Assembly: GCA_004375695.1 (NCBI GenBank) | Contig: SOKQ01000014.1 | Location: 2,067-66,066, forward strand | From: Hadesarchaea archaeon | GTDB taxonomy: Archaea; Hadarchaeota; Hadarchaeia; Hadarchaeales; Hadarchaeaceae | Length of the DNA: 64,000 bases | Direction: 5' to 3' | Shown here: piece by piece, positions 1 to 64,000 of the stretch | How the letters are laid out: every line of letters starts with the position of its first letter | Position numbering within the stretch: the stretch's first letter is position 1 | Made by a program: the position numbers and the translations under genes | The notes under the pieces: model-generated | Told to the model about the DNA's origin: nothing | Database searches by the model: none | What the model saw: the letters and a program-made list of their open reading frames with translations, nothing else

Positions 1-48
1 CAGCTTGGGGTGCTGGTGACTCGGATTCAAATTCCGGCGGCCCCACCA
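1..48 (+). tRNA. tRNA-Pro(GGG), 3' part only (window starts inside the gene), CCA encoded
   Basis: Read by eye: anticodon arm (c)cagc-TTGGGGT-gctgg, T-arm tcgga-TTCAAAT-tccgg, acceptor 3' strand cggcccc, A, CCA. Confidence 0.6.
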
Positions 49-159
49 CTATTTCCGCTTCCAGAGCGCATAGATGACGAGAACTGATGGCAGAATCACC
101 AACGCTGCAACGAACGCGTAGAAAATCACAAGCGCCAGTCTAGTGACTCCATAGGTCAT
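49..159 (-). CDS. Small single-TM protein (36 aa, MTYGVTRLALVIFYAFVAALVILPSVLVIYALWKRK)
   Basis: ATG-to-TAG ORF below the track cutoff with a hydrophobic core; lies downstream of the wHTH gene on the same strand. Confidence 0.25.
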   Translation of the reverse strand: MTYGVTRLALVIFYAFVAALVILPSVLVIYALWKRK

Positions 160-246
160 GAAACCACTTACCAAGAACACACAAAGCAGAAAAGGTATGG
201 CCTTCGTTCGACTGCTCCTGTCACCCTCTCCATCATCTTTGCATCC

Positions 247-585
247 TCAAGCACGTCGTATGCGCACTTCCAGTCTGCGCAACCGCCGGTGCATCTCCTT
301 TTTTGTGGACCTGATTAGCTCGTTTGTCCGAAGTGCGAGATAGCGATAGGCTAGCTTCCCTTTTTTGGTAATCACTCTTTTTCTCCTGATGAGGCGGAGA
401 TGGAGGAGGAGTTTCAGATGGGTTCTTATCGCTCGCTCAGAATTTTTGCTCCGCGCGACTATTTCCGATACCAAAAGTCCCCTTTTACTTCTCGCCAAAA
501 TGTTAAGAATTTTCCTACCCGTGCCACGAATGTTGAAAAACCCAGATATCTCCGTGATAAGATTGCCCGCCCCCATTTTTATCAC
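247..585 (-). CDS. Winged-helix (ArsR/MarR-like) transcriptional regulator
   Basis: 112-aa ORF; LLVSEIVARSKNSERAIRTHLKLL..GKLAYRY pattern typical of wHTH; divergent from the radical SAM gene. Confidence 0.55.
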   Translation of the reverse strand: MIKMGAGNLITEISGFFNIRGTGRKILNILARSKRGLLVSEIVARSKNSERAIRTHLKLLLHLRLIRRKRVITKKGKLAYRYLALRTNELIRSTKKEMHRRLRRLEVRIRRA

Positions 586-666
586 GTTTACTCATGCGAA
601 AAAACCTAAATATCTTGTGGCCCAACTTCTATGCAGGATAATTTGCACCCCAGTTGGAGGTACTGG

Positions 667-2160
667 ATGAGTGAGATAGTTCTAACTGCAGATCGTTCGC
701 TGATGTCCGATTACGGCGGCGGCATATTCGTTGGTTTCGCTGCCTGCGCACCCAAGTTGATACCCGAGTGGTTATACAAACGATTGCTCTGCCCGCCGAT
801 TCCTGAGCACGATGGTATCGCGAAATTCGCCCCTTGCGGAACTAGGAAGATCGAAGCAGCCTTACTTGAGAAAGGGTTTGACATCTCTGTCGCACACCCC
901 GAGCACTTACATAAAGTTATCAATGAGGAGACCAAGGCAGTAGGAATCACGGCTAACGATCCCCTTGGCTTGGGGCCCGCCTCTTCAACATTCAGCGGTT
1001 TGATAAGAAAGGAGACTTACACGGCGTTTTATCACCGGAAGCTCCTCGCAAATTCTTCGCTCAGAGAAAATGGAGCGAAGGTGATAGCTGGGGGCCCCGG
1101 CGCATGGCAACTTGCGGATGAACGGATAATGACCAAGCTCGGCATAGATTGTGTCGTTGTTGGTGAAGGCGAGATAACCGCAGTAGAGATGTTCGAGCGA
1201 GCGTTGAACGGTGAAAAGCTACCGAGAGTTGTAGACGGAGAGGTTGTGCCCCTTAAGCGGATCCCCTCTATTAAAAATCCAACTATATGCGGGCTCGTTG
1301 AGATCGCACGAGGTTGCGGGAGGGGATGTAAATTCTGCATTCCCACTCTTTTGAATTATAGATACAGACCGATAAAGCAAATCCTAGATGAAATCAAAGT
1401 CAACCTCAACGCTGGAGCTGAGGGGGCGTTATTACATGCAGAAGATGTTCTCAGATATGGTGCCAAAGGTGTGATTCCAGACGAAGAGAAAGTCACGAAA
1501 CTTTTTAGAGCGGCACTGAAGCTGACAAATAATGTCTGGCTCTCTCACATTGCTTTTGCATCCGTGATGGCGAAGCCCAGCCTCATCGAGCGCCTAACTG
1601 AGATGCTGAATTCAAAATCCAATAAGGAGCTGCGGATATCGAGTCAAGTGGGTATAGAAACAGGATCTCCAAGGCTGGTGAGGGAACACATGAGCGGCAA
1701 GGTGGCCCCTTTCAAACCCGATGAGTGGCCGGAGGTGGTGGTGGAAGCCCATAAGTTGTTGTGCGATAACAACTGGCAGCCGTGTTCGACGTTGATAATG
1801 GGGCTCCCCAAGGAAACTTCTGAGGATGTCATGAAAACAGTTGAGCTAGTCGAACGCCTGGATGAGTACAACTCCCTCATCGTTCCCCTTTTCTTCGTGC
1901 CGATAGGTGCGCTGGATACGAAGAAATTTTTCACGGTCGAGGACATGTTGCCGGAGCACTGGATGCTGCTCGGGGCCTGCGTGAAACATGACATGAAGTG
2001 GGTTGGCGAAATGGCAGACGGCTACTTCCAGAGCCGCCCTATACAAAAAATCCTAGTCGGAAAATTCATCTTGAACTTGATGAAGAAAAAACTGAAACCA
2101 TACATAAAGCAGATGGAGCAGGGAATAAATCCGCTGTCCAAACAGCACCCTAAAGATTAA
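667..2160 (+). CDS. Radical SAM protein with N-terminal B12-binding-like domain
   Basis: CxxxCxxC motif (GCGRGCKFC) in the 509-aa ORF; start placed at the second ATG (MSEIVLTAD). Confidence 0.75.
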   Translation: MSEIVLTADRSLMSDYGGGIFVGFAACAPKLIPEWLYKRLLCPPIPEHDGIAKFAPCGTRKIEAALLEKGFDISVAHPEHLHKVINEETKAVGITANDPLGLGPASSTFSGLIRKETYTAFYHRKLLANSSLRENGAKVIAGGPGAWQLADERIMTKLGIDCVVVGEGEITAVEMFERALNGEKLPRVVDGEVVPLKRIPSIKNPTICGLVEIARGCGRGCKFCIPTLLNYRYRPIKQILDEIKVNLNAGAEGALLHAEDVLRYGAKGVIPDEEKVTKLFRAALKLTNNVWLSHIAFASVMAKPSLIERLTEMLNSKSNKELRISSQVGIETGSPRLVREHMSGKVAPFKPDEWPEVVVEAHKLLCDNNWQPCSTLIMGLPKETSEDVMKTVELVERLDEYNSLIVPLFFVPIGALDTKKFFTVEDMLPEHWMLLGACVKHDMKWVGEMADGYFQSRPIQKILVGKFILNLMKKKLKPYIKQMEQGINPLSKQHPKD

Positions 2161-2194
2161 ACGATTTGCTGTTGGTAAGTTTAAAGGGACCTCG

Positions 2195-3022
2195 ATGCTG
2201 TTAAAGGTCGCCCTCATTGGTTGTGGCGCAATAGGCACGGTGCTAGCTCAAGCCATCGACGAAGGTAGGGCTGGCAAAGCTGAACTCGCTTGGCTTTATG
2301 ACTTAAAATCAGAGAAATCCGAGGAGCTGGCGAAAAAACTGAGTTTAAAGCCCCGGATAGCAAGAGGTGTGGCGGAGATATACGCCGACAAAACCGTGGA
2401 CTTGGTCATCGAAGCAGCCGCCCAGCTGGCGGTCAAGCAATACTCGCTCGATATCCTTCGCTCAGGTAAAGATCTTATGGTGATGAGCGTGGGAGCATTT
2501 GCGGACGAGAAGCTGTTGAACGCTGCACACAACGCAGCTGAACAAAGTGGTCGTAGGATCTACATTCCATCAGGTGCTGTGTTGGGCATCGATGGGATAA
2601 AAGCGGCCGAGCTAGGCGAAATCAAGGAGGCAACGTTGACAACACGGAAGCCGCCCGCAGCGCTAGCTTACACCGCGTACCTAAAGGAGCGCGACATCAA
2701 GCTGAGGGGACTTAAAAAACCCCGCATTGTGTTCGCAGGATCCGCCCGGGAAGCAGTCAAAGCATTTCCCCGAAGCGTTAATGTAGCAGCAACCCTGAGC
2801 TTGGCTGGCATAGGGCTCGACAAAACAAAAGTTCGCATCATCGCCGACCCAAAGCTCGACCGCAATGTACACAAAATCCGAGTTCGAGGCAAGGCGGGCG
2901 AGCTCGTCACCGAGGCGCGGAATGTGTCGTTCCCCGATGTCCCAAGGACGAGCTACCTCGCGGCGCTCTCGGCTATTCAGACTCTACGAAACCTGAGCGA
3001 GAGTATTCGTGTGGGGACATAA
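2195..3022 (+). CDS. nadX: L-aspartate dehydrogenase
   Basis: N-terminal Rossmann VALIGCGAIG; size 275 aa; directly upstream of nadA-nadC. Confidence 0.75.
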   Translation: MLLKVALIGCGAIGTVLAQAIDEGRAGKAELAWLYDLKSEKSEELAKKLSLKPRIARGVAEIYADKTVDLVIEAAAQLAVKQYSLDILRSGKDLMVMSVGAFADEKLLNAAHNAAEQSGRRIYIPSGAVLGIDGIKAAELGEIKEATLTTRKPPAALAYTAYLKERDIKLRGLKKPRIVFAGSAREAVKAFPRSVNVAATLSLAGIGLDKTKVRIIADPKLDRNVHKIRVRGKAGELVTEARNVSFPDVPRTSYLAALSAIQTLRNLSESIRVGT

Positions 3023-3064
3023 CTTTATAAATTTTGAATATTGCCTAATCTTGAGGGCTTAATC

Positions 3065-3997
3065 ATGAACCCCGAACAGATAAAAAATGCCATCCTGAAG
3101 CTGAAGGACGAGCACAACGCGATTATCCTCGCCCACAACTACCAGCGGGAGGAAATCCAACTCCTCGCCGATTACATAGGGGACTCGCTCGATCTGGCTA
3201 GGTACTCCGCGAAAGTCGATGCCTCCCTCATTCTATTTTGTGGGGTCGATTTCATGGCGGAAACCGCGGCGATCCTGAACCCCAAAAAAACCGTGTTGAT
3301 CCCGGACCCAGAAGCCAGATGCCCCATGGCAGCTCAACTTCCGGCGCAGCTTGTGCGTGAAGCAAAACGGGAACATCCCGGTGCCGCCGTGGTGCTTTAC
3401 GTCAATACGCTGGCCGAGGCTAGGGCTGAGGCCGATGTCACCTGCACCTCGGCGAACGCTCCGCTTATAGTCAACGCTCTTGACGAAGAGGAGATTCTCT
3501 TCGGCCCCGATCGAAATCTCGCTTGGTTCGTGCAGCAACGCAGCGACAAAAAAATCATCCCACTCCCTGACCGCGGTTATTGCTACGTGCACCGAATGTT
3601 CTCTCCCGCAGATATCATGCTGCTGAAGGAGCGCTACCCGGATGCTGAAGTGCTGGTACACCCTGAGTGCGACCCCGAAGTCCAGAATCTTGCCTCACAC
3701 ATCTGCAGCACGAGTCAGATGCTACTTCGAGCCAAGGCATCGCCAGCCAAGCGATTTATCATCGTCACTGAGGTTGGATTGGTCGATCGGCTTCGACGTG
3801 AGTTCCCCGACAAGGAGTTCATCCCCGCGCTCGAGACGGCGGTGTGCAAACAAATGAAAAAGCACACTCTCGAAAAACTTTACCTCGCCCTGCGGGATAA
3901 GAAGCATGTGGTACGCGTGCCACCAAATATAGCTACCAAGGCGCGCGCGGCCACCGAACGCATGCTCGAGATCTCAGGGAGGGCCACCCATGACTAA
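3065..3997 (+). CDS. nadA: Quinolinate synthase
   Basis: ILAHNYQ, FCGVDFMAETA and TSQM motifs; start moved to ATG at 3065. Confidence 0.9.
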   Translation: MNPEQIKNAILKLKDEHNAIILAHNYQREEIQLLADYIGDSLDLARYSAKVDASLILFCGVDFMAETAAILNPKKTVLIPDPEARCPMAAQLPAQLVREAKREHPGAAVVLYVNTLAEARAEADVTCTSANAPLIVNALDEEEILFGPDRNLAWFVQQRSDKKIIPLPDRGYCYVHRMFSPADIMLLKERYPDAEVLVHPECDPEVQNLASHICSTSQMLLRAKASPAKRFIIVTEVGLVDRLRREFPDKEFIPALETAVCKQMKKHTLEKLYLALRDKKHVVRVPPNIATKARAATERMLEISGRATHD

Positions 3998-4880
3998 CGC
4001 GTTTGTAAGGAAAAAAATCCGCGAAATGTTGGCGGAGGACTTAGGTTCTGGCGATATAACATCTAAAGCTCTCCTCTCGTCTAAGGTCAAGGCTAAAGCC
4101 AAAATTGTTGCCGGGCAGCCTGGGGTACTAGCTGGGGTAAGCGAGGCGATGATGGCCTTTGATGAAGTCGGGGTACAAGCGAAAGCCCTCAAGTCCGATG
4201 GGCAACAAATCAAGGCTGGAGATGTGATCCTGCGCCTCGATGGTCCGGCTAGAAGCATCTTCGCGGCCGAGCGAGTGGCGCTTAATTTGCTGATGCGCAT
4301 GAGCGGCATCGCAACGGCGACGCAAGGGCTCATCAATCAAGCTAGGACGAAAAACCCCAATGTTGTGATAGCGGCTACGCGAAAAACTGCCCCCCTATTT
4401 ACCTACTTCGACAAACGCGCGGTTCAGGTTGCTGGTGGAGAGCCCCACCGATACAAACTCAGCGACCACATCCTGATCAAGGGCAATCACCTCAGGCTAG
4501 TCGGTTCGGTGAGTAAAGCAGTCCTCCAAGCGCGTGAAGGCAGCCCGGTGAAGAAGGTGGAAGTTGAAGTAAGCAAGCCGGATGACGCATATGAAGCAGC
4601 CCGTGCAGGTGCGGATGTGGTAATGCTCGACAACATGAAGCCGGCAAACATCATACGCGCGATAAAGATACTTAAGCGAGGAGGGCTGCGGAATCGGGTC
4701 ACACTTGAAGCTTCAGGGGGAATCAATCCCTCAAACGTGGAGAGCTACGTGGCGACCGGTGTGGATGTGATATCATCGAGTTACATCACCATGCGGGCTC
4801 CCGCGCTGGACATGAGGTTGGAACTGAACAGCAAGAGTTTTAAGCCCTCCGCTGGCATGAGGAAGCAGAAATCGAGGTGA
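3990..4880 (+). CDS. nadC: Nicotinate-nucleotide (quinolinate) pyrophosphorylase
   Basis: 296 aa with ATRKT, MLDN and EASGGI motifs; overlaps the nadA stop. Confidence 0.9.
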   Translation: MTNAFVRKKIREMLAEDLGSGDITSKALLSSKVKAKAKIVAGQPGVLAGVSEAMMAFDEVGVQAKALKSDGQQIKAGDVILRLDGPARSIFAAERVALNLLMRMSGIATATQGLINQARTKNPNVVIAATRKTAPLFTYFDKRAVQVAGGEPHRYKLSDHILIKGNHLRLVGSVSKAVLQAREGSPVKKVEVEVSKPDDAYEAARAGADVVMLDNMKPANIIRAIKILKRGGLRNRVTLEASGGINPSNVESYVATGVDVISSSYITMRAPALDMRLELNSKSFKPSAGMRKQKSR

Positions 4881-4884
4881 ACCG

Positions 4885-5100
4885 ATGGCAGAGCTCACAC
4901 CCCTTAGCCAAAAAGTACACGAAGCACTTAAAAAGCTCGGCGCCACGAATCCAGATGCGCTGAGGACCACAGACGACGTTGTGCGCGTGACTCGCCTACC
5001 AAAGGGCATGACGAACAACGCGCTGATGGATCTCATCGCAAAGGGGTATGCGAAACGCGTGACGCGACAGAAGACCGCAGGCTACTACGCCACGAAATGA
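4885..5100 (+). CDS. Small winged-helix-like DNA-binding protein
   Basis: 71-aa ORF tightly following nadC; helix-turn-wing pattern (MTNNALMDLIAKGYAKRV..GYY). Confidence 0.4.
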   Translation: MAELTPLSQKVHEALKKLGATNPDALRTTDDVVRVTRLPKGMTNNALMDLIAKGYAKRVTRQKTAGYYATK

Positions 5101-5190
5101 CTAGTTGCGATGTCTTCTTCCGCTGTTAATCCAATTTTACAAGGCGAGCTGGAGCTAGGTTTAATCTCTTGAAAAATAGAAATAAACTCG

Positions 5191-6300
5191 ATGAAGCGAG
5201 TTGGTGTTGCTGAGCTGTCCCTGCACGGTGGTCGATGTCCACCTTGGTTGTTTAGTCGGATGAAGCGTTTGGGCGGGGCAATAGCCGAGATAATCGTGCA
5301 CGAATACGGGAGGCAGGAATTTATCAGGAGAATGAGCGATCCTTTCTTTTTTCAAGCTCTGGGGTGTACACTTGGGTTTGACTGGCATTCATCGGGATTG
5401 ACCACTACCGTATGTGGTGCGCTGAAGGAGGCGATAAAACCCGAGGGGCTCGGCGTCGCTGTTTGTGGAGGAAAAGGTAAGGTTTCGAAGCGAACGCCGA
5501 ACGAAATTCAAAAACTCGCGGATATTTTCTCCCTCTCCTCCCAAAAAGTTGAATCTCTCAGGTACGCGAGCAAGATGGCCGCGAAGATTGACAACGCTTG
5601 CGTGCAGGATGGGTACCAGCTTTATCACCACGTTTTCGTGCTCAGCGAAGATGGGGATTGGGCCGTGGTGCAGCAGGGAATGCATGAGCGGCTGGCTAGG
5701 CGCTACCACTGGCTTTCGGAGGGCGTCCACAGTTTCGTTGAGGAGCCGCACTCGGGTATTGTAGGCGATCGCCGGGAGGAAGTGGTTCTCGACATGACCG
5801 CGCGCGAGAGCGGTGAAGCGAGAAAATCTAGTTTAGACCTCGTGCGTGACGATCCGAAGCGGTTGGGGAGTTATGTCCGAGAAGCAGAACAGCGGTCACT
5901 CGATGAATACCTCGAGCGCTCGCCCCAAGTGCGCACCCTCATCATGCCGACTCAGCACACTATTTCAGAGCTCACCGAGCGGACGATGACGGCGCTTCGC
6001 AAAGCCTATGAGTTTCAGCCCGAAAGCTACGAGAAGCTGGTTGCGATCAGGGGGATCGGGCCAAAGGCTGTGCGAGCCCTCGCCCTTGTTTCTGACTTGA
6101 TTTACGGGGAACCGCCTTCATGGGAAGACCCGGCACGCTTTTCTTTCGCGCACGGGGGAAAAGATGGAATCCCGTATCCTGTGGATAGAAGAACCTACCA
6201 AAAAACAATCGAAATCCTCGAAAGTGCTGTCCAAGGGGTAAAGGTTGATCGAAAGGAGAAGTTAAGTGCTATCCGCAGATTGCACGAGTTTCTCGAGTGA
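5191..6300 (+). CDS. DUF763-family protein
   Basis: N-terminus LSLHGGRCPPWLF..M..LGGAI and C-terminal GIGPKAVRALAL helix-hairpin-helix match my recollection of DUF763. Confidence 0.6.
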   Translation: MKRVGVAELSLHGGRCPPWLFSRMKRLGGAIAEIIVHEYGRQEFIRRMSDPFFFQALGCTLGFDWHSSGLTTTVCGALKEAIKPEGLGVAVCGGKGKVSKRTPNEIQKLADIFSLSSQKVESLRYASKMAAKIDNACVQDGYQLYHHVFVLSEDGDWAVVQQGMHERLARRYHWLSEGVHSFVEEPHSGIVGDRREEVVLDMTARESGEARKSSLDLVRDDPKRLGSYVREAEQRSLDEYLERSPQVRTLIMPTQHTISELTERTMTALRKAYEFQPESYEKLVAIRGIGPKAVRALALVSDLIYGEPPSWEDPARFSFAHGGKDGIPYPVDRRTYQKTIEILESAVQGVKVDRKEKLSAIRRLHEFLE

Positions 6301-6337
6301 AACCTTAAGAGTTCAAAAATCCTAATTTTTACTTGGC

Positions 6338-6454
6338 CCCGCGGTAACTCAGTTTGGTAGAGTGGTCGGCTGTAGACCCAAGCCGAAACCGACAGGATCG
6401 TCTAAAAGGCGATCCCGGGATATGTCGCCGGTTCAAATCCGGCCCGCGGGACCA
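6338..6454 (+). tRNA. tRNA-Tyr(GTA) with apparently two introns, CCA encoded
   Basis: Acceptor CCCGCGG/CCGCGGG, D-arm ACTC..GAGT, anticodon arm GTCGG-CTGTAG[~12 nt]A-CCGAC, then ~28 extra nt (hairpin ggatcg..cgatcc) before T-arm GCCGG-TTCAAAT-CCGGC. Confidence 0.65.
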
Positions 6455-6488
6455 CTCACCTTTTTAACCTGAAAATCAAGAATTAATC

Positions 6489-6612
6489 GGACTGGCGGTC
6501 ATAGCGGCGGGGCAACACCCGGTCTCGTCAGACCCCGGAAGTTAAGCCTGCCAGCGATTCGGACTGTACTCTTGTGCGAGAGCCAATGGGAACTCCGAGA
6601 CGCTGCCAGTCC
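6489..6612 (+). rRNA. rrf: 5S ribosomal RNA (orphan, not next to 16S/23S)
   Basis: Terminal helix ggactggcgg/ctgccagtcc; internal CCCGGAAGTTAAGC and GGGAAC 5S signatures; ~124 nt. Confidence 0.85.
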
Positions 6613-6654
6613 ACCTGAATAAACTTATTATTGGCACGACCCAGTTTTATTTGG

Positions 6655-6729
6655 GCCCTGGTGGTGTAGACCGGTCTAACATGCAGGCCTGTCGAGCCTG
6701 CGCCTCGGGTTCAAATCCCGGCCAGGGCG
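6655..6729 (+). tRNA. tRNA-Asp(GTC)
   Basis: Acceptor GCCCTGG/CCAGGGC, anticodon arm CAGGC-CTGTCGA-GCCTG, T-arm TCGGG-TTCAAAT-CCCGG. Confidence 0.9.
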
Positions 6730-6835
6730 TCTCAATAAGTTATTGTTAACTTATTTGGCCCAGACACAATGCCTTAACACACAAAAAAGCGGGGTATGTT
6801 AGGCGAGATAAACCGGCTGTACAAAGCGATATCAA

Positions 6836-7391
6836 ATGGACATGATTACAATATTTGTAATAGCGTTTGGATTGGCAATGGATGCTTTTGCCGTATCCAT
6901 CACAAGCGGAACAATAATAAAATACCCAAAAATCAATAATTCCCTAAAGATCAATGTTTTTTGGATTATTTCAGGCGGTCATGCTGTTAATGGGGTGGTT
7001 AGCGGGGTCTAGCCTGAAAGATTTTATTGCAGGTTCTGATCATTGGATAGCTTTTGGGCTTCTGAGTCTGGTTGGTTGTAAAATGATTTATGAGTCAATT
7101 AAATCAGAATCAAGCAAAAAAGAAACCAACCCGCTGAATGTTCATGTCTTGTTGATATTCTCCGTTGCTACAAGTATTGACGCTTTGGTAGTTGGGGTAA
7201 GCTTTGCGTTTTAAAAAATTTTTATTGTGGTTTCAATAATAGTAATTGGAACCGTAACATTTCTGTTATCGTTTCTCGGCGTTTTTGCTGGTAATAAATT
7301 TGGACACCTTTTTAAGAATAAAATAGAAATCGTGGGAGGTCTCATTTTAATTAGTATCGGAATAAAAATACTGATTGAACATTTAGTCTAG
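6836..7391 (+). pseudogene. mntP: Manganese efflux pump MntP (DUF204), disrupted by one frameshift and one in-frame stop
   Basis: MDMITIFVIAFGLAMDAFAVSITSG (frame 2) continues as FFGLFQAVMLLMGWLAG in ORF 6954..7214 after a T6 run near 6950. TAA at 7212-7214, then in-frame ...VVSIIVIGTVTFLLSFLGVFAGNKFG...ILIEHLV to 7391. Confidence 0.7.
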
Positions 7392-7656
7392 AGGATGCCA
7401 GTTCACATCGCATAACGGGCTCCTTTTAATCGTTAATTTCGTTTCTTATTTTATGCCTTGTCGCTAGTCCTATCAGACTGTACCATTCATCATTTAGGTT
7501 CAAGTTTATCCTTGCGGATTTTGAAAGTAATCGTGGAGCAATCTCTAAACTTCAGGTCAAATAAGTTAACAGTACCCTCATTTAGAAAGTCTTAAATGCA
7601 CTTCCGATGATTTTAAATAGCGAAAAACATAAAAGGAGAGGTTAAGCCGCTTTCTT

Positions 7657-7731
7657 GGGCCCGTAGCGCAGTCTGGCTAGCGCACCGGCCTTTTAAGCCG
7701 GGTGTCGAGGGTTCGAATCCCTCCGGGCCCG
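7657..7731 (+). tRNA. tRNA-Lys(TTT)
   Basis: Acceptor GGGCCCG/CGGGCCC, anticodon arm CCGGC-CTTTTAA-GCCGG, T-arm with TTCGAAT loop. Confidence 0.9.
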
Positions 7732-7756
7732 TTGTGGAGCGGTGTGCGGGGAGAGT

Positions 7757-7996
7757 ATGTCAGCTAAATTTGATGTTGAGCAGCATGCGCTCGTGCCAAA
7801 ACATGAGATATTGTCGAAGGAGAAAACGCAAGAGGTCCTTGCGCGCTACAAGATTTCTCCTCACCAGCTTCCGTTCATCAAAAGTTCCGATTCCGCAGCT
7901 AAAGCCATAGGGGCCAAGCCAGGCGACATCCTCCAAATCACCCGTAACAGTCTCACAGCGGGGAAAGCAGTCGCGTACAGGTATGTGATCAAGTAG
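7757..7996 (+). CDS. rpoH: DNA-directed RNA polymerase subunit H (Rpo5)
   Basis: HALVPKHEILSKEK..LPFIKSSDSAAKAIGAKPGDILQITR motif; immediately upstream of rpoB. Confidence 0.9.
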   Translation: MSAKFDVEQHALVPKHEILSKEKTQEVLARYKISPHQLPFIKSSDSAAKAIGAKPGDILQITRNSLTAGKAVAYRYVIK

Positions 7997-10900
7997 GTGG
8001 TGCGCATGCAGGACACTTGGCCGTTGGTTGAGGCTTTCTTCAAGGAAAAAGGGCTTGTGAGGCAGCACCTCGACTCCTACAACGCCTTCATCGAACGTGG
8101 GATCCAGCATGTCATCGACGGAATAGCTGGCGTAAATCTCGATATCGCGGGCATCGACGTCAAGTTTGGTCAGGTAAGATTAGGTAAACCCTCGGTGAAG
8201 GAAGCCGATGGATCCCGTCCAGAAATATTTCCGAGCGAGGCGAGACTGCGAAACCTCAGCTACACCACACCGATTTATCTTGAGATGCGCATTCTCAAGC
8301 GGGGAAAAGAACAGCCCCCAGACGAAGTGTATATCGGTGAGCTGCCGGTAATGCTCAAGTCAAAGCTCTGCAAGCTGAGTGAAAATAGCGAGGATGAACT
8401 GATAGCTGCCGGCGAGGACCCTCTAGATCCTGGGGGTTATTTCATCGTCAATGGTTCGGAGCGCGTGATCGTCACCCAAGAGGACCTTGCGTCGAACTCG
8501 ATTTTGATAGAGCGAGATGAGCGCATGGGCACCGCGGTGGCGAAGGTCTTCTCGACCCAGCGCGGTTTTCGGGCACTCGTCGTGGTCGAGCGGAAGCGCG
8601 ATGGCCTCTTACGCGCCTCGTTTCCAGCTGTTCCGGGGCAAGTGCCGCTCGTGGTTTTGATGCGCGCCTTGGGACTCGAGAGCGATCGCGAAATCGTCGA
8701 AGCTGTTTCTGATGATCAAGAAATCATTCGTGAACTATTCGAGAATCTACAAGAAGCGGTTGAGGTAAAAACGCGCGAGGATGCACTCGACTTAATAGGA
8801 AAGAGGGTAGCAATCGGGCAGACCAAGGAATACCGGCTGCAACGAGCCCAAGAGGTGTTGGACAGGTATCTTTTACCACACATAGGCTCCCGCCCGAACG
8901 ACCGCATCGGCAAGGTGTACTATCTGGGCAGGATGACCGAACAGGTGATAGAACTTGCACTCGGTCGAAGAGATGTAAACGACAAGGATCACTATGCGAA
9001 CAAACGTCTGAAGCTGGCGGGTGATTTGCTCGAGAACGTGTTCAGGCTAGCTTTCCTCAACCTCACCCGGGACACCAAATATCAGCTCGAGCGGGCAAAT
9101 GCGAGAGGCAGGGAGCTCAGCGTCAAGACTGCGGCGCGCGCGGACGTGCTGACCGAACGAATCCGGCACGCTTTGGCAACTGGCAACTGGCCGGGTGGAC
9201 GATCCGGGGTGAGCCAGCTCTTAGATCGGACGAACTACATTGCCGCCATCTCACACCTGCGTCGCGTCGTCTCTCCCCTGAGCAGGAGCCAGCCTCACTT
9301 CGAGGCACGTGACCTCCACCCGACGCACTGGGGGAAGCTTTGTCCGTGCGAGACCCCAGAGGGCCCGAACTGTGGGCTTGTGAAAAATCTCGCGCTGATG
9401 GCCGATATCTCAACTGGGACTGAAGAGGGGAAGGTCGAGCGACTCTTGTACAAGCTTGGAGTTATAAAGATCCAGAAGGGTAGCGAGCACAAGGGCAAGA
9501 GTGTTGTTTATATCAACGGGCGATTAACCGGCATAGCCGAAAATGGGCAAATGCTTGTGGAAAAACTAAGGCGTCATCGTCGTAAGGGAAGCATCGATGA
9601 GCAAATCAACATAGCATACAGGGAGGATACAAACGAGGTGCGGATAAACACGGACGCTGGCCGGGTGCGCAGACCAGTGATCGTTGCCGAGGGTGGGAAA
9701 TCCCTTCTGACCGATGAGCATATCGAGAAGGCCAAGGCTGGTGAAGTCACTTGGCGCGACCTAATTCGGAAGGGCATAATTGAGTACTTAGACGCCGAGG
9801 AGGAGGAAAATTCTTTCATCGCGATCTCGCAACAGAATCTGACGCTCAAACACACCCACTTGGAGCTTCACCAGTTAGCAATCTTGGGGATAAGCGCAGC
9901 TCTCATTCCATATGCCGAACACAATCAATCACCGCGAAATACTTACGGCGCGAACATGGCCAAACAGGCGCTCGGGGTTGGGGTAACCAATATTCACAAC
10001 CGCGTGGATACGCGGAGTCACTTTTTACACTACCCACAAGTCCCACTTATCTGGACCAAGGTGATGGACGCGGTTGGCTTCGACCGCAGGGCTGCTGGGC
10101 AGAACGTTGTGGTGGCAATCGCGACCTACGGCGGCTACAACATGGAAGATGCTCTCATCGTCAACAAAGATTCCATTGATCGTGGCTTTGGGCGAACGAC
10201 GTTTTACAGGGCTTACGAGGCCGAGGAAAGCAGGTACCTTGGGGGACAAGAGGACAAGTTCGAGATTCCAAGCGAGGAGATTCGAGGATATGCTGACGCG
10301 AGCCTCTACCGGAACCTCGGGGACGATGGGATAACCGAGGTTGAATCCGAAGTTCGGGGAGAGGATGTCTTAATTGGACGAACAAGCCCACCGAGATTCT
10401 TAGAAGAGATAGACGAGTTCGGCATTGCAGCCGAGCATGGACGTCGGGAAAGTTCGATAAGGGTCAGACACAGCGAGAAAGGGATAGTTGACATGATTCT
10501 CGTAACCACGACATCTGAGGGAAACAAACTCGTGAAGGCGCGGGCCAGGGATCTGCGCATACCAGAGATTGGGGACAAGCTTGCTTCTAGGCACGGTCAG
10601 AAAGGCGTCGTAGGAATCATCCTCGACAGCGCGGACATGCCATTCACCGAAAGTGGGATAGTTCCTGATATCCTGATCAACCCGCATGCCATCCCCTCAC
10701 GCATGTCGATAGGACAGTTGCTGGAGATGATCGCCGGCAAAGCCGGGGCGATTGCTGGGCAACGAATTGATGGCACGCCATTCGGGGGAATGCCAGAAAA
10801 GCAAATACGCGAAATGCTTTACGCTTACGGGTTTAAGCACACAGGTAAGGAGGTCATGTATAACGGAGTCACTGGCGAAATGATCCCCACGGACATCTTC

Positions 10901-11308
10901 GTTGGCGTCTGTTATTACCAAAAGCTTCACCATATGGTGGCGGACAAAATCCATGCTCGCTCTAGAGGGCCGGTACAGGTTTTGACTCATCAGCCAACCG
11001 AGGGCAGGGCGCGCGAAGGGGGACTACGCTTCGGCGAAATGGAACGCGACTGCTTAATTGGTCATGGTGCAGCGATGATGCTGAAAGAGCGCCTCTTGGA
11101 CGCTTCGGATAAGTACACCAGCCTGATATGCGGCAAATGCGGAAGCTTTGCCATTTATGACCGGAAGCGAGATCGTACGTACTGTCCAGTTTGTGATGAG
11201 GACTCGGAGATTTACGGGGTGGAGATATCCTACGCATTCAAGTTACTCATCGACGAGCTTAAGTCGATGTGCATGTCACCGCGCTTGCGGCTGAAGGATA
11301 AGGCTTAG
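7997..11308 (+). CDS. rpoB: DNA-directed RNA polymerase subunit B (Rpo2), unsplit
   Basis: 1103 aa; GEMERD, SRHGQKG and C-terminal Zn ribbon CGKCG..CPVC; true start possibly ATG at 8006. Confidence 0.95.
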
Positions 11309-13942
11309 GTGATGATCATGATGCACATCCCCAAATTAATCGACCGCATGGACTTCGGCTTGATGTCGCCAGAGGAGATACGCAAAATTTCGGTGACGAA
11401 AGTTGTCACTGCTGACACCTATGATGAAGACGGTTACCCCATAGAGAGAGGACTCATGGACTCCCGCCTCGGCGTGATTGACCCGGGCCTGAGGTGCAGA
11501 ACCTGTGGCGCGCGGGCAGGCGATTGCCCAGGCCACTTCGGTCACGTCGAGCTGGCGCGTCCTGTCATCCATGTGGGTTACGTGGACACAACCTACAACT
11601 GTCTTCGCGCGACGTGCAGAAAATGTGGCAGAATACTGCTATCGAAGCAAAAACTTGAGGGATATCTCAAGCAAATCACGGAGATGAGAGAAACTGGACA
11701 GAAATGGTGGGGGATGACAACTGAAATCGTCAAGAGCGCCTCAACCACAGAGAAGTGCCCCTACTGTGAAGAAACACAGGGATCGCTGAAGTTTGAAAAA
11801 CCTACCGGATTTGTCGAAGATAAAAACCGCCTCACGCCTAGCGATATACGGGAGAGAATCGAGCGCATAACGAACGAGGACGCGATACTATTAGGAATAA
11901 ACCCAAAAATGAAGCCAGAGTGGATGATCTTAACGGCTTTGCCTATCCCCTCTGTAACAGTCAGACCGAGCATAACACTTGAGTCTGGGGCACGATCTGA
12001 AGACGATCTCACCCACAAGATAGTGGATATCATAAGAATCAACCAGCGCTTGAGTGAAAATATCGAAGCCGGGGCCCCCCACCTAATCGTCGAGGATCTC
12101 TGGGAGCTGTTGCAGTATCACGTCACGACATATTTTGACAATGGGGTTTCTGGTATTCCCCCCGCGCGGCACAGATCGGGTCGCGTTCTGCGCACGCTTG
12201 CCCAGCGCCTGCGCGGGAAAGAAGGGCGCTTCCGTGGGAACCTCTCGGGCAAGCGTGTCGACTTCTCCGCACGCACGGTCGTCTCCCCGGATCCGAACAT
12301 CAGCATCAACGAGATAGGTGTGCCTGAATATATCGCGAGGATTCTGAGCATACCCGTTCGTGCGACCGAGCATAATATTGAGGATCTCCGTGACCTAATC
12401 CGCCGGGGGCCCGACATTTACCCTGGTGCTAACTGTGTGGTGAGCCCTGATGGCAAACGCTACGACCTGCGCTATGCTGACTGTGAAGAACTAGCGAAGA
12501 CCCTCGAGCCGGGATTCACCGTCGAGCGGCATCTGATGAACGACGACATCGTGCTCTTTAACCGCCAGCCATCCCTCCACCGCATGTCGATAATGGCCCA
12601 CGAGGTTAAGGTCCTACCCGGACGCACGTTCAGGCTCAACCTAAGCGTTTGCCCGCCCTACAATGCCGACTTCGATGGCGATGAGATGAACGTGCATGTC
12701 CCCCAACGCGAGGAGGCCCAGGCCGAGGCCCGCATTCTGATGAGGGTTCAGGAACAGATTCTCTCGCCAAGATTTGGGTGCCCAATCATAGGAGGCATCC
12801 AAGACCATATAACGGGCGCATACCTGCTCACGCGCAAAGGCACGCTGCTGACGAGAGAACAAAGCCAACAGCTCTTGGCGGCTGCGAGGGTGTTCGCCAG
12901 TCTGCCTAAGCCAGCAGTCAAAGAAAAAGGCATCGAGTATTGGGCTGGTAAACAAGTCTTCAGCATACTTCTTCCTAAGGGGCTTAATTTGACATTCAAG
13001 GCCAAGATATGTGAGAACTGTGCCCGCTGCAAGAAAGAGGAGTGCGAAATAGATGCGTACGTGATCATACGGGACGGGCAGTTGCTCCGCGGGGTTATTG
13101 ACGCACGGAGCTACAAGGCGCTTGACCGATGTGAGGTGTTGGACAGGATTGTCAAAGATTATGGTACGACGACTGCCCGGGAATTTTTGGATCGGGTAAC
13201 GAAGCTCTCGATCGCTGCCGCAGTCATGTTTGGGTTCACAACGAGCATCGATGACGAAGACATCCCGCCCGAGGCGAAAGAGCGGATAAACGAGGTGCTC
13301 GATGATGCGCGAGAAAAAGTGAACAAACTGATTGAGGTTTACAATGCTGGAGAGCTTGAACCATTTCCTGGGCGATCCCTCCGAGAAACACTCGAGATGC
13401 GCATAATGGAGGTGCTCGCAGAGAGCAGAGACCGAGCGGGAGAGATAGCTGAGAAATATTTGGGTCTTGACAATCCCGCCGTCATCATGGCTAGAACCGG
13501 TGCGCGTGGCAGCATGCTTAACCTCACGCAGATGGCGGCTTGCGTTGGGCAGCAGTCCGTTCGGGGCGAACGCCTGAGCCGAGGCTACAGGGGGCGCACC
13601 CTGCCGCACTTCAAGTTCGGGAGCCTAAGCGCGAAAGCCCGCGGATTCGTAAGTTCCAGCTACAAGGATGGCCTCAAGCCGCTTGAGTTTTACTTCCACG
13701 CCATGGGTGGAAGGGAGGGCTTGGTCGACACTGCAGTTCGAACCGCGCAGAGCGGCTACATGCAGCGTCGCCTAATCAATGCCCTACAAGATCTCCGCGT
13801 CGAGAACGATGGAACAGTACGCGATGATCGTAGTGCGGTAGTACAATTCGTGTACGGCGAGGACGGCGTAGACCCGGCGCGCAGTGACAATGGAAAAGCC
13901 GTTAACGTTAACAAAATAATCGAGCGAGTTATTGGGAGGTAG
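11309..13942 (+). CDS. rpoA1: DNA-directed RNA polymerase subunit A' (Rpo1N)
   Basis: 877 aa; NADFDGDEMN catalytic motif; N-terminal Zn motifs. Confidence 0.95.
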   Translation: MMIMMHIPKLIDRMDFGLMSPEEIRKISVTKVVTADTYDEDGYPIERGLMDSRLGVIDPGLRCRTCGARAGDCPGHFGHVELARPVIHVGYVDTTYNCLRATCRKCGRILLSKQKLEGYLKQITEMRETGQKWWGMTTEIVKSASTTEKCPYCEETQGSLKFEKPTGFVEDKNRLTPSDIRERIERITNEDAILLGINPKMKPEWMILTALPIPSVTVRPSITLESGARSEDDLTHKIVDIIRINQRLSENIEAGAPHLIVEDLWELLQYHVTTYFDNGVSGIPPARHRSGRVLRTLAQRLRGKEGRFRGNLSGKRVDFSARTVVSPDPNISINEIGVPEYIARILSIPVRATEHNIEDLRDLIRRGPDIYPGANCVVSPDGKRYDLRYADCEELAKTLEPGFTVERHLMNDDIVLFNRQPSLHRMSIMAHEVKVLPGRTFRLNLSVCPPYNADFDGDEMNVHVPQREEAQAEARILMRVQEQILSPRFGCPIIGGIQDHITGAYLLTRKGTLLTREQSQQLLAAARVFASLPKPAVKEKGIEYWAGKQVFSILLPKGLNLTFKAKICENCARCKKEECEIDAYVIIRDGQLLRGVIDARSYKALDRCEVLDRIVKDYGTTTAREFLDRVTKLSIAAAVMFGFTTSIDDEDIPPEAKERINEVLDDAREKVNKLIEVYNAGELEPFPGRSLRETLEMRIMEVLAESRDRAGEIAEKYLGLDNPAVIMARTGARGSMLNLTQMAACVGQQSVRGERLSRGYRGRTLPHFKFGSLSAKARGFVSSSYKDGLKPLEFYFHAMGGREGLVDTAVRTAQSGYMQRRLINALQDLRVENDGTVRDDRSAVVQFVYGEDGVDPARSDNGKAVNVNKIIERVIGR

Positions 13943-15412
<1,470 letters not shown>

Positions 15413-15416
<4 letters not shown>

Positions 15417-15841
15417 ACATCAAACTCGGTGTCGATGAAATGCGCTACATTGCCCTCTTCGAAGGCTTGACGGGAGCGAGGGTCCAAGATTGTATAATCC
15501 ACGAAAACGGGGCCAGACTCACCTTCGTCGTGAAGACGGGGGATATCGGCTTTGTCATAGGGAAGGGTGGAAACAATATCCGGAAGACAAAACGGATGAT
15601 CGGAAAAAGCGTCGAGGTTGTCGAGTACTCTGCAGACCCGGTAAAGTTCGTGAAAAATATCCTGATGCCCGCAAGGGTCAAGGGGGTCAACATCGTCGAA
15701 CGTGAAGGCAAGAAAATTGCGTTGATAGACGTTGAGGAACAAGACCGAGGAATAGCCATCGGTCGAGGAGGCAGGAAGATCCAGTGCGCAAAGAAACTTG
15801 CCCTCCGCCATCACGGGATTCAAGACATCTCACTTGTTTGA
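15413..15841 (+). CDS. nusA: Transcription termination/elongation factor NusA-like (two KH domains)
   Basis: 142 aa; GxxG KH motifs (GKGGNNI, GRGGRKI); conserved position. Confidence 0.9.
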
Positions 15842-15873
15842 TTTTTAAGGTTGAAAGGGAAGTATTCTTTTAG

Positions 15874-16320
15874 GTGGGTAATGTGAGCAAAGGTTCCAGA
15901 GGAGAATTTGCAGCTCGGAAGATGGGTTCCAAACGGCAGCAGTTTAGATGGAAGAGCGCCCAATACCAGCGGCGGGTGCTCAGGCTGGACGAAAAAGCTG
16001 ACCCCCTCGAAGGGTCTCCGCAGGGTAAGGGAATCGTCCTCGAAAAGGTTGGGGTCGAAGCCAAACAGCCAAACTCTGCAATCAGGAAATGCGTTCGCGT
16101 TCAGCTCATCAAGAATAGCCGCCAAGTCACCGCCTTCGCTCCTAGGGATGGTGCAATTGGGTTCATCGACGAACACGACGAGGTCGTCATTGAGGGGATA
16201 GGGGGGGCAAAGGGTGGTTCGTACGGCGATATTCCTGGCGTTCGCTACAAGGTGATCAAAGTGAATGACGTCTCGCTGAATGAGCTCGTGAAGGGGCGCA
16301 AGGAAAAGCCAGCGCGGTGA
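15874..16320 (+). CDS. rps12: 30S ribosomal protein S12
   Basis: [15 protein letters not shown] motif; 148 aa. Confidence 0.95.
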
Positions 16321-16326
16321 TTAGAG

Positions 16327-16932
16327 ATGGCGTTCAAGTACTTCGACAAGTGGTCGGTCGATGATATTGCGATAAAAGATCCCGGGCTGAAGCAGTACAT
16401 TCGGCTGGAGCCAGGCATGGTACTGCATGGTGGTGGAAGACATTCCCATAAACAATTTGGGAAAGCAGACGTGCCGATCGTCGAGCGGCTGATAAATAAG
16501 ATTATGCGCTCAGGGCCGGGCGTGAGTAAGCTGGGAGGCAAGGCGATTCGCAGCGCCAAAGCCTGCGGCAAAAAATACAAGGGATATAACATTGTGCGTA
16601 AGTCATTTGGAATTGTCGAAAAGCAGACAAATAAGAATCCTGTTCAAGTTTTGGTCGATGCCATACAGAATTCGGCTCCACGCGAGGAAACGACCCGGAT
16701 AAGCTACGGGGGAATAAGCTACTACATCGCCGTCGACTCCGCCCCCCAGCGGAGGCTCGACATCGCGCTCAAGAATCTAGCGGCCGGAAGCTTCGCAGCT
16801 TCTTTCTCAAACAAAAAATCGATTGAGAAGTGCCTTGCCGAGGAACTCATCATGGGCGCTAACAACGACATGAAGAGTTTCGCCGTAGCGCGCAAAGGGG
16901 AGATCGAGCGAATAGCGAGGGGAGCAAGATAG
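16327..16932 (+). CDS. rps7: 30S ribosomal protein S7
   Basis: 201 aa; conserved order after S12. Confidence 0.95.
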   Translation: MAFKYFDKWSVDDIAIKDPGLKQYIRLEPGMVLHGGGRHSHKQFGKADVPIVERLINKIMRSGPGVSKLGGKAIRSAKACGKKYKGYNIVRKSFGIVEKQTNKNPVQVLVDAIQNSAPREETTRISYGGISYYIAVDSAPQRRLDIALKNLAAGSFAASFSNKKSIEKCLAEELIMGANNDMKSFAVARKGEIERIARGAR

Positions 16933-16988
16933 CGGAAGGTTTTTAAAATACCCACGCAAATTGGAATTAGTTAGCGGAGGAGAGATGA

Positions 16989-18251
16989 ATGGCGAAACCT
17001 CACTTGAACCTGATAACAATCGGACATGTGGACCACGGTAAGTCCACGTTGGTAGGGAGAACCTTTTACGAAAAGGGATTGGTGAAAGAGGAAGATTTGA
17101 GAAAGTTCGAGGCGATGGGCGACAAAGGTAAGACCTTCAAGTTCGCTTGGGTGATGGACTCCCTTAAGGAGGAGCGAGAGCGGGGACTTACAATCGACCT
17201 CGCACACAAAAAGTTCGAAACGAACAAGTATTATTTCACTGTCATTGATGCCCCAGGGCACCGGGACTTTGTTAAAAACATGATTACTGGAGCGAGCCAA
17301 GCTGACGCAGCTGTGCTCGTGGTCGCAGCTGATGATGGCATTATGCCTCAGACACGGGAGCACGCGGCGCTCGCCTTTACCCTTGGTGTTGGGCAACTGG
17401 TGATTATTGTAAATAAGATGGATCTCGTGGAATACAAAGAGGATGTGTTTAACAAGATTAAATCTGAGATTACCGACCTGCTGAGAACAGTTGGCTACAA
17501 GAATCCAGAAAAATTCACGTTCGTTCCCGCTTCGGCGTTCCATGGGGATAATGTGACCAAACCTAGTGACAAGATGAAGTGGTACACCGGCCCCATCTTT
17601 TATGCCTCGCTGGATGCATTTACTGTGCCCCCGAAACCCGTCGACAAACCGCTTCGACTGCCCGTGCAGGACGTGTACTCGATCACTGGGGTTGGAACCG
17701 TGCCTGTGGGGAGGGTTGAAACGGGAGTGCTGAAGGCTGGCGATACCCTCGTCTTCGAGCCCGCGGGAGTAAGTGCAGAGGTGAAATCGATCGAGATGCA
17801 CCATGAGACAATACCTCAGGCAGAGCCCGGCGACAATATAGGTTTTAGCGTTCGAGGAATCGAGAAGAACGCGATAAGGCGGGGAGATGTTGCGGGGCAC
17901 CCGAAGGCGCCTCCAACCGTGGTTAAGGAGTTCACCGCACGAATTGCCGTTCTACAGCATCCAACTGCGTTAGCTGCCGGCTATACTCCTGTCTTCCACG
18001 CCCACACGGCGCAGACAGCGTGCACCATATCAGAAATTACCCAGAAGCTCGACCCGAAGACTGGTGAAGTGATTCAGGAGAAGCCAGAATTCATAAAGAA
18101 GGGAGACATGGCGACAATTAAGGTAACGCCTACCAAGCCCATGGTGATCGAGAAGGCTGCTGACCTTCCACAACTGAGTCGCTTCGCCGTGCGCGACATG
18201 GGCATGACTATCGCCGCAGGCGTCTGCGTCGACCTGACACCCGCGAAATAG
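16989..18251 (+). CDS. tuf: Translation elongation factor EF-1 alpha
   Basis: [17 protein letters not shown] and NKMD GTPase motifs; 420 aa. Confidence 0.95.
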
Positions 18252-18301
18252 TCCCAACTCTTTTATTATCCTCTTCCCTCTAGGTAGGGTGAGGGGTATC
18301 A

Positions 18302-18610
18302 TTGCAAAAGGCGCGCATAAGGCTTTCGAGCACAGAGCCAAAGAAGCTAGACGATGTCTGCAAGCAGATTGCTGACATAGCGGAGCGGGTCGGCATCAAG
18401 CTTTCGGGGCCCATCCCGCTCCCTACGCGCAGGATAGTGGTGCCCACGAGAAAATCACCCGATGGTGAAGGAACGGCGACATGGGACCGGTGGGAGCTGC
18501 GCGTACACAAGCGCTTAATTGACATGCAGGCAGACGAGCGAGCGATGCGGCAAATCATGCGCATCCAGGTGCCTGAAGAGGTCACGATCGAGATCGAGCT
18601 CAAGACCTAA
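18302..18610 (+). CDS. rps10: 30S ribosomal protein S10
   Basis: 102 aa; ARIRLSS...GPIPLPTR motif. Confidence 0.95.
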
Positions 18611-18653
18611 TTTTCAAATAGTTAATTAGTGAAAGACATACTCTCATTTTGGT

Positions 18654-18738
18654 GCCGGGGTAGCCAAGCCAGGTAAGGCGCACGCCTTGAGAGCGTGTGG
18701 CCCTTTGGGCCTCAAGGGTTCAAATCCCTTCCCCGGCG
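18654..18738 (+). tRNA. tRNA-Ser(TGA), class II long variable arm, no encoded CCA
   Basis: Acceptor GCCGGGG/CCCCGGC, anticodon arm CACGC-CTTGAGA-GCGTG, variable arm tggccctttgggcc, T-arm with TTCAAAT loop. Confidence 0.85.
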
Positions 18739-18739
18739 C
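18722..18739 (+). repeat. 18-nt direct repeat copy 1 (3' end of tRNA-Ser(TGA)), putative att
   Basis: AAATCCCTTCCCCGGCGC is identical at 21374-21391. Confidence 0.7.
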
Positions 18740-18816
18740 TTCTATTTTTATTAAAAAAAGGGGAGAGGATTTTATTGTTTATGATTCCTTCAGAGAAACC
18801 CGTATAATATCTGTTT

Positions 18817-19527
18817 CTAAAATTTCTTGTTGAATGTATGGAAGAGTACAGCTAGTAATGCAAGGTGCACAGCAAATCCTACTCCTAGATGAATGTAATC
18901 ATGAGTGCCGATGGTTAATACTTTGTCGAGGGCCATGAATGTCCAGAAGTTTGGAATCAGGCCGAAAACATACTTCCAGTTTTCGGCGATGAAGAGGGCG
19001 AAGAGGGGGAGGAGGAATGCACCTCCAAGCGTTTTCATCACGGCGAAACCTTGTACTTTGTTACTTGCAAGTACGTTTATTATCAACGCTATCACCGGCG
19101 TGAACACGGCAAACAGAACCGCAACCGGCAGATACAAAAGAAATGGAACTTCCACAAGGCCGGTTAGTGCCGGAAACATGGCGACATAGATAAACGAGAA
19201 CAACGTCATTAATAACATTCTGTAGATGAGGTAGGCGCTCCTTGAAATAGGCATGACACGTAACACCGTTAGCAGGTTTTCATCGCGCTCATCCATGATG
19301 AGGAACGCAGTGATGAAACCAAAAACCATAGGTATCATAATAGCCATCATCATGAACAACATAGGGTAGAATGGCTCAAGGTAGTACACATTCTCTGAAA
19401 TCCATGGGATGACGAACCTAGTCATCACAACGAAGATTATTGGATATGCAACAAAGGCATAAACATAAAATTTGTCTCTTAAGATGTTTCTTAAATCGTT
19501 TACGAGTAGTTTGCCGATGTATGCCAT
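18817..19527 (-). CDS. ABC-2 type transporter permease
   Basis: 236 aa; about 6 hydrophobic helices; in an operon with the ABC ATPase. Confidence 0.55.
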   Translation of the reverse strand: MAYIGKLLVNDLRNILRDKFYVYAFVAYPIIFVVMTRFVIPWISENVYYLEPFYPMLFMMMAIMIPMVFGFITAFLIMDERDENLLTVLRVMPISRSAYLIYRMLLMTLFSFIYVAMFPALTGLVEVPFLLYLPVAVLFAVFTPVIALIINVLASNKVQGFAVMKTLGGAFLLPLFALFIAENWKYVFGLIPNFWTFMALDKVLTIGTHDYIHLGVGFAVHLALLAVLFHTFNKKF

Positions 19528-19528
19528 T

Positions 19529-20230
19529 TTACTTTCCTCCCATTATTATATGTTTATAGAATGCTTTTTTTGCAAGATAATAGCATAAAGTTGTCCATAA
19601 GGTCAAGTAAACAACTGAATATATTGTTTCCCATAAGGCGACTTCGCTGAACACACCTTTGAGTAGGAAAAAGGATGCCTGTGAAGGCCATAGGTAGAAT
19701 ATAACGTTTTCATACAATCCAGATACGTGCAGCATTGGAGGAATAAATAATATTAGAAATGAAAACGCCATCGTGAGTAAATATTCATTTAGACTACTGC
19801 ATCTTGATACTAAGATGAAACCAAGCAGTATGAGAAACACGGATGTAAGAATTATTCCAAGGAACATGTAAAGATAGTTGAACGCGAATCCATGAGCAAG
19901 GAATAAAAACAGCAAAGCTGCTATGATCGAAAGCGCAGTTAGTGATATTATTTTAGCAAGAAAATAGTTTCGTGTCTCCATTGGTGTGACGGTGAGTGCT
20001 TGGAGTGTGTTTTCAGTTTTTTCAAATAGCACTAGTGCTCCAACGAACATGATGCCAATTAGTGCTGGATCTAAAACCAAAAACACTGTACGAAAGTATT
20101 CTGTGTTTATAAATGGTATTGCCACAAGGGCTAGGTAGTATAGGATAACGCTTGCTATTGAGAGATGGATTATCTTGTACCTGGATTGCAGGATGAACTC
20201 CCATTTGACCATTGTCTTAAGTTGCGTCAT
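19529..20230 (-). CDS. ABC-2 type transporter permease
   Basis: 233 aa polytopic membrane protein; start overlaps the ATPase stop. Confidence 0.55.
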   Translation of the reverse strand: MTQLKTMVKWEFILQSRYKIIHLSIASVILYYLALVAIPFINTEYFRTVFLVLDPALIGIMFVGALVLFEKTENTLQALTVTPMETRNYFLAKIISLTALSIIAALLFLFLAHGFAFNYLYMFLGIILTSVFLILLGFILVSRCSSLNEYLLTMAFSFLILFIPPMLHVSGLYENVIFYLWPSQASFFLLKGVFSEVALWETIYSVVYLTLWTTLCYYLAKKAFYKHIIMGGK

Positions 20231-21081
20231 TACAGCTGCCTTCCTGTAACCTTGATGAATACCTCTTCTAGAGTTGCATCAGCGGTGTGGATGGTCTGAA
20301 CTTGCCCTCCTTTTAGCAGTTTTATGAACTTGCTGTTCGTACCAAGATTTGCCAGTTGGAACTTGTCTCGTATGAGTTTATCGCCTTTGAGATATTCCAC
20401 TTTGACGAGTTTTTTGCCGTGTTTTATCTTAAGTTCCTTTGGGCTTGCAATCAGGTTTAATTTGCCATCTATTATGAATCCTACCTTGTCACAAAGCTCG
20501 TCAGCAACAGTCATATTATGTGTTGTAAGAAAGATTGATTTGCCCTCCTTCTTCTTTTTCAGGATGATGTTTTTGACCTGTCTGGAGCTGACTGGGTCAA
20601 GACCAGTGGTGGGTTCATCTAGAAACAGTATCTGAGGTTTGTTGAGCAATGCCCGTATGAAATTTAGTTTCATTTTCATACCTTTGGAAAATGAGCCTAC
20701 TCTCTGATTAGCGTCCTGGTCTAGGTCTACCATTTTCAGCAGTTCATGAGGATCAACGGTTTTCCTACTGTAAAAGGAAGCAAACAGTTCTAGGTTCTCC
20801 AAGGCGGTGAGTTTCTGGTAATGATTGGGGAATTCGAAGCAGACACCGATTCTCTCATATAAGTCTGATTTCCAGTTTTGAAGGTCTTTATCTAGTAATT
20901 CAACATTTCCACCGTATCCTTTGAGTAGTCCTATGATTATCTTTTGTGTGGTGGTCTTCCCTGCACCATTTGGTCCTAATAACCCAAAGATTTCTCCTTC
21001 CTTTATTTGGAAAGAAATTCCGTTTAATGCTTTCTTTTTTGATTTTGGATATGTGAACTCAAGATTTTCTACTTTTATCAT
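20230..21081 (-). CDS. ABC transporter ATP-binding protein
   Basis: Walker A GPNGAGKTT, signature FSKGMKMK, Walker B ILFLDEPTTGLD; start set at MIKVENL. Confidence 0.85.
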   Translation of the reverse strand: MIKVENLEFTYPKSKKKALNGISFQIKEGEIFGLLGPNGAGKTTTQKIIIGLLKGYGGNVELLDKDLQNWKSDLYERIGVCFEFPNHYQKLTALENLELFASFYSRKTVDPHELLKMVDLDQDANQRVGSFSKGMKMKLNFIRALLNKPQILFLDEPTTGLDPVSSRQVKNIILKKKKEGKSIFLTTHNMTVADELCDKVGFIIDGKLNLIASPKELKIKHGKKLVKVEYLKGDKLIRDKFQLANLGTNSKFIKLLKGGQVQTIHTADATLEEVFIKVTGRQL

Positions 21082-21123
21082 ATCACATCCCCATCCTTCT
21101 TTTACCCGTATATTGCCTCTCAT

Positions 21124-21391
21124 TTAAATTCTAATATTAAATATAAATCCGCCTAATGTCGAGGTGGCAAAATGAGCGTGGAAATCCTCATCCTCTAGAA
21201 CCTGCTCGTCTACCAGCCGCACGACGGGTACACGGCGGCGTGGATGGTGCGGATCTACTTGGTGTAGGCCATAAAGGATGGAAGTCTTTCGGTGTTTTAT
21301 CTCAGGAGAGTAACGCCTCCAAAAATCCCGACCGGAGGCAGAAAGTATCGATTTGCCCGTAAAACCTGTGCCAAAATCCCTTCCCCGGCGC
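21124..21391 (-). pseudogene. Possible truncated SSV-type integrase fragment reading out of the distal att repeat
   Basis: Part of ORF 21124..21450. The peptide begins with the tRNA-antisense WRRGRDF. FWRRYSPEIKHRKTSILYGLHQV aligns loosely with FKQFCEVDLQLRENTVKGHAQKI of the tRNA-Ser(GGA) int(C). GC-rich, unlike the cassette. Confidence 0.3.
21374..21391 (+). repeat. 18-nt direct repeat copy 2 (followed by CA, giving ...GCGCCA)
   Basis: Identical to 18722-18739. Confidence 0.7.
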
Positions 21392-21466
21392 CACGGAGTC
21401 CAACGAACAAACCACCAAAAAATCCGTGCACCCAGTAAGTTTAAATCCAATTTCTAAAAACAACAT

Positions 21467-22516
21467 TTGATGGTGAAAGCAGGAATAGGTCTCGCAGGCT
21501 TAGGCTTCATGGCTAGGGTTCATTCCAGGGCTCTAAATGGGATACCGGAAGCCAAAATAGTCGCCGCATGGTCTAAATTTCCCGAGGAACACGTGAAGTT
21601 TGATGAGTTCAGCAAGAAATTAGGATTCGAGATTGGAACATATTACACAAACATTGAAAAAATGCTTGAGGACCCAGGGGTCGACGCGGTCATTTGTGCC
21701 ATCCCATCAAGATTCGCCGAACCCATAGCTAATGAGATTATCAGGGCCGGGAAACCTGCCCTTATCGAATGTCCTCCAAGTGATACTCCTGAAGGAATAG
21801 ACCGCATGGAGAAATTTGCAAAAGAGCGAGGTGTCAAATTGATGCCTGGCCACTGTTATCGATTCGCCCCCTGTTTTAAAAAATCTAAAGAACTCGTCGA
21901 TAAAGACGAAATCGGGGCACCTTTATTCGTTCACTTCAGAGAATTCGTGCCCGCAGAGAGTCTCGCGAGACAATGGGCGCCCGGATCTTGGATCTGGGAT
22001 AAGGACAAAGGCGGGCCAATACCAACCATGACGGTTTTTTGCATGGATATGGCGCGCTGGCTTTTGAACTCCGAACCTGTGTCGCTGTATGCAACGGTCA
22101 AATGGCAAGAGCTACCACAACTTGGCACCCTGGGATACACGGTGTCAAACGTGATCAAATTCGAGAACGATGTTACGTGGGTTAACGAATTCAGCGGCAA
22201 CGTTGCACCGTCCGTGGGTCCTTCCATGAAGATGGAAATCTTTGGTGAAAATGGGAACGCTGTGATGGTAGACGGCCCCGAGAGAGTAATTCTCCACACA
22301 GAGAAAAAAGGAGTAAAGCGGGAATGGTCTTTTGACATAACTCGACCCGAGAGATGGGGCCATAAACCACAGGACGAGCATTTCATCAGATCGGTTGTAC
22401 TCGGTCACGAGGAGCCAATCGTGAGGTTGCAGGATGCAAAAAAAGCACTAAAAATGTCTTTAGCAATCTTGGAATCATCGAAAACCAACAGGGTAATTCA
22501 ATTCGATCAGTTTTAG
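21467..22516 (+). CDS. Gfo/Idh/MocA family oxidoreductase
   Basis: N-terminal Rossmann GLAGLGFMARVH; 349 aa; EKMLEDPGVDAVICAIP pattern. Confidence 0.75.
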   Translation: MMVKAGIGLAGLGFMARVHSRALNGIPEAKIVAAWSKFPEEHVKFDEFSKKLGFEIGTYYTNIEKMLEDPGVDAVICAIPSRFAEPIANEIIRAGKPALIECPPSDTPEGIDRMEKFAKERGVKLMPGHCYRFAPCFKKSKELVDKDEIGAPLFVHFREFVPAESLARQWAPGSWIWDKDKGGPIPTMTVFCMDMARWLLNSEPVSLYATVKWQELPQLGTLGYTVSNVIKFENDVTWVNEFSGNVAPSVGPSMKMEIFGENGNAVMVDGPERVILHTEKKGVKREWSFDITRPERWGHKPQDEHFIRSVVLGHEEPIVRLQDAKKALKMSLAILESSKTNRVIQFDQF

Positions 22517-22711
22517 TAAAAAATTCTTGCTCAACTTCGTCTGATTTTTCCTTCTTTGAAATATTCGTGATGCAGGTTTTTACTTTGGGTCTCGGAAAGG
22601 TCTTCACACTAAAATGCAGCACGCTTGAAAACTTTTATGCGCCATTTATCGGGTGTCTCAAACAGCGGCTTTCGGTTAAATTTATCCTAAGTTACCTGAA
22701 GAACCAAAGTG

Positions 22712-23140
22712 ATGACAAAGCGTTTCGAGTGGGTCGAACACCCGTCGGACATCGGCTTTCGCGCCTACGGTCACGACTTAGCTGAGGCCTTCGAGAACGC
22801 GGCGCTTGCTTTCTTCGAGGTGATGGTCGACACAAGCAAGGTCGAGCCGCGCGAGGAGGTCACGGTCGAGCTGGAGGCTGAGGACGAGGGGGCTCTGCTT
22901 TATGATTGGTTAGAGAGACTGCTCTACTTTCACGACACCCAAAACTTGGTGATGTCAAAGTTCAGGGTGGAGATTTCTGGGACCAATGGTGGCTTCAAGC
23001 TCATTGCCCGAGCTTGGGGGGAACCCTTCGACCCGGCTAAGCACCCCGAGAGAACCGCAGTCAAGGCGATGACCTACCACATGATGGAAATCAAGTGCGA
23101 ACCTGAACGCTGCTCGGTGCAAGCGGTCGTCGATATTTGA
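22712..23140 (+). CDS. Archease
   Basis: FEWVEHPSDIGFRAYG..EAFENAA..KAMTYH motifs; directly upstream of rtcB. Confidence 0.85.
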   Translation: MTKRFEWVEHPSDIGFRAYGHDLAEAFENAALAFFEVMVDTSKVEPREEVTVELEAEDEGALLYDWLERLLYFHDTQNLVMSKFRVEISGTNGGFKLIARAWGEPFDPAKHPERTAVKAMTYHMMEIKCEPERCSVQAVVDI

Positions 23141-23208
23141 AAAATTGCACGTTTTTCAAACCAAAGGGTAATTAACGCTGCAAGCACCTGTTAGTTTAAG
23201 GTGCAAAA

Positions 23209-24663
23209 ATGGTGTGGACGGATAAGATTAAGCAAATCGACGATGTGCGGTGGGAGATCCCTCAGGACTACAAGCGCGGGATGCGAGTTCCAGTTCGGAT
23301 ATACGCTGACGCCGAGCTGCTAAATGAAATTCGCAGGGACATGACGCTGGAGCAAGCCACGAATGTATCGTTCCTGCAGGGCATCTACAAATACTCGATA
23401 ACGCTTCCCGATGGACATCAAGGATATGGATTTCCGATAGGTGGGGTTGCGGCTATCGACGCTGAGACCGGCGTCATTAGCCCCGGTGGTGTAGGATACG
23501 ACATCAACTGTGGAGTGCGGTTGCTGCAGACTAATTTCGACAAAAAAGACATCGAGCCGAAACTCCGCGAACTCGTAGACGCGTTCTTCCGGAACGTGCC
23601 CTCAGGGTTGGGTAGCAGGGGAAAAGTCAAGCTTACCTCTCCCCAGCTTGATGAAGTTCTTGAGAACGGCGTAAGGTGGGCTGTCGAGAACGGTTTTGGT
23701 TGGAAAGAGGACATGGAGAGACTTGAAGAGGGAGGGTGCCTTGCCGGTGCTGATGCGGGTAGAGTAAGCCAGCGTGCAAAAGAGCGCGGCCGTCCCCAGC
23801 TTGGCAGCCTTGGAAGTGGAAATCATTTCTTGGAGATTCAAGTAGTCGATAAAATTTTTGATCAAGAAGTCGCTCGATCCTTTGGGATAACCCACGAGGG
23901 GCAAGTGATGGTTATGATTCACACCGGATCTAGAGGTCTGGGCCATCAGGTCTGCTCGGACTATTTGAGAGCTATGGAACATATCGTTAGAAAATATGGC
24001 ATAACTCTCCCAGATAGAGAACTTGTCAATGTGCCGATAAATTCGCCTGAGGGACAAGCATATCTCGCAGCGATGGCGTGCGCTGCAAACTACGGCTTCA
24101 CAAACAGACAGATGATCACGCATTGGGTGAGAGAATCGTTCGAGCAAGTCTTTGGGCAGGATGTGGAAAAATTGGGTCTCCACCTCGTTTACGGGCTTGC
24201 ACATAACATCGCTAAATTTGAGGAGCATCAAGTTGACGGAGAGCGCAAGAAAGTTTGTGTACATCGGAAAGGTGCTACAAGAGCGTTTCCTCCCGGACAC
24301 CCCGATGTGCCCGCCCTGTACCGTAGCGTTGGGCAACCGGTGCTTATCCCGGGGGACATGGGCACTGCCTCCTACGTGCTCGTGGGCACCGAGCAGGCGA
24401 TGCGGGAGACGTTTGCCTCGACCGCTCACGGTGCAGGACGCCGTATGAGCCGCACAGCGGCGCTCAAGCAGTTCTGGGGTGAAAATGTGAGGAAAGAGCT
24501 CGAGTCGAAGGGCATCATAGTACGAGCGGCCAAAGCTTCGGTAATCGCGGAGGAAGCACCAAAAAGCTACAAAGATATCCATAAGGTCTGTGAGGTGTCC
24601 CATAGGGCGGGAATCGCTCGAATGGTCGCCCGCTTGAAACCTATGGGAGTTGTAAAGGGTTAG
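23209..24663 (+). CDS. rtcB: RNA-splicing ligase RtcB (no intein)
   Basis: GYDINCGVR, GSGNHF, HTGSRG, HGAGR motifs; 484 aa. Confidence 0.95.
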   Translation: MVWTDKIKQIDDVRWEIPQDYKRGMRVPVRIYADAELLNEIRRDMTLEQATNVSFLQGIYKYSITLPDGHQGYGFPIGGVAAIDAETGVISPGGVGYDINCGVRLLQTNFDKKDIEPKLRELVDAFFRNVPSGLGSRGKVKLTSPQLDEVLENGVRWAVENGFGWKEDMERLEEGGCLAGADAGRVSQRAKERGRPQLGSLGSGNHFLEIQVVDKIFDQEVARSFGITHEGQVMVMIHTGSRGLGHQVCSDYLRAMEHIVRKYGITLPDRELVNVPINSPEGQAYLAAMACAANYGFTNRQMITHWVRESFEQVFGQDVEKLGLHLVYGLAHNIAKFEEHQVDGERKKVCVHRKGATRAFPPGHPDVPALYRSVGQPVLIPGDMGTASYVLVGTEQAMRETFASTAHGAGRRMSRTAALKQFWGENVRKELESKGIIVRAAKASVIAEEAPKSYKDIHKVCEVSHRAGIARMVARLKPMGVVKG

Positions 24664-24666
24664 GCG

Positions 24667-25524
24667 ATGATGCCCAGAACATCCACATCGTTTTTCGTGC
24701 TGCTGCCTTCCTCGCTCGTTGCTGATGCGCCTGACCTTCGACAGAAAACCCTCAAGATCGGTACAATCGGACGCGCGCTGGCGATTTTTCGTGTTGGCAA
24801 GGTTTGCATTTATAACGATGATGACCCCCACGTAAAAAATCAAACCTCCGAGGTCAAGATTATCTCAACACTTTTGCATTATATGGAAACGCCGCAATAT
24901 CTGCGCAAACTCCTATTCCCACGTACACGAGAGCTTCGCTATGCTGGTTTGCTACCGCCGCTGCGTACCCCTTCCCATCCGCTCGCAGATGAAAAGACCG
25001 CTGCCGACAATTATCGTGAAGCCGTCGTTATAGATGTAGATAAACGTGGTAGCCTGCTTGAAACTGGAATACGTGAACGTGGCTTCACAAGTGAAAAACT
25101 CAGCGTTGGTCAGCGGGTAACGGTAAGGCTCGGCAAAAGTTTGGGTGAAGGCAAACGTGCAATCGAGCTAGTACCCCGAAGTAAAGTAGGTGAATACTGG
25201 GGCTACGAAGTCTTTCGTGCGAAAACCCTCGCAGAGGCTTTAAAAGTTCTGAAAGCAGATTATGTTACAGGGACTTCACGGCATGGGCAAAATTTATATG
25301 AAGCCGTGCAAGCGATAGAGAGTAACAAACCTCACAGCGTGGCGGTGGCTTTCGGGGGCTCTTATGCGGGGCTCTTCGAAATTTGCGAGCGCCAAGGCGT
25401 CGATGCGAATAAACTCTTCGACGTCGTGATCAACACGATCCCGAGCCAAGGGACCGCCACCGTTCGAACGGAAGAAGCGCTTGTAGCCACGCTCGCGCTG
25501 CTGAACGCGCTCATCGGGGGATAA
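24667..25524 (+). CDS. SPOUT-superfamily putative RNA methyltransferase (DUF171/COG2106-like)
   Basis: 285 aa; IGRALAIFRV..IY and C-terminal SQGTATVRTEEAL knot region; conserved position upstream of L3. Confidence 0.65.
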   Translation: MMPRTSTSFFVLLPSSLVADAPDLRQKTLKIGTIGRALAIFRVGKVCIYNDDDPHVKNQTSEVKIISTLLHYMETPQYLRKLLFPRTRELRYAGLLPPLRTPSHPLADEKTAADNYREAVVIDVDKRGSLLETGIRERGFTSEKLSVGQRVTVRLGKSLGEGKRAIELVPRSKVGEYWGYEVFRAKTLAEALKVLKADYVTGTSRHGQNLYEAVQAIESNKPHSVAVAFGGSYAGLFEICERQGVDANKLFDVVINTIPSQGTATVRTEEALVATLALLNALIGG

Positions 25525-25525
25525 A

Positions 25526-26536
25526 ATGGGAAGGCGAAAACATCGCCCAAGGCGGGGTTCGCTCGCCTATACACCGCGAGTGCGAGCCCCACGCCAAGTC
25601 GCCCATGTGCGGGCTTGGCCAGCGGAAGCTACCTTGCAACTCCAAGAGTTTGTCGGCTACAAGGCAGGGATGACCCAAGTCTTCATGATAGACGACCGCA
25701 AAGAGAGCATGACTTCGGGCCAAGAGATAAACGTCCCCGCCACGGTCATTGAAGCCCCGCCTCTTGTCATTTATTCAGCTCGCCTGTACAGCTCGACCAC
25801 CAGAGGACTCAACGCTGCAACGGATATCTGGGCGAGCGAGCTGCCGAAGGATCTTGCTAAAAAGATAAACTTGCCCAAAAAGTACGACCAGCAGAAAGCG
25901 TTCGAGCGCGCAGAAGCACTCATCAAAGAAGAAAAAGTTGTCGACGTTCGTGTACTCGCGTGTACCCAGCCCCGCGCCAGCAACATGCGCAAGAAAAATC
26001 CAGACCTAATCGAAATCCGCGTCGGGGGCGACAAGATAGAGGAGCGATGGAATTACTGCAAGGAATTGCTGGGGAAGCAGGTCCGCGTTGTCGATGTCTT
26101 TAAAGAGGGCGAATACGTCGACGTGCTCGCAATCACCAAGGGCAAAGGATTTCAGGGGCCCGTCAAGCGCTGGGGGATCAAAATTTTGCCTCGCAAGACC
26201 AAGGAGGGGCACCGCCAAGTTGGAACGCTTGGCCCTTGGTCGCCCGCGCGGGTAATGTGGACCGTCCCCGCCGCAGGACAGATGGGTTACCACCAGCGCA
26301 CTGAGCTCAACAAGCGCATCTTGAAGCTCGGAGGCGATGGAAAGGAGGTGACGCCAAGCGGTGGTTTCCTCAGGTATGGTCCAATCAAGGGAGATTTCAT
26401 CGTCCTCTCGGGATCGATACCAGGACCCACGAAAAGGCTTGTGCACCTCCGACAACCCATGCGTCTGCCCGCCGGAACTCTGACCTCGCCGCCCTCTATC
26501 ACTTACATAAGCACGGCTTCCCAGCAGGGTGCATGA
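25526..26536 (+). CDS. rpl3: 50S ribosomal protein L3
   Basis: MGRRKHRPRRGSLAY start; GKGFQG motif. Confidence 0.95.
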   Translation: MGRRKHRPRRGSLAYTPRVRAPRQVAHVRAWPAEATLQLQEFVGYKAGMTQVFMIDDRKESMTSGQEINVPATVIEAPPLVIYSARLYSSTTRGLNAATDIWASELPKDLAKKINLPKKYDQQKAFERAEALIKEEKVVDVRVLACTQPRASNMRKKNPDLIEIRVGGDKIEERWNYCKELLGKQVRVVDVFKEGEYVDVLAITKGKGFQGPVKRWGIKILPRKTKEGHRQVGTLGPWSPARVMWTVPAAGQMGYHQRTELNKRILKLGGDGKEVTPSGGFLRYGPIKGDFIVLSGSIPGPTKRLVHLRQPMRLPAGTLTSPPSITYISTASQQGA

Positions 26537-27321
26537 AGATGAAAGTCCACGTATATTCTCTTGAAGGTAAACCCGCCGAGGAGATCGCGCTACCAGCGAT
26601 CTTCGATGAACAGTTCAGACCTGACATCATCAGACGCGCGGTGATTGCCGCCCAGACTTCCCGGCTTCAACCTTGGGGATCCGACTGGATGGCGGGCAAG
26701 CGCACTTCCGCCGAGACATGGGGGAAAGGACGTGGCGTTGCTCGAGTTCGTCGCGTGAAGGGAACTCGTTACCCAGCGGCTGGACGTGGGGCTTTTGCCC
26801 CCTTCACAGTCGGAGGGAGACGGGCCCACCCACCGAAAGTCGAAAAGGTTCTCCGAGAGCGTGTCAACCGAAAAGAGCGCCGGCTTGCCATTCGCTCGAC
26901 GGTCGCCGCTACCAAAGAGAAAAAGTTGATCAGCTCTAGGGGTCACATCGTTGAAAGCGTTGCTGAGTTCCCGCTCGTGGTAACTGACGAGCTTGAAGGG
27001 ATTGGGAGAACCAGCCAGACGAAGGAAATCCTCCGAAAGCTCGGATTGTGGCAGGATGTAGAGCGCGTCGCTAGAAGTAAGCGAGTGCGAGCGGGGCGTG
27101 GCAAGATGCGTGGCAGACGATACCGGCAGGCCGTCGGTCCACTCATCGTAATCGGCGAAGACAAGGGCATCAAACTCGGTGCGAGGAACTTGCCAGGCGT
27201 CGAGGTCGTGAAAGTTAGAACTCTTAACGCGGAACAGCTCGCCCCTGGAGGAGTTGCAGGGCGGCTTACAGTATGGACAAAAGGGGCTATCCAAAAGCTC
27301 GCCGGAGGATTGTTCGTATGA
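26533..27321 (+). CDS. rpl4: 50S ribosomal protein L4
   Basis: 262 aa; operon order. Confidence 0.95.
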   Translation: MKMKVHVYSLEGKPAEEIALPAIFDEQFRPDIIRRAVIAAQTSRLQPWGSDWMAGKRTSAETWGKGRGVARVRRVKGTRYPAAGRGAFAPFTVGGRRAHPPKVEKVLRERVNRKERRLAIRSTVAATKEKKLISSRGHIVESVAEFPLVVTDELEGIGRTSQTKEILRKLGLWQDVERVARSKRVRAGRGKMRGRRYRQAVGPLIVIGEDKGIKLGARNLPGVEVVKVRTLNAEQLAPGGVAGRLTVWTKGAIQKLAGGLFV

Positions 27322-27581
27322 AGGACCCGCACAAAGTCGTGCTCTACCCGCAGGCCACAGAGAAGGCCGTGAAGCTAATCGAGTCCGAGAACAAGCTCAT
27401 GTTTATCGTGGCGAACGACGCAACCCGATCGGACGTGAAGCGCGCAATCGAGCTGCTTTTTGAAGTGAAAGTCGATAGCGTGAAAATAGAGGTAATCCCA
27501 GATGGGCGAAAACGCGCCTATGTGAGACTCGCGCCTGAATTCATGGCGGACGAGATAGCCTCGAAACTGGGGATGATCTGA
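27318..27581 (+). CDS. rpl23: 50S ribosomal protein L23
   Basis: MKDPHKVVLYPQATEKA; start set at the ATG overlapping the L4 stop (ATGA). Confidence 0.9.
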   Translation: MKDPHKVVLYPQATEKAVKLIESENKLMFIVANDATRSDVKRAIELLFEVKVDSVKIEVIPDGRKRAYVRLAPEFMADEIASKLGMI

Positions 27582-28288
27582 TGGGAAAGCGGATAAGAGC
27601 TCAAAGGCTCGGCAAAGGGGCGCCTACCTACCGTGCAAAGTCCTGGCGAAAGCTTGGTGAGGTTAAGCTCCCTCCAGCCGAAAAGGAGGCTGAGGCAGTC
27701 GTGATCGACATCCTGCATGATTCTGGCAGGAGCGCCCCGGTGGCTAGGATAAGGTACGGTGATAAAGAGGAGCGTTTGGTACTCGCGCCTGAGGGGTTAA
27801 AAGTGGGAGATAAAATAACGTGCGGCATCTCAGCCCCTATCAAGCTGGGCAACACGCTTTCACTTGCCGAGATTCCGGAGGGCACCCCCCTTCACAACAT
27901 CGAATCGAGACCGGGGGATGGAGGACGCTTTGTTCGCGCCTCCGGCACCCATGGTATTCTGATTGCCCACGACATTGGCCGTGCGACAGTCCAGCTCCCT
28001 TCAGGAGAAATTAGGGATTTCAACCCACGTTGCCGAGCCACCGTAGGGGTCGTCGCTGGCGGCGGGCGTCTAGAGAAACCGTTCGTCAAGGCTGGAAAGC
28101 GCTATCACGCCATGCTCGCGCGAGGGAAGCCATACCCTCACGTGCGGGGCGTCGCGATGAATGTAGTCGACCACCCCTTCGGGGGGGGCAGGGGTAAGCA
28201 CGCAGGCAGACCGAAAACCGTTGGACGGGGTGCGCCGCCCGGGCAAAAGGTGGGGTTAATAGCGGCAAAGAGAACTGGTAAGAGGTAA
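27581..28288 (+). CDS. rpl2: 50S ribosomal protein L2
   Basis: 235 aa; [14 protein letters not shown] motif. Confidence 0.95.
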
Positions 28289-28292
28289 ACAC

Positions 28293-28691
28293 ATGCCGAA
28301 GAAGTTTACGTTTATGAATTATTCGATTGAGGAGCTCCAGAAGCTCCCGCTCGACGATTTCGCGAAGCTCCTACCAGCGCGCCAGCGGCGCTCGCTCGCC
28401 CGCGGTCTCACGCCTCGAGAGAAGAAATTAATCGAACGCATTCGAAAGGCGCGAAAAGCAGAAAAAATAGATGCCCCCATCCGAACCCACTGCAGAGAGA
28501 TGGTAATCCTACCAGAGATGGTTGGCCTGAAGTTCGCTATCCACAATGGAAAGGAGTTCATCATGATCGAGGTGAAGCCGGAGATGATCGGCCACCGTCT
28601 CGGCGAGTTCTCACAAACGCGCAAGAAGGTTACCCATGGAACGCCGGGGCTAGGCGCGACCCGCAGCTCGTTGTACATTCCTTTGAAGTGA
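28293..28691 (+). CDS. rps19: 30S ribosomal protein S19
   Basis: 132 aa; HNGKEF motif. Confidence 0.95.
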
Positions 28692-28695
28692 TTCG

Positions 28696-29148
28696 ATGCC
28701 TAAATTCGGTTATTCTACAAAAGTGGATGAACCATGCGCGAAAGCTTTCGGCAGAGAAATGCGGGTCTCACCCAAGCACGCGATGGAGGTCTGCAGGGCA
28801 ATCAAAGGCATGAAACTAGCTACGGCCAAGGGATATTTGCAAGCGGTTGTTGATAAGAAAAAGCCCGTCCCGTTCAAGCGCCATCGAAAGAAGATTCCAC
28901 ACAGACGGGGGGCAGGAGGAAGCGGACAGTTCCCGGTTAAAACGGCGAGCGCGATTTTAAGGGTTTTGGGTAATGCTGAAGCCAACGCAACGTACAAAGG
29001 GCTCGACGCGGAGAAGCTCAAAGTCGTACACGCGAGCGCCCACAAGGGAATCACAATCCCTGGATTTCTGCCCCGCGCTTTCGCTCGAGCCACCCCTTTC
29101 AACAAGCCGCTGACTAATGTGGAGATAATCCTCAAGGAGGCAGCCTAG
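28696..29148 (+). CDS. rpl22: 50S ribosomal protein L22
   Basis: 150 aa; operon order. Confidence 0.95.
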   Translation: MPKFGYSTKVDEPCAKAFGREMRVSPKHAMEVCRAIKGMKLATAKGYLQAVVDKKKPVPFKRHRKKIPHRRGAGGSGQFPVKTASAILRVLGNAEANATYKGLDAEKLKVVHASAHKGITIPGFLPRAFARATPFNKPLTNVEIILKEAA

Positions 29149-29879
29149 TGCCCGTGGAGCGCACCTTCATTAAGCTCGGCTTAAAACGTGTGGGGCTCGA
29201 TGAGTTCTTAGCGCAAGAGCTCGAGCGGGCGGGGTACGGTGGGGCAGACATCAGGCGAATCCCAACTGGCACGCGGGTCGCACTCTATGTCGAGCGGCCC
29301 GGGATTGTAATCGGGCGTAAGGGAAAGAGCATAAGGCACCTCACTGATGAGCTCTCCCAAAAATTTGAGTTGGAGAATCCGCAGGTAGAAGTCGTCGAAC
29401 TCAGGAAGCCTGAGCTCTGCGCCCCTATTATGGCAAAGCGAATCGCGTTCGCCCTCGAGCGTGGGATAAGCGCGAGGCGGGTCGGGCACACTGCGCTGCG
29501 GAGGGTAATGAACGCTGGTGCCAGAGGCGCCGAAATCACGATCTCAGGGAGGATAGCTGGAGAACGCACACGTACTCAACGCGTCTATCAGGGTTACCTC
29601 AGCAAGGCGGGGGAACCAGCGGAAAAATTGGTTAGCCACGGTTACGCGGCCGCGAAGCTGAAGCCGGGAATAGCAGGGGTAAAGGTGCTGATAATGCCTC
29701 CTGATGCCCCCCTGCCTGACGAAATCAAAATTGCAGCCGAGGAAACCCCCAAGCCAGCAGAAGCTGTTCCAGCGGTGAAGGCGGATGAGAAGGGGGAAGA
29801 AGCTAAAGCCGCAGAAGTAGAAGCAAAAGAAGTTAAACCCGAGGAAGGCGAGAAAAGTGGCGATACTCAAATCCAGTGA
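29148..29879 (+). CDS. rps3: 30S ribosomal protein S3 (with Ala/Glu/Lys-rich C-terminal tail)
   Basis: KH domain GIVIGRKGKSI; 243 aa. Confidence 0.95.
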   Translation: MPVERTFIKLGLKRVGLDEFLAQELERAGYGGADIRRIPTGTRVALYVERPGIVIGRKGKSIRHLTDELSQKFELENPQVEVVELRKPELCAPIMAKRIAFALERGISARRVGHTALRRVMNAGARGAEITISGRIAGERTRTQRVYQGYLSKAGEPAEKLVSHGYAAAKLKPGIAGVKVLIMPPDAPLPDEIKIAAEETPKPAEAVPAVKADEKGEEAKAAEVEAKEVKPEEGEKSGDTQIQ

Positions 29880-30066
29880 GATTCGAGACTTGAGCGTTGA
29901 GGAGATGAAGGCAAAGATCAGAGAGCTCCGGGCCGAACTAGCCCGAACGCGCGCTACAGCCGCCGCAGGAGGCTCGCTCGAGAACCCGGCGCGTATCCAC
30001 GAACTCCGACGTACGATAGCTCGGATACTCACCATTATGAAGGAAAAACAAAAAGGAGGTGCATGA
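29857..30066 (+). CDS. rpl29: 50S ribosomal protein L29
   Basis: 69 aa; EIRDLSVEEMKAKIRELRAEL. Confidence 0.9.
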   Translation: MAILKSSEIRDLSVEEMKAKIRELRAELARTRATAAAGGSLENPARIHELRRTIARILTIMKEKQKGGA

Positions 30067-30078
30067 GAGCTGCCAGAA

Positions 30079-30378
30079 GTGTGCAAAGTCTGTGGTCTGC
30101 CCAAAGAACTTTGCGTCTGCCAAGAGATCGCTCGTGAACAGCAACGAATCAATATTTATTCAATCAGGCGAAAATACGGCAAAATCATGACCATCATTGA
30201 AGGCATAGATGAAAAACAACTTGATATCAAGGAACTGACAAAGAGCTTGAAATCGAAGCTCGCGTGCGGCGGAACCTCAAAAGAGGGTCACATCGAGCTT
30301 CAAGGCAGTCACAAAGCCCGAGCGAAAGAGGTGCTCGTGGAGATGGGCTTCTCCTCTGAAATGATCGACACGAGATAG
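30079..30378 (+). CDS. Translation initiation factor aIF1 (SUI1)
   Basis: 99 aa; KLACGGT..IELQG SUI1 motif. Confidence 0.85.
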   Translation: MCKVCGLPKELCVCQEIAREQQRINIYSIRRKYGKIMTIIEGIDEKQLDIKELTKSLKSKLACGGTSKEGHIELQGSHKARAKEVLVEMGFSSEMIDTR

Positions 30379-30660
30379 GTGAAGCGTATGCCGATAACTA
30401 AGCGAAATATGCTGCGGCATGAGCTCATTGGGCTTGAAGCTAGGGTCACGAATAGTTCGGACCCTACGCTGCTCGGCACTCGTGGCACCATCGTCGACGA
30501 GACACGTGACATGCTGGTAATCGAGCAAGCCAGCAGGGCTAAGATCGTGCCCAAGGCGAGCTCTAAATTCATGTTCATCCGCCCTAACGGAGCAGAAGTC
30601 GAAGTCAACGGAGCGAAGCTCGTCGGGCAACCTGAAGAACGGGTGAAACGGAGGAGGTAA
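30379..30660 (+). CDS. rnp1: RNase P protein component 1 (Rpp29/Pop4)
   Basis: 93 aa; ELIGLEARV..S..P.L.G..G.IVDETR..L pattern; conserved position before S17. Confidence 0.8.
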   Translation: MKRMPITKRNMLRHELIGLEARVTNSSDPTLLGTRGTIVDETRDMLVIEQASRAKIVPKASSKFMFIRPNGAEVEVNGAKLVGQPEERVKRRR

Positions 30661-30664
30661 ATCT

Positions 30665-30982
30665 ATGGTAGGCATGGGAATAAAACCCCCAAAGGAGCGA
30701 TGTTCCGACCCAAAGTGTCCATTTCACGGCACGCTCTCGGTGCGGGGCAGGACTTTCGAAGGCATCGTGACGAGCGATAAGATGTCACGTACGGTCACGG
30801 TAGAGATGGAGCACATGCAGGTGATCCCAAAATACGAGCGATATGAACGCCGCACCTCCAAGCTCCATGCTCACAACCCGCCCTGCATTGCCGCTCACGT
30901 TGGGGATAAGGTGAAAATTATGGAGTGTCGACGGTTGAGCAAAACCAAAGCATTTGCCGTCGTGCAGAAGCTGGGGGCTTAG
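30665..30982 (+). CDS. rps17: 30S ribosomal protein S17
   Basis: 105 aa; CPFHG and [16 protein letters not shown] motifs. Confidence 0.9.
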
Positions 30983-30983
30983 T

Positions 30984-31409
30984 ATGGGAAAGAAAGGTAT
31001 TGGCACTTCGATCGGTGCGACCACGGTGGCCCCCATACGAGCGTTGCCGGTTGGGGCGCGTCTCGGCTGTGCCGACAACACAGGAGCCAAGGAGCTGCAG
31101 ATCGTGAGCGTCGTCGGTTACCACGGCCGACACAGGCGCATCGGCAAGGCAGGGGTAGGAGACCACATCGTCGCCTCTGTCAAGAAAGGCACTCCCGAAT
31201 TTCGGAAACAACTCGTCCGCGCAATCATCATCCGCCAGCGCAAGGAATACCGCCGCACAGATGGAATGCGGATAAAATTTGAGGGCAACGCAGCAGTTCT
31301 GATAACCCCCGAGGGAGCTCCTAGGGGTTCGGAGATCAAAGGACCCATGGCCCGCGAGGCAGCCGAGCGATGGCCTCGCGTAGCCGGGATAGCCTCAACG
31401 GTGGTATGA
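30984..31409 (+). CDS. rpl14: 50S ribosomal protein L14
   Basis: [10 protein letters not shown] motif; start set at ATG 30984 within ORF 30954..31409. Confidence 0.95.
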
Positions 31410-31412
31410 ACG

Positions 31413-31790
31413 ATGGTAAGCAAACAGCCCAGAAAACAACACTTAGCGCTTTACTCCGCGCCCTTGCACCGGAGGCACCGATTCCTTTCCGCATCCCTCA
31501 GCCGCGAGCTCCGGGGGAAACACAAAACGCGTTCCCTGCCCGTGCGGAAGGGGGACAAAGTGCGGATTATACAGGGCGATTTTAAGAAGCATGAGGGCGA
31601 TGTGCTCGAGGTAAATACGAAGCGTCGTCGCATCCAAGTCCAGGGGGCAACAACTACGAAGGCTGATGGAACTCAAGTCACTAGGCTGCTCTCACCTTCA
31701 AACGTTGTGTTAATAAAGCTAGTCTCAGACAAAGAGCGCGACAAAGTGCTCGAGAGGAGGTCAAAAGGTGGCGAAAAAGGGTCAAAGTAA
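31413..31790 (+). CDS. rpl24: 50S ribosomal protein L24
   Basis: KOW motif KGDKVRIIQGDFK. Confidence 0.9.
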   Translation: MVSKQPRKQHLALYSAPLHRRHRFLSASLSRELRGKHKTRSLPVRKGDKVRIIQGDFKKHEGDVLEVNTKRRRIQVQGATTTKADGTQVTRLLSPSNVVLIKLVSDKERDKVLERRSKGGEKGSK

Positions 31791-32499
31791 ACACGTGAAA
31801 CGCTACGCGGCGCCGCGAACACTAAAACTTCCGCGCAAGTCTTTCCCTTGGATGGTGAAGCCCTCACCCGGCCCCCATCCTCGCGAAAGCGCTCTGCCGC
31901 TTCGGCTGCTTTTAAGGGATTACCTCTCGCTTGCCCGAACTGCTCGAGAAGCAGATAGAATTCTCGCAGAAGGGCAAGTGCTCGTAGACGGCAGAGTGAG
32001 ACGAAACCCCAAGTTCCCAGTTGGCCTGATGGACGTGGTGCAACTGCCAGCCCTGAACCAAAATTATCGCGTGCTTCTAGACCACCGCGGGCGTCTAGTC
32101 CTCCGCGAGATAGATCAAGCTGAAACATCTTCGAAGCTTTGCAAGGTCATGCGTAAAGATATCGTACGGGGCAAACAGGCCCAGCTCTCTTTCCACGACG
32201 GCAAGACGCTCGTCGGAGATTTTGATGAATTCAAGTTGGGCGATGGGATAAAACTTGCCCTACCCGAGCTCAAGGTGCTCGAGCGATTTCCGTTTGAGAA
32301 GGGAGCCACGATATTAGTCACCGATGGGAAAAACGTGAGCAAGGTTGGCACTATAACCGATGTCAAACTGGTCGAGGGCACACATCCAAACATCGTGACA
32401 TTCGAGGCCGCCGGCAAAACTTTCCAAACCCCCAAACATTACGTATTCGTCGTAGGAAAGGAGAAGCCCGCCATTTCGCTGCAGGAGGCACCCGCATGA
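31768..32499 (+). CDS. rps4e: 30S ribosomal protein S4e
   Basis: 243 aa; operon order. Confidence 0.95.
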   Translation: MAKKGQSKHVKRYAAPRTLKLPRKSFPWMVKPSPGPHPRESALPLRLLLRDYLSLARTAREADRILAEGQVLVDGRVRRNPKFPVGLMDVVQLPALNQNYRVLLDHRGRLVLREIDQAETSSKLCKVMRKDIVRGKQAQLSFHDGKTLVGDFDEFKLGDGIKLALPELKVLERFPFEKGATILVTDGKNVSKVGTITDVKLVEGTHPNIVTFEAAGKTFQTPKHYVFVVGKEKPAISLQEAPA

Positions 32500-33002
32500 A
32501 CCTGATGCGCGAGATTCGAATCGAGAAAGTTACCCTCAATATAGGAGTCGGCGAGGGCGGCGACAAGCTCGCGAAAGCCGAGCGGGTGCTTGGGAGCATC
32601 ACAGGGCGAAAACCAGCGCGAACGCAGGCGAAACGGACGATAAGGGAGTGGGAGGTAAAGCAAAGCGAGCCCATAGGTTGCAAAGTCACGCTACGTGGAG
32701 AGGAAGCTACAAAAATTCTAAAGCGATTGTTCGATGCAGTCGAGCGCCGCCTCAGCGAGAAGTGTTTTGATGGCAAGGGAAACTTCGCCTTCGGGATCAA
32801 GGAGCACATCGATATCTCCGGAGTTTCTTATGATCCAGAAATAGGCATCTTCGGGATAGATGTATGTGTAACGCCTCAGAGACCCGGATATCGGATCAAG
32901 CGCAGGCGGCGCCAACCAAAGGCGATACCAAAAAGGCACTGTATCGTTAAAGAGGAAGCAATAAATTTCATCACCGAGAAATTTGGAGTTCAGGTGATCT
33001 GA
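32496..33002 (+). CDS. rpl5: 50S ribosomal protein L5
   Basis: 168 aa; operon order. Confidence 0.95.
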
Positions 33003-33148
33003 TGCCAAAGCGGAAGTTTGGAAGGGGCGCCCATAAGTGCATCCGATGTGGCAGGTATGGGCATGTATACCAGCAATACGGGCTAAAGTTGTGCCGACGC
33101 TGCTTCCGCGAACTGGCGCCGAAGATGGGGTTCAAAAAGTATGGGTGA
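33002..33148 (+). CDS. rps14: 30S ribosomal protein S14 (Zn-ribbon type, 48 aa)
   Basis: Not in the ORF track (<60 aa). [48 protein letters not shown] translated by hand. ATG overlaps the L5 stop. Confidence 0.85.
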
Positions 33149-33152
33149 GTAG

Positions 33153-33542
33153 ATGCTGTTAGACCCTCTAGCCAACGCGCTATCAAAAATTGAGAACTAC
33201 GAGCGCGCTCGAAAGCGCGAGGCGACAGTATCCCCTGCATCGAAGCTGATCAGCAAGGTGTTGCGCATCATGCAGGAGGAGGAATTCATAGGTGAGTTCG
33301 AGTTCATCGACAATGGCCGCGGTGGGAAGTTCAGGGTCGCACTGAAGGGTAAAATAAACGGATGCGGGGTGATAAAACCCAGATACGCCGTGAAGCGCGA
33401 CGGTTACGAGCAGTGGGAGAAGCGCTACTTGCCCGCTGCTGGGTTCGGCTTGATTATAGTTTCTACGCAGAGGGGGATCATGTCTCACCAGCGGGCGATG
33501 GAGCAGGGTTTGGGTGGACGGCTTATCGCGTACATTTACTAA
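33153..33542 (+). CDS. rps8: 30S ribosomal protein S8
   Basis: 129 aa; operon order. Confidence 0.95.
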
Positions 33543-33633
33543 CAAATGCAGTTGAAACGCTACGATGTTTTCGCCACACTTTTAATGAAGAAAAGCTGAG
33601 AATAGAAGGAGTTGAACCCAAGGGGTACAAAGA

Positions 33634-34164
33634 ATGCTATCTGCAATCAGAGAAGAGGTAGATGTGCCCGAAGGTGTGGAGCTTAAGCTCTCGGGCAAGG
33701 CGATCGAGGTTAGTGGACCGAAGGGCAAGCTCGCACGCAAATTCGATGTCCCAGGAATCGGTCTGAGAATGGAGGGGAAAAAGATTTTGATCGAAATATC
33801 ATCTCCGCGTCGAAAGCTTCGGGCTGCACTTGGCATGGTTCGGGCCCGTCTGGTTAATATGTTTAAGGGCGTCACTGCTGGTTTCACTTACAAGCTTCGC
33901 GTGGTTTACTCGCATTTTCCGATCACGGTAAAGATAGAGGGAAAGCGTGCCCTGATTCAAAACTTTCTCGGCGAGCGGGCCCCCCGCGTGGCCAAGATCA
34001 TCGGTGACGTGAAAGTGGAAGTAAAGGGGGAAGAAATAATTGTTCAAGGTATTGATAGGGACGAAGTCGGACAGACAGCATTTAACATCGAACAGGCGAC
34101 TTTCATCAGGCACCGCGACCCACGCGTCTTTCAAGACGGTTGTTATATTGTGGAGAAGGCATGA
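33634..34164 (+). CDS. rpl6: 50S ribosomal protein L6
   Basis: 176 aa; [10 protein letters not shown] motif. Confidence 0.95.
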
Positions 34165-34541
34165 GAATGACGAGAAAAAAAAGCACCCATAAATTCAGGC
34201 GTCAGGAGTGGTTTAGGTTCGCAAAGCTCGGTGAGAAGTGGCGCAAGCCCAGAGGTAGCGACAGCAAGATGCGCCTTGGCATAAAGGGCAAACCGACGAT
34301 TGTCTCAATTGGCTATCGATCGCCGAAAAGCGTACGGGGGGTTCATCCTTCCGGATTTGTCGAAGTTCTGGTGCATGCTCCCCGCGATCTCGAGGGACTT
34401 GACACGAGCAAGCAAGCGGTTCGGATAGGCTCAAGCGTCGGTGGGCGAAAACGAGAACAGATCCTGGCTAAAGCCAAGGAACTCGGTATCAAAGTTCTAA
34501 ATCCTGGAGGCAAAAAACGTGAAGTTGAACACGCAGCGTAG
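34161..34541 (+). CDS. rpl32e: 50S ribosomal protein L32e
   Basis: [22 protein letters not shown] motif; ATGA overlap with L6. Confidence 0.9.
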
Positions 34542-34968
34542 ACTGGCGGCTGACATCCTCGGTGTGGGTGTTAACCGAGTTTGGATCGACTCAGCCCGCA
34601 TAGTCGATGTCTCCTCAGCGATCTCGCGTGAGGATGTCAAGCGTTTGATCCGACAGGGCGCGATCAAGGCGAGACCGGAGCTGGGGATAAGCCGTGGAAG
34701 GTTCAGGCGACGGGCCGCCAAGCGCAAGCAAGGCAGGCGGCGAGGCGTTGGAAGCAGGAAAGGCACGCGAAGGGCCAGGCAACCGAAAAAGGCGAGTTGG
34801 ATCAGAACCGTGAGACCACTGCGCGCAAGGCTGAGTGAACTTAAGCGAGAAGGAACAATCAATCGGCACGAGTATCGCAGGCTCTACCGGATGGTAAAAG
34901 GTGGGGCCTTCAAGAGCAAAGCTCATCTAGAAACCCACCTTAGAGAACGAGGCCTTCTGAAGGGATGA
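34519..34968 (+). CDS. rpl19e: 50S ribosomal protein L19e
   Basis: [19 protein letters not shown] motif. Confidence 0.9.
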
Positions 34969-35567
34969 AAATGTCGAAGATCGGGCCACGATGGAAGGTT
35001 CAGTTCAGGCGCAAGCGGGAGGGAAAGACCGACTACAGGCGTAGGCTCAGGTTCCTACGCTCGGGCAAACCGCGGCTGGTAACGAGAATTTCGCTAAAGC
35101 ATGTCATCGCCCAATTCGTGCGCGCTACCCCCGGCGGGGACCTAACCCTTGCCGCAGCACACTCGAAGGAACTCGAGAAGCTCGGATGGAAGGGACACAC
35201 TGCAAATACTCCTGCGGCCTACCTCGTGGGACTGCTCTGCGGCTACCGCGCGCTGAAAGCCGGGACAAAGGAGTGTGCTTTGGATCTCGGGATGTACAAC
35301 CCAACTTCACAAGCTAAAGTTTTCGCCGTGCTCAAAGGAGCGCTCGACGCTGGCCTACAAATCCCTCATGGTGAAGGGGTTTTACCTAGCGATGAGCGGA
35401 TAGGCGGAAGGCACATCGCCCAGTACGCTGCGAAGCTGAAAGAGAAGAATGAAAAAGCATATCACGCGCAATTTTCCGCCTATCTCCAACGTGGGCTGTC
35501 ACCAGAGCAGCTACCGGAGCACTTTAATGAAATCAAGCAGGCAATAGTTACGCAGTTTGGTGAGTAG
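34965..35567 (+). CDS. rpl18: 50S ribosomal protein L18
   Basis: FRRKREGKTDYRRRL motif. Confidence 0.9.
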   Translation: MKMSKIGPRWKVQFRRKREGKTDYRRRLRFLRSGKPRLVTRISLKHVIAQFVRATPGGDLTLAAAHSKELEKLGWKGHTANTPAAYLVGLLCGYRALKAGTKECALDLGMYNPTSQAKVFAVLKGALDAGLQIPHGEGVLPSDERIGGRHIAQYAAKLKEKNEKAYHAQFSAYLQRGLSPEQLPEHFNEIKQAIVTQFGE

Positions 35568-36285
35568 AATGCGAAGAAGATCAAGAAGAACACGGAAAAA
35601 ACCAATAAGAGAGAAATTCGACATCAACTTATGGCAGCCTCGGACGAGCATGGGGCGAGCGGTAAAGGAAGGGCAGAAAACCGAGATATCTCAGATCTTG
35701 CGCCAAGGGAGGCCGATTAAAGAGCCTGAGATCGTCGATGCACTTGTGCCAAACCTCGAGGAGGACATCTTGGGGGTTAGCTGGGTCCAGCGGATGCACG
35801 AGTCTGGGCGTCGAGTTAAATATCGTGTGATCACAGCAGTCGGAAATCGAGATGGAATTGTCGGAGTTGGGCACGCGAGCGCGAGAGAGATTGGCCCCTC
35901 CATACGAAAAGCCATAACAACGGCGAAGCTAAACGTCGTGGAGGTCGCGCGAGGGTGTGGGAGCTGGGAGTGTGCCTGCGGGCGGCCTCATTCAGTCCCA
36001 TTCGAGGTCACCGGGAGAAGCGGTAGCGTTCACATGACGATAAAACCCGCCCCGCGCGGACTGGGATTAGCAGCGGGTGAGGTCTCGAAGACAATCCTCC
36101 GAATGGCCGGAATCGAGGACGCTTGGATCCACTCACGCGGACAAACGCGCACGACGCTCAACTTCGCCCTTGCTACCTTCGACGCCCTAAAGCAAACCAC
36201 GAGGGTAGCCCTGCGGGAATCTCATAAGGGCCACGTTTTCATCGGGAAGGTTGGTGAAGTAGGTGACCAAGCTAGCAGTGGTTAG
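35557..36285 (+). CDS. rps5: 30S ribosomal protein S5
   Basis: 242 aa; operon order. Confidence 0.95.
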   Translation: MVSRMRRRSRRTRKKPIREKFDINLWQPRTSMGRAVKEGQKTEISQILRQGRPIKEPEIVDALVPNLEEDILGVSWVQRMHESGRRVKYRVITAVGNRDGIVGVGHASAREIGPSIRKAITTAKLNVVEVARGCGSWECACGRPHSVPFEVTGRSGSVHMTIKPAPRGLGLAAGEVSKTILRMAGIEDAWIHSRGQTRTTLNFALATFDALKQTTRVALRESHKGHVFIGKVGEVGDQASSG

Positions 36286-36730
36286 GGTGCGCAGTAGCGT
36301 GAACGTGCGGCGTGGCGTAAGAGAAATAATGCAGCTGTTGAGCCTAACGCGCGTCAATCATTGTGTCATAATCGATGATATCCCTACCTATCGCGGGATG
36401 CTGCAGAAAGCAAAGGATGTGCTTACGTGGGGAGAGGTCAAGCAGAAAGTATTGGAGCAACTCATCCGAAAACGCGGTAGGCTGGTCGGCGACAAACGCT
36501 TGGCCGATGAATTCGTCAAATCTCAAACTTCGTTTCAATCATTGAGCGAGTTCGCCGCTGCGGTACATGCTGGCGAGGCTGAGCTCAAAGCGCTCCCTGG
36601 ATTGAAGAAAGTTTTCAGACTTCACCCACCGCGAAAGGGATACAAATCTACGAAGCGGCCATTCAAGGATTTTGGCGATCTGGGCTACCGCGGTGAGCGA
36701 ATCAACGAACTCATCCTCAAAATGATTTAG
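36263..36730 (+). CDS. rpl30: 50S ribosomal protein L30
   Basis: 155 aa; LAVVRVRSSVNVRR start. Confidence 0.9.
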   Translation: MTKLAVVRVRSSVNVRRGVREIMQLLSLTRVNHCVIIDDIPTYRGMLQKAKDVLTWGEVKQKVLEQLIRKRGRLVGDKRLADEFVKSQTSFQSLSEFAAAVHAGEAELKALPGLKKVFRLHPPRKGYKSTKRPFKDFGDLGYRGERINELILKMI

Positions 36731-36739
36731 GTGTTTTAA

Positions 36740-37198
36740 ATGGTGGTGCGAAAGCGAAGAAAAGTACGAAGGCAACGAGGCAGAAGAACTTACGGAAGAG
36801 GATGCTCGAAGCGTGGCCGGGGGAGCGGGGAAAAAGGTGGAACGGGGCTCAGCGGCGGCCACAAGCAGAAGTGGTCCTACATGCTCAGGTACATGCCCAA
36901 ACATTTCGGCAAGCATGGGTTCACACGCCCGCCAGAACTGAAGAGGGAAATCAACGCAATCAATGTCGGTGAACTCGACGAGCGCCTCGATGAATTTCTG
37001 CAGCAGGGCATCGCCAAACGCGAGGAAGAGCGAATCGTGATTGACATCGGGAAGCTTGGTTTTGAGAGGGTGCTCGGTGGAGGGCATGTCACCCGTCCTA
37101 TTGAGGTCGTCGCGAAGGAATTTGTTGGGTCGGCGAAGCGAAAACTCGAGGAAGCGGGCGGCAAGGCAATAGCGGGTGAAGGCGATGGAACAAGCTGA
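36740..37198 (+). CDS. rpl15: 50S ribosomal protein L15
   Basis: 152 aa; Gly/Arg-rich N-terminus; operon order. Confidence 0.9.
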   Translation: MVVRKRRKVRRQRGRRTYGRGCSKRGRGSGEKGGTGLSGGHKQKWSYMLRYMPKHFGKHGFTRPPELKREINAINVGELDERLDEFLQQGIAKREEERIVIDIGKLGFERVLGGGHVTRPIEVVAKEFVGSAKRKLEEAGGKAIAGEGDGTS

Positions 37199-38537
37199 GC
37201 AGCCGCGGTCCAAACTTTACGCCCTCGAGAGTCTCGTACGAAGACTTCCTGAGGTCTCGGTTCCAAAACGGCACGTTTCCTTTAAGGAAAAGTTCATGTG
37301 GACGGGGATAGCCCTCATCGGCTTCTTCGTTTTAACCCAAGTTTCGCTTTATGGAATGGCTGCCGGAGCAGGGCAAACGGCATTCTTTGGGCAGCTACGA
37401 TTCATACTCGCCAGCCATGCGGGAAGCTTGATGGAGCTTGGTATCGGGCCGATCGTCACCGCGGGCATCATCATGCAGCTACTGGTTGGGAGCAAGATAA
37501 TCGGGCTTGACCTGAGCAAGACAGAGGATCGCGCCCTCTTCACTGGCATTCAGAAATTGGGGGCCATACTCATGGGCATCTTCCAAGCATCTATGCTCGT
37601 GATGTCGGGGTGGTACGGGGTCGCCTTTGGCTCAGGCGCGGGTATCTTCCTAATCGTTCAGCTCACGATAGGGGTACTCATCGTGGTCTACCTCGATGAA
37701 GTGGTTTCGAAATATGGGTTTGGGAGCGGAATCAGCATCTTCATCATGGCAGGCGTAGCGGGAACGATTTTTTGGCAGGCCTTCAATCCACTCCAAGTTG
37801 GTGGCCAATTCACTGGAGCGCTTCCCAATTTCTTCGGGACCGTGCTCGGCGGAGGCAACATTTCTGATGCATTTTTCAGGCCGGGGATGCCAAACATGAT
37901 GGGTGTTTTCGCCACCATCATCGTCTTCTTCATCGTCGTGTACGCCGAGAGTATGCGCATCGAGATTCCTCTCGCATACGGTCGCTTCGGGGGCATTCGG
38001 GGACGCTACCCGATAAAGTTCCTTTACACCTCGGTCATCCCTGTGATTCTCGCGATGGTGGTATTCGCGAACGTCAGGATATTGGGGGGGATTTTCTCGC
38101 CACTCCAAGGAGTTTCCTATTACCTCAGCGCCCCGAACGGCATCTTTGACGTGATGGCCGACCCTCTCCGGGCTGGGATTTACATATTGGTCTTAGTCTT
38201 GCTATGCATGGGTTTCGCTTGGCTCTGGGCAAACATGACGGGGATGGGACCTCGCGATGTGGCGCGGCAGCTCGATCGATCTGGAATGCTCATCCCTGGC
38301 TTTCGCCGTGATATAAGAGTGATGGAATGGGTATTGAGCCGCTATATTATAACGGCCGCATTACTCGGAGGGGCATTCGTCGGGGCGATTTCCGCAGTTG
38401 CAGACTTCATGGGCGCCTTGGGCAGCGGCACGGGTATCTTGCTGACCGTGGGCATTATGTATAGTCTTTACCAAGAGATAGCGAAGGAACGTATGACAGA
38501 GATGTTCCCGGCGATGAGGAGGTTATTTGGTGGGTAG
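37176..38537 (+). CDS. secY: Preprotein translocase subunit SecY
   Basis: 453 aa; 10-TM pattern; conserved position after L15. Confidence 0.95.
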   Translation: MKAMEQAEQPRSKLYALESLVRRLPEVSVPKRHVSFKEKFMWTGIALIGFFVLTQVSLYGMAAGAGQTAFFGQLRFILASHAGSLMELGIGPIVTAGIIMQLLVGSKIIGLDLSKTEDRALFTGIQKLGAILMGIFQASMLVMSGWYGVAFGSGAGIFLIVQLTIGVLIVVYLDEVVSKYGFGSGISIFIMAGVAGTIFWQAFNPLQVGGQFTGALPNFFGTVLGGGNISDAFFRPGMPNMMGVFATIIVFFIVVYAESMRIEIPLAYGRFGGIRGRYPIKFLYTSVIPVILAMVVFANVRILGGIFSPLQGVSYYLSAPNGIFDVMADPLRAGIYILVLVLLCMGFAWLWANMTGMGPRDVARQLDRSGMLIPGFRRDIRVMEWVLSRYIITAALLGGAFVGAISAVADFMGALGSGTGILLTVGIMYSLYQEIAKERMTEMFPAMRRLFGG

Positions 38538-39105
38538 GGTAGTCGTGGTTACGGGCGTGCCAGGTGCTGGAAAGAGCACCGTTGTCCAAGAGGCGCTAAA
38601 GCAGCTCAAAGCTCAGGATGTCGAGTACGAGTTTATGAACTACGGTGACGTGATGCTCGAACTCATGCGTGAGCGCGAAGGGGTGACCGACCGCGACGAG
38701 ATGCGGAAGGTCCCGACAGGCACATATCGTGAAATCCAGCGTGAGGCCGGAAAGCGGATTGCGCGCGCGGCCCAGCGAAAATTTGTGCTTGTAGACACAC
38801 ACTGTTTAATCAAAAAACCTGAGGGCTATTATCCAGGCCTCCCCCGATGGGTGATCGAGGAGCTCAATCCTGAATCAATCGTGATAGTTGAGGCGACCCC
38901 TGAAGAGGTCGCGCGGCGGCGGGCCAAGGACACCACGCGTAGACGAGACAAAGAACTCTTGGATGAAGTCGTGGAGCACCAACTATTAAACCGCGCTACG
39001 GCGACGGCCTATGCGGCGCTCACGGGCGCGACGGTAAGGATAATCCATAATAGGGATGAAAAACTCAGTGAAGCTGTGAAGGAAATGGTCGAGGTACTCA
39101 GGTGA
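38527..39105 (+). CDS. adkA: Adenylate kinase, archaeal type
   Basis: P-loop TGVPGAGKST; 192 aa; after secY. Confidence 0.9.
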   Translation: MVGRVVVVTGVPGAGKSTVVQEALKQLKAQDVEYEFMNYGDVMLELMREREGVTDRDEMRKVPTGTYREIQREAGKRIARAAQRKFVLVDTHCLIKKPEGYYPGLPRWVIEELNPESIVIVEATPEEVARRRAKDTTRRRDKELLDEVVEHQLLNRATATAYAALTGATVRIIHNRDEKLSEAVKEMVEVLR

Positions 39106-39109
39106 ACCC

Positions 39110-39937
39110 ATGCGCCGCGTACTCGTTTGCTCGCTAATCGCCGCCTTCCTGCTGGCAAGCTTTGCCATGACAGTTGGTGCGGAGGAGGCGGAAGATGAGC
39201 ATGAGACGTACAAGGGACTGTTACAGACCGTAGACAGCTCCATCATATCCCTCAGGCAAGGAGGTAGTGCATCGGGAAGTTTGAGCCAAGCACGAACGCT
39301 CTACAATAGTCTTGTGGGCCCATACGAGAACGATAACTTTGGCGGTAGTCCGAAACTCATAGAGATAGACAACCGAATAACCCAAGCTTTCAACTCTTTG
39401 CAGCAATCGGCAACGGAGGAAAATATTCGGGTTCTACGCTCGGACATCTCACTAATGGCGAGCGAGCTCGGGATTGGGCTATCTTCCATCTACGAATACG
39501 CGCTATTCGTCGTCCTCGGAATCGGGATATTTGTTTCCCTCCTTATCACCTTGGTAACCCGACGTGTCGTGAACTGGGAGCGCATGAGAGAAATCAAGGC
39601 AGAGGTGTCTGCATTCCAGAAGGAACTCCGCGAAGCTCAGCGCAAGCAAGACATGAAGAGCGTGCACAATCTGCAGCAGGATCAAAAGCGAATTATGGCG
39701 CTTCAGGGACAGATGATGAAGGAAAATTTCAAACCCACGCTTTTCTACATTGTGCCCTATTTCATTTTCTGGTTCATCCTAATGGGCATATACGGCGGGT
39801 GGGTAGTGGCTTGGCTTCCCTTCCGTCTGGACCTCCCCTTCTTCGGCACCTGGGTCTCCTGCGGCTTTCTGAGTTGGTACCTTCTCACCTACTTCGGGTC
39901 CTCCCAGATCTGGCGAAAATTGCTTATCCGTGATTAA
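39110..39937 (+). CDS. DUF106/EMC3-like membrane insertase homolog with long N-terminal extension
   Basis: C-terminal ~150 aa has the DUF106 pattern (TM, coiled region KELREAQRK..MMKENFKP, 2 TM). N-terminal ~115 aa has signal-peptide-like MRRVLVCSLIAAFLLASFAMTVGA plus a soluble domain. Confidence 0.7.
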   Translation: MRRVLVCSLIAAFLLASFAMTVGAEEAEDEHETYKGLLQTVDSSIISLRQGGSASGSLSQARTLYNSLVGPYENDNFGGSPKLIEIDNRITQAFNSLQQSATEENIRVLRSDISLMASELGIGLSSIYEYALFVVLGIGIFVSLLITLVTRRVVNWERMREIKAEVSAFQKELREAQRKQDMKSVHNLQQDQKRIMALQGQMMKENFKPTLFYIVPYFIFWFILMGIYGGWVVAWLPFRLDLPFFGTWVSCGFLSWYLLTYFGSSQIWRKLLIRD

Positions 39938-39938
39938 T

Positions 39939-40205
39939 ATGCCCGCGCGAAGGTACCGCTCTGCAAGATACAAACAGCATTTCGTCCGCACTCCCGGAGG
40001 GCGAACCACCGTACACTACAAAGAAGAACGAGCGGGGGTGGCGAGATGCGCCTCCTGTGGGCGCCCGCTGGGAGGCGTTCCCCGAGTTAGGTTGAGCGAG
40101 TTGCGGTCTCTCCCTCGCAGCTCCCGCATGCCGAATCGCCCCTATGGTGGTTATTTCTGCCCAGCATGTGCACGTCAGGTGATTAAAAAAGCTGCTCGAG
40201 AGTGA
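39939..40205 (+). CDS. rpl34e: 50S ribosomal protein L34e
   Basis: RYRSARYKQHFVRTPGG..C..CG..L motif; start set at ATG 39939. Confidence 0.9.
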   Translation: MPARRYRSARYKQHFVRTPGGRTTVHYKEERAGVARCASCGRPLGGVPRVRLSELRSLPRSSRMPNRPYGGYFCPACARQVIKKAARE

Positions 40206-40209
40206 AAGA

Positions 40210-40746
40210 ATGGTAGTCGTTGCTATAAGCGGTTTGCACGGGGCGGGAAAGACGACTGCCGCGCGGGCGCTGGTGAAAAAATTCAAACTCCGCTATGTCT
40301 GCGCGGGGGCCGTTTTCAGACAGCTCGCCAAAGAACGGGGGATGACGCTCGACGAATTTTCCCGTTATGCCGAACGCCGCCCCAGCATAGATCACCAAAT
40401 CGACCGACGAACTACAACGGCTGCGAAGGGCAAAAATGTGCTTATCGACGCCCGCCTCGCGGGGTGGATGGCTAAACAGGCGGATCTGAAAGTCTTGCTC
40501 ACCGCCCCGCTCGAGGAAAGGGTTCGGCGGATTGCTCGTCGGGAGAGGCGGAAGTACAAAGAAGTGCTTAACGAAACTCGCAAGCGGGAGCGGAGCGAGA
40601 CCAAGCGTTTCAAACAATTTTATAGTATAGATGTCAACGATCATTCCTCATTCGACATCGTGCTGAACACTGAACGTTTCACTGCTAAGGAGACGGTACG
40701 GATTTTGGAGCTCGCGATAAAGCAGTTCATTCGAAAGAGGTCGTGA
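40210..40746 (+). CDS. cmk: Cytidylate kinase, archaeal type
   Basis: P-loop SGLHGAGKTT; 178 aa. Confidence 0.9.
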   Translation: MVVVAISGLHGAGKTTAARALVKKFKLRYVCAGAVFRQLAKERGMTLDEFSRYAERRPSIDHQIDRRTTTAAKGKNVLIDARLAGWMAKQADLKVLLTAPLEERVRRIARRERRKYKEVLNETRKRERSETKRFKQFYSIDVNDHSSFDIVLNTERFTAKETVRILELAIKQFIRKRS

Positions 40747-40747
40747 G

Positions 40748-41032
40748 ATGGTGATGGAAGTAGGTCGGGTTTGTGTGAAACTCGCTGGGCATGAGGCGGG
40801 CAAACAGTGCGTCATCGTGGATGTGCTCGACAATGTCTACGTGGTGGTGAGTGGCCCCTGGGTCAAACGGCGCCGATGCAACATTGCACATCTCGAGTCC
40901 CTTGAGCAAAAAGTTGAAATTGCGAAGGGGGCCTCGGACGAGGATGTCAAACGCACGCTTGAAGCAGCGGGCTTGGTAAAAACAGAAAAGCCATCAGATA
41001 AACCTTCTGAGCCTAAGGAAGACACAGCCTAG
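40748..41032 (+). CDS. rpl14e: 50S ribosomal protein L14e
   Basis: KOW-like VGRVCVKLAGHEAGK; 94 aa. Confidence 0.85.
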   Translation: MVMEVGRVCVKLAGHEAGKQCVIVDVLDNVYVVVSGPWVKRRRCNIAHLESLEQKVEIAKGASDEDVKRTLEAAGLVKTEKPSDKPSEPKEDTA

Positions 41033-41054
41033 CGTTCAGTAATAGGTGTTTTAA

Positions 41055-42041
41055 GTGGGCAAGCTACCCTCCGATGTCAAACGTGAAGTTCTAGTCCGGG
41101 CTCAAGATATGACCGATCCCAGTCATGGCTGTGAGCCTAACAAGCGCCCAATTCGTGAACACTTGCGCTTGGGAATCATCAACCTCGACAAACCCATCGG
41201 GCCAACCTCGCATGAAATCGTCGCTTGGGTGAAGCGCGTGCTCGAGATTCGCCGCGCGGGGCACGGGGGAACGCTCGACCCTAAGGTAAGCGGCGTGCTG
41301 CCGACAGCACTCGAGGATGCGACGAAAATCGTCCAGACGTTGTTGCCAGCGGGAAAAGAGTACATTTGCGTGATGCACCTCCACGGTGACGTGCCTGACC
41401 ATAAGCTCGAGCAGGTGTTGCACGAGTTCGAGGGCGAGATATACCAGCGTCCTCCCTTACGGGCAGCCGTCAAGCGGGTGCTACGGACGAGGAAAATTTA
41501 CTACATCGAGCTCTTGGAGCGGGAGGGCAGGGACGTGCTCATGCGCGTGGGGTGCGCGGCGGGTACCTACATGCGAAAGCTCATGTTTGATGTCGGGGAA
41601 ACCTTGGGTTGCGGTGCCCACATGCGAGAGCTTCGCCGGACGCGGACGGGACCTTTCCGCGAGGACGACACTCTGGTCAAACTACAAGACCTCGCCGACG
41701 CCTATGCCTTCTGGAGCGAGGATGGTGATGAAAAGCACCTGCGCAAAGTCATTTTACCCGTGGAGGCCGCAGTTGAACACCTGCCCAAGCTAGTCGTTAG
41801 AGATGGGGCCGTCGATGCACTTTGCCACGGCGCCAGCCTCGCGGCACCCGGTGTGCTCCAAGTCGACACTGGAATCTCTCAGGACAACCTCCTGGCGCTG
41901 ATGACGCTTAAGGGCGAAGTCGTCGCGCTAGCTCGTGCCACGATGACCTCGAAGCAGATCTATGAGGCCGAGCACGGGATCGTCGCGAAGCCTGAACGCG
42001 TGGTGATGTCGCCGGACACTTACCCGCGGAAATGGAAATAA
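41055..42041 (+). CDS. cbf5: tRNA/rRNA pseudouridine synthase Cbf5 (TruB family, PUA domain)
   Basis: GHGGTLDPKVSGVLP catalytic motif; 328 aa. Confidence 0.95.
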   Translation: MGKLPSDVKREVLVRAQDMTDPSHGCEPNKRPIREHLRLGIINLDKPIGPTSHEIVAWVKRVLEIRRAGHGGTLDPKVSGVLPTALEDATKIVQTLLPAGKEYICVMHLHGDVPDHKLEQVLHEFEGEIYQRPPLRAAVKRVLRTRKIYYIELLEREGRDVLMRVGCAAGTYMRKLMFDVGETLGCGAHMRELRRTRTGPFREDDTLVKLQDLADAYAFWSEDGDEKHLRKVILPVEAAVEHLPKLVVRDGAVDALCHGASLAAPGVLQVDTGISQDNLLALMTLKGEVVALARATMTSKQIYEAEHGIVAKPERVVMSPDTYPRKWK

Positions 42042-42129
42042 CCAAATTAAAAAATTTCGCAAGTTCCTATTCGACCCCCCGGCCCAGCGAGAAAGTGATT
42101 ATAGAGCCGAGATTATAGATAGATTGACA

Positions 42130-42217
42130 GCCGGGGTAGCCTAGCCAGGTAAGGCGCAGGTTTGGAGAACCTGTGGTCCTTTGGGCCTCAGGGGTTCGAA
42201 TCCCCTCCCCGGCGCCA
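42130..42217 (+). tRNA. tRNA-Ser(GGA), class II, CCA encoded; attL of the integrated element
   Basis: Acceptor GCCGGGG/CCCCGGC, anticodon arm CAGGT-TTGGAGA-ACCTG, long variable arm, T-arm AGGGG-TTCGAAT-CCCCT. Confidence 0.9.
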
Positions 42218-42479
42218 CCTTTCGAACGGAAGGGGCGTTATTGGGAGAGTTTCCGTTTTCACCCGCGTTACGGAATTCCGTTGCACCGTTACAGTTTTCC
42301 GTAACGCTTGAGAGAACTTGGAGCAGCCATCGCCTCGACCAGTCGTTGCGCTTGAGCACCGGAACTTCGTGCTCGAACTTCAGCAGTTTGGCCCGGATGC
42401 GGTGCTTCATCACGCGGTCATAATCGGGGTTGCCGGTTCCACCTTCCGTCAAAAATTTGAGTTCGGACTTACTCAGCAT
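42141..42479 (-). pseudogene. SSV-type integrase, N-terminal partition int(N), reading into the tRNA
   Basis: ORF ends ...VRKVAPGRGFEPLRPKGPQVLQTCALPG, with the last ~25 aa encoded antisense to the tRNA-Ser 3' half. Confidence 0.75.
42159..42227 (+). repeat. att direct repeat, copy L (69 bp, anticodon loop to 10 nt past CCA)
   Basis: 68/69 identical to 44303-44371 (single t/g difference at 42188 vs 44332), counted by hand. Confidence 0.9.
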
Positions 42480-42483
42480 GGTT

Positions 42484-42630
42484 TCACTCCGCCCCCCGCT
42501 TTCCCTTTAACCGAGCGATCGCCTCTTTGAGGGCGTTCTCGGAGATTTTTGAAAGGTTTAGCCCGGCCTCTTTTGCGGCGCGCACTACTTGATTATCGAT
42601 ATACAAGGTCACTTTCCCTTTTTTGCCCAT
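42484..42630 (-). CDS. Small ribbon-helix-helix (CopG/antitoxin-like) protein, 48 aa
   Basis: Hand-translated MGKKGKVTLYIDNQVVRAAKEAGLNLSKISENALKEAIARLKGKRGAE; stop lies 4 nt upstream of the int(N) ATG. Confidence 0.5.
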   Translation of the reverse strand: MGKKGKVTLYIDNQVVRAAKEAGLNLSKISENALKEAIARLKGKRGAE

Positions 42631-42898
42631 GTCATCAGCCCCTACGGATATATACGTATAACCTTATAAACCTTGTCGTTCTCGGTAAATTAAATATTGA
42701 CTAACGTGTTTTTTTAAATTGGGATAAAAACGGAAATAGGTCTACTGTTGATTATCATCGGCGCTGCAATTGGGGCCGGCCCGAAAATCGGAATCGCCAT
42801 CCCTGGAGGGATACGTATCTCCGGCCCCATTGGCGGGATCGTTATCCTACTTGGGGCCCTAAGAATGCTTGAAATATTATGACATTCTTTTTGGATAG

Positions 42899-43174
42899 CG
42901 GGCCTCGAAACTTCATTTTCTAAAAGACTGTGAAATAGACAAAAGGAAAATAAAAGGGATTTTAACTGCCAATCATTTTTGCGAAAAAGTTCCAAAAGAA
43001 CGAGGAGACGCCTTCACCACAGATGCTGTCAAAGCAGCCGAGAAACACGGTGTGAGTCTTATAACAACCATAGATTTGTTTGAAGTTCTCGCACTTTTAG
43101 ATAAAGGAAAAATTTTGCAAAAAAACATACAAACTAAAATACTTAGTGGCGTAGGCGTTTGCATGTTGATATAG
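42899..43174 (+). pseudogene. Start-less ORF fragment, possibly the C-terminus of a nuclease-like protein
   Basis: Open frame ...GILTANHFCEKVPKERGDAFTTDAVKAAEKHGVSLITTIDLFEVLALL... without any start codon; family assignment is only a loose impression. Confidence 0.25.
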
Positions 43175-43182
43175 GGCACGTC

Positions 43183-43323
43183 TTAAGTTTTAAAATTTGA
43201 AAGCACCCGCAGGTTCGCGTTGTCGTATATCCGCTTCAATCGTTCGGGGCTGAAATCCGTGTAGTGCCGTGCTAAGACCGACCTCGGAACTCGACGGCAA
43301 AAACGCGCCAAAAACCAAGCGGA
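43183..43323 (-). pseudogene. Integrase C-terminal remnant (~45 aa)
   Basis: Hand translation: SAWFLARFCRRVPRSVLARHYTDFSPERLKRIYDNANLRVLSNFKT, preceded by an in-frame stop. Confidence 0.55.
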
Positions 43324-43501
43324 TTAGCAACGCTTTTTCTTTTTCGGATTTTTCTTCTTTCGCATCATAGATTTCACCATTGGAACATGTTCTGAGAAGA
43401 TAAAAGACTTTACCATTAGTTAGTTCATCACCTTGGCTTCACAATCTCATCGATTTTCGCGCGCCTTTACACGAGAACCTTCAACCCCGCCTTATCGTAG
43501 A
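43199..43501. repeat. ~300-bp repeat, copy 1 (integrase 3' end plus downstream remnant)
   Basis: Aligns by eye along its full length with 63685-63983, with scattered substitutions and small indels. Confidence 0.8.
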
Positions 43502-44362
43502 TCCGCTTCAACCGCTCCGAGCTGAAGTCTGTGTAGTGCCTTGCCAGCACGCTCCTCGGAACCCTTCCGCAGAAAGCATCCACGTATCGGTCGGCAACTC
43601 CCAACTCGCCCATCTCGGAGCAGAACCAATCTCTCAAGATTTGGGGCGTGATGTGAACTCCTGTTCGCTCCTTCCCTTGAACGTCTTCCGGACCGCCTTC
43701 TCCGAGAACAGTTTAGAATCCAGCGTTAGTTCCCCGCGCCCGTTGAGGTATTCTTTCAGCGCGTGCTTGGCCTCTTCGTTGAAAAATGTCGCCCATGTTC
43801 GTTTGGTCCGGCTGCCATCGCCTTTCGGCAAGACCGTGCGCCTTTCAAGGTCGATTTCCTTTAGCGCAAGGGAGATTAACTCATGCTTTCGCAACCCGGT
43901 TGTGGCATACATCAAGAAAATCGCTCTTTCTCTGGACGACTTGAGTGCGGTATAGAATTTTTGGACGTCCTCTTTTGTGGGGACTGTCTTGAGTTTGAAC
44001 GGCGTGTGGGGCAGCCTGAAACTTTCCACGACCTCGCCCATGCGCATGAAGTCCCTGAAGAACCGGCGCAATGCGATTATCAGGTTCGCCCGCGTTCGCT
44101 CGCGCTTCTCCTTAAATCCTGCGAGATAATTTCGGATGTCGACATCCGTGATCCCGCTAGGGGCTTTCTTAACTGATTTAAAGAAGCGCCTAATTTTCTG
44201 CGCGTGCCCCTTAACCGTATTCTCACGTAATTGTAGGTCAACTTCGCAGAACTGTTTAAAGGAGGCGAGCAACCCGTCCACGTCTAAGGGCGATAAGTTC
44301 TGGGTTTGGAGAACCTGTGGTCCTTTGGGCCGCAGGGGTTCGAATCCCCTCCCCGGCGCCAC
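43467..44362 (-). pseudogene. SSV-type integrase, C-terminal partition int(C), with a frameshift
   Basis: ORF 43634..44362 starts in attR (VAPGRGFEPL...). The catalytic end KERTGVHITPQILRDWFCSEMGELGVADRYVDAFCGRVPRSVLARHYTDFSSERLKRIYDKAGLKVLV is in another frame. The shift is at the G-run near 43672-43677. Confidence 0.8.
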
Positions 44363-44371
44363 CTTTCGAAC
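44303..44371 (+). repeat. att direct repeat, copy R (partial tRNA-Ser 3' half)
   Basis: 68/69 identical to 42159-42227. Confidence 0.9.
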
Positions 44372-44390
44372 ATCTTAATAAGTTCCTCGA

Positions 44391-44404
44391 TGAATTTAAG
44401 AAAG
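44391..44404 (+). promoter_or_regulatory. TATA-like box (tgaatttaagaaag) for the S13 operon, implying a near-leaderless transcript
   Basis: AT-rich box centred about 26 nt upstream of ATG 44423, in native sequence just past attR. Confidence 0.3.
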
Positions 44405-44422
44405 ACCTAGTTGGCGATTCGA

Positions 44423-44986
44423 ATGCCAGAAGAATTCAAGCACATCGTGCGGCTCGCGGGGAAGGACCTGACTGGCGGGAAGCAGGTCCAGCTAGCGCTA
44501 GCTGACCTGAAGGGCGTGAGTTCGACCTCTGCCCGAGCTGTCGCTTATGTCGCAGATATCGACCCATTCACGAAGCTTGGCAACTTGAACAAAGAGCAGG
44601 TAGGACGCCTCGAGCAAGTCTTAAAAAATCCGGCCGAGCACGGGATCCCGAGCTGGATGTTCAACCGGAGAAAGGATTACGATACTGGCAAGGACCTCCA
44701 CCTCTTGAGTGCGGACGTGGCGATGGCGATGCGCGCCGACATCGGGCGCGAGCGTAGAGTTCGAAGTCGTCGAGGCATTAGGCATGAGCTTGGTCTGTCC
44801 GTGCGAGGGCAGCGAACGCGCACCACTGGTCGCAAGGGCCTAGTCGTGGGGGTGAAGCGCAAGGAAATTCGCATACGCGAGGAAGCCGCGAAAGCCGGGA
44901 AGGGCAGGCGGGAGAAGAAAGAAGGGGTAACGAAAGAAGAGGAGAAGAAAGAAGGAGAGAAGAAAGAAGGAGAGAAGAAAGAATGA
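44423..44986 (+). CDS. rps13: 30S ribosomal protein S13 with Lys/Glu-rich C-terminal tail
   Basis: MPEEFKHIVRLAGKDL start (ATG within ORF 44411..44986); tail EKKEG x3 from 3 x 15-bp repeats at 44942-44986. Confidence 0.95.
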   Translation: MPEEFKHIVRLAGKDLTGGKQVQLALADLKGVSSTSARAVAYVADIDPFTKLGNLNKEQVGRLEQVLKNPAEHGIPSWMFNRRKDYDTGKDLHLLSADVAMAMRADIGRERRVRSRRGIRHELGLSVRGQRTRTTGRKGLVVGVKRKEIRIREEAAKAGKGRREKKEGVTKEEEKKEGEKKEGEKKE

Positions 44987-45573
44987 AGCGCCAGCGAAAG
45001 AAATATCTCAGGCCCCTACACCCTTGGGAAAAAGAGCGGTCGGACGCCGAGGACAAACTCCTCCGCCAATACGGGCTCCGTCGAAAGGAGGAGATATGGC
45101 GGATCCAGACCCTACTTCGAAACTTCAGGCGGCAAGCCCGGCACCTGCTCGCCGTATCGGGCCCTCAAACGGAACTCGAGACCAAACAACTTCTAATGCG
45201 TCTCCGCCGTCTTGGACTTGTAGGCGAGGATGCGACGCTTGATGACGTGCTCGGCTTGAACATCGAGAACCTGCTTGATCGCCGCCTCCAAACGCTCATC
45301 CATCGCAAGGGTCTGGCTCGGACGCCGCAGCAGGCCCGACAGCTTGTGCTTCATGGCCATATAGCTATCGCAGGCAAACAAGTCAGCGTGCCGAGCTACT
45401 TGGTACCTCTTGAGGAGGAGGGTGTAATTGGGTACGTAGAGGGTTCGTCTTTTAAGGTTCAACCACAGCCCGAAGCCCCAGCGGCCGAAACCATTATTGA
45501 GGAGAAGGTGGAAACCCGACCCGAGGAGGCTGAGGGTGGGGCCGAAGCGCAACCTAAGGAGGAAACAGCATGA
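44983..45573 (+). CDS. rps4: 30S ribosomal protein S4
   Basis: 196 aa; S4 RNA-binding domain; ATGA overlap with S13. Confidence 0.95.
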
Positions 45574-45959
45574 CAGACGAGAAGTGGGGAGTCGCTCATA
45601 TTTACTCATCGTTCAACAACACTATCATCCACATCACCGATCTCACCGGGGCCGAGACCGTGGCCCGCTGGTCGGGAGGCATGGTGGTCAAGGCCGATCG
45701 AGAGGAGTCCTCACCCTACGCGGCGATGCAGGCTGCGATGCGCGCGGCTGAGGAGGCGATGGAGAAGGGCTTCACGGGCATTCACATCAAAGTGCGTGCG
45801 CCGGGCGGGGGCGGTTCGAGGAGCCCTGGCCCCGGAGCGCAGGCTGCAATTCGAGCACTAGCGCGGGCGGGTTTAAGGATTGGGAGAATTGAGGACACCA
45901 CGCCGACGCCGCACGATGGATGTAGACGACCTGGGGGGAGAAGAGGCCGCCGAGTATGA
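45570..45959 (+). CDS. rps11: 30S ribosomal protein S11
   Basis: [18 protein letters not shown] motif. Confidence 0.95.
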
Positions 45960-45968
45960 GGTGAAAAA

Positions 45969-46757
45969 ATGGAACTCAAAATCCGAAAGCTCAAAGGTAA
46001 CGAGATGGAATTCGTGCTCTCTGGCGCTAACCCAGCCTTCGCGAATGCCCTCCGTCGGACCGCGCTGCGCGAAGTACCGGTGATGGCAATCGACGAAGTC
46101 GAGTTCAACGTCAATGATTCGGCAATGTACGACGAGATTCTCGCACACCGACTCGCGTTAGTCCCCCTTCGCACGCCCCTGAAAGGCTACAACCTACCCG
46201 GTGAGTGCGGCTGTCGGGAAGGGAGCTGCCCGAAGTGCAGCGTGGGCCTGACGCTCAAGCGCGAGGGGCCCGTGACCACACTCAGTGGCGATCTGAAGTC
46301 GACCGATGAAGAGGTCGTGCCGGTGAGCGGCTCGGTCCCGATTATCAAGCTCGAGAAGGGACAGCACCTCGAGTTGACTGCCATCGCGCGCTTGGGATTT
46401 GGCAAGGAGCACGCGAGATGGCAACCTGGGGTGGCCGCGTACAAGTACATGCCAGTGTTCGAGCTTGACGAAAAAGCGTGCGACGGTTGCGGTGCCTGTG
46501 TCAAAGCCTGCCCGGTGAACATCATCGAGCTCGCCGGAAAAAAACCGAAAATCAGCGATATAATGCTATGCACGATGTGCAAAGCCTGCGCCGAGGCTTG
46601 CCCGCCCAAAGCAATCCGAATAGGAAGCGATCCCACGAAGTTCATCTTCCACATCGAGTCGACGGGAAGCATGCCCCCCGAACAGATTCTCCTTAAGGCA
46701 ATTGGGATCCTCGAGGGCAAGGCCAATGAATTTTCAAAGCAAGTGAAGAAACTCTAA
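45969..46757 (+). CDS. rpoD: DNA-directed RNA polymerase subunit D (Rpo3) with ferredoxin-like Cys clusters
   Basis: 262 aa; CDGCGACVKACP and CTMCKACAEACP motifs. Confidence 0.95.
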   Translation: MELKIRKLKGNEMEFVLSGANPAFANALRRTALREVPVMAIDEVEFNVNDSAMYDEILAHRLALVPLRTPLKGYNLPGECGCREGSCPKCSVGLTLKREGPVTTLSGDLKSTDEEVVPVSGSVPIIKLEKGQHLELTAIARLGFGKEHARWQPGVAAYKYMPVFELDEKACDGCGACVKACPVNIIELAGKKPKISDIMLCTMCKACAEACPPKAIRIGSDPTKFIFHIESTGSMPPEQILLKAIGILEGKANEFSKQVKKL

Positions 46758-46795
46758 GAAGATTAAAATCTACACAGCACATAATTTTGCTTGGC

Positions 46796-46902
46796 GCGGG
46801 GGTGGCCGAGTCAGGTCAAAGGTCTAACGACCGACTAAAGGTGCCAGCTTGAGGGGCTGGTCCCGTAGGGGTTCGCGGGTTCAAATCCCGTCCCCCGCAC
46901 CA
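46796..46902 (+). tRNA. tRNA-Leu(GAG), class II, with ~19-nt insertion (intron) in the D-arm region, CCA encoded
   Basis: Acceptor GCGGGGG/CCCCCGC, anticodon arm CCAGC-TTGAGGG-GCTGG, variable arm tcccgtaggggttc, T-arm GCGGG-TTCAAAT-CCCGT. Extra tctaacgaccgactaaagg lies between GTCAAAGG and TGCCAGC. Confidence 0.7.
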
Positions 46903-46953
46903 TTTTACCAGTAAGCTATTTATGGGCCAAAATCTATCTAAATTTGGGTTTGA

Positions 46954-47475
46954 ATGGGAAAAACCGAGACGATAAAGAAAAGGGCCGTGTACGTCTACCT
47001 GCCCTCAGAGGAAACGGCCGAGCGGTGGAAGCAGCTGGCCAAGCGATCTCACGCATCTATATCGAAGTTCGTCATCGAGCGCGTTGAGGACTCGCTCCAC
47101 GGGGAAGGGGAAGAGGGATACCCAAAGCGCGCCGAGCTCATAAAGCAATTGAAGGAACTCGGGGCAACTTTGGCGGCGCGTGAGCAGGAGAACGAGATTC
47201 TGAGACGCGCTTACGAGAGGCTGGACTCCGAACTCAGGCGCTACAGGGCTCAACCATTTCTCGAGGAAGGATTTCAAGGGGTGAGGAGATACGACCGGAA
47301 ATTGGTGAACGTGTTGAGGCAGGGAAAGGTCGTCGGCAGCGATGAGATACTGGAGAGGCTAGGGATCGAGCCCAGCGAAGCCGATTTGGTCAAGGCCGTG
47401 AGCAGGCAGCTTGAGGGCCTCGAGGCATACGGATTGGTAAAAGCCACCGCGAGGGGATGGAAATGGACGGGCTGA
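46954..47475 (+). CDS. RHH-like N-terminus / coiled coil / wHTH-like C-terminus DNA-binding protein
   Basis: 173 aa; KKRAVYVYLPSEETAERWKQLAKRSHASISKFVIERV (RHH-like); overlaps the integrase start. Confidence 0.45.
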   Translation: MGKTETIKKRAVYVYLPSEETAERWKQLAKRSHASISKFVIERVEDSLHGEGEEGYPKRAELIKQLKELGATLAAREQENEILRRAYERLDSELRRYRAQPFLEEGFQGVRRYDRKLVNVLRQGKVVGSDEILERLGIEPSEADLVKAVSRQLEGLEAYGLVKATARGWKWTG

Positions 47476-48428
47476 CTTTATCCCAGTATTCTGGGCAACA
47501 TCGGGTTCCCGGCACTCAGGAGCTGATCGGGGGATTCGAACAGGACTGCACGGACCGGGGGCTCACCGGGGAGACAACGAGGCACTACGTACACGTGCTG
47601 AAGCTCTTCTCGAGATTCGTCGAGAGTCAGGGCATCTCCCCCCTCGATGTCGACAAGTACGTGCTGAGGAATTTCATTCGACACAGGCGGGCCGGGGGGG
47701 TGGAGTCGAAGACGTTGAAGAACGAGCTATCAGCCCTGTCAGCGTTCTACGGTTATCTCTGCTTCGAGGGCCTCGTGCAGACCAACCCCATCTCCCCGGT
47801 CCGAAAGCGGTTCCTAAAGGGTTACAAGGGAGGGCTGGATGACCCGCAGAGGAAGCTGATTTCGGTGGGGGAGATGGCGAAGCTCGTGAACTCCGTGCTG
47901 GATCCCAGGGATAAGGCGATAATCCTCTTGCTTGCTAAAACAGGCGTGCGGAGGGGTGAACTCATATCCATGGATGTGGACGACATAGACTGGGCCAAAC
48001 AATCGATAATCCTCAAGCCCAAGCGGAAAAGAAGCAACAGGATCGTATTTTTCGACGACGAGTGCGCGAGGGCATTAAAGCGCTGGCTGAAGGTGAGGGG
48101 TGAGCTCAAACCGAAAACCGAGGCGCTCTTCGTCGGGGCTGGATGGGTTCGGCTGAAGCGAAATGGAGTTTACTCGCTCGTATGCAAGCACGCTCAAAGG
48201 GTCGGGCTTCACGATTCCAAGTCGCCCAAGCTCGAAGATCATCTCACTCCGCACTGCTTCAGGCACTGGTTCACGACGTGGTTGCGAAAAAATGGGATGT
48301 CCCGCGAGTTCATCCAAGAACTCAGAGGGGACAGGCGGAAGGAGGCTATAGACATATACGACCACATAGACCGCGCTGAGCTGAGAAAAGCGTACTTAGC
48401 CTGCATCCCGCAGCTCGGCGTAGCTTGA
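47457..48428 (+). CDS. Tyrosine recombinase/integrase (XerC/D-like, non-partitioned)
   Basis: TGVRRGEL (Arg I), HLTPHCFRHWF (H-x-x-R), GDRRKEAIDIYDH (His/Tyr region); 323 aa. Confidence 0.85.
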   Translation: MEMDGLTLSQYSGQHRVPGTQELIGGFEQDCTDRGLTGETTRHYVHVLKLFSRFVESQGISPLDVDKYVLRNFIRHRRAGGVESKTLKNELSALSAFYGYLCFEGLVQTNPISPVRKRFLKGYKGGLDDPQRKLISVGEMAKLVNSVLDPRDKAIILLLAKTGVRRGELISMDVDDIDWAKQSIILKPKRKRSNRIVFFDDECARALKRWLKVRGELKPKTEALFVGAGWVRLKRNGVYSLVCKHAQRVGLHDSKSPKLEDHLTPHCFRHWFTTWLRKNGMSREFIQELRGDRRKEAIDIYDHIDRAELRKAYLACIPQLGVA

Positions 48429-48441
48429 TTTCTATAAAGGT

Positions 48442-49071
48442 TCAGCGGAAGGACCAAAACAATGCCGAGTCCAAGACCTTTGGATCCTCTTTTATTTTTT
48501 TCACGTCAAAGGTGATTGCAACTCGGAGTTTGCCGTCCTGGACTATTTTCTTCCTAAACTCCGGGCTCTCTGCCAGCACCTTCAAAGCTCTCCAAATGTT
48601 CTCCGAGAAACTTGCTAGGTCCTCTTTATCTGTTGGCTCAGGTGAGAGGTCAATGCAAATGTTTTCGGCTAGGCTCGTTCTAAGCCGCTCAACCCTCTCA
48701 CGTACTTTCTCATCCGCGATGTATGCGTGCTTCGAGCCGAGAAAAGCTGCGGTAAAGCCGAGTAAAAGCCTATGAGTCTTTGATTTGCTCATGAAATGAC
48801 TCACAAGACCGAGACGCCTAAGTTCCGCTTCTACCCTTTTGTTTACGGCTGCTCTTAAAGGTGACTCGGAAACTGAGCTGAGTACTTGGAGCCCCAAGAG
48901 AGTTGTTCTGTATCCTTCATCACTTTTCTCCAAGAATTTCGAGTCAACGAGTTCATTTAAATGTTTGTTCAATGTTTTATCCGTAACTGAGAGCGCACTC
49001 TTTAGCTCAATCCATCTCATTTTCTTCTTTGAGCATTCAAGAAGAATTTTCTTCTTTGGTTCGGTTAACAT
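48442..49071 (-). CDS. wHTH-domain protein with unknown C-terminal domain
   Basis: N-terminus MLTEPKKKILLECSKKKMRWIELKSALSVTDKTLNKHLNELVDSKFLEKSDEGY is wHTH-like; start moved to the second Met, consistent with an upstream TATA-like box. Confidence 0.5.
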   Translation of the reverse strand: MLTEPKKKILLECSKKKMRWIELKSALSVTDKTLNKHLNELVDSKFLEKSDEGYRTTLLGLQVLSSVSESPLRAAVNKRVEAELRRLGLVSHFMSKSKTHRLLLGFTAAFLGSKHAYIADEKVRERVERLRTSLAENICIDLSPEPTDKEDLASFSENIWRALKVLAESPEFRKKIVQDGKLRVAITFDVKKIKEDPKVLDSALFWSFR

Positions 49072-49132
49072 AGCAGGGCACCCCATGCAAAGTATTTATG
49101 GGCTACGGTATAAAAAAGTACTGGTGCTGTGC
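49072..49132. promoter_or_regulatory. Divergent promoter region with two TATA-like boxes
   Basis: cataaata on the minus strand (49093-49100) and tataaaaaag on the plus strand (49109-49118), between the divergent genes. Confidence 0.3.
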
Positions 49133-49438
49133 ATGGTATACCCTGCCCTGCCAAGAAAAAGCGTTAAAAACCACGGTGTTCAAGGCCTGGGAAAATGGGA
49201 GGAGGCGGTCGGGAAGATCTCGGCCGTCGATGAGAGTTGCGGCTTGCTCACCGTTGAGTTGAACATCGGTTCTCTGACATTTCCAGCTGATAGTCTTGAG
49301 GCGAATACTATCCGTACACGTCTGAAAAACGCTGCAGGGGACACCGTGGCCATTTTGCGTACAGATCTGGCTAGCCAGCCCATTGCCGTAAGAATCCTCG
49401 AAAAGAACAAGGTGAATTCGGGTGGCGGGGGTGATTAA
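49133..49438 (+). CDS. Small hypothetical protein (~101 aa)
   Basis: Non-overlapping part of ORF 48839..49438; stop lies 1 nt before the ATG of the next gene. Confidence 0.35.
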   Translation: MVYPALPRKSVKNHGVQGLGKWEEAVGKISAVDESCGLLTVELNIGSLTFPADSLEANTIRTRLKNAAGDTVAILRTDLASQPIAVRILEKNKVNSGGGGD

Positions 49439-49439
49439 G

Positions 49440-50408
49440 ATGGAATGGTGGATTCCGTTAATCGCCGCAGTTACTTGGACGCTTCTCCTTTTGCGCGATG
49501 TCCAGAGAAGGCCCCTCACCGGCTGGGGTGATCTACTTACCGAGCTATTAGGCGCATGGGTGGGCTCATTCTCGCTCTACATCGGGGCCCATCTCATCAC
49601 GACGAAGGTGATCGCGCCGCTTATCAAGACATGGGTCGTGCCATCGCTCCAAGTAGTGCTGGGAGTTGAGTTGGGGTGGTTTGCTCTCTTTTTTACCATT
49701 TTTTCACTCCTATGGCGAAAACTTGGCAAGACTACAGAAGAGAAAATGGATGCCGAGTGCAGAGCGGTTGCAAAACTTTGGAAGAATGCGGAGGAATATA
49801 TAGGGAGGATGTGGGAGTGTCTGGAGGAACTAAAAAAGAAGACCAACCGTCAAAAAAATGAGCAGAGAACCGGACACCAAGAGATCCTACAGCTTTTTAG
49901 AGAACTTAATAATCGTTTACAGAACCTTGCGGATCAAATTGCTGAGCTACCAAAAAAAGCGTCGATCGTAGGGGAGAGGGTGAGGGTCGAGGGGTTGGAG
50001 TGTCAGGGGTGGTCCGCCCAGCTATTCAGGAACTTCGGGTTCGATGTGGAGAACAAGGAGGGGCTCGGGGAACCCGACCACATCCTTCGCTTAGGCGGGA
50101 GGATAAAGTGCGTCGTGGCCGCAAAGAATTGGCGAATAACTAACCAGAACTGGACGGTGAACGAGGAAAGGATACGCCCGGAGTTGAAGCTGGCGAGAAC
50201 GCGCAAAGTTCCTCTAGTTGTCCACGTCCGGAACAAGGAGAACAACAGGAACTTCTTCCACATCTTCCGCGCGGATGGGCTGACCGAGGAGTGCAAGGTG
50301 ACCACTCCAGATTGGCTCAGGAGGGGGGATCTCTCGGAGGGCGACAGGCAAAAGATGATGGAGAATTATAGGCGGTTCCACCGCTTTGTGGATGAAATTA
50401 CTCGGTAG
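49440..50408 (+). CDS. Membrane-anchored coiled-coil protein with C-terminal Hjc/PD-(D/E)xK-like nuclease fold
   Basis: 3 predicted TM helices (MEWWIPLIAAVTWTLLLL..), heptad-like region (EELKKKTNRQKNEQ..LQNLADQIAEL). C-terminal GERVRVEGLECQGWSAQLFRNFGFDV..GEPDHILRLGGRIKCVVAAKNW resembles the Hjc E..PD..ExK layout, but with AAK. Confidence 0.5.
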   Translation: MEWWIPLIAAVTWTLLLLRDVQRRPLTGWGDLLTELLGAWVGSFSLYIGAHLITTKVIAPLIKTWVVPSLQVVLGVELGWFALFFTIFSLLWRKLGKTTEEKMDAECRAVAKLWKNAEEYIGRMWECLEELKKKTNRQKNEQRTGHQEILQLFRELNNRLQNLADQIAELPKKASIVGERVRVEGLECQGWSAQLFRNFGFDVENKEGLGEPDHILRLGGRIKCVVAAKNWRITNQNWTVNEERIRPELKLARTRKVPLVVHVRNKENNRNFFHIFRADGLTEECKVTTPDWLRRGDLSEGDRQKMMENYRRFHRFVDEITR

Positions 50409-50940
50409 TGCGATTTTCATTACCCGCTACCCTAATAAACTCGTCTTTTGCCCATTTTCATTACTCAGTAAGACGGAACCAGAGGGCTTCTTTTCCAAAA
50501 TAGAAGGGCATATCTTGCTATTCAGTAGTTCGGACAGCATTACTGAACGTGCTACCGATTATTTTTCGGCCCCATCACCCTATATAGTAGATCTCTATGT
50601 ATGTCAATTTTCCACTGTATTTTCATGGCTCGTTTTTTGCCCGCTCGCATACGCCTCGGAATTTTTCCAATTTTCATTTGAAGAAAAATTCCTCGGCTTT
50701 GCTCGTTCGCGGTAGACTTGTTTCTCGCTCATAGTCTATCACGACTGCTCTTGCTCGTTGGACATTCGTCAGAGACAGAGACGCTGACGCTGGCGGTTAC
50801 AACGACGGTTAACTTGTGAGTGTTTTCATTCTTTTTTGTTATCTGCGCGCGGCTTTCTTTACGCGCGCGTCCCCGCCTAGCTTTTTGGGCGAGGTTTAAC
50901 TTCAGGTGCAAGCGGCGGTGTCGACCGAAGCACTGGCGCC

Positions 50941-51334
50941 ACAACTCCCCTCCCCGTCTTTTTTCTGCTCTGAAGGGGAGGGACGGGAAGAGAAGAGGGA
51001 ACGGGTCATGTCCCGTCCGGCGAGAAGGGAACCGCCAAGCCCACGCCGCGCTTCGGGAACGCCACGCTTCGGGAACGGGAAGGGAAAAGGGACGGCCCCC
51101 ACGCTCGCCTCCCGTCCCTTCACCACCCGTCCAGCGGCGAGGGGTCCGGGACGGGAAGGGACGAGGGAACGGGCAGTTTCTCGGGCGAGGTGCTCACCGT
51201 CTCCCCTCGCTTCCCCGCAGTTGTTTTTTCGCGCGTTTTTTTCGGGAGACAAAAGGGACGTGTCGGGAGACGGGAGGAGGGAGAGCGAAGGGAAGAGGGA
51301 CCGGGGAACCTCTAAGCAGCATTGGTCATTCGTC
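50941..51334 (+). repeat. G-rich/C-rich block repeat region A
   Basis: Alternating C-rich (ctcccctccccgtc, cctcccgtcccttcaccacccgtcc) and GGGA-rich blocks. Shares a 70-nt unit (51233-51302, 67/70 identical to 61144-61213) and an exact 20-mer (51314-51333 = 61094-61113) with region B. Confidence 0.8.
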
Positions 51335-51437
51335 GGGACTCAGGCTGGCGGACCTCAAGGAAGAGGATGAGGGTTAAATTTAGTAAGTTTACCTAGCAGT
51401 TCTAAACAGGCTGTTGTAAAAATGTGGAGAGGCAAAA

Positions 51438-51809
51438 ATGGCTTCGAGCAAAGAAGTTGAAAGGAAAGCGATTAAACTGGTAATGAAAAAGTTGCACATT
51501 GTGGATATTCCGCCTTACAAACAGGCCCCAGCCGACATACATGAAAAGGAAAATCAGAAGAAAAGAGCTGAAGCTTTGAAAACTGAAGCAGAAAAGCTAT
51601 TCGAAAATCAGATGAGGGGAAAAGTACACCTAAAAGTTGAATATCACAGGCATAAAGGGAGGTCTGACGCAGCCAACATAATCGGCGGTATAGCTGATGC
51701 TTTGAACAAAATAGCGTATGTTGATGATAAGCAAATAGTAGAAATCCATTACCATGAAGCATTAGGGAAAGTTGACGAGTACTGGGTAGAGATAGAGGAA
51801 GTAATATAG
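51438..51809 (+). CDS. RusA-like Holliday junction resolvase
   Basis: GRSDAANIIGGIADALNKIAYVDDKQIV matches the RusA pattern D-x-D/A-N-x6-DAL-x6-DD-x-Q-V; 123 aa. Confidence 0.55.
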   Translation: MASSKEVERKAIKLVMKKLHIVDIPPYKQAPADIHEKENQKKRAEALKTEAEKLFENQMRGKVHLKVEYHRHKGRSDAANIIGGIADALNKIAYVDDKQIVEIHYHEALGKVDEYWVEIEEVI

Positions 51810-51844
51810 GACTATGTTTCTGATCGATAAAAGAGGATAATAGA

Positions 51845-51994
51845 ATGGAGCATGGAAAATACACAAAGAAGCTGGGTGAAAACCTTATTGGAGTCTTGAA
51901 GGAAAGTCTTGGGGTTAAAGTTTTTCACGATCACGGGGGAAAAGATGCCCTCACCAAACTCGTGCGCCGCGCGTTCGATCCAAAGCAGGCCTGA
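51845..51994 (+). CDS. Small hypothetical protein (49 aa)
   Basis: ATG..TGA ORF (MEHGKYTKKLGENLIGVLKESLGVKVFHDHGGKDALTKLVRRAFDPKQA) on the same strand as its neighbours; competes with antisense ORF 51812..52132. Confidence 0.2.
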   Translation: MEHGKYTKKLGENLIGVLKESLGVKVFHDHGGKDALTKLVRRAFDPKQA

Positions 51995-52029
51995 ATATTT
52001 GGAATCCCATATTATTTCGGGGATAGAAA

Positions 52030-52314
52030 ATGGTGATTTGTAAATTCGTTGTGGGTGAGAAAGAAAAGCATGAGGTCGAGGTGGACACGGGCCGAAGTTG
52101 GTTTTTTCAAACACGCCCTTTCGCCATAACAATAGACGGGAAAGCTGTGGTTAAAAAACTCAAGTGGGTCAAGTTGACTGATAAATATCGTGCCACAATC
52201 GGAAACAAGGAAAAACACGAACTCGAAATAACAGTTAGATATCCTTCATTGGCATGGCGCGGCCCGGTTGTAGAAGCGTTTGTTGATGGGAAACTGCATT
52301 TTAAGAATGTTTAG
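52030..52314 (+). CDS. Hypothetical protein (94 aa, beta-rich appearance)
   Basis: ORF with internal repeat-like GEKEKHEVEVD / GNKEKHELEIT. Confidence 0.4.
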   Translation: MVICKFVVGEKEKHEVEVDTGRSWFFQTRPFAITIDGKAVVKKLKWVKLTDKYRATIGNKEKHELEITVRYPSLAWRGPVVEAFVDGKLHFKNV

Positions 52315-52375
52315 TTTACTCACCCGCCCAAGTTTTGTGCTGCAAAACTGGCTCCAGGGGCTCGCCCGGGGCATC

Positions 52376-52467
52376 GCCGTTTCCCCCCGAGCCGTTTCGC
52401 GCGCTATGGGACGGGACGGGTGGAGTGAATGAAGGGAAGAGGGAAAAGGGAAATTCATCATTTGGCA
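52376..52467 (+). repeat. G-rich repeat region C (R1 unit)
   Basis: gccgtttcc..ccgtttcgcgcgctatgggacgggacgggtggagtgaatgaagggaagagggaaaagggaaattcatcatttggca aligns with 60795-60884 with few differences. Confidence 0.8.
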
Positions 52468-52649
52468 AGCAACCTAATCCATAGACCCTCAAGAAGTTTC
52501 AAGTTTAAGCTGGCGTCAATTTGTTCATTTAAGATTTTTTTGTAAGCTTCAATATGTTTATTTTTGTAAGGTAGGACAGGCGGCAACCTTTGTAGCCTAC
52601 TTTGCAGTTCACTAACATGTTCTAAGGTTGCTTTGTTTTTATTTAAACT
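52458..52649 (-). pseudogene. Start-less 63-codon ORF in frame with and downstream of the HEPN gene
   Basis: SLNKNKATLEHVSELQSRLQRLPPVLPYKNKHIEAYKKILNEQIDASLNLKLLEGLWIRLLAK; no ATG/GTG/TTG near its 5' end; a related remnant lies at 60875-60955. Confidence 0.3.
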
Positions 52650-52673
52650 TTAAGCGCCCTACCCCACGTACAG

Positions 52674-53519
52674 TTACTTGCCAGTAAAAATACGATCCAA
52701 TTCGGCGATTTTCGGCTTTAGCCTTGGCTGCTCCCGAGGATAATAGTACCCGCTGTCTGTAAGGCCAAAATATTTCCTTTGAATCAAGTCGTGCAACTCG
52801 TGCAACAATTCATTATGAGAGCAACTATATGAAATATACTCCTCGTGCGTCAAAAGAACCGGTACTTTCTGTTCAGGATTTTTGCGAAATTTCAAATACT
52901 GTGGATGAAGTTTTATATTTCCATTAATTGGTATCGCTTGTTTTTCATAGGATTCGTGAAAGAGCCCGCGGTGATGCATGAAAAGATTTCGCAATCTTCT
53001 AGCCTCGTCGACATCAAGACATACCTCCGGCAATCTGTTTATCGCTTCCTTATAGCCCCCACTGTAGATGGATTCTTTATTAGGGATAACAAAATCAAAA
53101 GCCCTTTCCAAAAGAGTTTTGTATCCGCCGAGTTCTGGGTTTATACCTTTAAATATCGAATCATGTTCATTTTCGTTCAAATGTGCCGCAAATGATCGTA
53201 GCGCAACTTCGAATATGGCAACCAACACTATTAGAGAAGAACGTGTATGGTAGAATTGAAATTTTTCATCCATTTGTTTAACGAGAATTTTCGGAGAATA
53301 TGTTATAACCCAACCGCGGGTAAAAGGAAGAACTTTTTCAGGAAGTCTTGAGATTTTATCTTCAGGAGATGCACTTTGAACAGATGCATTAACATATTGA
53401 AAATAACCAAGAACATCTTTCATCAAATAATCAGCAAATTCAAACTCGTCAAGTATTTTAATATCCCGACCCAAATTGTCTCTTTCCGCCTTGTGTTCCT
53501 CGCTCTTTTCGCCAGTCAT
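52674..53519 (-). CDS. HEPN-domain protein (Abi-like predicted RNase)
   Basis: 281 aa; Rx4H motif in EARRLRNLFMHHRG; helical C-terminal half. Confidence 0.55.
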   Translation of the reverse strand: MTGEKSEEHKAERDNLGRDIKILDEFEFADYLMKDVLGYFQYVNASVQSASPEDKISRLPEKVLPFTRGWVITYSPKILVKQMDEKFQFYHTRSSLIVLVAIFEVALRSFAAHLNENEHDSIFKGINPELGGYKTLLERAFDFVIPNKESIYSGGYKEAINRLPEVCLDVDEARRLRNLFMHHRGLFHESYEKQAIPINGNIKLHPQYLKFRKNPEQKVPVLLTHEEYISYSCSHNELLHELHDLIQRKYFGLTDSGYYYPREQPRLKPKIAELDRIFTGK

Positions 53520-53647
53520 TCTCCCGCCACCACTACCCGGTCTTTATTCTCTTGCTTGTGTTTATGAAAGTATGTTCTAAACCGCGTCACAGACGTGAAT
53601 CAAGCGCCCGCGCCCGACTTTCTACTGCAGATTGGAAAGTAAATTGT

Positions 53648-53917
53648 CTATGCTGGCTTTAAATATGCCAAATACTTCTTTTCCCCATCGAGGAGCATAC
53701 ACTTGCCATCTGGAGTGGGCTCGCCACCGAGTTTCATGCAAGTTACGCGGTCCACCCTAGTCACCTCACGATCTCGCTCAGCAATACACGTGACGAAATC
53801 ACGTGCGACGTTGATGAACCCGTAGAACGGTCCGCCTGTGACCGTCCCCGCAACACCCGCGGGTGCTGCCCTCTTGGCGCACCTTACAGCCTTCTCGATT
53901 CTTTTTTTGTTTTCCAT
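53648..53917 (-). CDS. Hypothetical protein (89 aa)
   Basis: ORF only; GC-richer than its neighbours. Confidence 0.3.
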   Translation of the reverse strand: MENKKRIEKAVRCAKRAAPAGVAGTVTGGPFYGFINVARDFVTCIAERDREVTRVDRVTCMKLGGEPTPDGKCMLLDGEKKYLAYLKPA

Positions 53918-54138
53918 TTTTATCGCCGATTGAACCGGCTCATGTGCCTATTTAAGTTTTTAGTGCTGCACTAAATAGCACCAAATATCTTTATGCCCCA
54001 AATCACGACCTGCGCCCAAACTCCCTACCGCAGCGGGTTAGGTTGCCGGTCCGGGTGGTTTGGCTTTCTCGTTCTTTTGTATCCGACACCCTAATTTAAT
54101 TTGGTCATAAGCCTATTCATTTTTAGTGGTGTGGGAAA

Positions 54139-54861
54139 ATGGCAGAGGACCTAGTTACAATATTTCTGATAGGTATACTGGGTGTCGTCGTCGGTGGTAT
54201 AATCACTTTTGCGGTACAAAGAAACCTTCAAGAACGAGAGTGGAGAAAGAAGAGAGCAGAAGAAATTTACGCGCCTCTTTTAGATCAGTTAAGCGACATT
54301 GAAGCAAATCTTTATAAATTGACAAAGGACCCATCTTACCCTGAATGGAGCAGGATGAGAGAAAAACATTTAGTGCATTTTATTGAACCAAAACTTAAAG
54401 ACAGACTTTTGACCCTCTTCATAGAGTTACATAATTTCAATATTTACCTCAGAGTAGCGATAAATAGGATAAAAGAACCAATGAAAAAAGAGATTTTACA
54501 AAGATTAAAAGAAGAGCATAAGGATGAGGTTCAAAGAAGCACACCTTTCTTAGATGAAGCGTTTTTTTGGGACGGGTTTGCTAAACTCGTTCTTAAAAAA
54601 GAGGACAGTGGAGGATTTTTTGGGTTTATACATGATGCGCCTTTGCTGGAAAAAGAGTATGGTGAATTAGAAAAACATTTTGAAACGAGATATCCTTTCG
54701 ACGATTTTATAAAGGATTTTGCTTCAAAAATTAAGGATGATCCCTTTTTTAGGGATGGGGATTTTAAAAGGGAGTTACGGGATCTCGTTGCCAAAACTCA
54801 AGAATTGAAAGGCGAGGTAGAGAAAAAATTGGGAATTTTCAAAAAAGAGGAGTGGGACTAA
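54139..54861 (+). CDS. Hypothetical N-terminally membrane-anchored helical protein
   Basis: TM helix LVTIFLIGILGVVVGGIITFAV followed by a charged helical region; 240 aa; AT-rich. Confidence 0.45.
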   Translation: MAEDLVTIFLIGILGVVVGGIITFAVQRNLQEREWRKKRAEEIYAPLLDQLSDIEANLYKLTKDPSYPEWSRMREKHLVHFIEPKLKDRLLTLFIELHNFNIYLRVAINRIKEPMKKEILQRLKEEHKDEVQRSTPFLDEAFFWDGFAKLVLKKEDSGGFFGFIHDAPLLEKEYGELEKHFETRYPFDDFIKDFASKIKDDPFFRDGDFKRELRDLVAKTQELKGEVEKKLGIFKKEEWD

Positions 54862-54862
54862 T

Positions 54863-55369
54863 TTAACTGCTTAAAACAAGCGCCCAAGGTAATATTGGGT
54901 TCGGGATTGCTCTATTCTCAAAGAAAAAATGTGCATTAATCGGGTCACGGGGGTGTAATCTTTCCCTAATTTCGGCGTTCGGGCCTGGGTGATCGGGAAA
55001 CAGGACGATCCCGACCGATGACTCATCCGTCTCATGGGCACTCCACCCCACGCTGGTCGGCCGTTCCAAGCGCCACATACCACCGCGCTTTCGGGCGATC
55101 ACAGGCGCGGCACATTTCACCTCGACGAAAGTGGGAGGGGATCCGCGGCTTCCTAATAGCGCCACCCTACCCTAACCCCTAGCATAGCCCACTAGTGAAG
55201 TTTTGGGACTCCCAGTTTTTTCCTGCTCGTCGGAACCCACTTTAGACTTCGAACCCCACATACCCGGGGCGAGCAATTCACCGACGCGCGTTGGAATATG
55301 CGCAGAGGATAACAAGAAAACAAGCATATGTACTCTCAGCAAGGCAATCAAAAGTATATGCCACACCAA
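54863..55369 (-). pseudogene. Hypothetical ORF interrupted by one in-frame TAG
   Basis: ORFs 55172..55369 and 54863..55165 are in the same frame, separated by TAG at 55172-55174; the patch is GC-rich within AT-rich surroundings. Confidence 0.3.
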
Positions 55370-55654
55370 CCATCTCCAAAATCGAGAACCCTCATGGCCC
55401 GAGTTTTGGATGGTTCATGCCAAACGTGTAAGATTTTTTCAGTATGTTTAAGTGTCTTACCTAAACAAGAGATCGGGTTTCTGATTATATGTACGCATGG
55501 TCTCTTTAGAGGAAGAATATTTGCTCTTGGAACAAAATATAGCCAGTAGTTTTTGCTGAATCCCCCGGGAAATTGAACGTATAACCAAAATGTTTAAGGT
55601 AGACTTGAACAAATAAAAAATTGACTGGGGGCTAGAAATTAGAGGTCGAGAAGT

Positions 55655-56254
55655 ATGTGTAAATCTCTCCTGTCCAGTATCCATGATAAGTTCTACTCCT
55701 TGAAATTGCCTAGTGAACCATCTAAAAATCTTGTTGAGAATTTGAGCGATAAGCAAAAGCAACTCTTGAGTAAATCTATCATGCGACTTGCTTTTATCAA
55801 GAGCTTAAATGCAGATGAAAAACTTGTTGAGTATACCAATGCAATTCGCGTTTCACTGTTCACGCCGATATGTGAGAAATGGGAGCCATCAAAGAAAGAT
55901 ATTGAAAACAAAGTTAGGGATTTCTTTAGATTGGTTGATAAAAAAATAGTGCGAGAGCTGGACAGTTCTTTTAAAGTGTATAACGGTGAATCTAAAGATT
56001 TCGTTTGGGTACTTACCCACACTAGGCACAATACGATTCACCTAGACACCAACACTATACTCCCAGAAGCTGATGGAGCAGTTTCCTTAAAACATGGAGA
56101 AAAGCCCCCAACCATGATGACGGGGTTCAGAGTATACGTTAGGAAGGAGGATAGGAATTATTCTATCACCTTCCATAAATCGACAGATAAGGTTATTGAT
56201 TTGTTAATCAAATCTTTTGCTTCTTACCTAACCAATAAATTTTCTTCACACTAA
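55655..56254 (+). CDS. Hypothetical protein (199 aa)
   Basis: AT-rich ORF; no recognisable motif. Confidence 0.4.
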   Translation: MCKSLLSSIHDKFYSLKLPSEPSKNLVENLSDKQKQLLSKSIMRLAFIKSLNADEKLVEYTNAIRVSLFTPICEKWEPSKKDIENKVRDFFRLVDKKIVRELDSSFKVYNGESKDFVWVLTHTRHNTIHLDTNTILPEADGAVSLKHGEKPPTMMTGFRVYVRKEDRNYSITFHKSTDKVIDLLIKSFASYLTNKFSSH

Positions 56255-56341
56255 ACTACAAACCTCACTATTACCCGACTTTTTCACAATCTCAGCCCCC
56301 TAGGTGCGTTCAAGCCCGTTTCGGGGCCTGAAAACGAGTCA

Positions 56342-56668
56342 TCAGTCCACGCCGTATCTTTCCAAACGTTTTTTAATTTCGAGAACTTCACCTATTTGTG
56401 ATGCCTTATACCTATGCAAGTCTCCATTAAAAGCGGAGAGAATCCCCCCCGCCATACCTACTGTCGCAATGATTCGGAGTATATTATAGGCTGGATTTGC
56501 TATAATTGCTATAAAAGTCACGGCAAAAATTGAGAAGAACACCGCGGACCAAGATATTGAAACGTAACATCTGCTTTTCTCAATACGATATTCAGCCAAC
56601 AAAAACTGAATGTCCTCTTTACGCAACTTTTGTTTTGGTTTCCAACGGGTTCGTCGACATAACTTCAT
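56342..56668 (-). CDS. Small 2-TM membrane protein coupled to the voltage-sensor protein
   Basis: Basic N-terminus, TM1 VSISWSAVFFSIFAVTFIAIIA, TM2 ILRIIATVGMAGGILSAF; ATG overlaps the upstream stop (ATGA). Confidence 0.5.
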   Translation of the reverse strand: MKLCRRTRWKPKQKLRKEDIQFLLAEYRIEKSRCYVSISWSAVFFSIFAVTFIAIIANPAYNILRIIATVGMAGGILSAFNGDLHRYKASQIGEVLEIKKRLERYGVD

Positions 56669-57144
56669 GCGCGATCCCTCCTCTCGCCCCTTCGTCGTCG
56701 GAATTTCTTCACCGTCTTCCTCAGCTTTGGCATCTTCCGTGCTAGCTTAAGTGCTTTCGCCGCTTTGGTGACCTTCGCTGCCTTTGTAACCTTTACAACT
56801 CTCGTCACTTTCGCAACCCTAGCAACTCTCGCAATTCTGGCAACCCTCGCTACCCTGAACAGCCTAAACGCGCGGATTATGCTCATCTCCATTACAAGGG
56901 CTGGAATCGAACCCAAGATGTCTGCCCAGCTATCGCGTAGGCAGCCCCTTTTGGATGGCGCCTTATGGAACCTGAGACCGAACTCGGTTATGAAGATCGC
57001 GCATACCCCAAGGTCAATCCATCCAAAAAGCCCCTCTTGTTCGGGGGTCGGCTCGAAAACGAGCGACACGACAAGTAAGCTCAGCGCGAAAATCGCCAGC
57101 CCAGCCATCGCAATATCGGTACCTCCTAACTTTTCTTGTCCCAT
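56665..57144 (-). CDS. Stand-alone voltage-sensor domain (S1-S4) protein, no pore domain
   Basis: S2-like WIDLGVCAIFITEFGLRF, S3-like SWADILGSIPALV, S4 RAFRLFRVARVARIARVARVAKVTRVVKV... with R/K at every third residue; ORF ends in a basic tail. Confidence 0.65.
   Translation of the reverse strand: MGQEKLGGTDIAMAGLAIFALSLLVVSLVFEPTPEQEGLFGWIDLGVCAIFITEFGLRFHKAPSKRGCLRDSWADILGSIPALVMEMSIIRAFRLFRVARVARIARVARVAKVTRVVKVTKAAKVTKAAKALKLARKMPKLRKTVKKFRRRRGERRDRA
56740..56874 (-). repeat. Degenerate 9-nt (3-codon) periodic tract encoding the extended S4 helix
   Basis: About 15 consecutive units of ARR-GTN-GCN type (agg gta gcg / agg gtt gcc / aga att gcg ...). Confidence 0.7.
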
Positions 57145-57326
57145 GGTTCCCCAGGATTGATTTAGCTAAGGCACCTAAAACCAATATTCAAGAGCCAGAG
57201 GGCTTGCTCGTTCGATGGTATTCAAAAGAACCTGAATAATCCGCGATTTATGGGTCAGCGCCGCGCCCACATAAGTGTTTTTAAAAGCAGAACTTAATAT
57301 GAATTTGAAAAACGCACCGTGATGAA

Positions 57327-58526
57327 ATGAACAAATTTACTAACTTGATAATTGATCCTTCGAACCTTCGGTCGCTTTTTCACCCACAAAATAAATTTAT
57401 GATTTTTAAACGTTTAGCAGTTTACGAAAAAATTTACATAGATAAACTTTTAATGACTCAAACTGCGGAGATTGTGGGAAATAATGTTCTTAAAAATGTT
57501 TTAAAGAAACTAGAAAAGCGCAATCTAGTAAACTACATTGACACAACCCAAATTATTAGAAAAAATTCAGGTAAATATAAAGAATGGTTTGAAGATGACC
57601 TAAAATTGTTTGAAGACAATGTGCTGAATATGTGGCTTATCAGGAGGATTAAAGAAAAAAATTATGTGGTCCCCTTATTTCAAACATTGGGTGTTCAATC
57701 GTTATTATCTCATCTTAGATATGCGCAAAAGAAAAATGGGATCTTACTTATTCCTCCATGGCTGGTGGAAGAGGCCATACAACTTTCAAAGAAAATCAGC
57801 GATTTGGATACCGAAAAATTAAAAGCAGGTATTAAGCACGTGTTCGTGAGCAGTTTTCTTATTAGAGAATATGCCCCTCGCTTTCAGATTGATAAAGAAA
57901 ATATTGCAGTTTTTTTAGATGCAATCAAAAAATCGTCATATCTAAATGATTTTGTCACTCTGAAAGTAAAGGAATTCCGAGGTTATTTGCTGCGAGAAGC
58001 AGAGAGAGAAAGTATAAAAAGAACTATATCGCGCGCCGAACAAAACATGTTAGAAATAAAGAACGGTCTTCTAAGAGATTTAAAAATGGATCTAGGTTTT
58101 GATCTCGCTTCGGATGCTGTCCGCGCTTTGATTTCGAGTTCGATTCCAGGCGTAGGGGCCGCGAAAACCCTAATTACTCATGCTACTGAAAAACATAGGA
58201 TTAAAAAACAAAAACTGGAATGGATTGTTTACCTACGGATTATTAGGGCTTTTCAAACAAAAGGGGAAGAGAAACTAGGCCCGTGCGATATTTGCGCTCT
58301 TTCCATGAGTGAAATTAATAGCATGAACGAGGAAGAAGCCGAGAGCATGGTTTTCTCAGGAAGCATGTGTGAAGGTCATACCATCCTTTACTTAAACATA
58401 AGAAAACAAACTCAGGCTACTGGGAAAGATTTGCTTAGACTTATGAAAAAATATGAAAATTCAGAGGCTCACCGCTTAGGGGCCCCGCTCGGTGGAGCAT
58501 TCATCTGGAAAAAAAGAGAACACTGA
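57327..58526 (+). CDS. Hypothetical protein (399 aa), very AT-rich
   Basis: Long uninterrupted ORF in AT-rich DNA; divergent from the voltage-sensor operon; no motif recognised. Confidence 0.5.
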   Translation: MNKFTNLIIDPSNLRSLFHPQNKFMIFKRLAVYEKIYIDKLLMTQTAEIVGNNVLKNVLKKLEKRNLVNYIDTTQIIRKNSGKYKEWFEDDLKLFEDNVLNMWLIRRIKEKNYVVPLFQTLGVQSLLSHLRYAQKKNGILLIPPWLVEEAIQLSKKISDLDTEKLKAGIKHVFVSSFLIREYAPRFQIDKENIAVFLDAIKKSSYLNDFVTLKVKEFRGYLLREAERESIKRTISRAEQNMLEIKNGLLRDLKMDLGFDLASDAVRALISSSIPGVGAAKTLITHATEKHRIKKQKLEWIVYLRIIRAFQTKGEEKLGPCDICALSMSEINSMNEEEAESMVFSGSMCEGHTILYLNIRKQTQATGKDLLRLMKKYENSEAHRLGAPLGGAFIWKKREH

Positions 58527-58556
58527 ACCTTCTTTCCCCACCAGTTTTAAATATGA

Positions 58557-58700
58557 AAAGAACGATGGGGCACAAATCATTACGTCGATGCGTTCTGCGG
58601 AAGGGTGCCGAGAAGCGTGCTGGCGAGGCACTACACGGACTTCTCGTCGGAACGGTTGAAGCGGATATACGATGGTGCGGGCCTGAAGGTGCTCGAATAG
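58557..58700 (+). pseudogene. Integrase C-terminal remnant (plus strand)
   Basis: Hand translation KERWGTNHYVDAFCGRVPRSVLARHYTDFSSERLKRIYDGAGLKVLE, preceded by an in-frame TGA. Confidence 0.55.
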
Positions 58701-58931
58701 ATTTGATGGCAGGACGGGGACATAGAAACTCAAAAACAACCAAATGGACAACCGAGGAAAAATTGGCGCATGAGGCGGGTGGTACGGGGAAACCCTGAAG
58801 GCAGAGACAGCAACTGAGAAAAGCCTCCAGCAGCAGTAATTGATGCTTTGCCTCGATGGGCTGTTTCTTCATCTCATGCATGGTATTTGGTTTTGTGCGG
58901 ACAAATCAGTCCGTAATCACATTCCCCGCAA

Positions 58932-59324
58932 TTAGCGGAGGGGCATGCCGTGAATTCTTCTGACAGGATGCTCTTCACGACACTTTTTATTTCCTCCTTG
59001 GGATCCACCACTCGCGTACATGTACAAAATTATTGAGCTAGTAAATAGCAATAAGATTCGGGATTTATCCAATAAAAAGCTTAGAGAAATCGGGAGAGAG
59101 CTTAATTTTTTCCCTGGCGCTAGAAAAATCACGTTGTATTTGGACATTCTCTTGCTGAAATTAGTAACATGCCCCCTGCCAGTAATCAAGAGTACTTTTT
59201 CCGCATGGGGAGCCGGCTTGTATATTTTTTTAAGCCTTCCTCCCGAAACATCAATGTTTGGTTCTTCAACAAGTCCTGCCCCCCATAAAATTTTCAAATC
59301 TCTCCGTTTTGCAGCCCCAACCAT
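58932..59324 (-). CDS. Hypothetical protein
   Basis: ORF only; AGLVEE..GGRLKKIY is faintly wHTH-wing-like. Confidence 0.2.
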   Translation of the reverse strand: MVGAAKRRDLKILWGAGLVEEPNIDVSGGRLKKIYKPAPHAEKVLLITGRGHVTNFSKRMSKYNVIFLAPGKKLSSLPISLSFLLDKSRILLLFTSSIILYMYASGGSQGGNKKCREEHPVRRIHGMPLR

Positions 59325-59388
59325 CTCTTGTAGTGCCCCTTACCCCCATGTGGGCGCCAGAGATCGCGGGATTTTGGACCCCAATAAG

Positions 59389-59796
59389 TCAGGCCCGCCC
59401 AAACCATCCTTTCATGGCGTTGTTCTTGCCGGACATGTTAATGGCAAATAATCCTAAGATTGTTGCGAATACTAAGAGGTAACCTGCTTCTTGTGTTGCG
59501 TCTAAGATCATCAAACCACTGATGAAGGCCAATCCAACAGCAATAATACCCACGATTCCACCCACCCCATGAACTTTTTTCAAAATTGTTAACGTGTATG
59601 TAAGGGACAAGATAGACAAGGAAAATAGTAAGATTGAAATCACATATGGTGGGATACTAAGACCACCCAACGCCCCAAGGATCGTGCCATATGGGTCTAG
59701 CCCTGTCCTCAGGAATAGCCCCCCCACAAAACCCGTAAAACCTCTTCCGCCCAACAAGGCATCATTCATTAGTTTTCTCTTTTCTTCTGATGTCAT
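59389..59796 (-). CDS. Hypothetical polytopic membrane protein (135 aa)
   Basis: Gly-rich hydrophobic segments (GIVGIIAVGLAFISGLMIL, YLLVFATILGLFAI). Confidence 0.45.
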   Translation of the reverse strand: MTSEEKRKLMNDALLGGRGFTGFVGGLFLRTGLDPYGTILGALGGLSIPPYVISILLFSLSILSLTYTLTILKKVHGVGGIVGIIAVGLAFISGLMILDATQEAGYLLVFATILGLFAINMSGKNNAMKGWFGRA

Positions 59797-59965
59797 GTTT
59801 ATCCCACTAGAACCCGCGCGTCATTTTTTAAACGGGTTCCCACCCACCCATTATCTTCCACAAGCCTCCAGCCCCAAGGCTTGACCGCCAAGAACCTTTA
59901 AAACCTTACTTCCGGGCATGTCTTACGTTATTCTCGACGCTACTTTTTTGGTTTTCTAGAAGTTA

Positions 59966-60373
59966 CTAGATTCTAGAAGTTACTATAAAATAAAAAACCC
60001 CAATAACCAAGACAGGGATTGCATAAAACCAGAGTAACAAGTCTGGTGGAATTATGTTCATCTGGTGGATAAGCGCTGCTAAGAGTGTAAATGCTATCAC
60101 CCCACTGAGCAAAAACGAACTTGCGCGGTGTAAACGAGTTTCTCTCTGCTCTTCAATTTTTCCTGCAACGTCGAATCCCTTTCCAGTTAATAGTACCCCA
60201 TAGTAGTTGTGCTCAACTAACTTCTGTTCTTTCAAGAATCCCAAATTGTGTATTAATTCTTCATCAGAAATTTTCAATATTCCTTTCAATTCCTTAAACC
60301 AACTACTATTTGTGAATTTCGGTGCAAGGGAAAAATCTGCTCTCTTTTTTCCTCGTTTAGACTCAGTACCCAT
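59966..60373 (-). CDS. Hypothetical protein with C-terminal 2 TM helices
   Basis: Start set at MGTESKRGKK within ORF 59966..60514; C-terminal ASSFLLSGVIAFTLLAALI and LLLWFYAIPVLVIGVFYFIV. Confidence 0.4.
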   Translation of the reverse strand: MGTESKRGKKRADFSLAPKFTNSSWFKELKGILKISDEELIHNLGFLKEQKLVEHNYYGVLLTGKGFDVAGKIEEQRETRLHRASSFLLSGVIAFTLLAALIHQMNIIPPDLLLWFYAIPVLVIGVFYFIVTSRI

Positions 60374-60749
60374 GGACTTTCTTTGGTATATTACAAGGAG
60401 AATTTTTTTCCAACCCGTCCTAATTTTCAGCCCTTTCTTCCGACGAGTTCGCCAAGACGACTTCATGCACAACACAATTAATCCATTATGGGCCCCACTT
60501 CTTAAAACTGCCACGAGGTAGAAGATACGAAAGAACCTTTGATTTATCTTCCCCTCCGAGTTCCGTCGTCGAACCCCGAAAAAATTCAGAATTACTTTTT
60601 ATCTTTTTCTATTGGCGTGATTGTGATTTCTGTTGGGCTTTTACCCATGCAAATGAGCAATTTGTTAGTTTTTAACCAATTCGAAATCTTTGCTTGATTT
60701 AACTTACACAACAGTGCTTTTATCCGGAGAAACGAGGTCGAACTCGCGC

Positions 60750-61262
60750 GGTTATCCCTGCCCTCCCCTCACCGCCCTCACGTCCCTTCCCCCTGCCGTT
60801 CCCCCAGGCCGTTTCGCGCGCTATGGGACGGGACGGGTGGAGCGAATGAAGGGAGGAGGGAAAAGGGAAATTTATCATTTGGCACGGAGAAACCAAACAC
60901 GCCCGTCCTCAAGCCCTTTCTTTCGTGAGTATTCTAGCGGGGGGAAACAGGAGACGGGAGAAGGGAGAGCGATCAGTCAGGCATCATCGTTCCAGCATTT
61001 TCCCTCCTCCTCACTGTCTCCCCTCCAGCGCGATTTTTTTAGGGACCAAGGACGGGTAGAGGGAGAGCGAAGGGAGGAGGGAGAGCGAATTTCAAGCAGC
61101 ATTGGTCATTCGTTTCGTTTTTTTCCCACTTCACGTTTTCTCGGCGTTTTTTTCGGGAGACGGAAGGGACGTGTCGGGAGACGGGAGGAGGGAGAGCGAG
61201 GGGAAGAGGGACCAAGGAAGGGAGAAGGGATCTAAACATCAGCCAAGTGCCATCCACTCGTT
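60750..61262 (+). repeat. G-rich/C-rich block repeat region B
   Basis: Contains the R1 unit (60795-60884), the 20-mer (61094-61113), the 70-nt unit (61144-61213) and further diverged GGGA-rich units. Confidence 0.8.
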
Positions 61263-61393
61263 CACGAATTTTGCTGCGCTTTAATTGAGATATCGGATAA
61301 GGTGGGCTATCACAATCTTGGAAAGGGGAATGCTTTCAATCAAGGGAAAACTAAAAGAAAGCAATAGAGGAATAAGAAAGTAGTATAAATGAC

Positions 61394-62803
61394 ATGAAAA
61401 TTGATAAGGGGCGATCGTTCAACATGGCGAGTACTATTAAGATAACGGCCCGAACCGAAAAGAAAGAAATTGGAGGTCAAGTTTTCACGCCAGAACCAAT
61501 CGTGGCCCTCATGGTGGAAAAACTCTTTCAAAGAAAGCATCCAAAGCGCGACGACAGCGTTCTCGATCCAGGTTGCGGCGCCGGTGCTTTCATTAAGGGG
61601 GTCTTAAACTGGTGCACACGTAAGGGCATTGAAGCCCCCCGCATCGTCGGAATCGAATTTGACTCTAAACTTTTGGGCGAGGCTCGAAAGTCATTTGAAG
61701 GTCTAGAAAACGTCACATTGATAAATGAGAACTTTTTGCTTGGGGACTTCGAGACCTTCGATTTTATTATAGGCAACCCACCTTACGTTCGCCTTGAAGG
61801 ATTAAGCGAATCCGAGCGTGAGACATATCGGAAAATGTTCGATACCGCCGTAAATCGATTCGACCTCTACATGCTTTTTTTCGAGAAGGCGTTAAAGAGT
61901 CTGAAGCCCTCTGGACGTCTCGTTTTTATAACGCCAGAAAAATACGAATATACCTTGACAACCAAGCCCCTTAGGAAACTCATGGCTAGGTACCATGTAG
62001 AGGAAATCCACCACATTAGCGAGGATGTTTTTAAAGACCTTGTGACGTATCCAACAATCACAACAATCAACGGAAGCGGGCGGGGGCCAACCAAGGTCAT
62101 CCACCGAGATGGATCTTCAATCACTATCAAAAAAATTCCTGCAGATGGGTCTAGGTGGGTTTTGGCCATTAAAGGAGGGGCCGAGCCTGTCAGACTTGGC
62201 CCAGTTCTAGCAGACGTGTGCCTGCGCATCAGTTGTGGAGTAGCGACTGGCGCTGACGAAGTCTTTGTGATGCCCAAGGAAGGGGTCCCAGAATCCTTGA
62301 AACCCTATGCCCACCCAACCATTGGCGGGGAACAATTGACTAAAGGTGTTAGAGCCTCGGATGTGATGCTCATCCCTTATGACAGATCGGGGGGGCTTCT
62401 CCCCGAGGAGAAATTGAAAAATTTCAAGCGCTGGTTCTCTAAGCACAAGAAACACCTTTCATCTAGGTATTGTGTCAGGAAAGGAAAGCATAAGTGGTAT
62501 TCGTTTCACGAGAATCCACCCATGTCCGACATACTCAGGCCGAAGATCCTGTGTAAGGACATCGCTAAAGAACCTAAATTCTGGACCGATCCAGAAGGCA
62601 ACATCGTGCCTAGGCACTCAGTATACTATATCGTTCCTAAGGACCCCAAGATTCTGTATGGGTTCCTCGGTTACCTAAACAGCGAGAAGGTTCATAGGTG
62701 GCTAGTGGCCCGATGCCAGAGGGCCGCAAACGATTTCATGCGTCTACAGTCCAGCGTACTGAAAGATATTCCGATCCCTTCTAAGTGGGTTGAGAGACAA
62801 TGA
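61394..62803 (+). CDS. N6-adenine DNA methyltransferase (gamma-class, Eco57I/TaqI-like)
   Basis: VFTPEPIV, SAM motif VLDPGCGAGAF, catalytic GNPPYV; 469 aa; start may be 61424. Confidence 0.85.
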   Translation: MKIDKGRSFNMASTIKITARTEKKEIGGQVFTPEPIVALMVEKLFQRKHPKRDDSVLDPGCGAGAFIKGVLNWCTRKGIEAPRIVGIEFDSKLLGEARKSFEGLENVTLINENFLLGDFETFDFIIGNPPYVRLEGLSESERETYRKMFDTAVNRFDLYMLFFEKALKSLKPSGRLVFITPEKYEYTLTTKPLRKLMARYHVEEIHHISEDVFKDLVTYPTITTINGSGRGPTKVIHRDGSSITIKKIPADGSRWVLAIKGGAEPVRLGPVLADVCLRISCGVATGADEVFVMPKEGVPESLKPYAHPTIGGEQLTKGVRASDVMLIPYDRSGGLLPEEKLKNFKRWFSKHKKHLSSRYCVRKGKHKWYSFHENPPMSDILRPKILCKDIAKEPKFWTDPEGNIVPRHSVYYIVPKDPKILYGFLGYLNSEKVHRWLVARCQRAANDFMRLQSSVLKDIPIPSKWVERQ

Positions 62804-63657
62804 AGCCGAAGGATTACCCTCGTCCCAACATCGGCGAACTCCCTAGCCTTTATGCAGGGCTTGACAACCTAGTTCAGCGCGTAGATGCCGCAATCCGTAA
62901 TCTACCTGAACATCTTTTTGACAAAGAAAAAGAGATTATACACTTCGGGAGGATGAACGAAGGCGAGTTTCGGAAACTTGTGGCTAGTGATCCGGAAGCC
63001 ATGGTCATAGCCTTCACGCGAGTATGTGGCCTTTCAATCCGCGAATTTTCCCGGTTGTTCGAATTAAAAGATGTTTACAGACTACAATCAAAATGGGCCG
63101 GAAGGAAAGACGAGAATCTCTTTGTGAAATCCATAATGGGGCTTCTACCAAAGCAGATGCACCTCGAAACTTTTCTTTATACTTTCTACAAGATGTGGGA
63201 AGAGCACCAAAAACGCCACCGTCGGGGGCGCGAGTTTGAAGAAGAGGTTCGAGATTTCTTCCGTGCGCGCGGATACGAATGTGAGAAGATAACCAGCCCC
63301 ATAGAGGTCAATGGAGCAATTCCATCCATCAATCCGCGCGCGGTCTTCCAAGTTCGTACAGGGGTAATGCGAGACCTCGTTAAAAGGGCCAAAGAGTTCG
63401 GCTCTGAGTTTAGGCTGTCTGCAAAGGCATTTCCCGGTGCCAAGTTCATAGCGGTTTTTAAGATCCCACCTCACGAACTTAACAGGCGGACCGAAATCAG
63501 GCAAAAAATATTGGAACACCGTGTCGGGAGGGAATACGACGTTATCTTTCAGGACGAACTTGAGGAAGTGCTCAAGAAGTTCAAGGAGTGGAATATTCCA
63601 AAAGGCAAACCTAAGCCGCTGGTGCTTTTGGGTGTAGAAAGAAAATCCGTTTCATAG
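62800..63657 (+). CDS. Putative cognate restriction endonuclease
   Basis: Overlaps the methyltransferase stop by 4 nt; GREFEEEVRDFFRARGYECEKI resembles the N-terminal core of PD-(D/E)xK enzymes; otherwise an orphan. Confidence 0.45.
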   Translation: MKPKDYPRPNIGELPSLYAGLDNLVQRVDAAIRNLPEHLFDKEKEIIHFGRMNEGEFRKLVASDPEAMVIAFTRVCGLSIREFSRLFELKDVYRLQSKWAGRKDENLFVKSIMGLLPKQMHLETFLYTFYKMWEEHQKRHRRGREFEEEVRDFFRARGYECEKITSPIEVNGAIPSINPRAVFQVRTGVMRDLVKRAKEFGSEFRLSAKAFPGAKFIAVFKIPPHELNRRTEIRQKILEHRVGREYDVIFQDELEEVLKKFKEWNIPKGKPKPLVLLGVERKSVS

Positions 63658-63680
63658 GGCGTATCGGGGCGGTCAAACTC

Positions 63681-63808
63681 TTAAGAAAGCACCCGCAGAT
63701 TTGCGTTGTCGTATATGCACTTTAGTCGTTCGGGGCTGAAATCCGTGTAGCGCCGTGCTAAGATTGACCTCGGACTCGACGGCAAAAACGCGCCAAAAAC
63801 CAAGCAGA
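63681..63808 (-). pseudogene. Integrase C-terminal remnant (copy 2, more decayed)
   Basis: ...VLARRYTDFSPERLKCIYDNANLRVLS; counterpart of 43183-43323. Confidence 0.5.
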
Positions 63809-63983
63809 TTAGCAACGCTTTTTCTTTTTCGACTTTTTCTTCTTTCGCATCATAGATTTCACCATTGGAACATGTTCTGAGAAGATAAAAGACTTTACCA
63901 TAAGTTCATCACCTTGGCTTCAACAACCTCGTCGATTTTCGCGCACCTTTACACGAGAACCTTCAACCCCGCCTTATCGTAGA
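63685..63983. repeat. ~300-bp repeat, copy 2
   Basis: Aligns with 43199-43501. Confidence 0.8.
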
Positions 63984-64000
63984 CCCGGCGTTTCCCCGAG
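63949..64000 (-). CDS. 3' end of a second SSV-type integrase gene (continues beyond the window)
   Basis: ...SGKRRVYDKAGLKVLV stop; parallels ...SSERLKRIYDKAGLKVLV of int(C) at 43467. Confidence 0.5.
   Translation of the reverse strand, partial: SGKRRVYDKAGLKVLV

Follow-up and report, generated by a model that had tools for sequence, protein, structure and literature searches.

A probable remnant of a small integrative element with a self-split tyrosine integrase at a tRNA-Ser(GGA) gene of Hadesarchaea

Insertion site and split integrase gene

The window that we analyzed, a stretch of 64,000 nucleotides from a Hadesarchaea archaeon contig, carries at positions 42130 to 42217 of the plus strand a tRNA-Ser(GGA) gene, detected with ARAGORN and with the Rfam model RF00005 (59.8 bits). 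The gene is intact, encodes its CCA, and has Cbf5 on one side and S13-S4-S11-RpoD on the other. A repeat search showed that its 3' two-thirds belong to a direct repeat of 69 nt. The first copy (attL, 42159 to 42227) extends from tRNA position 30, which lies in the anticodon stem 2 nt ahead of the loop, to 10 nt beyond the encoded CCA. The second copy (attR, 44303 to 44371) is a partial tRNA, after which comes the native flank that precedes S13, as seen from the repeat search and from comparison with congeners, and it is identical to the first at 68 of 69 positions, the sole mismatch being T at 42188 versus G at 44332. Measured from att start to att start, the element between these repeats spans 2144 bp. 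The tRNA, the repeat with its degree of identity, and the location between Cbf5/tRNA-Ser and the S13-S4-S11-rpoD operon had all been described in the original prediction for this locus and were reproduced here.

A comparison with related genomes that lack the insertion, as this prediction had proposed, revealed clean empty sites in eight genomes of the same genus (G001, G002, G003, G006, G009, G010, G012, and G013). At each of these sites, the 5' part of the tRNA is followed by one att and then by the S13-side flank, with the flanks abutting (Cbf5-tRNA-S13). A single att with abutting flanks in eight congeners excludes chance as an explanation. Occupied sites differ in size, with 2144 bp in the window, 3743 bp in the related loci L002 and L003, and 1529 bp in genome G007. 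The target is a tRNA gene that remains intact after insertion and whose site is empty in relatives, as is required for a type I integrase.

The element encodes the two halves of a tyrosine integrase on the minus strand. The first half, int(N) (42141 to 42479, 112 codons), begins with an N-terminal helical domain (MLSKSELKFL...), continues into an att-encoded peptide, and stops in the tRNA D-arm. Its translation (P0001) is colinear with residues 1 to 110 of two undivided homologues, P0008 and P0010, and int(N)-only homologues were found elsewhere. The second half, int(C), falls into two parts. Its 5' part (frame A, 43679 to 44362, minus strand), contained in the ORF running from 44374 to 43634 (P0002), has a GTG start inside attR and encodes the att peptide, a SAM-like core-binding domain, and the catalytic residues R245 and K274, with Pfam matches to SAM_1, SAM_4, and PF00589; a sequence identical to it is present in public annotation (P0126). 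The 3' part (frame B, 43467 to 43678, minus strand), recognized from its translation, its invariant columns, and its matches to PF16795 and PF00589, supplies R331, R354, and Y364 (joined numbering) as well as the stop codon, and the catalytic end HITPQILRDWF...ARHYTD lies in a separate-frame ORF from 43712 to 43467. Both int(N) and int(C) contain, in the same frame, the att-encoded peptide VRKVAPGRGFEPLRPKGPQVLQT, which the original prediction had quoted with 19 aa and which comprises 23 aa (69 nt being 23 codons). That int(N) reads into the intact tRNA and int(C) out of the partial copy, as predicted, was confirmed by the minus-strand translations. Two halves that share an in-frame att are the architecture by which type I, or SSV-type, integrases are defined (She et al. 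2002; Badel et al. 2020, 2021).

Once joined across att, the two halves align end to end with P0008 and P0010, undivided proteins of 378 and 391 aa, respectively, that both have a tRNA-type peptide of their own, different in each, at the position of the att peptide; the contigs that encode them are only 1.3 to 1.4 kb long, and their episomal state is assumed. In the AlphaFold model of P0008, residues 57 to 95, the linker around the att peptide, have a pLDDT of <50 and sit between a confidently modeled helical N-domain and the recombinase core. The residues R245, K274, R331, R354, and Y364 are invariant in the family alignment and align with the active-site motifs of XerA, SSV1, pT26-2, and pNOB8; the joined protein has the catalytic set of a tyrosine recombinase, with the putative nucleophilic Tyr in Int(C). 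Taken together, the anatomy of the sequence, the vacant sites in congeners, and the homologues with an undivided gene show that an element inserted at this tRNA and split its integrase gene.

Interior of the element

Directly upstream of int(N), and in one operon with it, lies a gene for a 48-aa ribbon-helix-helix (RHH) protein (42484 to 42630, minus strand), whose 5' half (42544 to 42630) is unlike that of the sister genomes. The protein matches Pfam CcdA with 31.5 bits over the RHH DNA-binding part. We rejected an identity as CcdA antitoxin, given that the adjoining gene is int(N), with no ccdB, and that the domain is fused to integrases: it forms the N terminus of the family integrases P0009, P0106, and P0107 and is also N terminal in the int(N) ORFs of loci L028 and L029. 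The absence of a ccdB neighbor and the fusion to integrases instead point to an integrase-associated DNA-binding module, and the RHH protein is probably a DNA-binding partner of the integrase. The stretch TTTATAAGG (42662 to 42670, minus strand), read from the sequence 32 to 40 nt upstream of the RHH ATG, is a candidate TATA-box-like motif.

Apart from this gene, the interior had been thought to hold only start-less fragments. The RHH gene is real, but the C-terminal fragment of a second integrase had been missed. This C' fragment (43183 to 43323, minus strand), identified from a repeat and its translation, corresponds to the last ∼46 codons and the stop of a second family integrase gene; it has 76% nucleotide identity to positions 43488 to 43575 and, in a search of its own genome, 76% amino acid identity. 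Between it and the int(C) stop lies a spacer of 143 bp (43324 to 43466, delimited by alignment), which is conserved in all copies of a ∼300-bp module to which the C' fragment belongs. The module is repeated within the window at 63681 to 63987 and is also found in L002 and G007 and, adjoining tRNA-Leu, in G012. Since the same module, spacer included, recurs at 63681 to 63987 and in G012, it would have traveled with the element lineage, and we rejected tandem integration in situ followed by deletion as a sufficient origin of the C' fragment.

The part of the interior that is specific to the window (42544 to 43197, 654 bp, delimited by blastn break points, composition, and ORFs) has a GC content of 40 to 44%, versus 55 to 60% in the flanks. 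It contains no convincing gene, and neither its 54-aa hydrophobic ORF nor a 91-aa fragment gave anything usable in Pfam or PHROGs. In its place, L002 and L003 have 2256 bp with ORFs of 177, 185, and 200 aa, and the cargo ORFs of L002 likewise gave nothing usable in Pfam or PHROGs. The blastn break points fall inside the RHH gene and the C' fragment. Substitutions in int(C) form blocks, and both the tree and the divergence of int(C) are incongruent with those of the host genes. These observations suggest that recombination made mosaics of both int(C) and the interior, with a cargo that differs between sister genomes. The original picture of an immobilized and eroded element holds in this respect only in part, as the interior is not simply eroded.

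Family of the integrase

In the SSV, pTN3, and pT26-2 families, Phage_integr_3 (PF16795) is the only recombinase domain (PMC8371274). The joined Int from the window scored 44.5 bits for PF00589, 31.0 bits for SAM_4, 29.5 bits for SAM_1, and 38.7 bits for PF16795. The PF16795 scores in this family range from 26 to 39 bits, compared with 207 bits for SSV1 Int and 187 bits for pT26-2 Int, two controls that are both without PF00589; the pNOB8 Int control scored 40.9 bits for PF00589 and 27.8 bits for PF16795. An hhalign comparison of the family profile with pNOB8 Int gave a probability of 98.7% (E value of 2.8e-16, 257 columns), against 47% (2e-4) for SSV1 and 89% (2e-6) for pT26-2. The structures 4a8e and 5hxy of archaeal XerA, which resolves chromosome dimers, were both the best sequence matches in the PDB and among the top Foldseek matches, while sequence matches to the SSV1 Int structures reached an E value of ∼1e-3 over only 41 residues. 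Among plasmids, the best tblastn match was of the pNOB8 type. A tblastn search against phage records returned no fusellovirus, only APSV1 (27%, E value of 8e-8) and bacterial phage integrases, and a scan of IMG/VR with the family alignment found zero relatives, so these searches give no link between the element and any known virus.

The alignment check that had been suggested for the joined protein thus had a divided outcome: it is colinear with the undivided homologues P0008 and P0010, but its similarity to SSV1 and pT26-2 is weaker than that to pNOB8. Judged against the SSV1 and pT26-2 integrases, the enzyme would lie outside the SSV/pTN3/pT26-2 sequence family. Its domain layout, with SAM-like and PF00589 domains in a two-domain fold, is that of the XerA/XerC/pNOB8-like integrases. 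Integrases of the pNOB8 type (type II), found on conjugative plasmids of Sulfolobales, have their attP outside int and stay intact on integration. The enzyme does not behave in this way, as the gene is split in the window, in L028, in L029, and in G054. From its Pfam pattern, profile comparison, and fold, the integrase belongs to a separate, large, uncharacterized family that is closer to pNOB8 and XerA. The designation as an SSV-type integrase in the original prediction therefore stands for the mechanism, namely self-partitioning with attP inside int, and not for the sequence family.

Among Hadarchaeota, 18 of 66 species genomes (27%) contain matches to this family, and none of the 33 chromosomal matches in the phylum begins ahead of the att position. 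A tRNA-type peptide stands at the start of 52 of the 120 best homologues. The split-int architecture occurs at other tRNAs within the family as well, tandem arrays are found, and all elements are small (1.5 to 4.5 kb), including one of 2.5 kb (L028) and one of 4.5 kb with an att repeat of 52 to 61 nt and an RHH-att int(N) (L029). For this subfamily, no complete element in its free form was obtained. Further family homologues are labeled Bathyarchaeota and Methanobacteriota. An Asgard host, suggested by the NCBI label “Hodarchaeaceae” of GCA_030018135.1, was dropped, since the contig is placed in the window's own family.

Decay, history, and relation to known systems

The frame of int(C) is interrupted by a 4-nt deletion at 43678/43679 (minus strand), where DNA alignment shows AAGA in intact relatives; the frame break noted originally is thus real, but it is not the 1-nt frameshift that had been proposed. 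L002 and L003 share the deletion, and L001 and L014 are intact at this position. G007 has an in-frame stop instead, plus a truncated int(N), and P0129 is truncated. An intact int(C) is found in L001, P0131, P0135, and others, and many relatives keep a full-length version of 298 to 299 aa with a GTG or ATG start. The element is immobile on its own, because its int is split, the 4-nt deletion lies ahead of R331, R354, and Y364, and no replication or structural gene is left in the 2.1 kb. Both att sites are intact, however, so that a superinfecting relative could formally still excise the element in trans.

An alternative is that the 2.1-kb unit is a minimal nonautonomous integrative element, made up of att, a split int that is rejoined on excision, and the RHH gene, and that related elements still mobilize it in trans. 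The preserved att copies (68/69), the intact RHH-int(N) operon with its TATA-like motif, and the small size of all family elements agree with such a unit, as does the finding of the int 3' end, spacer, and C' module in three different genomic settings, a distribution that implies movement; trans-excision is also described for SSV2 and pTN3 (PMC8371274). Yet a rejoined int would stay inactive with the 4-nt deletion, and the insertion and the lesion are common to sister genomes, which fits vertical inheritance better than current mobility. There is no replication gene, and no intact family integrase was found in the assembly, which is 66% complete, so that an intact helper could sit in its unseen part. 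On balance, we consider continued mobilization unlikely.

We regard it as still less probable that Int(C) has been kept by selection after integration, to help superinfecting elements or to interfere with them, in a partly domesticated locus. The dN/dS of int(C) is 0.17 to 0.29 in all pairs (NG86 estimates from small counts that ignore transition bias), and even the two frameshifted copies differ by 10 nonsynonymous versus 10 synonymous changes, where ∼15:5 would be expected under neutrality. Such values are below the expectation for a long-dead pseudogene and, like the many full-length copies in relatives, could speak for selection, and a review has suggested a possible role for Int(C) in trans-complemented excision (PMC8371274). 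Nevertheless, int(C) was inactivated independently at least twice, by the 4-nt deletion and by the stop in G007, in addition to the truncation of P0129, and the block-clustered substitutions and host-incongruent tree are a signature of conversion, which would import low-dN/dS divergence from active elements. We attribute the low dN/dS to such imported sequence. Finally, the idea that the 69-nt repeat arose by partial duplication of the tRNA gene, without any integration, and that the ORFs mimic a split integrase has nothing but the repeat itself in its favor. It is refuted by the eight empty sites, by the genuine tyrosine recombinase that the interior encodes, whose colinearity with undivided homologues extends through the att peptide, and by the same architecture at other tRNAs.

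We thus interpret positions 42159 to 44371 as what is left, after decay, of a small hadesarchaeal integrative element with a self-split integrase of a separate family (probability of roughly 0.9). Compared with the original interpretation, this retains the element, the attP inside int, the split, and the immobilization and revises the family, the size of the frameshift, and the simple erosion. The free circle would have carried an operon of the small RHH gene followed by a gene for a tyrosine integrase of ∼385 aa. The int ORF contained attP in antisense orientation to the tRNA. This site of 69 nt reproduced the 3' two-thirds of tRNA-Ser(GGA) and the next 10 nt, and it encoded 23 aa in a disordered linker between the N-terminal helical and the SAM-like core-binding domains. 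When the circle recombined site-specifically with the chromosomal tRNA, the tRNA was made whole again and int was split, leaving int(N) beside the tRNA and int(C), starting from the displaced partial tRNA copy, beside S13. We infer that the element lineage recombined repeatedly with related elements, with crossovers at two places, the ultraconserved 3' end of int and the RHH gene, which may have produced the second int 3' fragment, the cargo differing between sisters, and the mosaic int(C).

As a relic of a mobile element, the locus is ordinary, and its value lies in the enzyme family, which is common in subsurface Hadarchaeota. In this family, self-splitting comes together with the domain composition and the closest similarity of the nonsplitting pNOB8/XerA group. 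Tentatively, and at slightly less than even odds, we propose that self-partitioning extends beyond the SSV/pTN3/pT26-2 lineage and either arose separately or persists in a large XerA/pNOB8-like family found in uncultivated archaea, with RHH as or with Int(N), tandem arrays at a single tRNA, and cargo shuffling at the int 3' end. If this is true, the placement of attP inside int would have evolved by convergence or would be more ancient. The int(C) halves of the family are now annotated as “XerC” or “tyrosine recombinase” and could mark integrated elements and att sites in uncultivated archaea.

Suicidal, or SSV-type, integrases have been described as one lineage of single origin, defined by Phage_integr_3 and known mainly from hyperthermophiles (PMC8371274). 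The element described here resembles the SSV type in that attP lies in the N-terminal quarter of the int ORF (codons 87 to 109 of 385, versus ∼64 to 78 of 335 in SSV1), in its use of a tRNA gene as target, with the 3' part of this gene running antiparallel to int, in the position of int(N) beside the tRNA and of int(C) at the far end after integration, in the catalytic Tyr, which is located in Int(C) within a GR....HY motif, and in its mosaic, recombinant history. As in the pT26-2 family, the att-encoded peptide varies freely between relatives (PMC7253208). Unlike SSV1 and pT26-2, it has SAM-like and PF00589 domains, and its PF16795 match is weaker. The att of 69 nt exceeds the 40 to 50 bp that are typical of published suicidal integrases, and the target is a class II tRNA with a long variable arm, whereas the pT26-2 set uses tRNAs without an extra arm (PMC8371274, PMC7253208). 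Tandem arrays, present in this family, are absent from the pT26-2 set (PMC7253208), and the RHH partner or fusion and the uncultivated hadarchaeal hosts also distinguish it from the SSV type. NitEve-E3 of Thaumarchaeota, which we set beside this element by description alone, is likewise a small cryptic element of a nonhyperthermophilic archaeon whose integrase is split on integration, and this integrase has been described as SSV1-like (Krupovic et al. 2019, PMC6563490). With the pNOB8-type integrases and XerA, the enzyme shares the two-domain layout of a SAM-like and a catalytic domain, down to the same Pfam pattern in pNOB8 Int, but its N-terminal part is unrelated to theirs and its gene, unlike theirs, is split.

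An inserted element and its divided integrase

The segment at tRNA-Ser(GGA) (42130-42217, plus strand; found by ARAGORN and by Rfam at 59.8 bits) is an insertion. Comparison with relatives lacking it, as proposed in the original prediction, revealed an empty site in eight genomes of the same genus (G001, G002, G003, G006, G009, G010, G012, and G013), where the Cbf5-tRNA side abuts the S13 side with a single att copy in between; the junction comprises the 5' part of the tRNA, then att, then G(T/A)(T/C)TTAATA(A/G)G(A/C/T). Occupied sites show the identical pair of flanks with the element between them, spanning 3743 bp in L002 (GCA_009619155.1) and L003 (GCA_013282455.1) and 1529 bp in G007, while the contig of L001 (GCA_030602765.1) ends just beyond int(C). 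The source MAG of the window is 630 kb and 66% complete, and its nearest public proteins are labeled Hadesarchaea or Hadarchaeaceae.

The predicted direct repeat was recovered by repeat search: the two 69-nt att copies (42159-42227 and 44303-44371, 68/69 identical) extend from tRNA position 30, in the anticodon stem, to 10 nt beyond the encoded CCA. Two minus-strand ORFs, likewise as predicted, run into the tRNA (int(N), P0001, 112 aa, 42479->42141) and out of its partial copy (int(C), P0002, 44374->43634), and share the 23-aa peptide VRKVAPGRGFEPLRPKGPQVLQT in one frame because 69 nt are exactly 23 codons. The catalytic end of the integrase lies in a third frame (P0003, 43712->43467, minus strand).

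Joined in silico, as had been suggested, the halves form a 385-aa protein that matches Phage_integrase, two SAM-like domains, and Phage_integr_3, each above cut-off, as well as PHROG integrases. Its 802 homologues include the undivided proteins P0008 (378 aa) and P0010 (391 aa), which align colinearly with it from MLSKSELKFL through the C terminus and each carry, at the position of the window's att peptide, a tRNA-type peptide that differs from it (APGGRFELPRPDGPYALK in P0008; RRPGRDLNPRRRLDRP in P0010). Residues R245, K274, R331, R354, and Y364 (joined numbering) are invariant in the family alignment. By these alignments, int(N) and int(C) are halves of a single integrase. In the AlphaFold model of P0008 (mean pLDDT, 83.6), residues 1-45 form a helical N-domain with good confidence, residues 57-95 (pLDDT <50) are a linker that leads into the stretch encoded by att (about residues 84-103), and a canonical two-domain recombinase follows. 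This arrangement explains why the att position accepts any peptide derived from a tRNA.

Erosion and mosaic history

In itself the element is an unremarkable, eroded remnant, and its reading as immobilized held up. Its interior (GC content of 40-44% versus 55-60% in the flanks) contains no convincing gene according to ORF, Pfam, and PHROGs examination. A frame break in int(C) was correctly noted near 43672-43677, but its size was not 1 nt: compared with L001 and G007, 4 nt (AAGA) are missing at 43678/43679 from the window, L002, and L003, so that the frameshift is a 4-nt deletion, turning FKKGKERTG into FKG/KERTG. In G007, int(C) has an in-frame stop (SEMD* replacing SEMGE) and int(N) is divergent and N-terminally truncated; a full-length int(C) of 298-299 aa is kept in L001, P0131, P0135, and several others. 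Given that int(C) is broken and that the window's assembly contains no intact integrase of this family, the element is non-autonomous, yet its att sites are intact.

Absent from the first account of the window was a second integrase C-terminal piece, the C' fragment (43323->43183, minus strand), whose translation ends in CRRVPRSVLARHYTDFSPERLKRIYDNANLRVLS and which shares 76% nucleotide identity with the 3' end of int(C). Up to 42543, within the RHH gene, and again from 43198, within the C' fragment, the window matches L002 at 98% identity; between these break points they carry mutually different segments of 654 bp and 2256 bp, respectively. The L002 segment (9163-11418) encodes proteins of 177 aa (N-terminal TM segment), 185 aa (weak DUF4062 match), and 200 aa (multi-TM). 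The 5' half of the window's int(C) is unlike every other copy, and its 3' half is the same as in L002 and L003 and unlike L001 and G007. The dS of int(C) does not track host-gene dS, and its dN/dS is 0.17-0.29; from these small counts, we favor conversion by active relatives over selection as the cause.

The last ~36 nt of int, a 143-bp spacer, and the C' fragment form a module that recurs in the window at 63681-63987 (minus strand, ~307 bp; 92% identity with its counterparts in L002 and G007) and, in G012, beside tRNA-Leu, showing that this scar moved along with the element lineage. The tRNA-Ser site of G012 is empty; its locus L015 (823-1439, just past rpoD/tRNA-Leu) holds an RHH gene fragment with a module 87% identical to the window's, so a related element used, or recombined into, the neighboring tRNA-Leu site. 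P0136 (346 aa), encoded on a 45-kb contig, is an int(C) with a truncated att peptide and a C'-like C terminus (PDRLKRIYDNANLRVLS); it looks as if int(C) had recombined with the C' repeat that lies downstream of it.

The 63681-63987 copy sits at the distal end of an island (46903-64000, at least 17 kb) downstream of a second tRNA (46796-46899, plus strand; Rfam 44 bits, missed by ARAGORN); synteny with all congeners stops exactly at 46902/46903. The island encodes an intact classical tyrosine integrase (47457-48428), RusA (51438-51809), an Eco57I/TaqI-type methylase (61394-62803), a wHTH protein, and many ORFans. A 41-aa integrase C-terminal fragment (58572-58694, plus strand, 90% amino acid identity) lies 5 kb upstream of the module copy on the opposite strand.

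The integrase family and known systems

A 48-aa RHH gene (42630->42484, minus strand; Pfam CcdA, 31.5 bits) lies directly upstream of int(N), with a TATA-like putative promoter motif (TTTATAAGG) 32-40 nt ahead of its ATG. In the window's subfamily the RHH gene is separate, and Int(N) consists of a helical domain of another kind. In P0009, P0106, and P0107, as in the int(N) ORFs of L028 (12308-12619) and L029 (14342-14596), the RHH domain itself constitutes Int(N), fused straight to the att peptide; the window's gene therefore belongs to the integration module, and we rejected its reading as an antitoxin.

The self-splitting mechanism was correctly predicted, and it is general in the family, as shown by tRNA-type peptides at the start of 52 of the 120 best homologues, by the elements of L029 (4.5 kb, att repeat of 52-61 nt) and L028 (2.5 kb), and by matches in 18/66 Hadarchaeota species genomes (8/20 genera), all of which begin at or beyond the att position. 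Host labels outside Hadarchaeota are those of the depositors. The assembly of L028 and L031 (GCA_030018135.1) is labeled "Candidatus Hodarchaeaceae" (Asgard) at NCBI, which conflicts with genome-based placement: its 37,282-bp contig JASEGJ010000010.1 falls in the window's own Hadarchaeota family, so the label is probably a Had/Hod slip.

Membership in the SSV/pTN3/pT26-2 families, by contrast, did not survive comparison with SSV1, pT26-2, and pNOB8 by domain scores, hhalign, and PDB and fold searches. PF16795 scores 26-39 bits in this family versus 207 for SSV1 and 187 for pT26-2, and is similarly weak in pNOB8 Int. The joined protein family aligned best with pNOB8 (hhalign E value of 2.8e-16), ahead of pT26-2 (2e-6) and SSV1 (2e-4); XerA ranked first in PDB sequence and fold searches, where SSV1 Int was marginal in the former and absent from the top 50 matches of the latter. 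A scan of IMG/VR yielded no viral relatives, nor did the analysis recover any complete free element.

By profile and domain scores, the family thus appears to be a variant of the known suicidal integrases outside SSV/pT26-2. Suicidal integrases have been described as Phage_integr_3-only families of single origin, with SAM and PF00589 assigned to XerA/XerC/pNOB8 (PMC8371274); the present family crosses that boundary, combining the suicidal mechanism with SAM and PF00589 domains. At tRNA-Ser(TGA) of G054, a tandem array (L030, 878-4214) holds two int(C) remnants, three att copies (906-970, 2568-2632, and 4146-4210), and a C'-like fragment that lies 26 bp away from the second of these copies. Such arrays are a source of deletions and chimeras of this kind. 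Tandem integration has reportedly never been seen in the pT26-2 family (PMC7253208).

Follow-up and report, generated by a model that had tools for sequence, protein, structure and literature searches.

What could a predicted nuclease resembling Holliday junction resolvases be doing at the end of a stalk in an archaeal membrane? The question is raised by a three-gene locus in a Hadesarchaea archaeon, which we studied within a 64,000-nucleotide stretch of contig SOKQ01000014.1 (henceforth referred to as ‘the window’). Positions 48442-50408 of the window contain a gene for a winged helix-turn-helix (wHTH) regulator and, divergently oriented, a 101-aa open reading frame (ORF) followed by the gene of a 322-aa transmembrane (TM) nuclease-like protein, P0001.

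The locus and the island that carries it

The features of the locus are as follows.

48442-49071, minus strand: wHTH regulator of 209 aa, winged helix N-terminal (Pfam, weak; homologue in the related locus L006)
49072-49132, no strand: divergent control region of 61 bp (sequence)
49133-49438, plus strand: small ORF of 101 aa (P0002), first gene of the operon (sequence)
ATG 49440 to stop 50408, plus strand: 322-aa protein P0001 (sequence, translation)
50409-51437, no strand: stretch of about 1 kb in which no ORF is convincing, 3' of the nuclease gene (sequence)

The TAA of P0002 ends at 49438 and is followed by a single G and then by the nuclease ATG at 49440, exactly as the initial annotation had described for an ORF of about 100 aa. 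We placed the start of P0001, whose translation includes the strings quoted in the initial annotation, at this ATG over a GTG at 49422 because the alignment with P0005, a 53%-identical homologue, begins at the same Met, which favours it. The Pfam matches of the wHTH gene (HVO_A0261_N, 7.4e-8; DUF7347; HTH_45) all fall slightly under their cut-offs; its protein is 29% identical to the L006 counterpart, in an alignment that runs from MLTEPKK and supports that start, and another possible ATG lies upstream at 49086. Genes for wHTH proteins occupy the equivalent position in L005 and L020. The 61-bp region from which the two transcription units diverge contains both TATA-like boxes that had been annotated, TATTTAT at 49094-49100 on the plus strand and TATAAAAAA at 49109-49117 when read on the minus strand, each 33-46 nt upstream of its respective start codon. 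Both boxes are flanked by an imperfect inverted repeat (20-nt arms at 49073-49092 and 49127-49146, 80% complementary and matching exactly over an 8-nt core, GCAGGGCA/TGCCCTGC) that extends to both start codons, and L006 has an analogous inverted repeat of 31 nt at the same position with a different sequence. The repeat around the divergent promoters is a candidate operator. Downstream of the nuclease gene, the stretch at 50409-51437 consists of repeated AT-rich motifs and then G-rich repeats; a non-coding gap of ~360-1700 bp at this place is found in most related loci (L001, L003, L005, L006, L011 and L020).

The surroundings of the locus identify it as part of a mobile island, of which the following features are relevant here.

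46796-46899, plus strand: tRNA-Leu(GAG) that carries an insertion in its D-arm region (Rfam tRNA, 44.1 bits)
46954-47475, plus strand: 173-aa RHH-like/wHTH-like protein, overlapping the integrase start (L006 homology, weak profile matches)
47457-48428, plus strand: tyrosine recombinase (integrase) (Pfam Phage_integrase, E 2.1e-28, and SAM-like N-terminal domains)
51438-51809, plus strand: RusA-like Holliday junction resolvase, the next island gene after the nuclease (Pfam RusA, 34.1 bits, cut-off 22.8; PHROG 140, E 8e-10)

The tRNA gene was missed by ARAGORN and found by Rfam. The left junction (attL side) of the island lies immediately 3' of tRNA-Leu, and the syntenic loci L006-L008 have an identical junction sequence after their tRNA-Leu. 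No further copy of the 3' end of the tRNA was detected on the contig or in the rest of the 0.63-Mb assembly, and since the contig extends only 975 bp beyond the window, attR was not found. A scan for bacterial sigma-70 promoters and terminators was set aside as uninformative because the host is an archaeon. The 173-aa protein has weak profile matches only, of the Arc/RelB-like kind; its relatives adjoin integrases in 25 archaeal genome loci, and by this homology it is a member of a conserved integration module. The nuclease gene itself belongs to the accessory cargo and lies near the integrase, at that end of the island integrated beside tRNA-Leu: compared with L006, identity is 79% for the integrase and 85% for the 173-aa protein but only 28% for the nuclease, and the nuclease family is present in one of the 66 genomes of the host phylum and absent from all 25 genome loci with the 173-aa/integrase module. 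The nuclease family marks a widespread family of archaeal islands beside tRNA-Leu that combine a conserved integrase module with variable cargo, including short pAgo systems.

Predicted nuclease domain, active site and membrane anchor of P0001

P0001 can be divided into three parts.

49440-49715, plus strand: residues 1-92, membrane anchor of three predicted TM helices (AlphaFold2, hydropathy)
49716-49955, plus strand: residues 93-172, helical stalk with a heptad pattern that continues TM3 (AlphaFold2, heptad statistics)
49956-50408, plus strand: residues 173-322 and the stop codon, Hjc-like PD-(D/E)xK domain (AlphaFold2, Foldseek, profiles)
50004-50006, plus strand: active-site codon Q189 (sequence)
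50076-50078, plus strand: active-site codon D213 (sequence)
50118-50120, plus strand: active-site codon A227 (sequence)
50124-50126, plus strand: active-site codon K229 (sequence)
50181-50183, plus strand: active-site codon E248 (sequence)

The initial annotation had recognised this architecture, including the Hjc / PD-(D/E)xK type of the C-terminal domain, and both structural and profile comparisons agree with it. A single-sequence AlphaFold2 model (pLDDT 48.5) was discarded for one made from a 36-sequence alignment (pLDDT 87.9 overall), in which the nuclease domain reaches pLDDT 94-98 and is predicted to consist of H174-198, E202-205, E214-218, E221-231, H242-255 and E259-265. When the domain was compared with the PDB by Foldseek, the best-ranked match was a SPARDA nuclease chain (E 6.4e-4), followed by archaeal Hjc chains (E 8e-4), the top matches all being PD-(D/E)xK nucleases, and the BFVD matches include viral Hjc-like resolvases. 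In profile searches of the PDB with full-length P0001, TM and coiled-coil matches (designed bundles, ZorA, MotA, apolipoproteins) dominated and we therefore repeated the search with the C-terminal domain alone, which matched Sso Hjc (E 0.02) and Pfu Hjc (E 0.048). An hhalign comparison of the family with a canonical Hjc alignment gave a probability of 89% (E 2e-6), and the family profile also retrieves Pfam-Hjc proteins with an S-C-K motif. P0001 itself has no match to Pfam Hjc (PF01870); its sub-threshold matches in Pfam, PHROGs, PADLOC and NCBIfam (Spc24, ZorA, HmpF, TraP) are to coiled coils and were rejected as compositional. One family member, P0017, matches Pfam Mrr_cat (23.9 bits, cut-off 21), whereas P0001 and most members do not. 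As modelled, the C-terminal domain of P0001 is a PD-(D/E)xK superfamily fold of the Hjc-like kind.

The active site departs from that of Hjc in a regular way. In the hhalign profile-profile alignment D213 falls on the Hjc Asp, A227 on the Hjc Glu and K229 on the Hjc Lys, and so AAK does stand where ExK is expected. The positions of the Hjc tetrad E-D-E-K are occupied by Q189, D213, A227 and K229, which means that the acidic residues are retained in part: the Asp is kept, and both Glu are replaced, the first of them by Q189. A further acidic residue, E248, lies in the helix after the K229 strand. Across the family (n=36), D213 is found in 36 of 36 sequences, N265 in 35, Q189 in 33 and E248 in 32, the K229 column holds 31 K, 4 R and 1 Q, and position 227 is Ser or Ala, with Glu in P0027 and P0036. 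The description of the motif as degenerate is thus misleading, since the Glu is lost family-wide while D213, K229, E248, Q189 and N265 are near-invariant; judged by the conserved sequence order, this pattern fits a PD-xxK-E variant and not decay. Catalytic activity of PD-xxK-E sites is documented for several enzymes, Cfr10I and NgoMIV among them (PMC551604), and the predicted catalysis by P0001 would depend on the proximity of E248 to D213 and K229. P0027 and P0036, which belong to one subclade, lack E248 and carry an Asp two positions beyond 248, so that the appearance of E227 with the loss of E248 is suggestive, within this single subclade, of a possible compensation. The P0001 family would be another natural case, within the Hjc branch of the PD-(D/E)xK nucleases, of an active site that has been rewired.

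The N-terminal half of the protein is modelled as helices spanning residues 4-21, 29-63 and 70 onwards, with moderate hydropathy peaks (1.45-1.8). The third TM helix runs into the stalk, modelled as one helix over residues 70-168 with pLDDT 74-88, and the hydrophobic bias at the a and d positions of residues 95-172 was reached in just 17 of 2000 shuffles. Across the family, K and R are missing before TM1 and enriched after TM1 and after TM3, a distribution that fits, and is the sole basis of, a topology with the N-terminus outside and the C-terminus inside. The family alignment shows a conserved nuclease domain behind an anchor and stalk that vary in sequence and length, the TM region being the least conserved part. 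In TM-bearing members the domain starts anywhere between residues 132 and 277 (151-277 without P0040, in which one TM segment was detected), and the length of the stalk is accordingly widely variable. Several short members have no TM helices and may be fragments or truly soluble forms.

Candidate functions in their genomic contexts

The P0001 family comprises 37 representatives at 50% identity clustering that have a common architecture. No entry combining TM helices, a stalk and an Hjc-like domain was found in PDB, BFVD, Pfam, PADLOC or NCBIfam, nor did PADLOC contain the nuclease family; IMG/VR viral contigs yielded no relatives with P0001 or the subgroup alignment A9 as queries, a genome-contig search with P0001 alone yielded none, and an alignment-based search of a 5.8-billion-protein set added almost no new members. 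We consider P0001 to be an undescribed membrane-anchored Hjc-like protein architecture. The order integrase, divergent regulator, small ORF and TM-nuclease recurs in deep branches of this rare archaeal family. Conservation of the neighbourhood, which the initial annotation had proposed to examine, is partial: a small upstream ORF, mostly translationally coupled, is present in nearly all contexts, and a divergent wHTH gene with Pfam support in four of about nine independent ones. In a fifth type of context, the soil subgroup, the divergent protein (224 aa) is HTH-like by pattern only and aligns weakly with the wHTH protein (hhalign E 0.02).

The reading that we prefer, though tentatively and at slightly less than an even chance, is that P0001 is a cytoplasm-facing nuclease held at the membrane that cuts incoming DNA. 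Three TM helices with the N-terminus outside would continue into a heptad-patterned stalk of ~75 residues, which probably dimerises two C-terminal Hjc-like PD-(D/E)xK domains, each with a putative active site made of D213, K229 and, from the following helix, E248, Q189 standing where Hjc has its first Glu. The nuclease would be expressed as the second gene of a two-gene operon whose promoter region lies within the inverted repeat and faces the divergent wHTH regulator. The tether would separate the nuclease from the chromosome and position it where viral or plasmid DNA enters, so that location would distinguish self from non-self and the outcome would be exclusion of, or defence against, foreign DNA. 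Known defence genes are frequent neighbours of the nuclease genes and include short pAgo (PADLOC 2e-149) with TIR-APAZ in L063 and L065-L068, an AriA/GajA-like ATPase in L070, Mrr in L011 and, in the window's own island, an Eco57I-type R-M methylase. These defence-gene neighbours strengthen the plausible assignment of P0001 to a defence or element-maintenance role, although they may reflect only its location on cargo-rich islands. The routes by which archaeal viruses enter their hosts differ from phage injection, which counts against a reading based on DNA entry; to our knowledge, both these routes and the archaeal defence repertoire are poorly known.

The small ORF upstream of the nuclease invites a different interpretation, namely a toxin-antitoxin or abortive infection system in which a nuclease toxin is restrained by the small co-translated upstream protein, by the tether or by both, and in which loss of the island or infection would free the toxin and cause death or arrest. 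The gene pair has the appearance of such a system in most contexts: the small ORF lies directly upstream of the nuclease, with a stop/start overlap or 1-6 nt between them in the window, L001, L003, L005, L011, L022 and L064-L066 (the gap is 56 nt in L006 and 82 nt in L020), in L020 and the soil subgroup the nuclease gene is flanked by small genes of the AbrB/MazE-like kind, and the divergent wHTH gene resembles an autoregulator. However, the upstream ORFs are non-homologous across the branches of the nuclease family, whereas type II systems are defined by a conserved partner. P0002, which has no family match in Pfam, PHROGs, PADLOC or NCBIfam, is 60% identical to its L006 counterpart and 33% identical (E 8e-7) to that of L022, but its homologues also adjoin integrases without any nuclease (L027, L061), and P0002 is therefore not a dedicated antidote. 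For the same two reasons we rejected P0002 as a dedicated, conserved partner of the nuclease, and the ‘two-gene module’ of the initial annotation overstates the association. In addition, it is not obvious what a conserved TM anchor and a long stalk would do in a classical type II pair. We consider this interpretation unlikely.

It is also improbable, in our judgement, that P0001 serves the element itself by processing or partitioning its DNA at the membrane, be it as an Hjc-like, structure-specific nuclease by which branched intermediates of replication or recombination are resolved or trimmed, or as a catalytically weak, DNA-binding tether for segregation, packaging or transfer. The nearest fold is that of a junction resolvase and the two canonical catalytic Glu are replaced, the gene is always near an integrase and regulatory genes, ParB_N is encoded immediately upstream in L001, and no Pfam Hjc was found in the host's taxonomic family. 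Yet a RusA-like resolvase is already present on the island, and the absence of the nuclease from the 25 loci with the same integrase module indicates that it is not core machinery. Nor is it consistently linked to replication, packaging or transfer genes, and the combination of a variable N-terminal region with a strictly conserved nuclease site fits a conflict system better than element housekeeping. That P0001 is instead a membrane effector, in which the Hjc-like domain recognises foreign or branched DNA and the TM helices oligomerise and depolarise the membrane to bring about abortive infection, is very unlikely, for while the reduced E-D-E-K tetrad, the three TM helices with an oligomerising stalk and weak ZorA matches would accommodate it, near-invariant D213, K229, E248 and N265 suit a chemical role better than one in binding alone, conservation is lowest in the TM region, and the ZorA matches involve the coiled coil only and remain far under the cut-offs (PADLOC 12.9 bits; NCBIfam 13.3 bits, cut-off 190).

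If P0001 does act as a membrane-held nuclease against incoming DNA, it could be the first archaeal location-based system of defence or exclusion by self/non-self discrimination, in the form of a dimeric Hjc-like nuclease on a stalk at the inner side of the membrane, with a rebuilt Q/D/K/E site, that arose from a junction-resolvase fold independently of SNIPE and spread on tRNA-Leu islands; this larger claim we put forward as possible but doubtful. We know of no location-based nuclease defence comparable to SNIPE that has been described for archaea. P0001 is a compact single-protein candidate that is directly testable, and if its domain is structure-specific like Hjc, it would show the recruitment of a repair enzyme into genetic conflict.

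Comparison with known systems

Among nucleases of known fold, Hjc (PF01870; PDB 1gef, 1hh1, 1ob8, 2wcw) shares with the P0001 domain a common alpha-beta-beta-beta-alpha-beta core (Foldseek TM-scores 0.6-0.72 normalised to Hjc), and its G-x(n)-GF helix, PD strand and Lys strand align with P0001, a similarity at the profile level. However, Hjc is a soluble dimer of ~120-140 aa encoded by a chromosomal housekeeping gene, whereas P0001, at 322 aa, includes three TM helices as well as a stalk and is encoded on a mobile island, and the Hjc tetrad E-D-E-K (Sso E12, D42, E55, K57) is contrasted by Q-D-A-K plus a conserved E248 in P0001. [quoted passage not shown] Mrr_cat (PF04471) belongs to the same PD-(D/E)xK clan as the P0001 domain, but Mrr_N is absent here.

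Among defence systems, the DREN nuclease of SPARDA short pAgo (PDB 9qcc, 9jt2, 9vx6), the top Foldseek match to the P0001 domain, is likewise a PD-(D/E)xK protein and a defence effector. The SPARDA nucleases differ from P0001 in that they are fused to APAZ, are activated by pAgo filaments and have no membrane anchor, and normalisation to the whole target gives low TM-scores for these matches. Zorya (ZorA) and Kiwa (PMC12904381) have in common with our proposal the idea that membrane localisation is a determinant of specificity; in contrast to P0001, which has no MotA-like channel, they consist of several proteins, among which the nuclease or DNA-binding subunits are separate.

A parallel in mechanism is bacterial SNIPE, a nuclease bound to the membrane that cuts phage DNA while it is being injected and through which the spatial sequestration of a nuclease as a defence was shown in bacteria only in 2026 (PMC13190303). 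The initial annotation knew of no membrane tethering of an Hjc-like fold: SNIPE is a precedent for a tethered nuclease as such, whereas its fold differs, and the architecture of P0001 remains without a counterpart in the databases searched. [quoted passage not shown] In contrast, SNIPE combines a GIY-YIG nuclease with the DNA-binding DUF4041 (PMC13190303), and P0001 has a PD-(D/E)xK domain and neither SNIPE domain in Pfam; SNIPE is bacterial, has one TM helix and an experimentally shown function, whereas P0001 is archaeal, has three predicted TM helices and is known from sequence. On the reading that we prefer, P0001 would work like SNIPE from unrelated parts, and would be its archaeal analogue rather than its relative.

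Gene layout and protein architecture

Three genes occupy 48442-50408, arranged as the initial annotation had described:

48442-49071 (-): winged helix-turn-helix (wHTH) regulator, 209 aa; alternative ATG at 49086
61-bp spacer between the wHTH gene and the 101-aa ORF
49094-49100: TATTTAT box in the spacer
49117-49109, read on (-): TTTTTTATA box in the spacer
49073-49092 and 49127-49146: arms of an imperfect inverted repeat (80% complementarity, exact 8-nt core)
49133-49438 (+): 101-aa ORF (P0002), ending in TAA
49440-50408 (+): 322-aa ORF (P0001, the TM-nuclease), whose ATG starts 1 nt past the P0002 TAA

The alignment of P0005, a homologue with 53% identity to P0001, begins at the Met encoded by the ATG at 49440. 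The N-terminus of the regulator gave weak winged-helix matches (HVO_A0261_N, 7.4e-8; DUF7347; HTH_45). Both spacer boxes lie 33-46 nt 5' of their respective candidate start codons, and the arms of the inverted repeat flank both boxes and extend to both start codons. At the equivalent position of L006, a syntenic locus, there is likewise an inverted repeat, 31 nt long and with another sequence. The repeat here is a candidate operator of the divergent regulator.

AlphaFold2 gave a useless model of P0001 from the single sequence. An exhaustive phmmer search over 1.84 billion representatives yielded 37 relatives, and with their alignment the mean pLDDT was 87.9, with residues 181-320 at 94-98. The model comprises two N-terminal helices (4-21 and 29-63), a single long helix (70-168) in which TM3 continues into a stalk, and a compact domain (helix 174-198; strands 202-205, 214-218 and 221-231; helix 242-255; strands 259-265 and 271-276; terminal helix 300-321). 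Consistent with this, hydropathy analysis detected three moderately hydrophobic segments; the heptad bias of the stalk (95-172) was matched by just 17 of 2000 shuffles. Across the family the nuclease head is conserved and the anchor and stalk are hypervariable. Members with three TM segments have no Lys or Arg ahead of TM1 and are enriched in these residues following TM1 and TM3, a distribution which, read by the positive-inside rule, suggests that the N-terminus lies outside and the nuclease domain in the cytoplasm.

Fold and active site of the nuclease domain

The top-ranked Foldseek match in the PDB was a chain of SPARDA (short-pAgo DREN nuclease; E 6.4e-4), followed by archaeal Hjc structures 1gef, 4tkd, 2wcw and 1ob8 (TM-score <=0.72, Hjc-normalised), and in BFVD the domain matched small viral PD-(D/E)xK proteins, a rudivirus resolvase ranking fifth. 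Among PDB sequences a domain-only profile best matched Sso Hjc (E 0.02) and Pfu Hjc (E 0.048), hhalign paired it with a canonical Hjc alignment from the same phylum (89% probability, E 2e-6, 94 columns), and one family member exceeded the Pfam Mrr_cat cut-off. The agreement of Foldseek, BFVD, profile and hhalign results shows that the Hjc-like fold had been correctly assigned. The domain profile also recovered genuine Pfam-Hjc proteins with S-C-K in place of E-x-K. These proteins (L014 952-1374, L058 and L060, from genomes G060, G064 and G062) read V-S-C-K against the canonical I-E-x-K, pass the Pfam Hjc cut-off and are the sole Hjc-like proteins of their genomes; judged by sequence, they are a free-standing SxK variant of Hjc, profile-related to the tethered family. 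In the 46 genomes of the host's taxonomic family (G003-G047 listed) no strong Pfam Hjc match was found, the only match being a weak one in G046 (E 3.3e-6, 27 bits, above cut-off); sister families of the same order have strong matches (E 1e-28 to 1e-34). Junctions in the host lineage may be resolved by another enzyme.

Aligned to Hjc, Q189 takes the position of the first Glu, D213 that of the Asp, A227 that of the ExK Glu and K229 that of the Lys.

Residue counts over 36 family members
D213: invariant
K229: 31 K, 4 R, 1 Q
Q189: 33 Q, 3 E
N265: conserved in 35
Position 227: Ser or Ala in 29
E248 (following helix): conserved in 32

The motif had been called degenerate, but the conservation of D213, K229 and E248 speaks against decay. 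The family residue order, PD-xxK-E, is documented in active restriction enzymes including Cfr10I and NgoMIV, in which the carboxylate keeps its spatial position despite its different place in the sequence (PMC551604). The conserved residues argue for a functional rather than a decayed site, although its activity is only predicted, given the replacement of both canonical Glu (Q189, A227). Glu stands at position 227 in two members without E248; as these come from a single subclade and have an additional Asp two residues further on, compensation is only suggestive.

The island and its relatives

The source assembly is 0.63 Mb and 66% complete; the host phylum comprises 66 species with genomes of ~1 Mb, and the TM-nuclease family is present in 1 of its 66 genomes. 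The island begins beside a tRNA gene:

Upstream of tRNA-Leu: rps13, rps4, rps11, rpoD
46796-46899: tRNA-Leu(GAG), Rfam 44.1 bits, missed by ARAGORN
46954-48428: 173-aa RHH-like/wHTH-like gene and overlapping tyrosine integrase, directly past tRNA-Leu

This tRNA-Leu(GAG), which has an insertion of ~19 nt in the D-arm region, is the island's integration target. In L006-L008 a related element sits next to a tRNA-Leu(CAA) that lacks an intron, and the junction sequence 3' of the CCA end is identical. G+C drops from the 173-aa/integrase module onward, and the later island genes, among them those for an Eco57I-type methylase and a RusA-like resolvase, are accessory. The contig extends 975 bp beyond the window, and a copy of attR was not detected.

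Several further features were observed. A non-coding stretch of ~1 kb (50409-51437) 3' of the nuclease gene carries ATTTTCAT(TAC) repeats, then G-rich GGGA(A/C)GGG repeats; long ORFs on both its strands are probably composition artefacts, and related loci likewise have gaps of ~360-1700 bp 3' of the nuclease gene. Segments of 76 and 84 nt repeat at 93-94% identity 8.4-9.9 kb downstream, the intervals concerned being 50409-51437, 52376-52467 and 60750-61262. A 159-aa island protein (56665-57144, (-)) matches the Ion_trans voltage sensor (E 2.3e-9) and is without the pore domain. At 61394-63657, a 469-aa Eco57I/TaqI-type N6-adenine methyltransferase precedes a 285-aa ORF that overlaps it and matches no family; this ORF may encode its cognate restriction enzyme. 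A truncated tyrosine integrase (43634-44362, (-); 242 aa; partial Phage_integrase match) adjoins tRNA-Ser(GGA) at 42130-42217 and is what is left of a second integrated element, now decayed, which lies immediately 5' of the ribosomal protein genes.

Gene order at loci related to the window
L006-L010 (homologue P0008): tRNA-Leu, 173-aa gene, integrase, wHTH (-), small ORF, TM-nuclease
L020: integrase, wHTH (-), small ORFs, nuclease
L005: wHTH (-), 71-aa ORF, nuclease
L001: tRNA, integrase, ParB_N, 135-aa ORF, nuclease
L003, L011, L022: small ORF, nuclease
L062-L070 (distant metagenome subgroup): integrase, 224-aa divergent protein, 67-aa ORF, nuclease, AbrB/MazE-like gene

The full block thus recurs in L006-L010, and the divergent wHTH gene also in L005 and L020, but the small ORF is not homologous throughout. 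Identities between the window and L006-L010 differ sharply gene by gene (173-aa protein 85%, integrase 79%, wHTH 29%, small ORF 60%, nuclease 28%). Small-ORF homology is confined to the window, L006 and L022, those of the other loci being unrelated, and P0002-type proteins adjoin integrases without a nuclease in L027 and L061. The proposal of a two-gene module goes too far, and P0002 is therefore more likely a small element regulator than a nuclease partner. The 173-aa/integrase module occurs in 25 genome loci (Bathyarchaeia, Archaeoglobi, Thermoplasmata and others), none of which has the nuclease; by gene content, the nuclease is thus island cargo, not core machinery. These loci (L024-L048; 36-58% identity) come from MAGs labelled Bathyarchaeia, Archaeoglobi, Thermoplasmata, Methanomassiliicoccales and Nitrososphaerota, and differ in the cargo past the integrase (for example, primase-helicase and ParB-methyltransferase in L027).

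In L063 and L065-L068 a pAgo_I short pAgo (PADLOC 2e-149) and a TIR-APAZ protein (TIR_2, 2e-20) lie within ~1 kb of the TM-nuclease module (for example, L066 8140-11099); they form a SPARTA-type system on integrase-bounded islands of metagenome contigs. In L070 an AriA/GajA-like AAA_15 ATPase replaces the short pAgo. L003 encodes, ~1 kb downstream of its TM-nuclease homologue, a 660-aa protein (2807-4786) that combines an N-terminal coiled coil with repeats of the MORN-variant and RHS types.

Proposed function and comparison with SNIPE

From its architecture, fold, conserved site, mobility, patchy distribution and defence-gene neighbours, we tentatively suggest, as the likeliest of the readings considered, that P0001 serves in exclusion of, or defence against, foreign DNA, by the logic experimentally shown for bacterial SNIPE. 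Less likely, P0001 could process or partition DNA for the element itself, be a membrane effector with a DNA-sensing head, or constitute a TA or abortive-infection module. If P0001 does exclude foreign DNA, the stalk would dimerise two nuclease heads, as Hjc does, the tether would hold the cytoplasm-facing head off the chromosome and near DNA-entry sites, and the wHTH protein would control nuclease expression via the inverted repeat.

This architecture was absent from Pfam, PHROGs, PADLOC, NCBIfam, PDB and BFVD entries. Judged by these entries, the family is a putatively new one of the PD-(D/E)xK/Hjc branch in membrane-tethered format; PD-(D/E)xK nucleases associated with integrated elements were catalogued in a 2014 survey of archaeal "dark matter" (PMC4158269). 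The concept of a tethered nuclease is already known from bacteria. In SNIPE, also covered in a review (PMC12904381), a helical linker joins the N-terminal TM helix to a GIY-YIG nuclease in the cytoplasm; the nuclease is conserved, the N-terminus variable, and deletion of the TM anchor makes the protein toxic (PMC13190303). The P0001 family resembles it in its predicted TM anchor, helical connection and predicted cytoplasmic nuclease, and in pairing a conserved nuclease with a variable N-terminus, but has none of SNIPE's domains and is thus an analogue rather than a member.

Follow-up and report, generated by a model that had tools for sequence, protein, structure and literature searches.

Same-strand repeat tracts in a Hadesarchaeal accessory island as probable pieces of one modular non-coding region linked to the exchange of gene blocks

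The intergenic repeat tracts found in the window, i.e. the whole stretch of 64,000 nt analysed here, are probably (at a rough probability of 0.6) dispersed and partly duplicated pieces of one modular non-coding region, at which blocks of genes are inserted or swapped. This region is here named Z, after its uninterrupted form, a ~1-kb non-coding stretch in the sister-strain contig L035. Z would belong to the accessory-island and mobile-element pool of a Hadesarchaeal population, and the putative recombination at Z is deduced from the comparison of assemblies, rather than from an observed event or product. A preliminary description of the same DNA had proposed that the tracts could be recombination or att scars of related elements, a mobile non-coding element, or shared leader or ncRNA sequences. 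The results reported below favour recombination scars of related elements, and speak against both a leader or ncRNA and a mobile element of the MITE type.

The repeats listed in that description were recovered, all in one orientation, at 50941-51334, 52376-52467 and 60750-61262. The 67/70 match between 51233-51302 and 61144-61213 was reproduced, 3 of the 70 positions being different, and its alignment extends to 80 nt (51223-51302 vs 61135-61213, 93.8% identity, E ~1e-30). Similarly, the 20-mer AAGCAGCATTGGTCATTCGT is present, without mismatches, at 51314 and 61094, against a chance expectation of 0, and the unit of about 90 nt is 93.5% identical between 52376-52467 and 60795-60884. The sharing of these units is far beyond chance. 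The reported gene distances also hold: 104 nt separate the end of tract A from the RusA gene (51438), 132 nt separate the end of tract C (60750-61262) from the methyltransferase gene (61394), and the tract at 52376-52467 starts 62 nt downstream of the RusA module. In addition, a third copy of the ~85-90-nt unit, hereafter B-unit, was detected across the window end, at 63986-64069 (66052-66135 of C34, the contig of the window); with it begins a fourth tract, D, which passes the window end and reaches ~64600. Identity among tract copies ranges from 84 to 96% and is never complete, so that they are not fresh target duplications.

The tracts are built on a common plan of modules, in which a C-rich block is followed by a T-run and then by a G-rich block. 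Tract A (50937-51338, plus strand), as defined by sequence and block map, comprises three such modules, A1 (50937-51006), A2 (51071-51173) and A3 (51193-51302), and the exact 20-mer (51314-51333). Tract C (plus strand), the fullest copy in the window, is made up of C1 (60752-60884, a C-block plus B-unit copy 2), C2 (60935-60973), C3 (60996-61113, ending in the 20-mer) and C4 (61135-61232), the last of which is the partner of A3 in the 80-nt, 93.8% alignment. Runs of seven T are located at 61034, 61118 and 61147, and the segment 60938-61082 is matched at 92.5% by L018, an independent assembly. B-unit copy 1 (52376-52467, plus strand) stands alone, flanked by the convergent 3' ends of a 94-aa gene (plus strand) and a 281-aa gene (52674-53519, minus strand); its 77-nt core is 100% identical to the L018 copy.

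Tract D (plus strand; 63986-64000 in the window, then along C34 to ~64600 in window-equivalent positions) contains B-unit copy 3 (63986-64069), a G-block (64117-64172) and two inverted palindrome-like sites, at 64448-64471 (minus strand) and 64525-64547 (plus strand), and is followed on the right by an AT-rich stretch and a truncated MCM paralogue. The palindrome-like site, CATTTCAC-N5-CGAAAGTGGG(AGGGG), occurs for a third time at 55113-55135 (plus strand), within a 790-nt non-coding stretch of an 8.3-kb block, where similarity to tract D is 88.6% over 44 nt. Only these three copies exist genome-wide, all in the island, and the motif was not found elsewhere in the genus outside coding DNA.

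The G-rich 17-mer GGGAGRRGGGAGAGCGA has five copies in the contig, all on the plus strand, where 0.07 are expected, and six T-runs of at least 6 nt, with no A-run of at least 5 nt, were counted on the plus strand of tracts A-C. By the definition G3+ N1-7 G3+ N1-7 G3+ N1-7 G3+, which describes a sequence motif only, the tracts contain predicted G-quadruplexes, and 7 of the 24 canonical motifs of the genome lie within ~1.6 kb of tracts.

All copies are located on one strand, in one accessory island on one contig of the Hadesarchaeal MAG. Tract units were found neither in the other 36 contigs of the assembly nor in 100 relatives, and searches of viral, genome and metagenome collections revealed none except in same-species contigs. 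MITEs and IS-derived repeats are numerous and dispersed, end in inverted repeats and are flanked by target-site duplications; with copies confined to one island, no transposase gene and no constant termini seen, this explanation is not supported, and neither is a mobile non-coding element in the MITE sense.

In L035, A-like modules, a C3-like block, a B-unit, a D-like block and the inverted sites follow one another in a continuous stretch, in an order collinear with A, C3, B-unit and D of the window, and tract D is 91% identical over 158 nt to the right end of this uninterrupted Z. In C34, Z is interrupted by three gene blocks, i.e. a RusA fragment, an 8.3-kb mosaic with 11 ORFs on both strands, and an RM pair with integrase remnants, the distances between units being 0.9, 8.3 and 3.1 kb, respectively. 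These blocks are mosaics of fragments, not whole replicons.

Comparison of five assemblies, all of them short-read metagenome assemblies, revealed five different configurations of Z. In C34, a left side designated left1 is followed by tract A and RusA. JGI contig 1738389 has a different left side, all plus-strand, and matches the window, at 100% identity, only from 51129 on. L035 shares the left side of the latter up to the window-equivalent of ~51173, after which it continues into the uninterrupted Z and other right-hand genes. In L061, a B-unit, a D-like block, modules and an A3-like block precede RusA, which is followed by a second B-unit, while L018 contains segment X (see below), a B-unit, C2/C3-like blocks and then an integrase fragment. 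Homology between strains switches inside the tracts, with breakpoints at 51129, ~51173 and 51271 in tract A; by our own count, homology between assemblies breaks off at 14 points, about 7 of them in or at tracts, which make up ~9% of the island.

Genes are truncated at tract edges, at 51339 and 63987. A captured fragment of 609 nt (51339-51947, plus strand), located between tract A and B-unit copy 1, begins with the 3' end, 12 codons long, of a PD-(D/E)XK nuclease gene (51339-51377), continues through the promoter region of RusA and the whole of RusA itself (51438-51809; Pfam RusA, E=4.7e-8), and breaks off in the following gene, of which a truncated 5' portion is left. The fragment is 95.9-97.2% identical to L033 and L023, where RusA lies between a full PDDEXK_1 gene and a 172-175-aa gene, with no tract. 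Segment X (63685-63987, minus strand), composed of tyrosine-integrase C-terminal tail remnants and a small basic ORF, is broken off 12 codons into the integrase tail, where it abuts B-unit copy 3; it is 92.9% identical over 308 nt to 43199-43505, adjoining the integrase of a tRNA-Ser element, and the X/B-unit junction is found in L018 too. Flank switches inside the tracts, genes cut at their edges and collinearity with a continuous Z are the features by which recombination scars are favoured among the proposals mentioned above.

The apparent flank switching could be an artefact, if the tracts were functionless low-complexity DNA growing by slippage, at whose repeats assemblers made false joins. 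Small tandem duplications and a (GTGTGA)n run are present inside Z, many contigs end within tracts, and a join in C34 remains putative: JGI contig 1612379 ends at 51166, 37 nt beyond the 51129 switch, so that the linkage of integrase side and RusA side could have arisen chimerically, at the repeat, during assembly. However, tract/unique-DNA junctions recur in three to five independent assemblies, most of them being seen again in other runs (L024, L025, L057, L059, L061, L018), edge-truncated genes are located within contigs, away from repeat overlaps, and L061, itself diverged (96.7%), is arranged in a way of its own. A general explanation by slippage and mis-joining is very unlikely.

In the preferred reading, Z would consist of several C-rich/T-run/G-rich modules and a conserved ~85-nt B-unit, and would end on the right with two palindrome-like sites carrying G-strings, beside an AT-rich stretch. 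Copies of Z in the same orientation would provide portable homology, and recombination between them could insert, delete or swap the intervening gene blocks, while further illegitimate joins at tract edges would have trapped fragments of other loci. The exchanges would be homologous or homeologous, and candidate agents are RadA-type recombination or low-specificity recombination by an integrase, of the kind reportedly performed by the integrase of Thermococcus pTN3. A composition prone to G-quadruplexes and hairpins may make Z liable to breakage, and the T-runs might additionally terminate plus-strand transcription between blocks.

As a point against the preferred reading, the ends of the B-unit are rather discrete in five copies, a feature better fitting a site-specific site than random homologous crossover. 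The ~85-nt B-unit was considered as the core att site of a tyrosine recombinase, three direct copies marking the serial insertion of the 8.3-kb and RM blocks. Sites of this type share a core sequence, repeated directly at both ends of an element that encodes its own integrase. The three same-orientation B-units of the contig do flank two blocks and share a 35-nt core, which is identical in four copies, a 1.44-kb module of L061, including RusA, sits between two B-units, and integrase genes and remnants abound in the island. Against this, neither flanked block contains an intact integrase, but remnants only; insertion into Z at the B-unit should leave the Z-type C-block on the left of the first B-unit copy, but it is found on the left of the second; the B-unit does not resemble a tRNA gene, the tract A breakpoints fall outside it, and its left third is replaced in L035. 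Of the att scars originally suggested, a classical att site is conceivable for the B-unit only, where it is weakly supported and improbable. Serial tRNA-targeting integration of archaeal elements, of SSV or pTN3 type, similarly leaves direct repeats bounding mobile DNA and integrase remnants at junctions. A clean example of such tandem att repeats is provided, in the same window, by the tRNA-Ser element, with 69-nt direct repeats at 42159-42227 and 44303-44371, whereas the tracts do not derive from a tRNA; they are modular and far longer, with copies of differing sequence and unfixed breakpoints.

Integron cassette arrays are composed of short ORFs, mostly in one orientation, with attC sites less than 4 kb apart, each delimited by R'' (RYYYAAC) and R' (GTTRRRY) end boxes, which pair in the folded single strand. 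A scan from 46.9 kb to the contig end revealed no such boxes in any tract, a single weak candidate being located at 64615-64716, in the AT-rich stretch. An integron cassette array is not supported on these grounds, the blocks also being up to 8.3 kb long, with genes on both strands. Integron attC arrays (CALINs) are present in 3-4% of Hadarchaeota genomes (bioRxiv 10.1101/2022.02.06.479319). Like CALINs, the island has repeated non-coding sites between one-orientation cassettes and a tyrosine recombinase at one end; unlike them, tract units are not specific imperfect palindromes, and the island integrase is Xer-like and located beside a tRNA gene. IntI, the integrase of integrons, has a specific additional domain; for the gene at 47457-48428, the matches among Pfam models are to Phage_integrase and SAM-like domains, both of them generic.

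Three of the four tracts are upstream of plus-strand genes and local hairpins of 80-110 nt can be drawn, as would be expected if the tracts encoded structured ncRNAs or shared 5' leaders regulating the RusA, methyltransferase and MCM genes. However, RusA homologues without a tract (96-97% identity) have the same 95 nt upstream, one copy is located between convergent gene ends, and internal T7-T10 runs are expected to stop archaeal RNA polymerase. When the window was compared with Rfam 15 at gathering score, only 5S rRNA and tRNAs reached the threshold, and E-value searches of tracts A-D gave nothing or sub-threshold microRNA-like hairpin matches, no better than hairpin noise. Folding energies are no better than for shuffled sequence (z = +0.24, -1.57, +0.16, -0.90), C-blocks pair with their own G-block no better than with others (permutation p=0.80), and 0 compensatory pairs were found among five B-unit copies, on either strand. 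The leader or ncRNA proposal is therefore most improbable.

Z may primarily be an origin, operator or terminator array, recombination being a mere side effect. In one such version, Z would function in cis, as a replication origin, partition site or operator, for a family of related plasmids or viruses of the integrative kind: the G-rich 17-18-nt words would be iterons, the palindrome-like sites would bind an initiator or regulator, and partial copies would result from tandem Campbell-style integration through Z. The five same-strand copies of the iteron-like 17-mer are consistent with this, as are the inverted sites with G-strings, beside an AT-rich stretch and just upstream of the MCM gene. 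Inverted sites and B-unit are also best conserved between strains (89-93%), and Z lies at the end of at least 36 kb of genes running in one direction, among them ParB, NrdD, Ku and a ligase. In archaeal origins of the ORB type, inverted Orc1/Cdc6 boxes flank an AT-rich unwinding element beside orc1/cdc6. Z resembles iteron plasmid and ORB origins in its reiterated 17-18-nt one-strand words, inverted G-string sites, AT-rich stretch and helicase gene, but no orc1/cdc6 or Rep gene adjoins it, and adjacency to MCM is lost in L035, where Z precedes the 3' end of an unrelated gene. Moreover, the island MCM duplicates the host gene in truncated form, with 600 instead of 671 aa, ~90% nt identity and its first codons exchanged for others, the host orc1 is on contig C12, where the repeats of the mcm-orc1 intergenic region differ from Z sites, and both the restriction of the site motif to the island and the mosaic nature of the blocks argue against an origin. 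Such a function is possible, if rather unlikely.

Very little work has been devoted to the mobile DNA of Hadesarchaea, which are uncultured. The locus provides a strain-resolution view of a defined non-coding region where gene blocks come and go, those apparently moving at Z including defence genes, a resolvase and copies of host replication genes. If actively recombinogenic, Z would represent an archaeal structure-prone repeat acting as a gene-capture site, neither integron nor tRNA att site. Since tracts break, and may mis-join, metagenome assemblies, contigs crossing them need care.

A further version, regarded as improbable, is that Z is a dedicated G-quadruplex/R-loop-prone recombination region, comparable in its working to an immunoglobulin switch region. 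Where the G-rich modules break, repair would follow by recombination or end joining, the latter perhaps served by Ku and an ATP-dependent ligase, whose genes lie 6-8 kb upstream of Z in a large mobile element; in this way the element would take up gene fragments from other genomes and reshuffle them at one site. Among known systems, that of the pilE gene of Neisseria gonorrhoeae, with an upstream G-quadruplex-forming sequence that initiates recombination, was reportedly described by Cahoon and Seifert in 2009. Both there and at Z, a strand-specific, G-quadruplex-prone non-coding sequence lies beside a locus varying by recombination of repeated copies. At pilE there is a single 16-nt motif, with an sRNA promoter dedicated to it, and gene conversion is proven and depends on RecA, whereas Z is formed by arrays of degenerate modules and would serve cassette insertion and swapping, not conversion of one gene. 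With immunoglobulin class-switch (S) regions the likeness is an analogy only, organism and enzymology being entirely different, and we know of no AID-like deaminase in the Hadesarchaeal system. The shared features are same-orientation repeats on the kb scale, upstream of alternative gene blocks and G-rich on the non-template strand, breakpoints scattered within the repeats, junctions of end-joining type and, in one variant of Z, the nearby Ku and ligase genes.

Four G-rich/C-rich non-coding tracts, all in the same orientation, are distributed along the variable island. Three of these, with their shared units, had been reported in the preliminary description, and were recovered as described: tract A (50937-51338), the first copy of a repeat of about 85-90 nt termed the B-unit (52376-52467), and tract C (60750-61262). 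The 70-nt unit shared by tracts A and C differs at 3 positions, within an alignment of 51223-51302 to 61135-61213 which is 93.8% identical over 80 nt; the 20-mer found at 51314 and 61094 is exact, none being expected by chance, and the two B-unit copies at 52376-52467 and 60795-60884 are 93.5% identical. A third copy of the B-unit (63986-64069) spans the window end and opens the fourth tract, D, which continues to ~64600 (window-equivalent positions) in the parental contig C34. Block mapping revealed that each tract is built of 3-4 repeats of a C-rich block, a T-run and a G-rich block; tracts A-C carry six T-runs of 6 nt or longer on the + strand, and A-runs of 5 nt or more are absent. The G-rich 17-mer GGGAGRRGGGAGAGCGA occurs five times, on the + strand only, versus 0.07 expected, and of 24 canonical G-quadruplex motifs counted across the 630-kb assembly, 7 fall within the ~1.6 kb of the tracts. 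At its right end, tract D bears a palindrome-like site, CATTTCAC-N5-CGAAAGTGGG with G-strings, in two inverted copies; an AT-rich stretch and then an MCM gene come next. A third copy of the site (55113-55135) is contained within a 790-nt non-coding stretch (54862-55654) of the 8.3-kb gene block described below, GC-rich in its left half and without Rfam matches. The tracts themselves do not code for proteins: their long ORFs stem solely from the rarity of stop codons in sequences of such composition, and the copies differ by indels of 1-2 nt.

The tracts are a real, lineage-specific repeat system. The window derives from a 66%-complete MAG, assigned to the Hadesarchaea (Hadarchaeaceae) by the names that near-identical proteins carry. 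Within this MAG, every copy sits on C34, at ~50.9-64.6 kb, and none on the remaining 36 contigs; this confinement excludes a MITE. No tracts were found in 100 relatives, nor near the RusA relative of a same-genus genome (G004), the only one detected in the order, and no description of such tracts was found in literature. Within the order, the G-rich unit gave weak BLAST matches to other genera; these correspond to GC-rich coding DNA, unrelated to the tracts. Neither the B-unit core nor the palindrome-like site gave a match in exact-pattern scans of viral and species-genome collections. A single scan of metagenomes returned one same-species contig, L018, whose strain shows 98% identity to this genome.

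The region to the left of tract A contains, in order, rpoD, a tRNA gene (46796-46899), a 173-aa gene, a Xer-like integrase, a wHTH gene and two orphan genes. The tRNA gene at 46796-46899 and the one at 6338-6451, 104-114 nt long, are detected by Rfam and missed by ARAGORN, and their length suggests that they contain introns. Further on, the tracts separate three gene blocks: RusA with small ORFs; a block of 8.3 kb that has genes on both strands, among them a 281-aa gene (52674-53519), orphans and a gene for a voltage-sensor-like protein; and an Eco57I/TaqI-type methyltransferase together with its 285-aa partner gene. Segment X (63685-63987, - strand), immediately to the left of tract D, contains integrase C-terminal remnants, and is 92.9% identical to the region adjoining the integrase of a small tRNA-Ser element at 42.1-44.4 kb. 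This element (42130-44371) is integrated at tRNA-Ser(GGA) between 69-nt direct repeats (42159-42227 and 44303-44371), and encodes a partitioned, SSV-type integrase, with the N-terminal piece at 42141-42479 (-), the body at 43634-44362 (-) and a tail, in a different frame, on to ~43468; its counterpart in strain L028 carries a relative of the 281-aa gene, with 87% nucleotide identity.

Truncated genes are found at tract edges. In two contigs carrying RusA homologues (L023 and L033, 96-97% identity) a complete PD-(D/E)XK nuclease gene lies 60 nt upstream, with no tract; in the window, only its final 12 codons are present (51339-51377), joined to the 20-mer of tract A, and homology to the two contigs stops again at 51947, within the next gene. 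The third B-unit copy adjoins an integrase tail in which the cut falls 12 codons from the end, and the same junction is found in L018. Fragments at 52616-53568 and 59130-59873 are also found in other contexts; the latter, a segment of a 135-aa membrane-protein gene, is a captured fragment: it matches a portion of the unrelated contig L058 (SRR31055124) with 99.3% identity, and lies there ~1.8 kb from a proteasome gene. The MCM gene beyond tract D (from window-equivalent 64708 of C34; L026 9313-11115) encodes a 600-aa paralogue with ~90% DNA identity to the host gene, whose product in genome G002 of the same genus is 671 aa long; ~77 codons are missing and the N-terminus is replaced. Contigs C2 and C12 carry host mcm, as part of a glyA-mcm-orc1-polD cluster.

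The decisive evidence comes from comparing the window with further assemblies from this population; like everything reported here, it rests on short-read metagenome assemblies. JGI contig 1738389 and the window are 100% identical from 51129 on towards the right, over RusA, the 8.3-kb block, the restriction-modification pair, tract D, the 600-aa MCM and a proteasome gene. To the left of 51129 the JGI contig carries its own diverged copies of modules A1 and A2 of tract A, and an entirely different gene array (L034 7191-9140 and L062), at least 36 kb long and all on the plus strand, which encodes ParB_N, a 942-aa PKD protein, NrdD, ASCH/YAcAr, an N6/N4 methyltransferase, DUF2201, an ATP-dependent DNA ligase, Ku and PLD; it looks like a large Hadesarchaea virus or plasmid with its own end-joining pair. 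JGI contig 1612379 corresponds to window 37460-51166 and ends at 51166. The integrase side and the RusA side are not connected in any independent contig, and the C34 join across 51129-51166 (C34:53195-53232) may be an assembly chimera.

Contig L035, from a sister strain in a second sample, shares the alternative left side with JGI 1738389 up to window-equivalent ~51173, and continues with a single uninterrupted non-coding region of ~1 kb (Z), followed by unrelated genes. Z is composed, in order, of A-like modules, a (GTGTGA)n-type simple repeat (L035 15548-15584), a module similar to C3 of tract C, a C-block plus B-unit, a G-block of D type, the two inverted sites and an AT-rich stretch, and the window tracts are collinear with it. 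Tandem duplications of 15-16 nt in Z (window 51043-77) indicate slippage. L061, which comes from a fourth run and shows 96.7% identity, has RusA preceded by a B-unit, a D-like block, additional modules and an A3-like block, and followed, beyond the 94-aa gene, by a second B-unit; in L018 the order is X, B-unit, C2/C3-like modules and integrase fragment. C34, JGI 1738389, L035, L061 and L018 thus represent five configurations of the same elements. Of 14 homology breakpoints, about 7 by our own count lie within or at tracts, which make up ~9% of the island. The best reading is that the tracts mark recombination junctions of a variable island.

The preliminary description also proposed att scars. 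The B-unit as att site is possible but fits poorly: the flanked blocks are without integrases, the position of the Z-type C-block is opposite to the one predicted for an insertion at the B-unit, and several breakpoints are located elsewhere. It is possible that Z is an origin or operator, although its context is not conserved and the palindrome-like sites are unlike the repeats of the host mcm-orc1 region. A genus-wide origin box was rejected, as the sites occur nowhere else in the genus; the only recurrent near-match, with 3 mismatches, is contained within a 1151-aa ORF, taken to be the large subunit of DNA polymerase D.

Shared leader or ncRNA sequences had likewise been suggested. Tracts A-D match no Rfam family, whether the threshold is a gathering score or an E-value, the folding energy of single sequences is on neither strand better than that of shuffles, C-blocks pair with their own G-block no better than with any other (p=0.80), and no compensatory pairs are present among the five B-unit copies on either strand. 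The 95 nt upstream of RusA are conserved in homologues without a tract, and the first B-unit copy is situated between convergent gene ends. Bacterial-type terminator and promoter scans gave counts at or below shuffled expectation.

As junctions, the partly diverged, same-oriented copies of Z would act as portable homology, through which related elements and strains could gain, lose and exchange gene blocks. Their G-quadruplex- and hairpin-prone composition plausibly makes Z break-prone, which would account for the illegitimate joining with truncated genes; + strand transcription between blocks is probably halted by the T-runs as well. The relationships among the sequences are direct observations, and the enzymology of exchange is inferred.

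Among known systems, both CRISPR and a diversity-generating retroelement were rejected: inspection revealed no repeat-spacer periodicity in the tracts, and the 20 ORFs scanned with Pfam contain neither a Cas nor a reverse-transcriptase domain. Integrons have been reported in Hadarchaeota, but the R''/R' boxes of attC are absent from every tract, and the blocks of this island are long and bidirectional.

Follow-up and report, generated by a model that had tools for sequence, protein, structure and literature searches.

A pore-less Kv-type voltage sensor with a conserved family in integrated-element or variable DNA of Hadesarchaea

According to a 2023 review based on database searches, every prokaryotic voltage-sensor domain (VSD) is accompanied by a pore, be it for K+, Na+ or Ca2+ (PMC10377628). 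In the DNA stretch analysed here (64,000 nt; in the following called the window), an ORF of 159 aa raises the question of what a prokaryotic voltage sensor might do when a basic tail follows S4 in place of the pore. The gene and its parts are located as follows.

56665..57144, minus strand: VSD gene, 159-aa ORF encoding S1–S4 and a polybasic extension
57055..57123, minus strand: S1 helix, residues 8–30 (pLDDT about 87 in the AlphaFold2 (AF2) model; hydropathy)
56962..57045, minus strand: S2 helix, residues 34–61, with the outer acidic D44 and F51-x-x-E54 (AF2)
56908..56952, minus strand: S3 helix, residues 65–79, with the inner acidic D75 and the motif SWADILGSIP (AF2)
56737..56874, minus strand: S4 with its extension (residues 91–136), a run of 16 consecutive R/K-x-x triplets
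56689..56742, minus strand: C-terminal basic motif ARKMPKLRKTVKKFRRRR, Pro-kinked (from family conservation)

This protein is very probably a member of a conserved family of pore-less Kv-type VSDs. The first-pass annotation had read the ORF as S1–S4 elements, an S4 with R/K at every third position and a basic tail lacking S5-P-S6, and each of these points was borne out. The motifs it quoted are present, and Pfam Ion_trans matches residues 17–116 (E=2.3e-9; 37.3 bits at a cut-off of 25) over positions 10–117 of the 241-position profile. No Pfam match to Ion_trans_2 (PF07885) was obtained in the protein, nor was an enzyme domain or any further Pfam or NCBIfam domain found in it after S4; from the start of S4 to the C-terminus there is a 69-residue basic tail alone. 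The hhalign alignment with 6-TM K+ channels (99.5% probability, E=2.6e-22) is likewise confined to S1–S4, and phmmer aligned the protein with the sensors of NavMs and KvAP in the PDB. AF2 predicted a four-helix VSD, as had been anticipated, with helices at residues 8–30, 34–61, 65–79 and 87–158 (mean pLDDT 78.9, pTM 0.50) and with its weakest part in S4 (pLDDT 54–65, residues 81–120). The top 50 Foldseek matches of this model in the PDB were all VSDs or VSD-containing channel chains; the isolated KvAP and Ci-VSP sensors were among its matches (TMt 0.55–0.59), and the latter (4g80; TMt 0.59) ranked with the best.

The AF2 model, the Foldseek matches and the loop charges agree on a four-TM S1–S4 arrangement with N-in/C-in topology. 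The positive-inside rule is obeyed, with an acidic S1–S2 loop (EPTPEQEG) and a basic S2–S3 loop (RFHKAPSKRGCLRD). All elements of a gating-charge transfer centre can be recognised, namely F-x-x-E, the S3 Asp and an acidic S2 residue seven positions before the Phe. Judged from the alignments, every residue that should define a working voltage sensor is invariant, that is D44, F51 (the hydrophobic plug), E54 and D75, and across the pore-less family the same is true of R91 and R94. These four residues align with the D/F/E/D set of NavMs and with D48/D58 of the 6-TM relatives, in which D75 is invariant as well. The core of S1 (MAGLAIFALSLLVVSLVF) contains no acidic residue, its only polar positions being S22 and S27. 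The S3–S4 loop is very short (about 4–6 residues); within it, a 3-residue MEM insertion is invariant across the pore-less family and absent from the 6-TM relatives.

The most unusual part of the protein is its S4. The triplet region lies within a single AF2 helix (residues 87–158) and leaves the 159-aa protein with about twice the usual number of S4 charges; among homologues the triplet number ranges from 8 to 16. At the DNA level the repeat appears as a periodicity of 9, 18 and 27 nt. S4 opens with RAFRLFRVAR, lacking Trp, and the extension is polybasic with a 3-residue periodicity and no heptad repeat. In the tail motif, R136, K137, P139, K140 and K147 are invariant and L141, K143 and T144 nearly so, and L141, V145 and F148 share one face. 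The net charge of the tail varies from +13 to +27, and the end motif is better conserved than tail length. The K/A-rich part weakly resembles the basic extension of L23-type ribosomal proteins (NCBIfam E=0.007).

The nearest relatives of this family are full 6-TM channels. Prokaryotic 6-TM Kv proteins (PF00520 plus PF07885; P0018–P0024; KvAP-like in the PDB) are homologous to the VSD over S1–S4 at 32–40% identity and have in common with it the motifs APSK and WxDLxxSIP as well as the D/F/E/D counter-charge set; the sequence affinity is to K+ channels and not to Nav/Cav. The two groups differ downstream. The S4 of the 6-TM relatives carries 7–8 basic triplets (11 in one) compared with up to 16 in the pore-less family, which lacks the S4–S5 linker, S5, the TVGYGD selectivity filter and S6 and has in place of the pore a prolonged S4 and a new conserved basic tail. 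In score, the pore-less family is separated from the full channels by a gap from about 90 to 72 bits. It comprises about 17 protein clusters (89–163 aa) and one fusion, at 13 distinct loci. Every taxonomically labelled locus belongs to Hadesarchaea, including all four loci from genome collections (Hadesarchaea/Hadarchaeota MAGs), and the EF-1a encoded in the window is identical to a Hadesarchaea MAG protein.

This relationship suggests that the pore-less family, as far as its sequences tell, derives from 6-TM K+ channels by pore loss. It also raises the suspicion, already voiced in the first-pass annotation, of a decaying, functionless fragment of a full-length voltage-gated channel, and the copy at one locus (L008/L021) is indeed frameshifted. 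However, the 12 intact loci, which come from independent samples, have a common truncation point and the conserved novel C-terminal motif, and dN/dS within the VSD family is 0.08–0.31 (at dS 0.1–2.4), showing that the family is under purifying selection. Pore remnants (S5-P-S6) were not detected in any frame by tblastn and six-frame HMM searches of the window and 10 related loci. We therefore regard the pseudogene explanation as refuted and its probability as negligible.

A further gene directly follows the VSD gene and overlaps with it.

56342..56668, minus strand: 2-TM gene, 108-aa ORF with a basic N-terminus RRTRWKPKQKLRKEDIQFLLAEY and the C-terminal KASQIGEVLEIKKRLERYGVD
56665..56668, minus strand: ATGA overlap of the VSD stop and the 2-TM start (ATG 56668–56666, TGA 56667–56665)
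56677..56681, minus strand: Shine-Dalgarno-like GGAGG, 8 nt before the 2-TM ATG, within the 3′ end of the VSD gene

The overlap had been noted correctly, and an identical 4-nt VSD/2-TM overlap occurs at a second locus (L010). The suggestion of a conserved operon did not hold. A 2-TM partner is present in 3 of the 13 VSD loci, one of these being a natural fusion, and all 2-TM-bearing loci fall into one subclade in which the VSD cores are 87–94% identical. GC3 is 39% in the 2-TM gene compared with 60% in the VSD gene, and the 2-TM gene changes rapidly, at a dN/dS of about 0.7. When 1.84 billion representatives were searched with a profile, 13 members of the 2-TM family were obtained (P0026–P0038), including the protein of the window (E=4e-57), which also carries the family signature of an N-terminal (R/K)RT(K/R)WKPKQKLRKEDIxxLLxEY and a C-terminal RKASxIAEVLEIEKRLKRYG. 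Members of this family also follow, or are fused to, unrelated membrane modules, and these other upstream partners likewise have basic C-terminal tails. The 2-TM gene is therefore an addition confined to one lineage, foreign in composition and drawn from an independent family.

In the 2-TM protein, a short loop (about 5 residues) connects the two TM helices, and there is no P-loop. It had no match in Pfam, NCBIfam, PADLOC, PHROG or the PDB, and its profile found no PDB sequence below E=1.6. A degenerate K+ pore was considered as well and rejected at the level of detectable homology (hhalign probability 0.7%). In the natural fusion (P0006), the basic N-terminus of the 2-TM protein takes the place of the VSD tail. 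The AF model of this fusion (pLDDT 79.7, pTM 0.51) resembles 6-TM channels in topology only, as Foldseek gave a TM of about 0.3 and an rmsd of about 15 A.

To describe the surroundings of the gene pair, we list the following features of the accessory region.

46796..48428, plus strand: tRNA (46796–46899), 173-aa ORF and tyrosine integrase (47457–48428), the left edge of the accessory region
51438–51809: RusA, within the accessory region
52468..60800, no strand assigned: low-GC segment containing the gene pair, 42% GC compared with 52.5% for the host portion, with copies of an 84-nt repeat on either side
61394–62803: type II N6-methyltransferase about 4.2 kb from the gene pair, followed by a 285-aa ORF
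Just outside the window: MCM

These integrated-element features and the drop in GC agree with the accessory island that had been proposed at this position. No att duplication of the tRNA (46796–46899) was found out to the contig end. A setting of HEPN, nuclease and restriction-modification (RM) genes had also been described. In the window this setting is borne out only weakly: 9 of the 10 neighbouring ORFs between 52.7 and 63.7 kb, all except the methyltransferase, had no significant match in Pfam, PADLOC or PHROGs, the last of which covered 8 of the 10. PHROGs gave no match for the 2-TM protein or seven neighbouring ORFs, and PADLOC (PADLOC-DB 2.0) matched neither protein of the pair and none of six flanking ORFs; the methyltransferase alone was matched. 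Across the family, on the other hand, nuclease, toxin-antitoxin or integrase genes are frequent in the flanks. Elsewhere, integrase and RepB-primase flank the VSD gene at L003 and tRNA-Ser, HicB and AbiEii at L005, HNH lies beside it at L019, and a weak HNH_2 and a Schlafen AlbA_2 (both L018) and NucS_C (L020) were also found.

A defence-gene neighbourhood common to the family, which the first-pass annotation had put forward for checking, did not emerge. All-vs-all BLASTP over the 13 loci revealed no conserved neighbours except integrases and a shared G/A-rich repeat, and neither lysis, virion nor known defence genes consistently adjoin the VSD loci. The VSD gene is a solitary cargo of integrated-element or variable DNA, without a conserved neighbour. 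IMG/VR contained no relatives of the pore-less family, so nothing marks it directly as viral; Foldseek against viral structures gave no meaningful match either.

Taken together, the best explanation in our view, to which as a whole we assign a probability of roughly 0.5, is a pore-less sensor family in which the VSD would still move gating charge with the membrane potential and most likely serves the mobile element as an autonomous voltage-responsive membrane module. It may be the natural equivalent of the truncated Shaker sensor, which leaks protons. Its most likely action would be the permeation of ions (protons or cations) through the sensor itself. We propose this conduction mechanism tentatively, with less than even confidence, on the grounds that the truncated Shaker sensor leaks that way and Hv1 works that way. 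Through such a leak, the element could sense the membrane potential of its host or make it collapse, as an effector of the holin, exclusion or abortive-infection type. The polybasic extension and tail might set membrane-surface docking, oligomerisation or the gating range, and the 2-TM protein, where present, may be an accessory subunit that docks to the VSD tail or, in the fusion, replaces it.

Several points weigh against conduction. Gating-pore leaks in engineered channels usually arise from the replacement of an arginine by a smaller residue (PMC13095418), and the unbroken R/K series in S4 could equally mean that the sensor is tightly sealed and does not conduct. The determinants of selectivity in Hv1 (mid-S1 Asp, S4 Trp) are absent. 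Constitutive leakage of protons would be toxic, and the 10 loci without a 2-TM gene show no evident regulator. AF2 confidence is lowest in S4, the pTM of the whole model is only 0.50, and with no lysis, virion or known defence gene consistently adjacent, the biological use is unanchored.

The same evidence can be read for a sealed sensor similar to Ci-VSD or TMEM266, with the polycationic helix and the C-terminal amphipathic motif as its output. The potential would then set how far the basic rod enters or leaves the membrane interface, and the position of the rod would control binding to anionic lipids, to nucleic acid (of the element or incoming DNA) or to a partner such as the 2-TM protein. 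Whatever the register, an R/K series without gaps would leave an arginine sitting in the hydrophobic plug, and the high tail charge, an end motif conserved above length and the L23-type resemblance fit an output function. The exchange of the tail for the basic N-terminus of the 2-TM protein in P0006 looks as if these were alternative outputs, in line with the basic tails of the other upstream partners, and TMEM266 provides a precedent, being a VSD with an S4-extension helix that forms no channel (PMC13095418). Against this reading, neither a binding partner nor a nucleic-acid-binding domain was detected, the 3-residue charge periodicity is not that of an amphipathic alpha-helix or of a coiled coil, and the short S3–S4 loop restricts the travel of S4; we consider it a serious though rather doubtful alternative to conduction through the sensor.

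Two further readings assign the 2-TM protein an essential part. In one, both proteins would form an obligate two-gene abortive-infection module that senses or collapses the potential on infection. The translational coupling in the window and at L010, the fusion at L009 and the frequent presence of nuclease, toxin-antitoxin or RM genes nearby (L005, L018, L019, L020 and the window) speak for it, as does the functional analogy with lambda RexB, a multi-pass membrane protein encoded by a prophage, which in exclusion depolarises the cell. However, the 2-TM gene is missing from 10 of the 13 loci and differs in GC3 and dN/dS as described above, PADLOC found nothing for either protein or their immediate neighbours, and there is neither a conserved neighbour nor an identifiable sensor or trigger component. 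Such a module is unlikely, and an abortive-infection role of the VSD is purely conjectural. In the other reading, which is more improbable still, the VSD would act in trans by co-assembling with a separate pore and conferring or altering its voltage gating, with this pore supplied by a 2-TM K+ channel of the host or, in non-canonical form, by the 2-TM partner. The fusion P0006 recreates a 6-TM topology with weak Foldseek likeness, and a 2026 preprint reports that Kir2.1 co-assembles functionally with a VSD derived from a VSP. Nevertheless, the 2-TM family has neither homology to K+ pores nor a P-loop, its inter-helix loop has only about 5 residues, the Foldseek likeness is one of topology, and no pore gene was found in the window or the related loci.

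The proposed conduction through the sensor draws on two known systems. Shaker-iVSD is an engineered Shaker truncated after S4 that permits proton/cation permeation via the sensor (Zhao & Blunck 2016, PMC5092046). As in the archaeal protein, a Kv-type sensor has lost its pore at the corresponding place, but Shaker-iVSD is artificial, with an S4 of normal length and without a polybasic tail. Eukaryotic Hv1 is a VSD-only protein in which S4 also runs straight into a long cytoplasmic helix, and it sets the precedent for ion permeation via the sensor itself. The archaeal VSD differs from it in lacking both the mid-S1 Asp (equivalent to D112, the proton selectivity filter) and the Trp of the S4 motif RxWRxxR (criterion from PMC10377628), and its extension is polycationic instead of a coiled coil. 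TMEM266 (HVRP1) and the Ci-VSP sensor are likewise pore-less and move gating charge without a channel; both are eukaryotic, with a coiled coil or phosphatase as output, whereas the VSD described here is encoded by an archaeal mobile-element gene, has no enzyme domain and ends in a basic rod of 16 triplets. We know of no described natural counterpart of Shaker-iVSD.

With respect to a biological role, holins, antiholins and lambda RexB offer a functional analogy. They are small multi-pass membrane proteins encoded by mobile elements, and their C-termini are strongly basic. They either need the membrane potential for their action or collapse it, and overlapping gene pairs are common among them. 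In size, TM helices and basic tail the VSD is compatible with holins and antiholins, but it has no sequence or fold relationship to these proteins, and no endolysin or RexA-like partner lies nearby. No lytic enzyme or virion gene was found near any VSD locus and no holin match in PHROG or BFVD, an absence that carries little weight, as archaeal lysis genes are poorly known. To our knowledge, the mechanisms of lysis, exclusion and abortive infection in archaeal mobile elements are largely unknown. A bolder version, to which we give no great weight, would make the VSD the first natural prokaryotic pore-less voltage sensor and a weapon or switch that a mobile element has built from a K+-channel sensor. 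It would be either a voltage-gated proton/cation pathway in itself, as a natural iVSD, or a holin-like device triggered by voltage. The uniquely long S4 (up to 16 gating-type charges) would then be a polycationic rod whose register or exposure is set by the membrane potential, and the element might sense how well its host is energised and choose the moment of depolarisation, exclusion or release. If so, archaeal membrane effectors of two parts would form a wider family, defined by the exchangeable 2-TM module.

The literature found is consistent with the view that a stand-alone prokaryotic VSD had not been described, in line with the first-pass annotation, to which no described stand-alone archaeal VSD operon was known; our searches, in which subscription journals were thinly covered, found none on prokaryotic stand-alone VSDs or on VSDs in defence systems. 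According to the 2023 review (PMC10377628) and a 2024 review, neither bacteria nor archaea have Hv-type proton channels, and a 2025 review on modular channel evolution gives eukaryotic examples only of VSDs outside pore-forming channels (PMC12332018). The pore-less family is a conserved counter-example to the statement that a pore is always present. It indicates that the sensor alone is viable and selectable in prokaryotes and travels on mobile elements, although the family appears to have arisen by loss of the pore and not to be ancestral. As a compact natural isolated sensor (about 125–160 aa) from a subsurface archaeal lineage, it should be useful for studying the movement of S4 by structural and biophysical methods, and the doubled S4 charge provides a natural experiment on charge number and register versus voltage dependence. 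If the protein is conducting or depolarising, it would represent a new type of effector for archaeal mobile elements.

Some minor observations concern the gene itself. An antisense ORF of 131 aa (56765–57160, plus strand) was judged to be a shadow of the R/K-x-x repeat and probably not a gene, because the minus-strand frame has the Pfam match and low dN/dS. The sole PHROGs match of the VSD is phrog_7872 (unknown function; resembling ion-transport proteins), and it covers the N-terminal, sensor-equivalent part at positions 17–119 of the 254-position profile. Two start codons are candidates for the VSD gene, M1 (57144) and M13 (57108; chosen in the JGI gene call). We favour M1, as L6 and D10 are conserved in the homologues and in the 6-TM relatives.

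Two minus-strand reading frames were found exactly where the first-pass annotation had placed a stand-alone voltage-sensor-domain (VSD) gene and a coupled gene for a protein with two transmembrane helices (2-TM):

56665..57144, minus strand: sensor gene, 159-aa ORF
56342..56668, minus strand: 2-TM gene, 108-aa ORF

Sensor residues 17–116 match positions 10–117 of the 241 in the Pfam model Ion_trans (E = 2.3e-9, over the curated cut-off), and the same stretch aligns by phmmer with the sensors of NavMs, NaChBac, the Kv1.2-2.1 paddle chimera and KvAP among PDB sequences. In this alignment, the outer acidic, hydrophobic-plug and inner acidic positions of NavMs correspond to D44, F51, E54 and D75. 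Sixteen consecutive triplets carry R or K at each third position (residues 91–136), and the net charge from R91 to the C-terminus is +27. This basic series and the sensor features are confirmed in the window and lie far beyond chance. Judged by all defining features testable at the sequence level, the protein is a member of the VSD superfamily.

The pore domain Ion_trans_2 was not matched by the 159-aa sensor in Pfam, and on this pore test a voltage-gated channel was rejected. The sensor also lacks the mid-S1 Asp, the S4 Trp and the coiled coil of Hv1 and is therefore not an Hv1, and without an enzyme domain it is not a VSP. According to a 2023 review, all known prokaryotic voltage sensors are accompanied by a pore (PMC10377628); both this review and one from 2024 (PMC13095418) state that bacteria and archaea have no Hv channels. 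No stand-alone prokaryotic VSD was found in the literature searched. Among pore-less VSD proteins, the architecture of the sensor is genuine, conserved and had not been described before; it stands out as prokaryotic and mobile-DNA-borne, and for an S4 with roughly double the usual charge number.

Two start codons are candidates for the sensor gene: M1 (57144, 159 aa), preferred by the Logan gene call and the conserved L6/D10, and M13 (57108, 147 aa; the JGI call), with AGGAGG 12 nt upstream. Opposite the gene runs a 131-aa antisense ORF (TLATLATLA...; 56765-57160, plus strand) that could mislead gene callers. It was rejected as a gene: it mirrors the R/K-x-x repeat, which also accounts for its apparent conservation in other loci.

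A search of 5.8 billion proteins yielded 17 Ion_trans-only clusters (89–163 aa, 47–89% identity), followed by a clear score gap below which all matches were full 6-TM K+ channels (190–284 aa, about 30–40% identity). Scans of species-representative genomes and metagenome contigs gave eight sensor loci, and the total including contigs from exact protein look-up is 13 distinct loci. All four genome loci belong to Hadesarchaea/Hadarchaeota MAGs; the IMG/VR scan contained no sensor-family locus. A decayed full-length channel, the alternative that the first-pass annotation had set against its own reading, is ruled out: pairwise dN/dS of the sensor genes is 0.08–0.31 (dS from 0.1 to beyond saturation), the truncation point is identical in every member and gives way to a new, conserved C-terminal motif, K(L/V)ARKxPKLRKTVKKF, and neither pore-domain tblastn nor a six-frame HMM search detected a pore remnant in the window and ten loci (best E > 1). 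One frameshifted, decaying copy in a Hadarchaeota MAG (L008 7934-8335, identical to L021 5415-5816), beside a DUF234/ATPase_2 gene and with its S3-S4-tail portion still readable, is as expected for dispensable cargo. The automatic JGI name of one pore-less family member, 'voltage-gated potassium channel', is a misannotation.

AlphaFold2, based on the family alignment, predicted S1 (residues 8–30), S2 (34–61), S3 (65–79) and then one 72-residue helix (87–158). The mean pLDDT is 78.9, with 87–92 in S1–S3 and merely 54–65 in the repeat region, where the low values are consistent with register ambiguity. The model thus shows the four-helix VSD whose absence would have counted against the first-pass annotation. 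The best 50 Foldseek matches in the PDB are all voltage sensors or sensor-containing chains, among them the sensor domains of KvAP and Ci-VSP in isolated form (TMt 0.55–0.59, probability about 1), with the weak E-values usual for small helical bundles.

The pore-less family has 8–16 basic S4 triplets (mode 15), whereas its 6-TM relatives, small prokaryotic voltage-gated K+ channels, have 7–8, and one has 11. Lengths of the S4 extension differ among members by multiples of three residues, and the repeat DNA shows a 9/18/27-nt periodicity. Because the shortest member (P0014) joins a parent-like S4 directly to the conserved tail, the extra triplets behave like a basic spacer of variable length that separates S4 from a basic amphipathic helix, which is conserved and Pro-kinked. 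The S3-S4 loop of the family carries a 3-residue insertion with an invariant E-M.

The ATGA shared by the sensor stop and the 2-TM start, reported earlier, is present, with GGAGG 8 nt upstream of the 2-TM ATG. Only the 2-TM-coupled subclade has the last roughly 8 sensor codons (GERRDRA), within which the Shine-Dalgarno-like motif of the 2-TM gene lies. By tblastn, the partner is present in the window and its twin contig L002, in L010 with the same 4-nt overlap, and fused to the sensor in L009; the proposed pairing holds there and does not extend to the other ten of the 13 loci, where the partner is absent. In the fusion protein P0006 (L009 1312-1983), S4 continues in frame after five arginines into the 2-TM sequence RRTRWKPKQKL; the junction lies where the two proteins are briefly similar (RLFRVAR vs KLFRRTR), and the entire polybasic spacer and tail are deleted. 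A single Logan contig carries the fusion, which leaves some chance of an assembly artefact; the fusion argues that sensor and partner cooperate wherever they co-occur. Of the two genes, the 2-TM gene evolves at a much higher rate (2-TM dN/dS 0.71–0.75; dN between window and L010 of 0.20 for the 2-TM gene and 0.021 for the sensor gene). Composition breaks sharply and exactly at the ATGA overlap (56665-56668), from GC 53.5%/GC3 60% in the sensor to GC 40%/GC3 39% in the 2-TM gene, which resembles the surrounding island.

When 1.84 billion representatives were scanned in full with an HMM, the 2-TM protein fell into a family of its own with 13 representatives. Its members share a basic N-terminal motif and a C-terminal helix, both conserved, on either side of two TM helices joined by a short loop; the family has no match in PDB, Pfam, NCBIfam, PADLOC or PHROG. 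In P0030 and P0031 the 2-TM domain is fused to unrelated N-terminal membrane domains (4-TM or 2-TM); two other members lie downstream of truncated membrane proteins with basic C-terminal tails, one downstream of a housekeeping gene, and in one locus paralogues lie in tandem. The tandem paralogues and P0030/P0031, on low-GC (35–40%) contigs (L014 482-1643; L015 223-706), suggest a broader modular family of unannotated small membrane proteins. We conclude that the sensor and 2-TM genes are independent modules that were coupled recently within one lineage; the pair does not form a conserved operon.

The window covers 64 kb of the JGI metagenome contig Ga0247413_1738389. Its first 46.7 kb carry archaeal core genes (RNA polymerase B/A'/A'', EF-1a, RtcB, SecY, Cbf5, S13/S4/S11, RpoD), the EF-1a being identical to a Hadesarchaea MAG protein, and gene content shifts past a tRNA gene:

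46796-46899: tRNA (Rfam), directly before the integrase-bearing accessory region
47457-48428: tyrosine integrase, past the tRNA
51438-51809: RusA, past the integrase, then a run of ORFs without family assignment
61394-62803: type II N6-methyltransferase of the accessory region, then a 285-aa ORF without family assignment
just beyond the window end: MCM helicase

GC drops from about 52–57% to 41–46% between 52 and 62 kb. The succession of core genes, tRNA and integrase-type content, together with this fall, places the gene pair in an integrated-element or variable region of the Hadesarchaeon chromosome. The tRNA is a candidate integration target; no att duplicate of it was found within the contig.

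Across the 13 loci, all-vs-all BLASTP revealed no conserved neighbour of the sensor gene but integrases and a common G/A-rich repeat. Flanking genes are of kinds characteristic of variable or mobile DNA:

L003 flank: integrase and RepB-primase-domain protein
L005 flank: tRNA-Ser, HicB-like antitoxin, AbiEii toxin
L019 9292-9906: HNH endonuclease directly upstream of the sensor gene (E = 7e-11)
L018 683-1333: weak HNH_2 match directly upstream of the sensor gene
L018 flank: Schlafen AlbA_2
L011 3340-4806: weak LAGLIDADG_3 match, gene directly upstream of the sensor gene
L020 flank: NucS_C-like nuclease
L008 flank: DUF234 ATPase

A homing-endonuclease-type gene thus lies immediately upstream in three unrelated loci (L019, L018, L011; two matches weak). 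In several loci the sensor gene exceeds its flanks in GC, and such neighbours may account for the transfer of a GC-rich gene from one low-GC background to another. The earlier placement of the pair among HEPN and nuclease genes finds little support in the window, where no immediate neighbour of the sensor matches HEPN or any nuclease family.

The protein is an intact, selected Kv-type sensor with no pore and a long polycationic S4 continuation, residing in mobile or variable DNA, and it presumably still responds to membrane potential. In the reading we place slightly ahead (probability roughly 0.35), ions would permeate through the sensor itself, and the leak would act as a depolarising effector for the mobile element, of the holin, exclusion or abortive-infection type. 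It is ranked first because a Shaker Kv-type sensor cut at exactly this truncation conducts experimentally (PMC5092046) and the context suits a toxin-like membrane protein carried by an element. Only slightly less likely is a sealed sensor whose output would be the basic rod and tail, by analogy with TMEM266 or VSP; this model agrees with the unbroken run of arginines and with P0006, in which the 2-TM N-terminus takes the place of the tail.

Two further explanations are less likely. A split channel conflicts with hhalign, which detected no relationship of the 2-TM family to K+ pore domains (0.7%). The obligate two-gene defence module envisaged in the first-pass annotation finds partial support in flanks with nuclease or toxin-antitoxin genes (L005, L019, L020); against it, the partner is absent from ten loci and forms an independent family, and no neighbour is conserved.

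Several minor features of the window accompany these results. Two long tRNAs, 46796-46899 (104 nt) and 6338-6451 (114 nt), were found by Rfam and missed by ARAGORN, and probably contain introns; an ordinary 5S rRNA gene (6491-6611) lies between tRNA genes in the host part. One copy of a 69-nt direct repeat (42159-42227; 99% identity) comprises the 3' part of tRNA-Ser(GGA) plus 10 nt; the other (44303-44371) reaches into the 5' end of an integrase gene on the minus strand (43467-44362) that seems to be broken into two ORFs. The copies resemble attL and attR of an element remnant of roughly 2.1 kb that retains only its integrase and sits in the tRNA gene preceding the S13-S4-S11-RpoD operon. A stretch of about 300 bp from the 3' part of the integrase (43199-43505) recurs 20.5 kb downstream at 63685-63987 (90–97% identity), where it forms another integrase fragment towards the right-hand side of the accessory region. 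An 84-nt element occurs three times (52384-52467, 60801-60884 and ~63993-64069, the last extending beyond the window end; 91–96% identity), two copies flanking the low-GC segment with the sensor/2-TM pair, and a 76-nt repeat lies at 51233-51308 and 61144-61219. A G/A-rich 32-nt motif (GGGAAGAGGGA...) has nine copies in the window and recurs near the L018 sensor gene; a regulatory or MITE-like function within this group of elements is possible for it.
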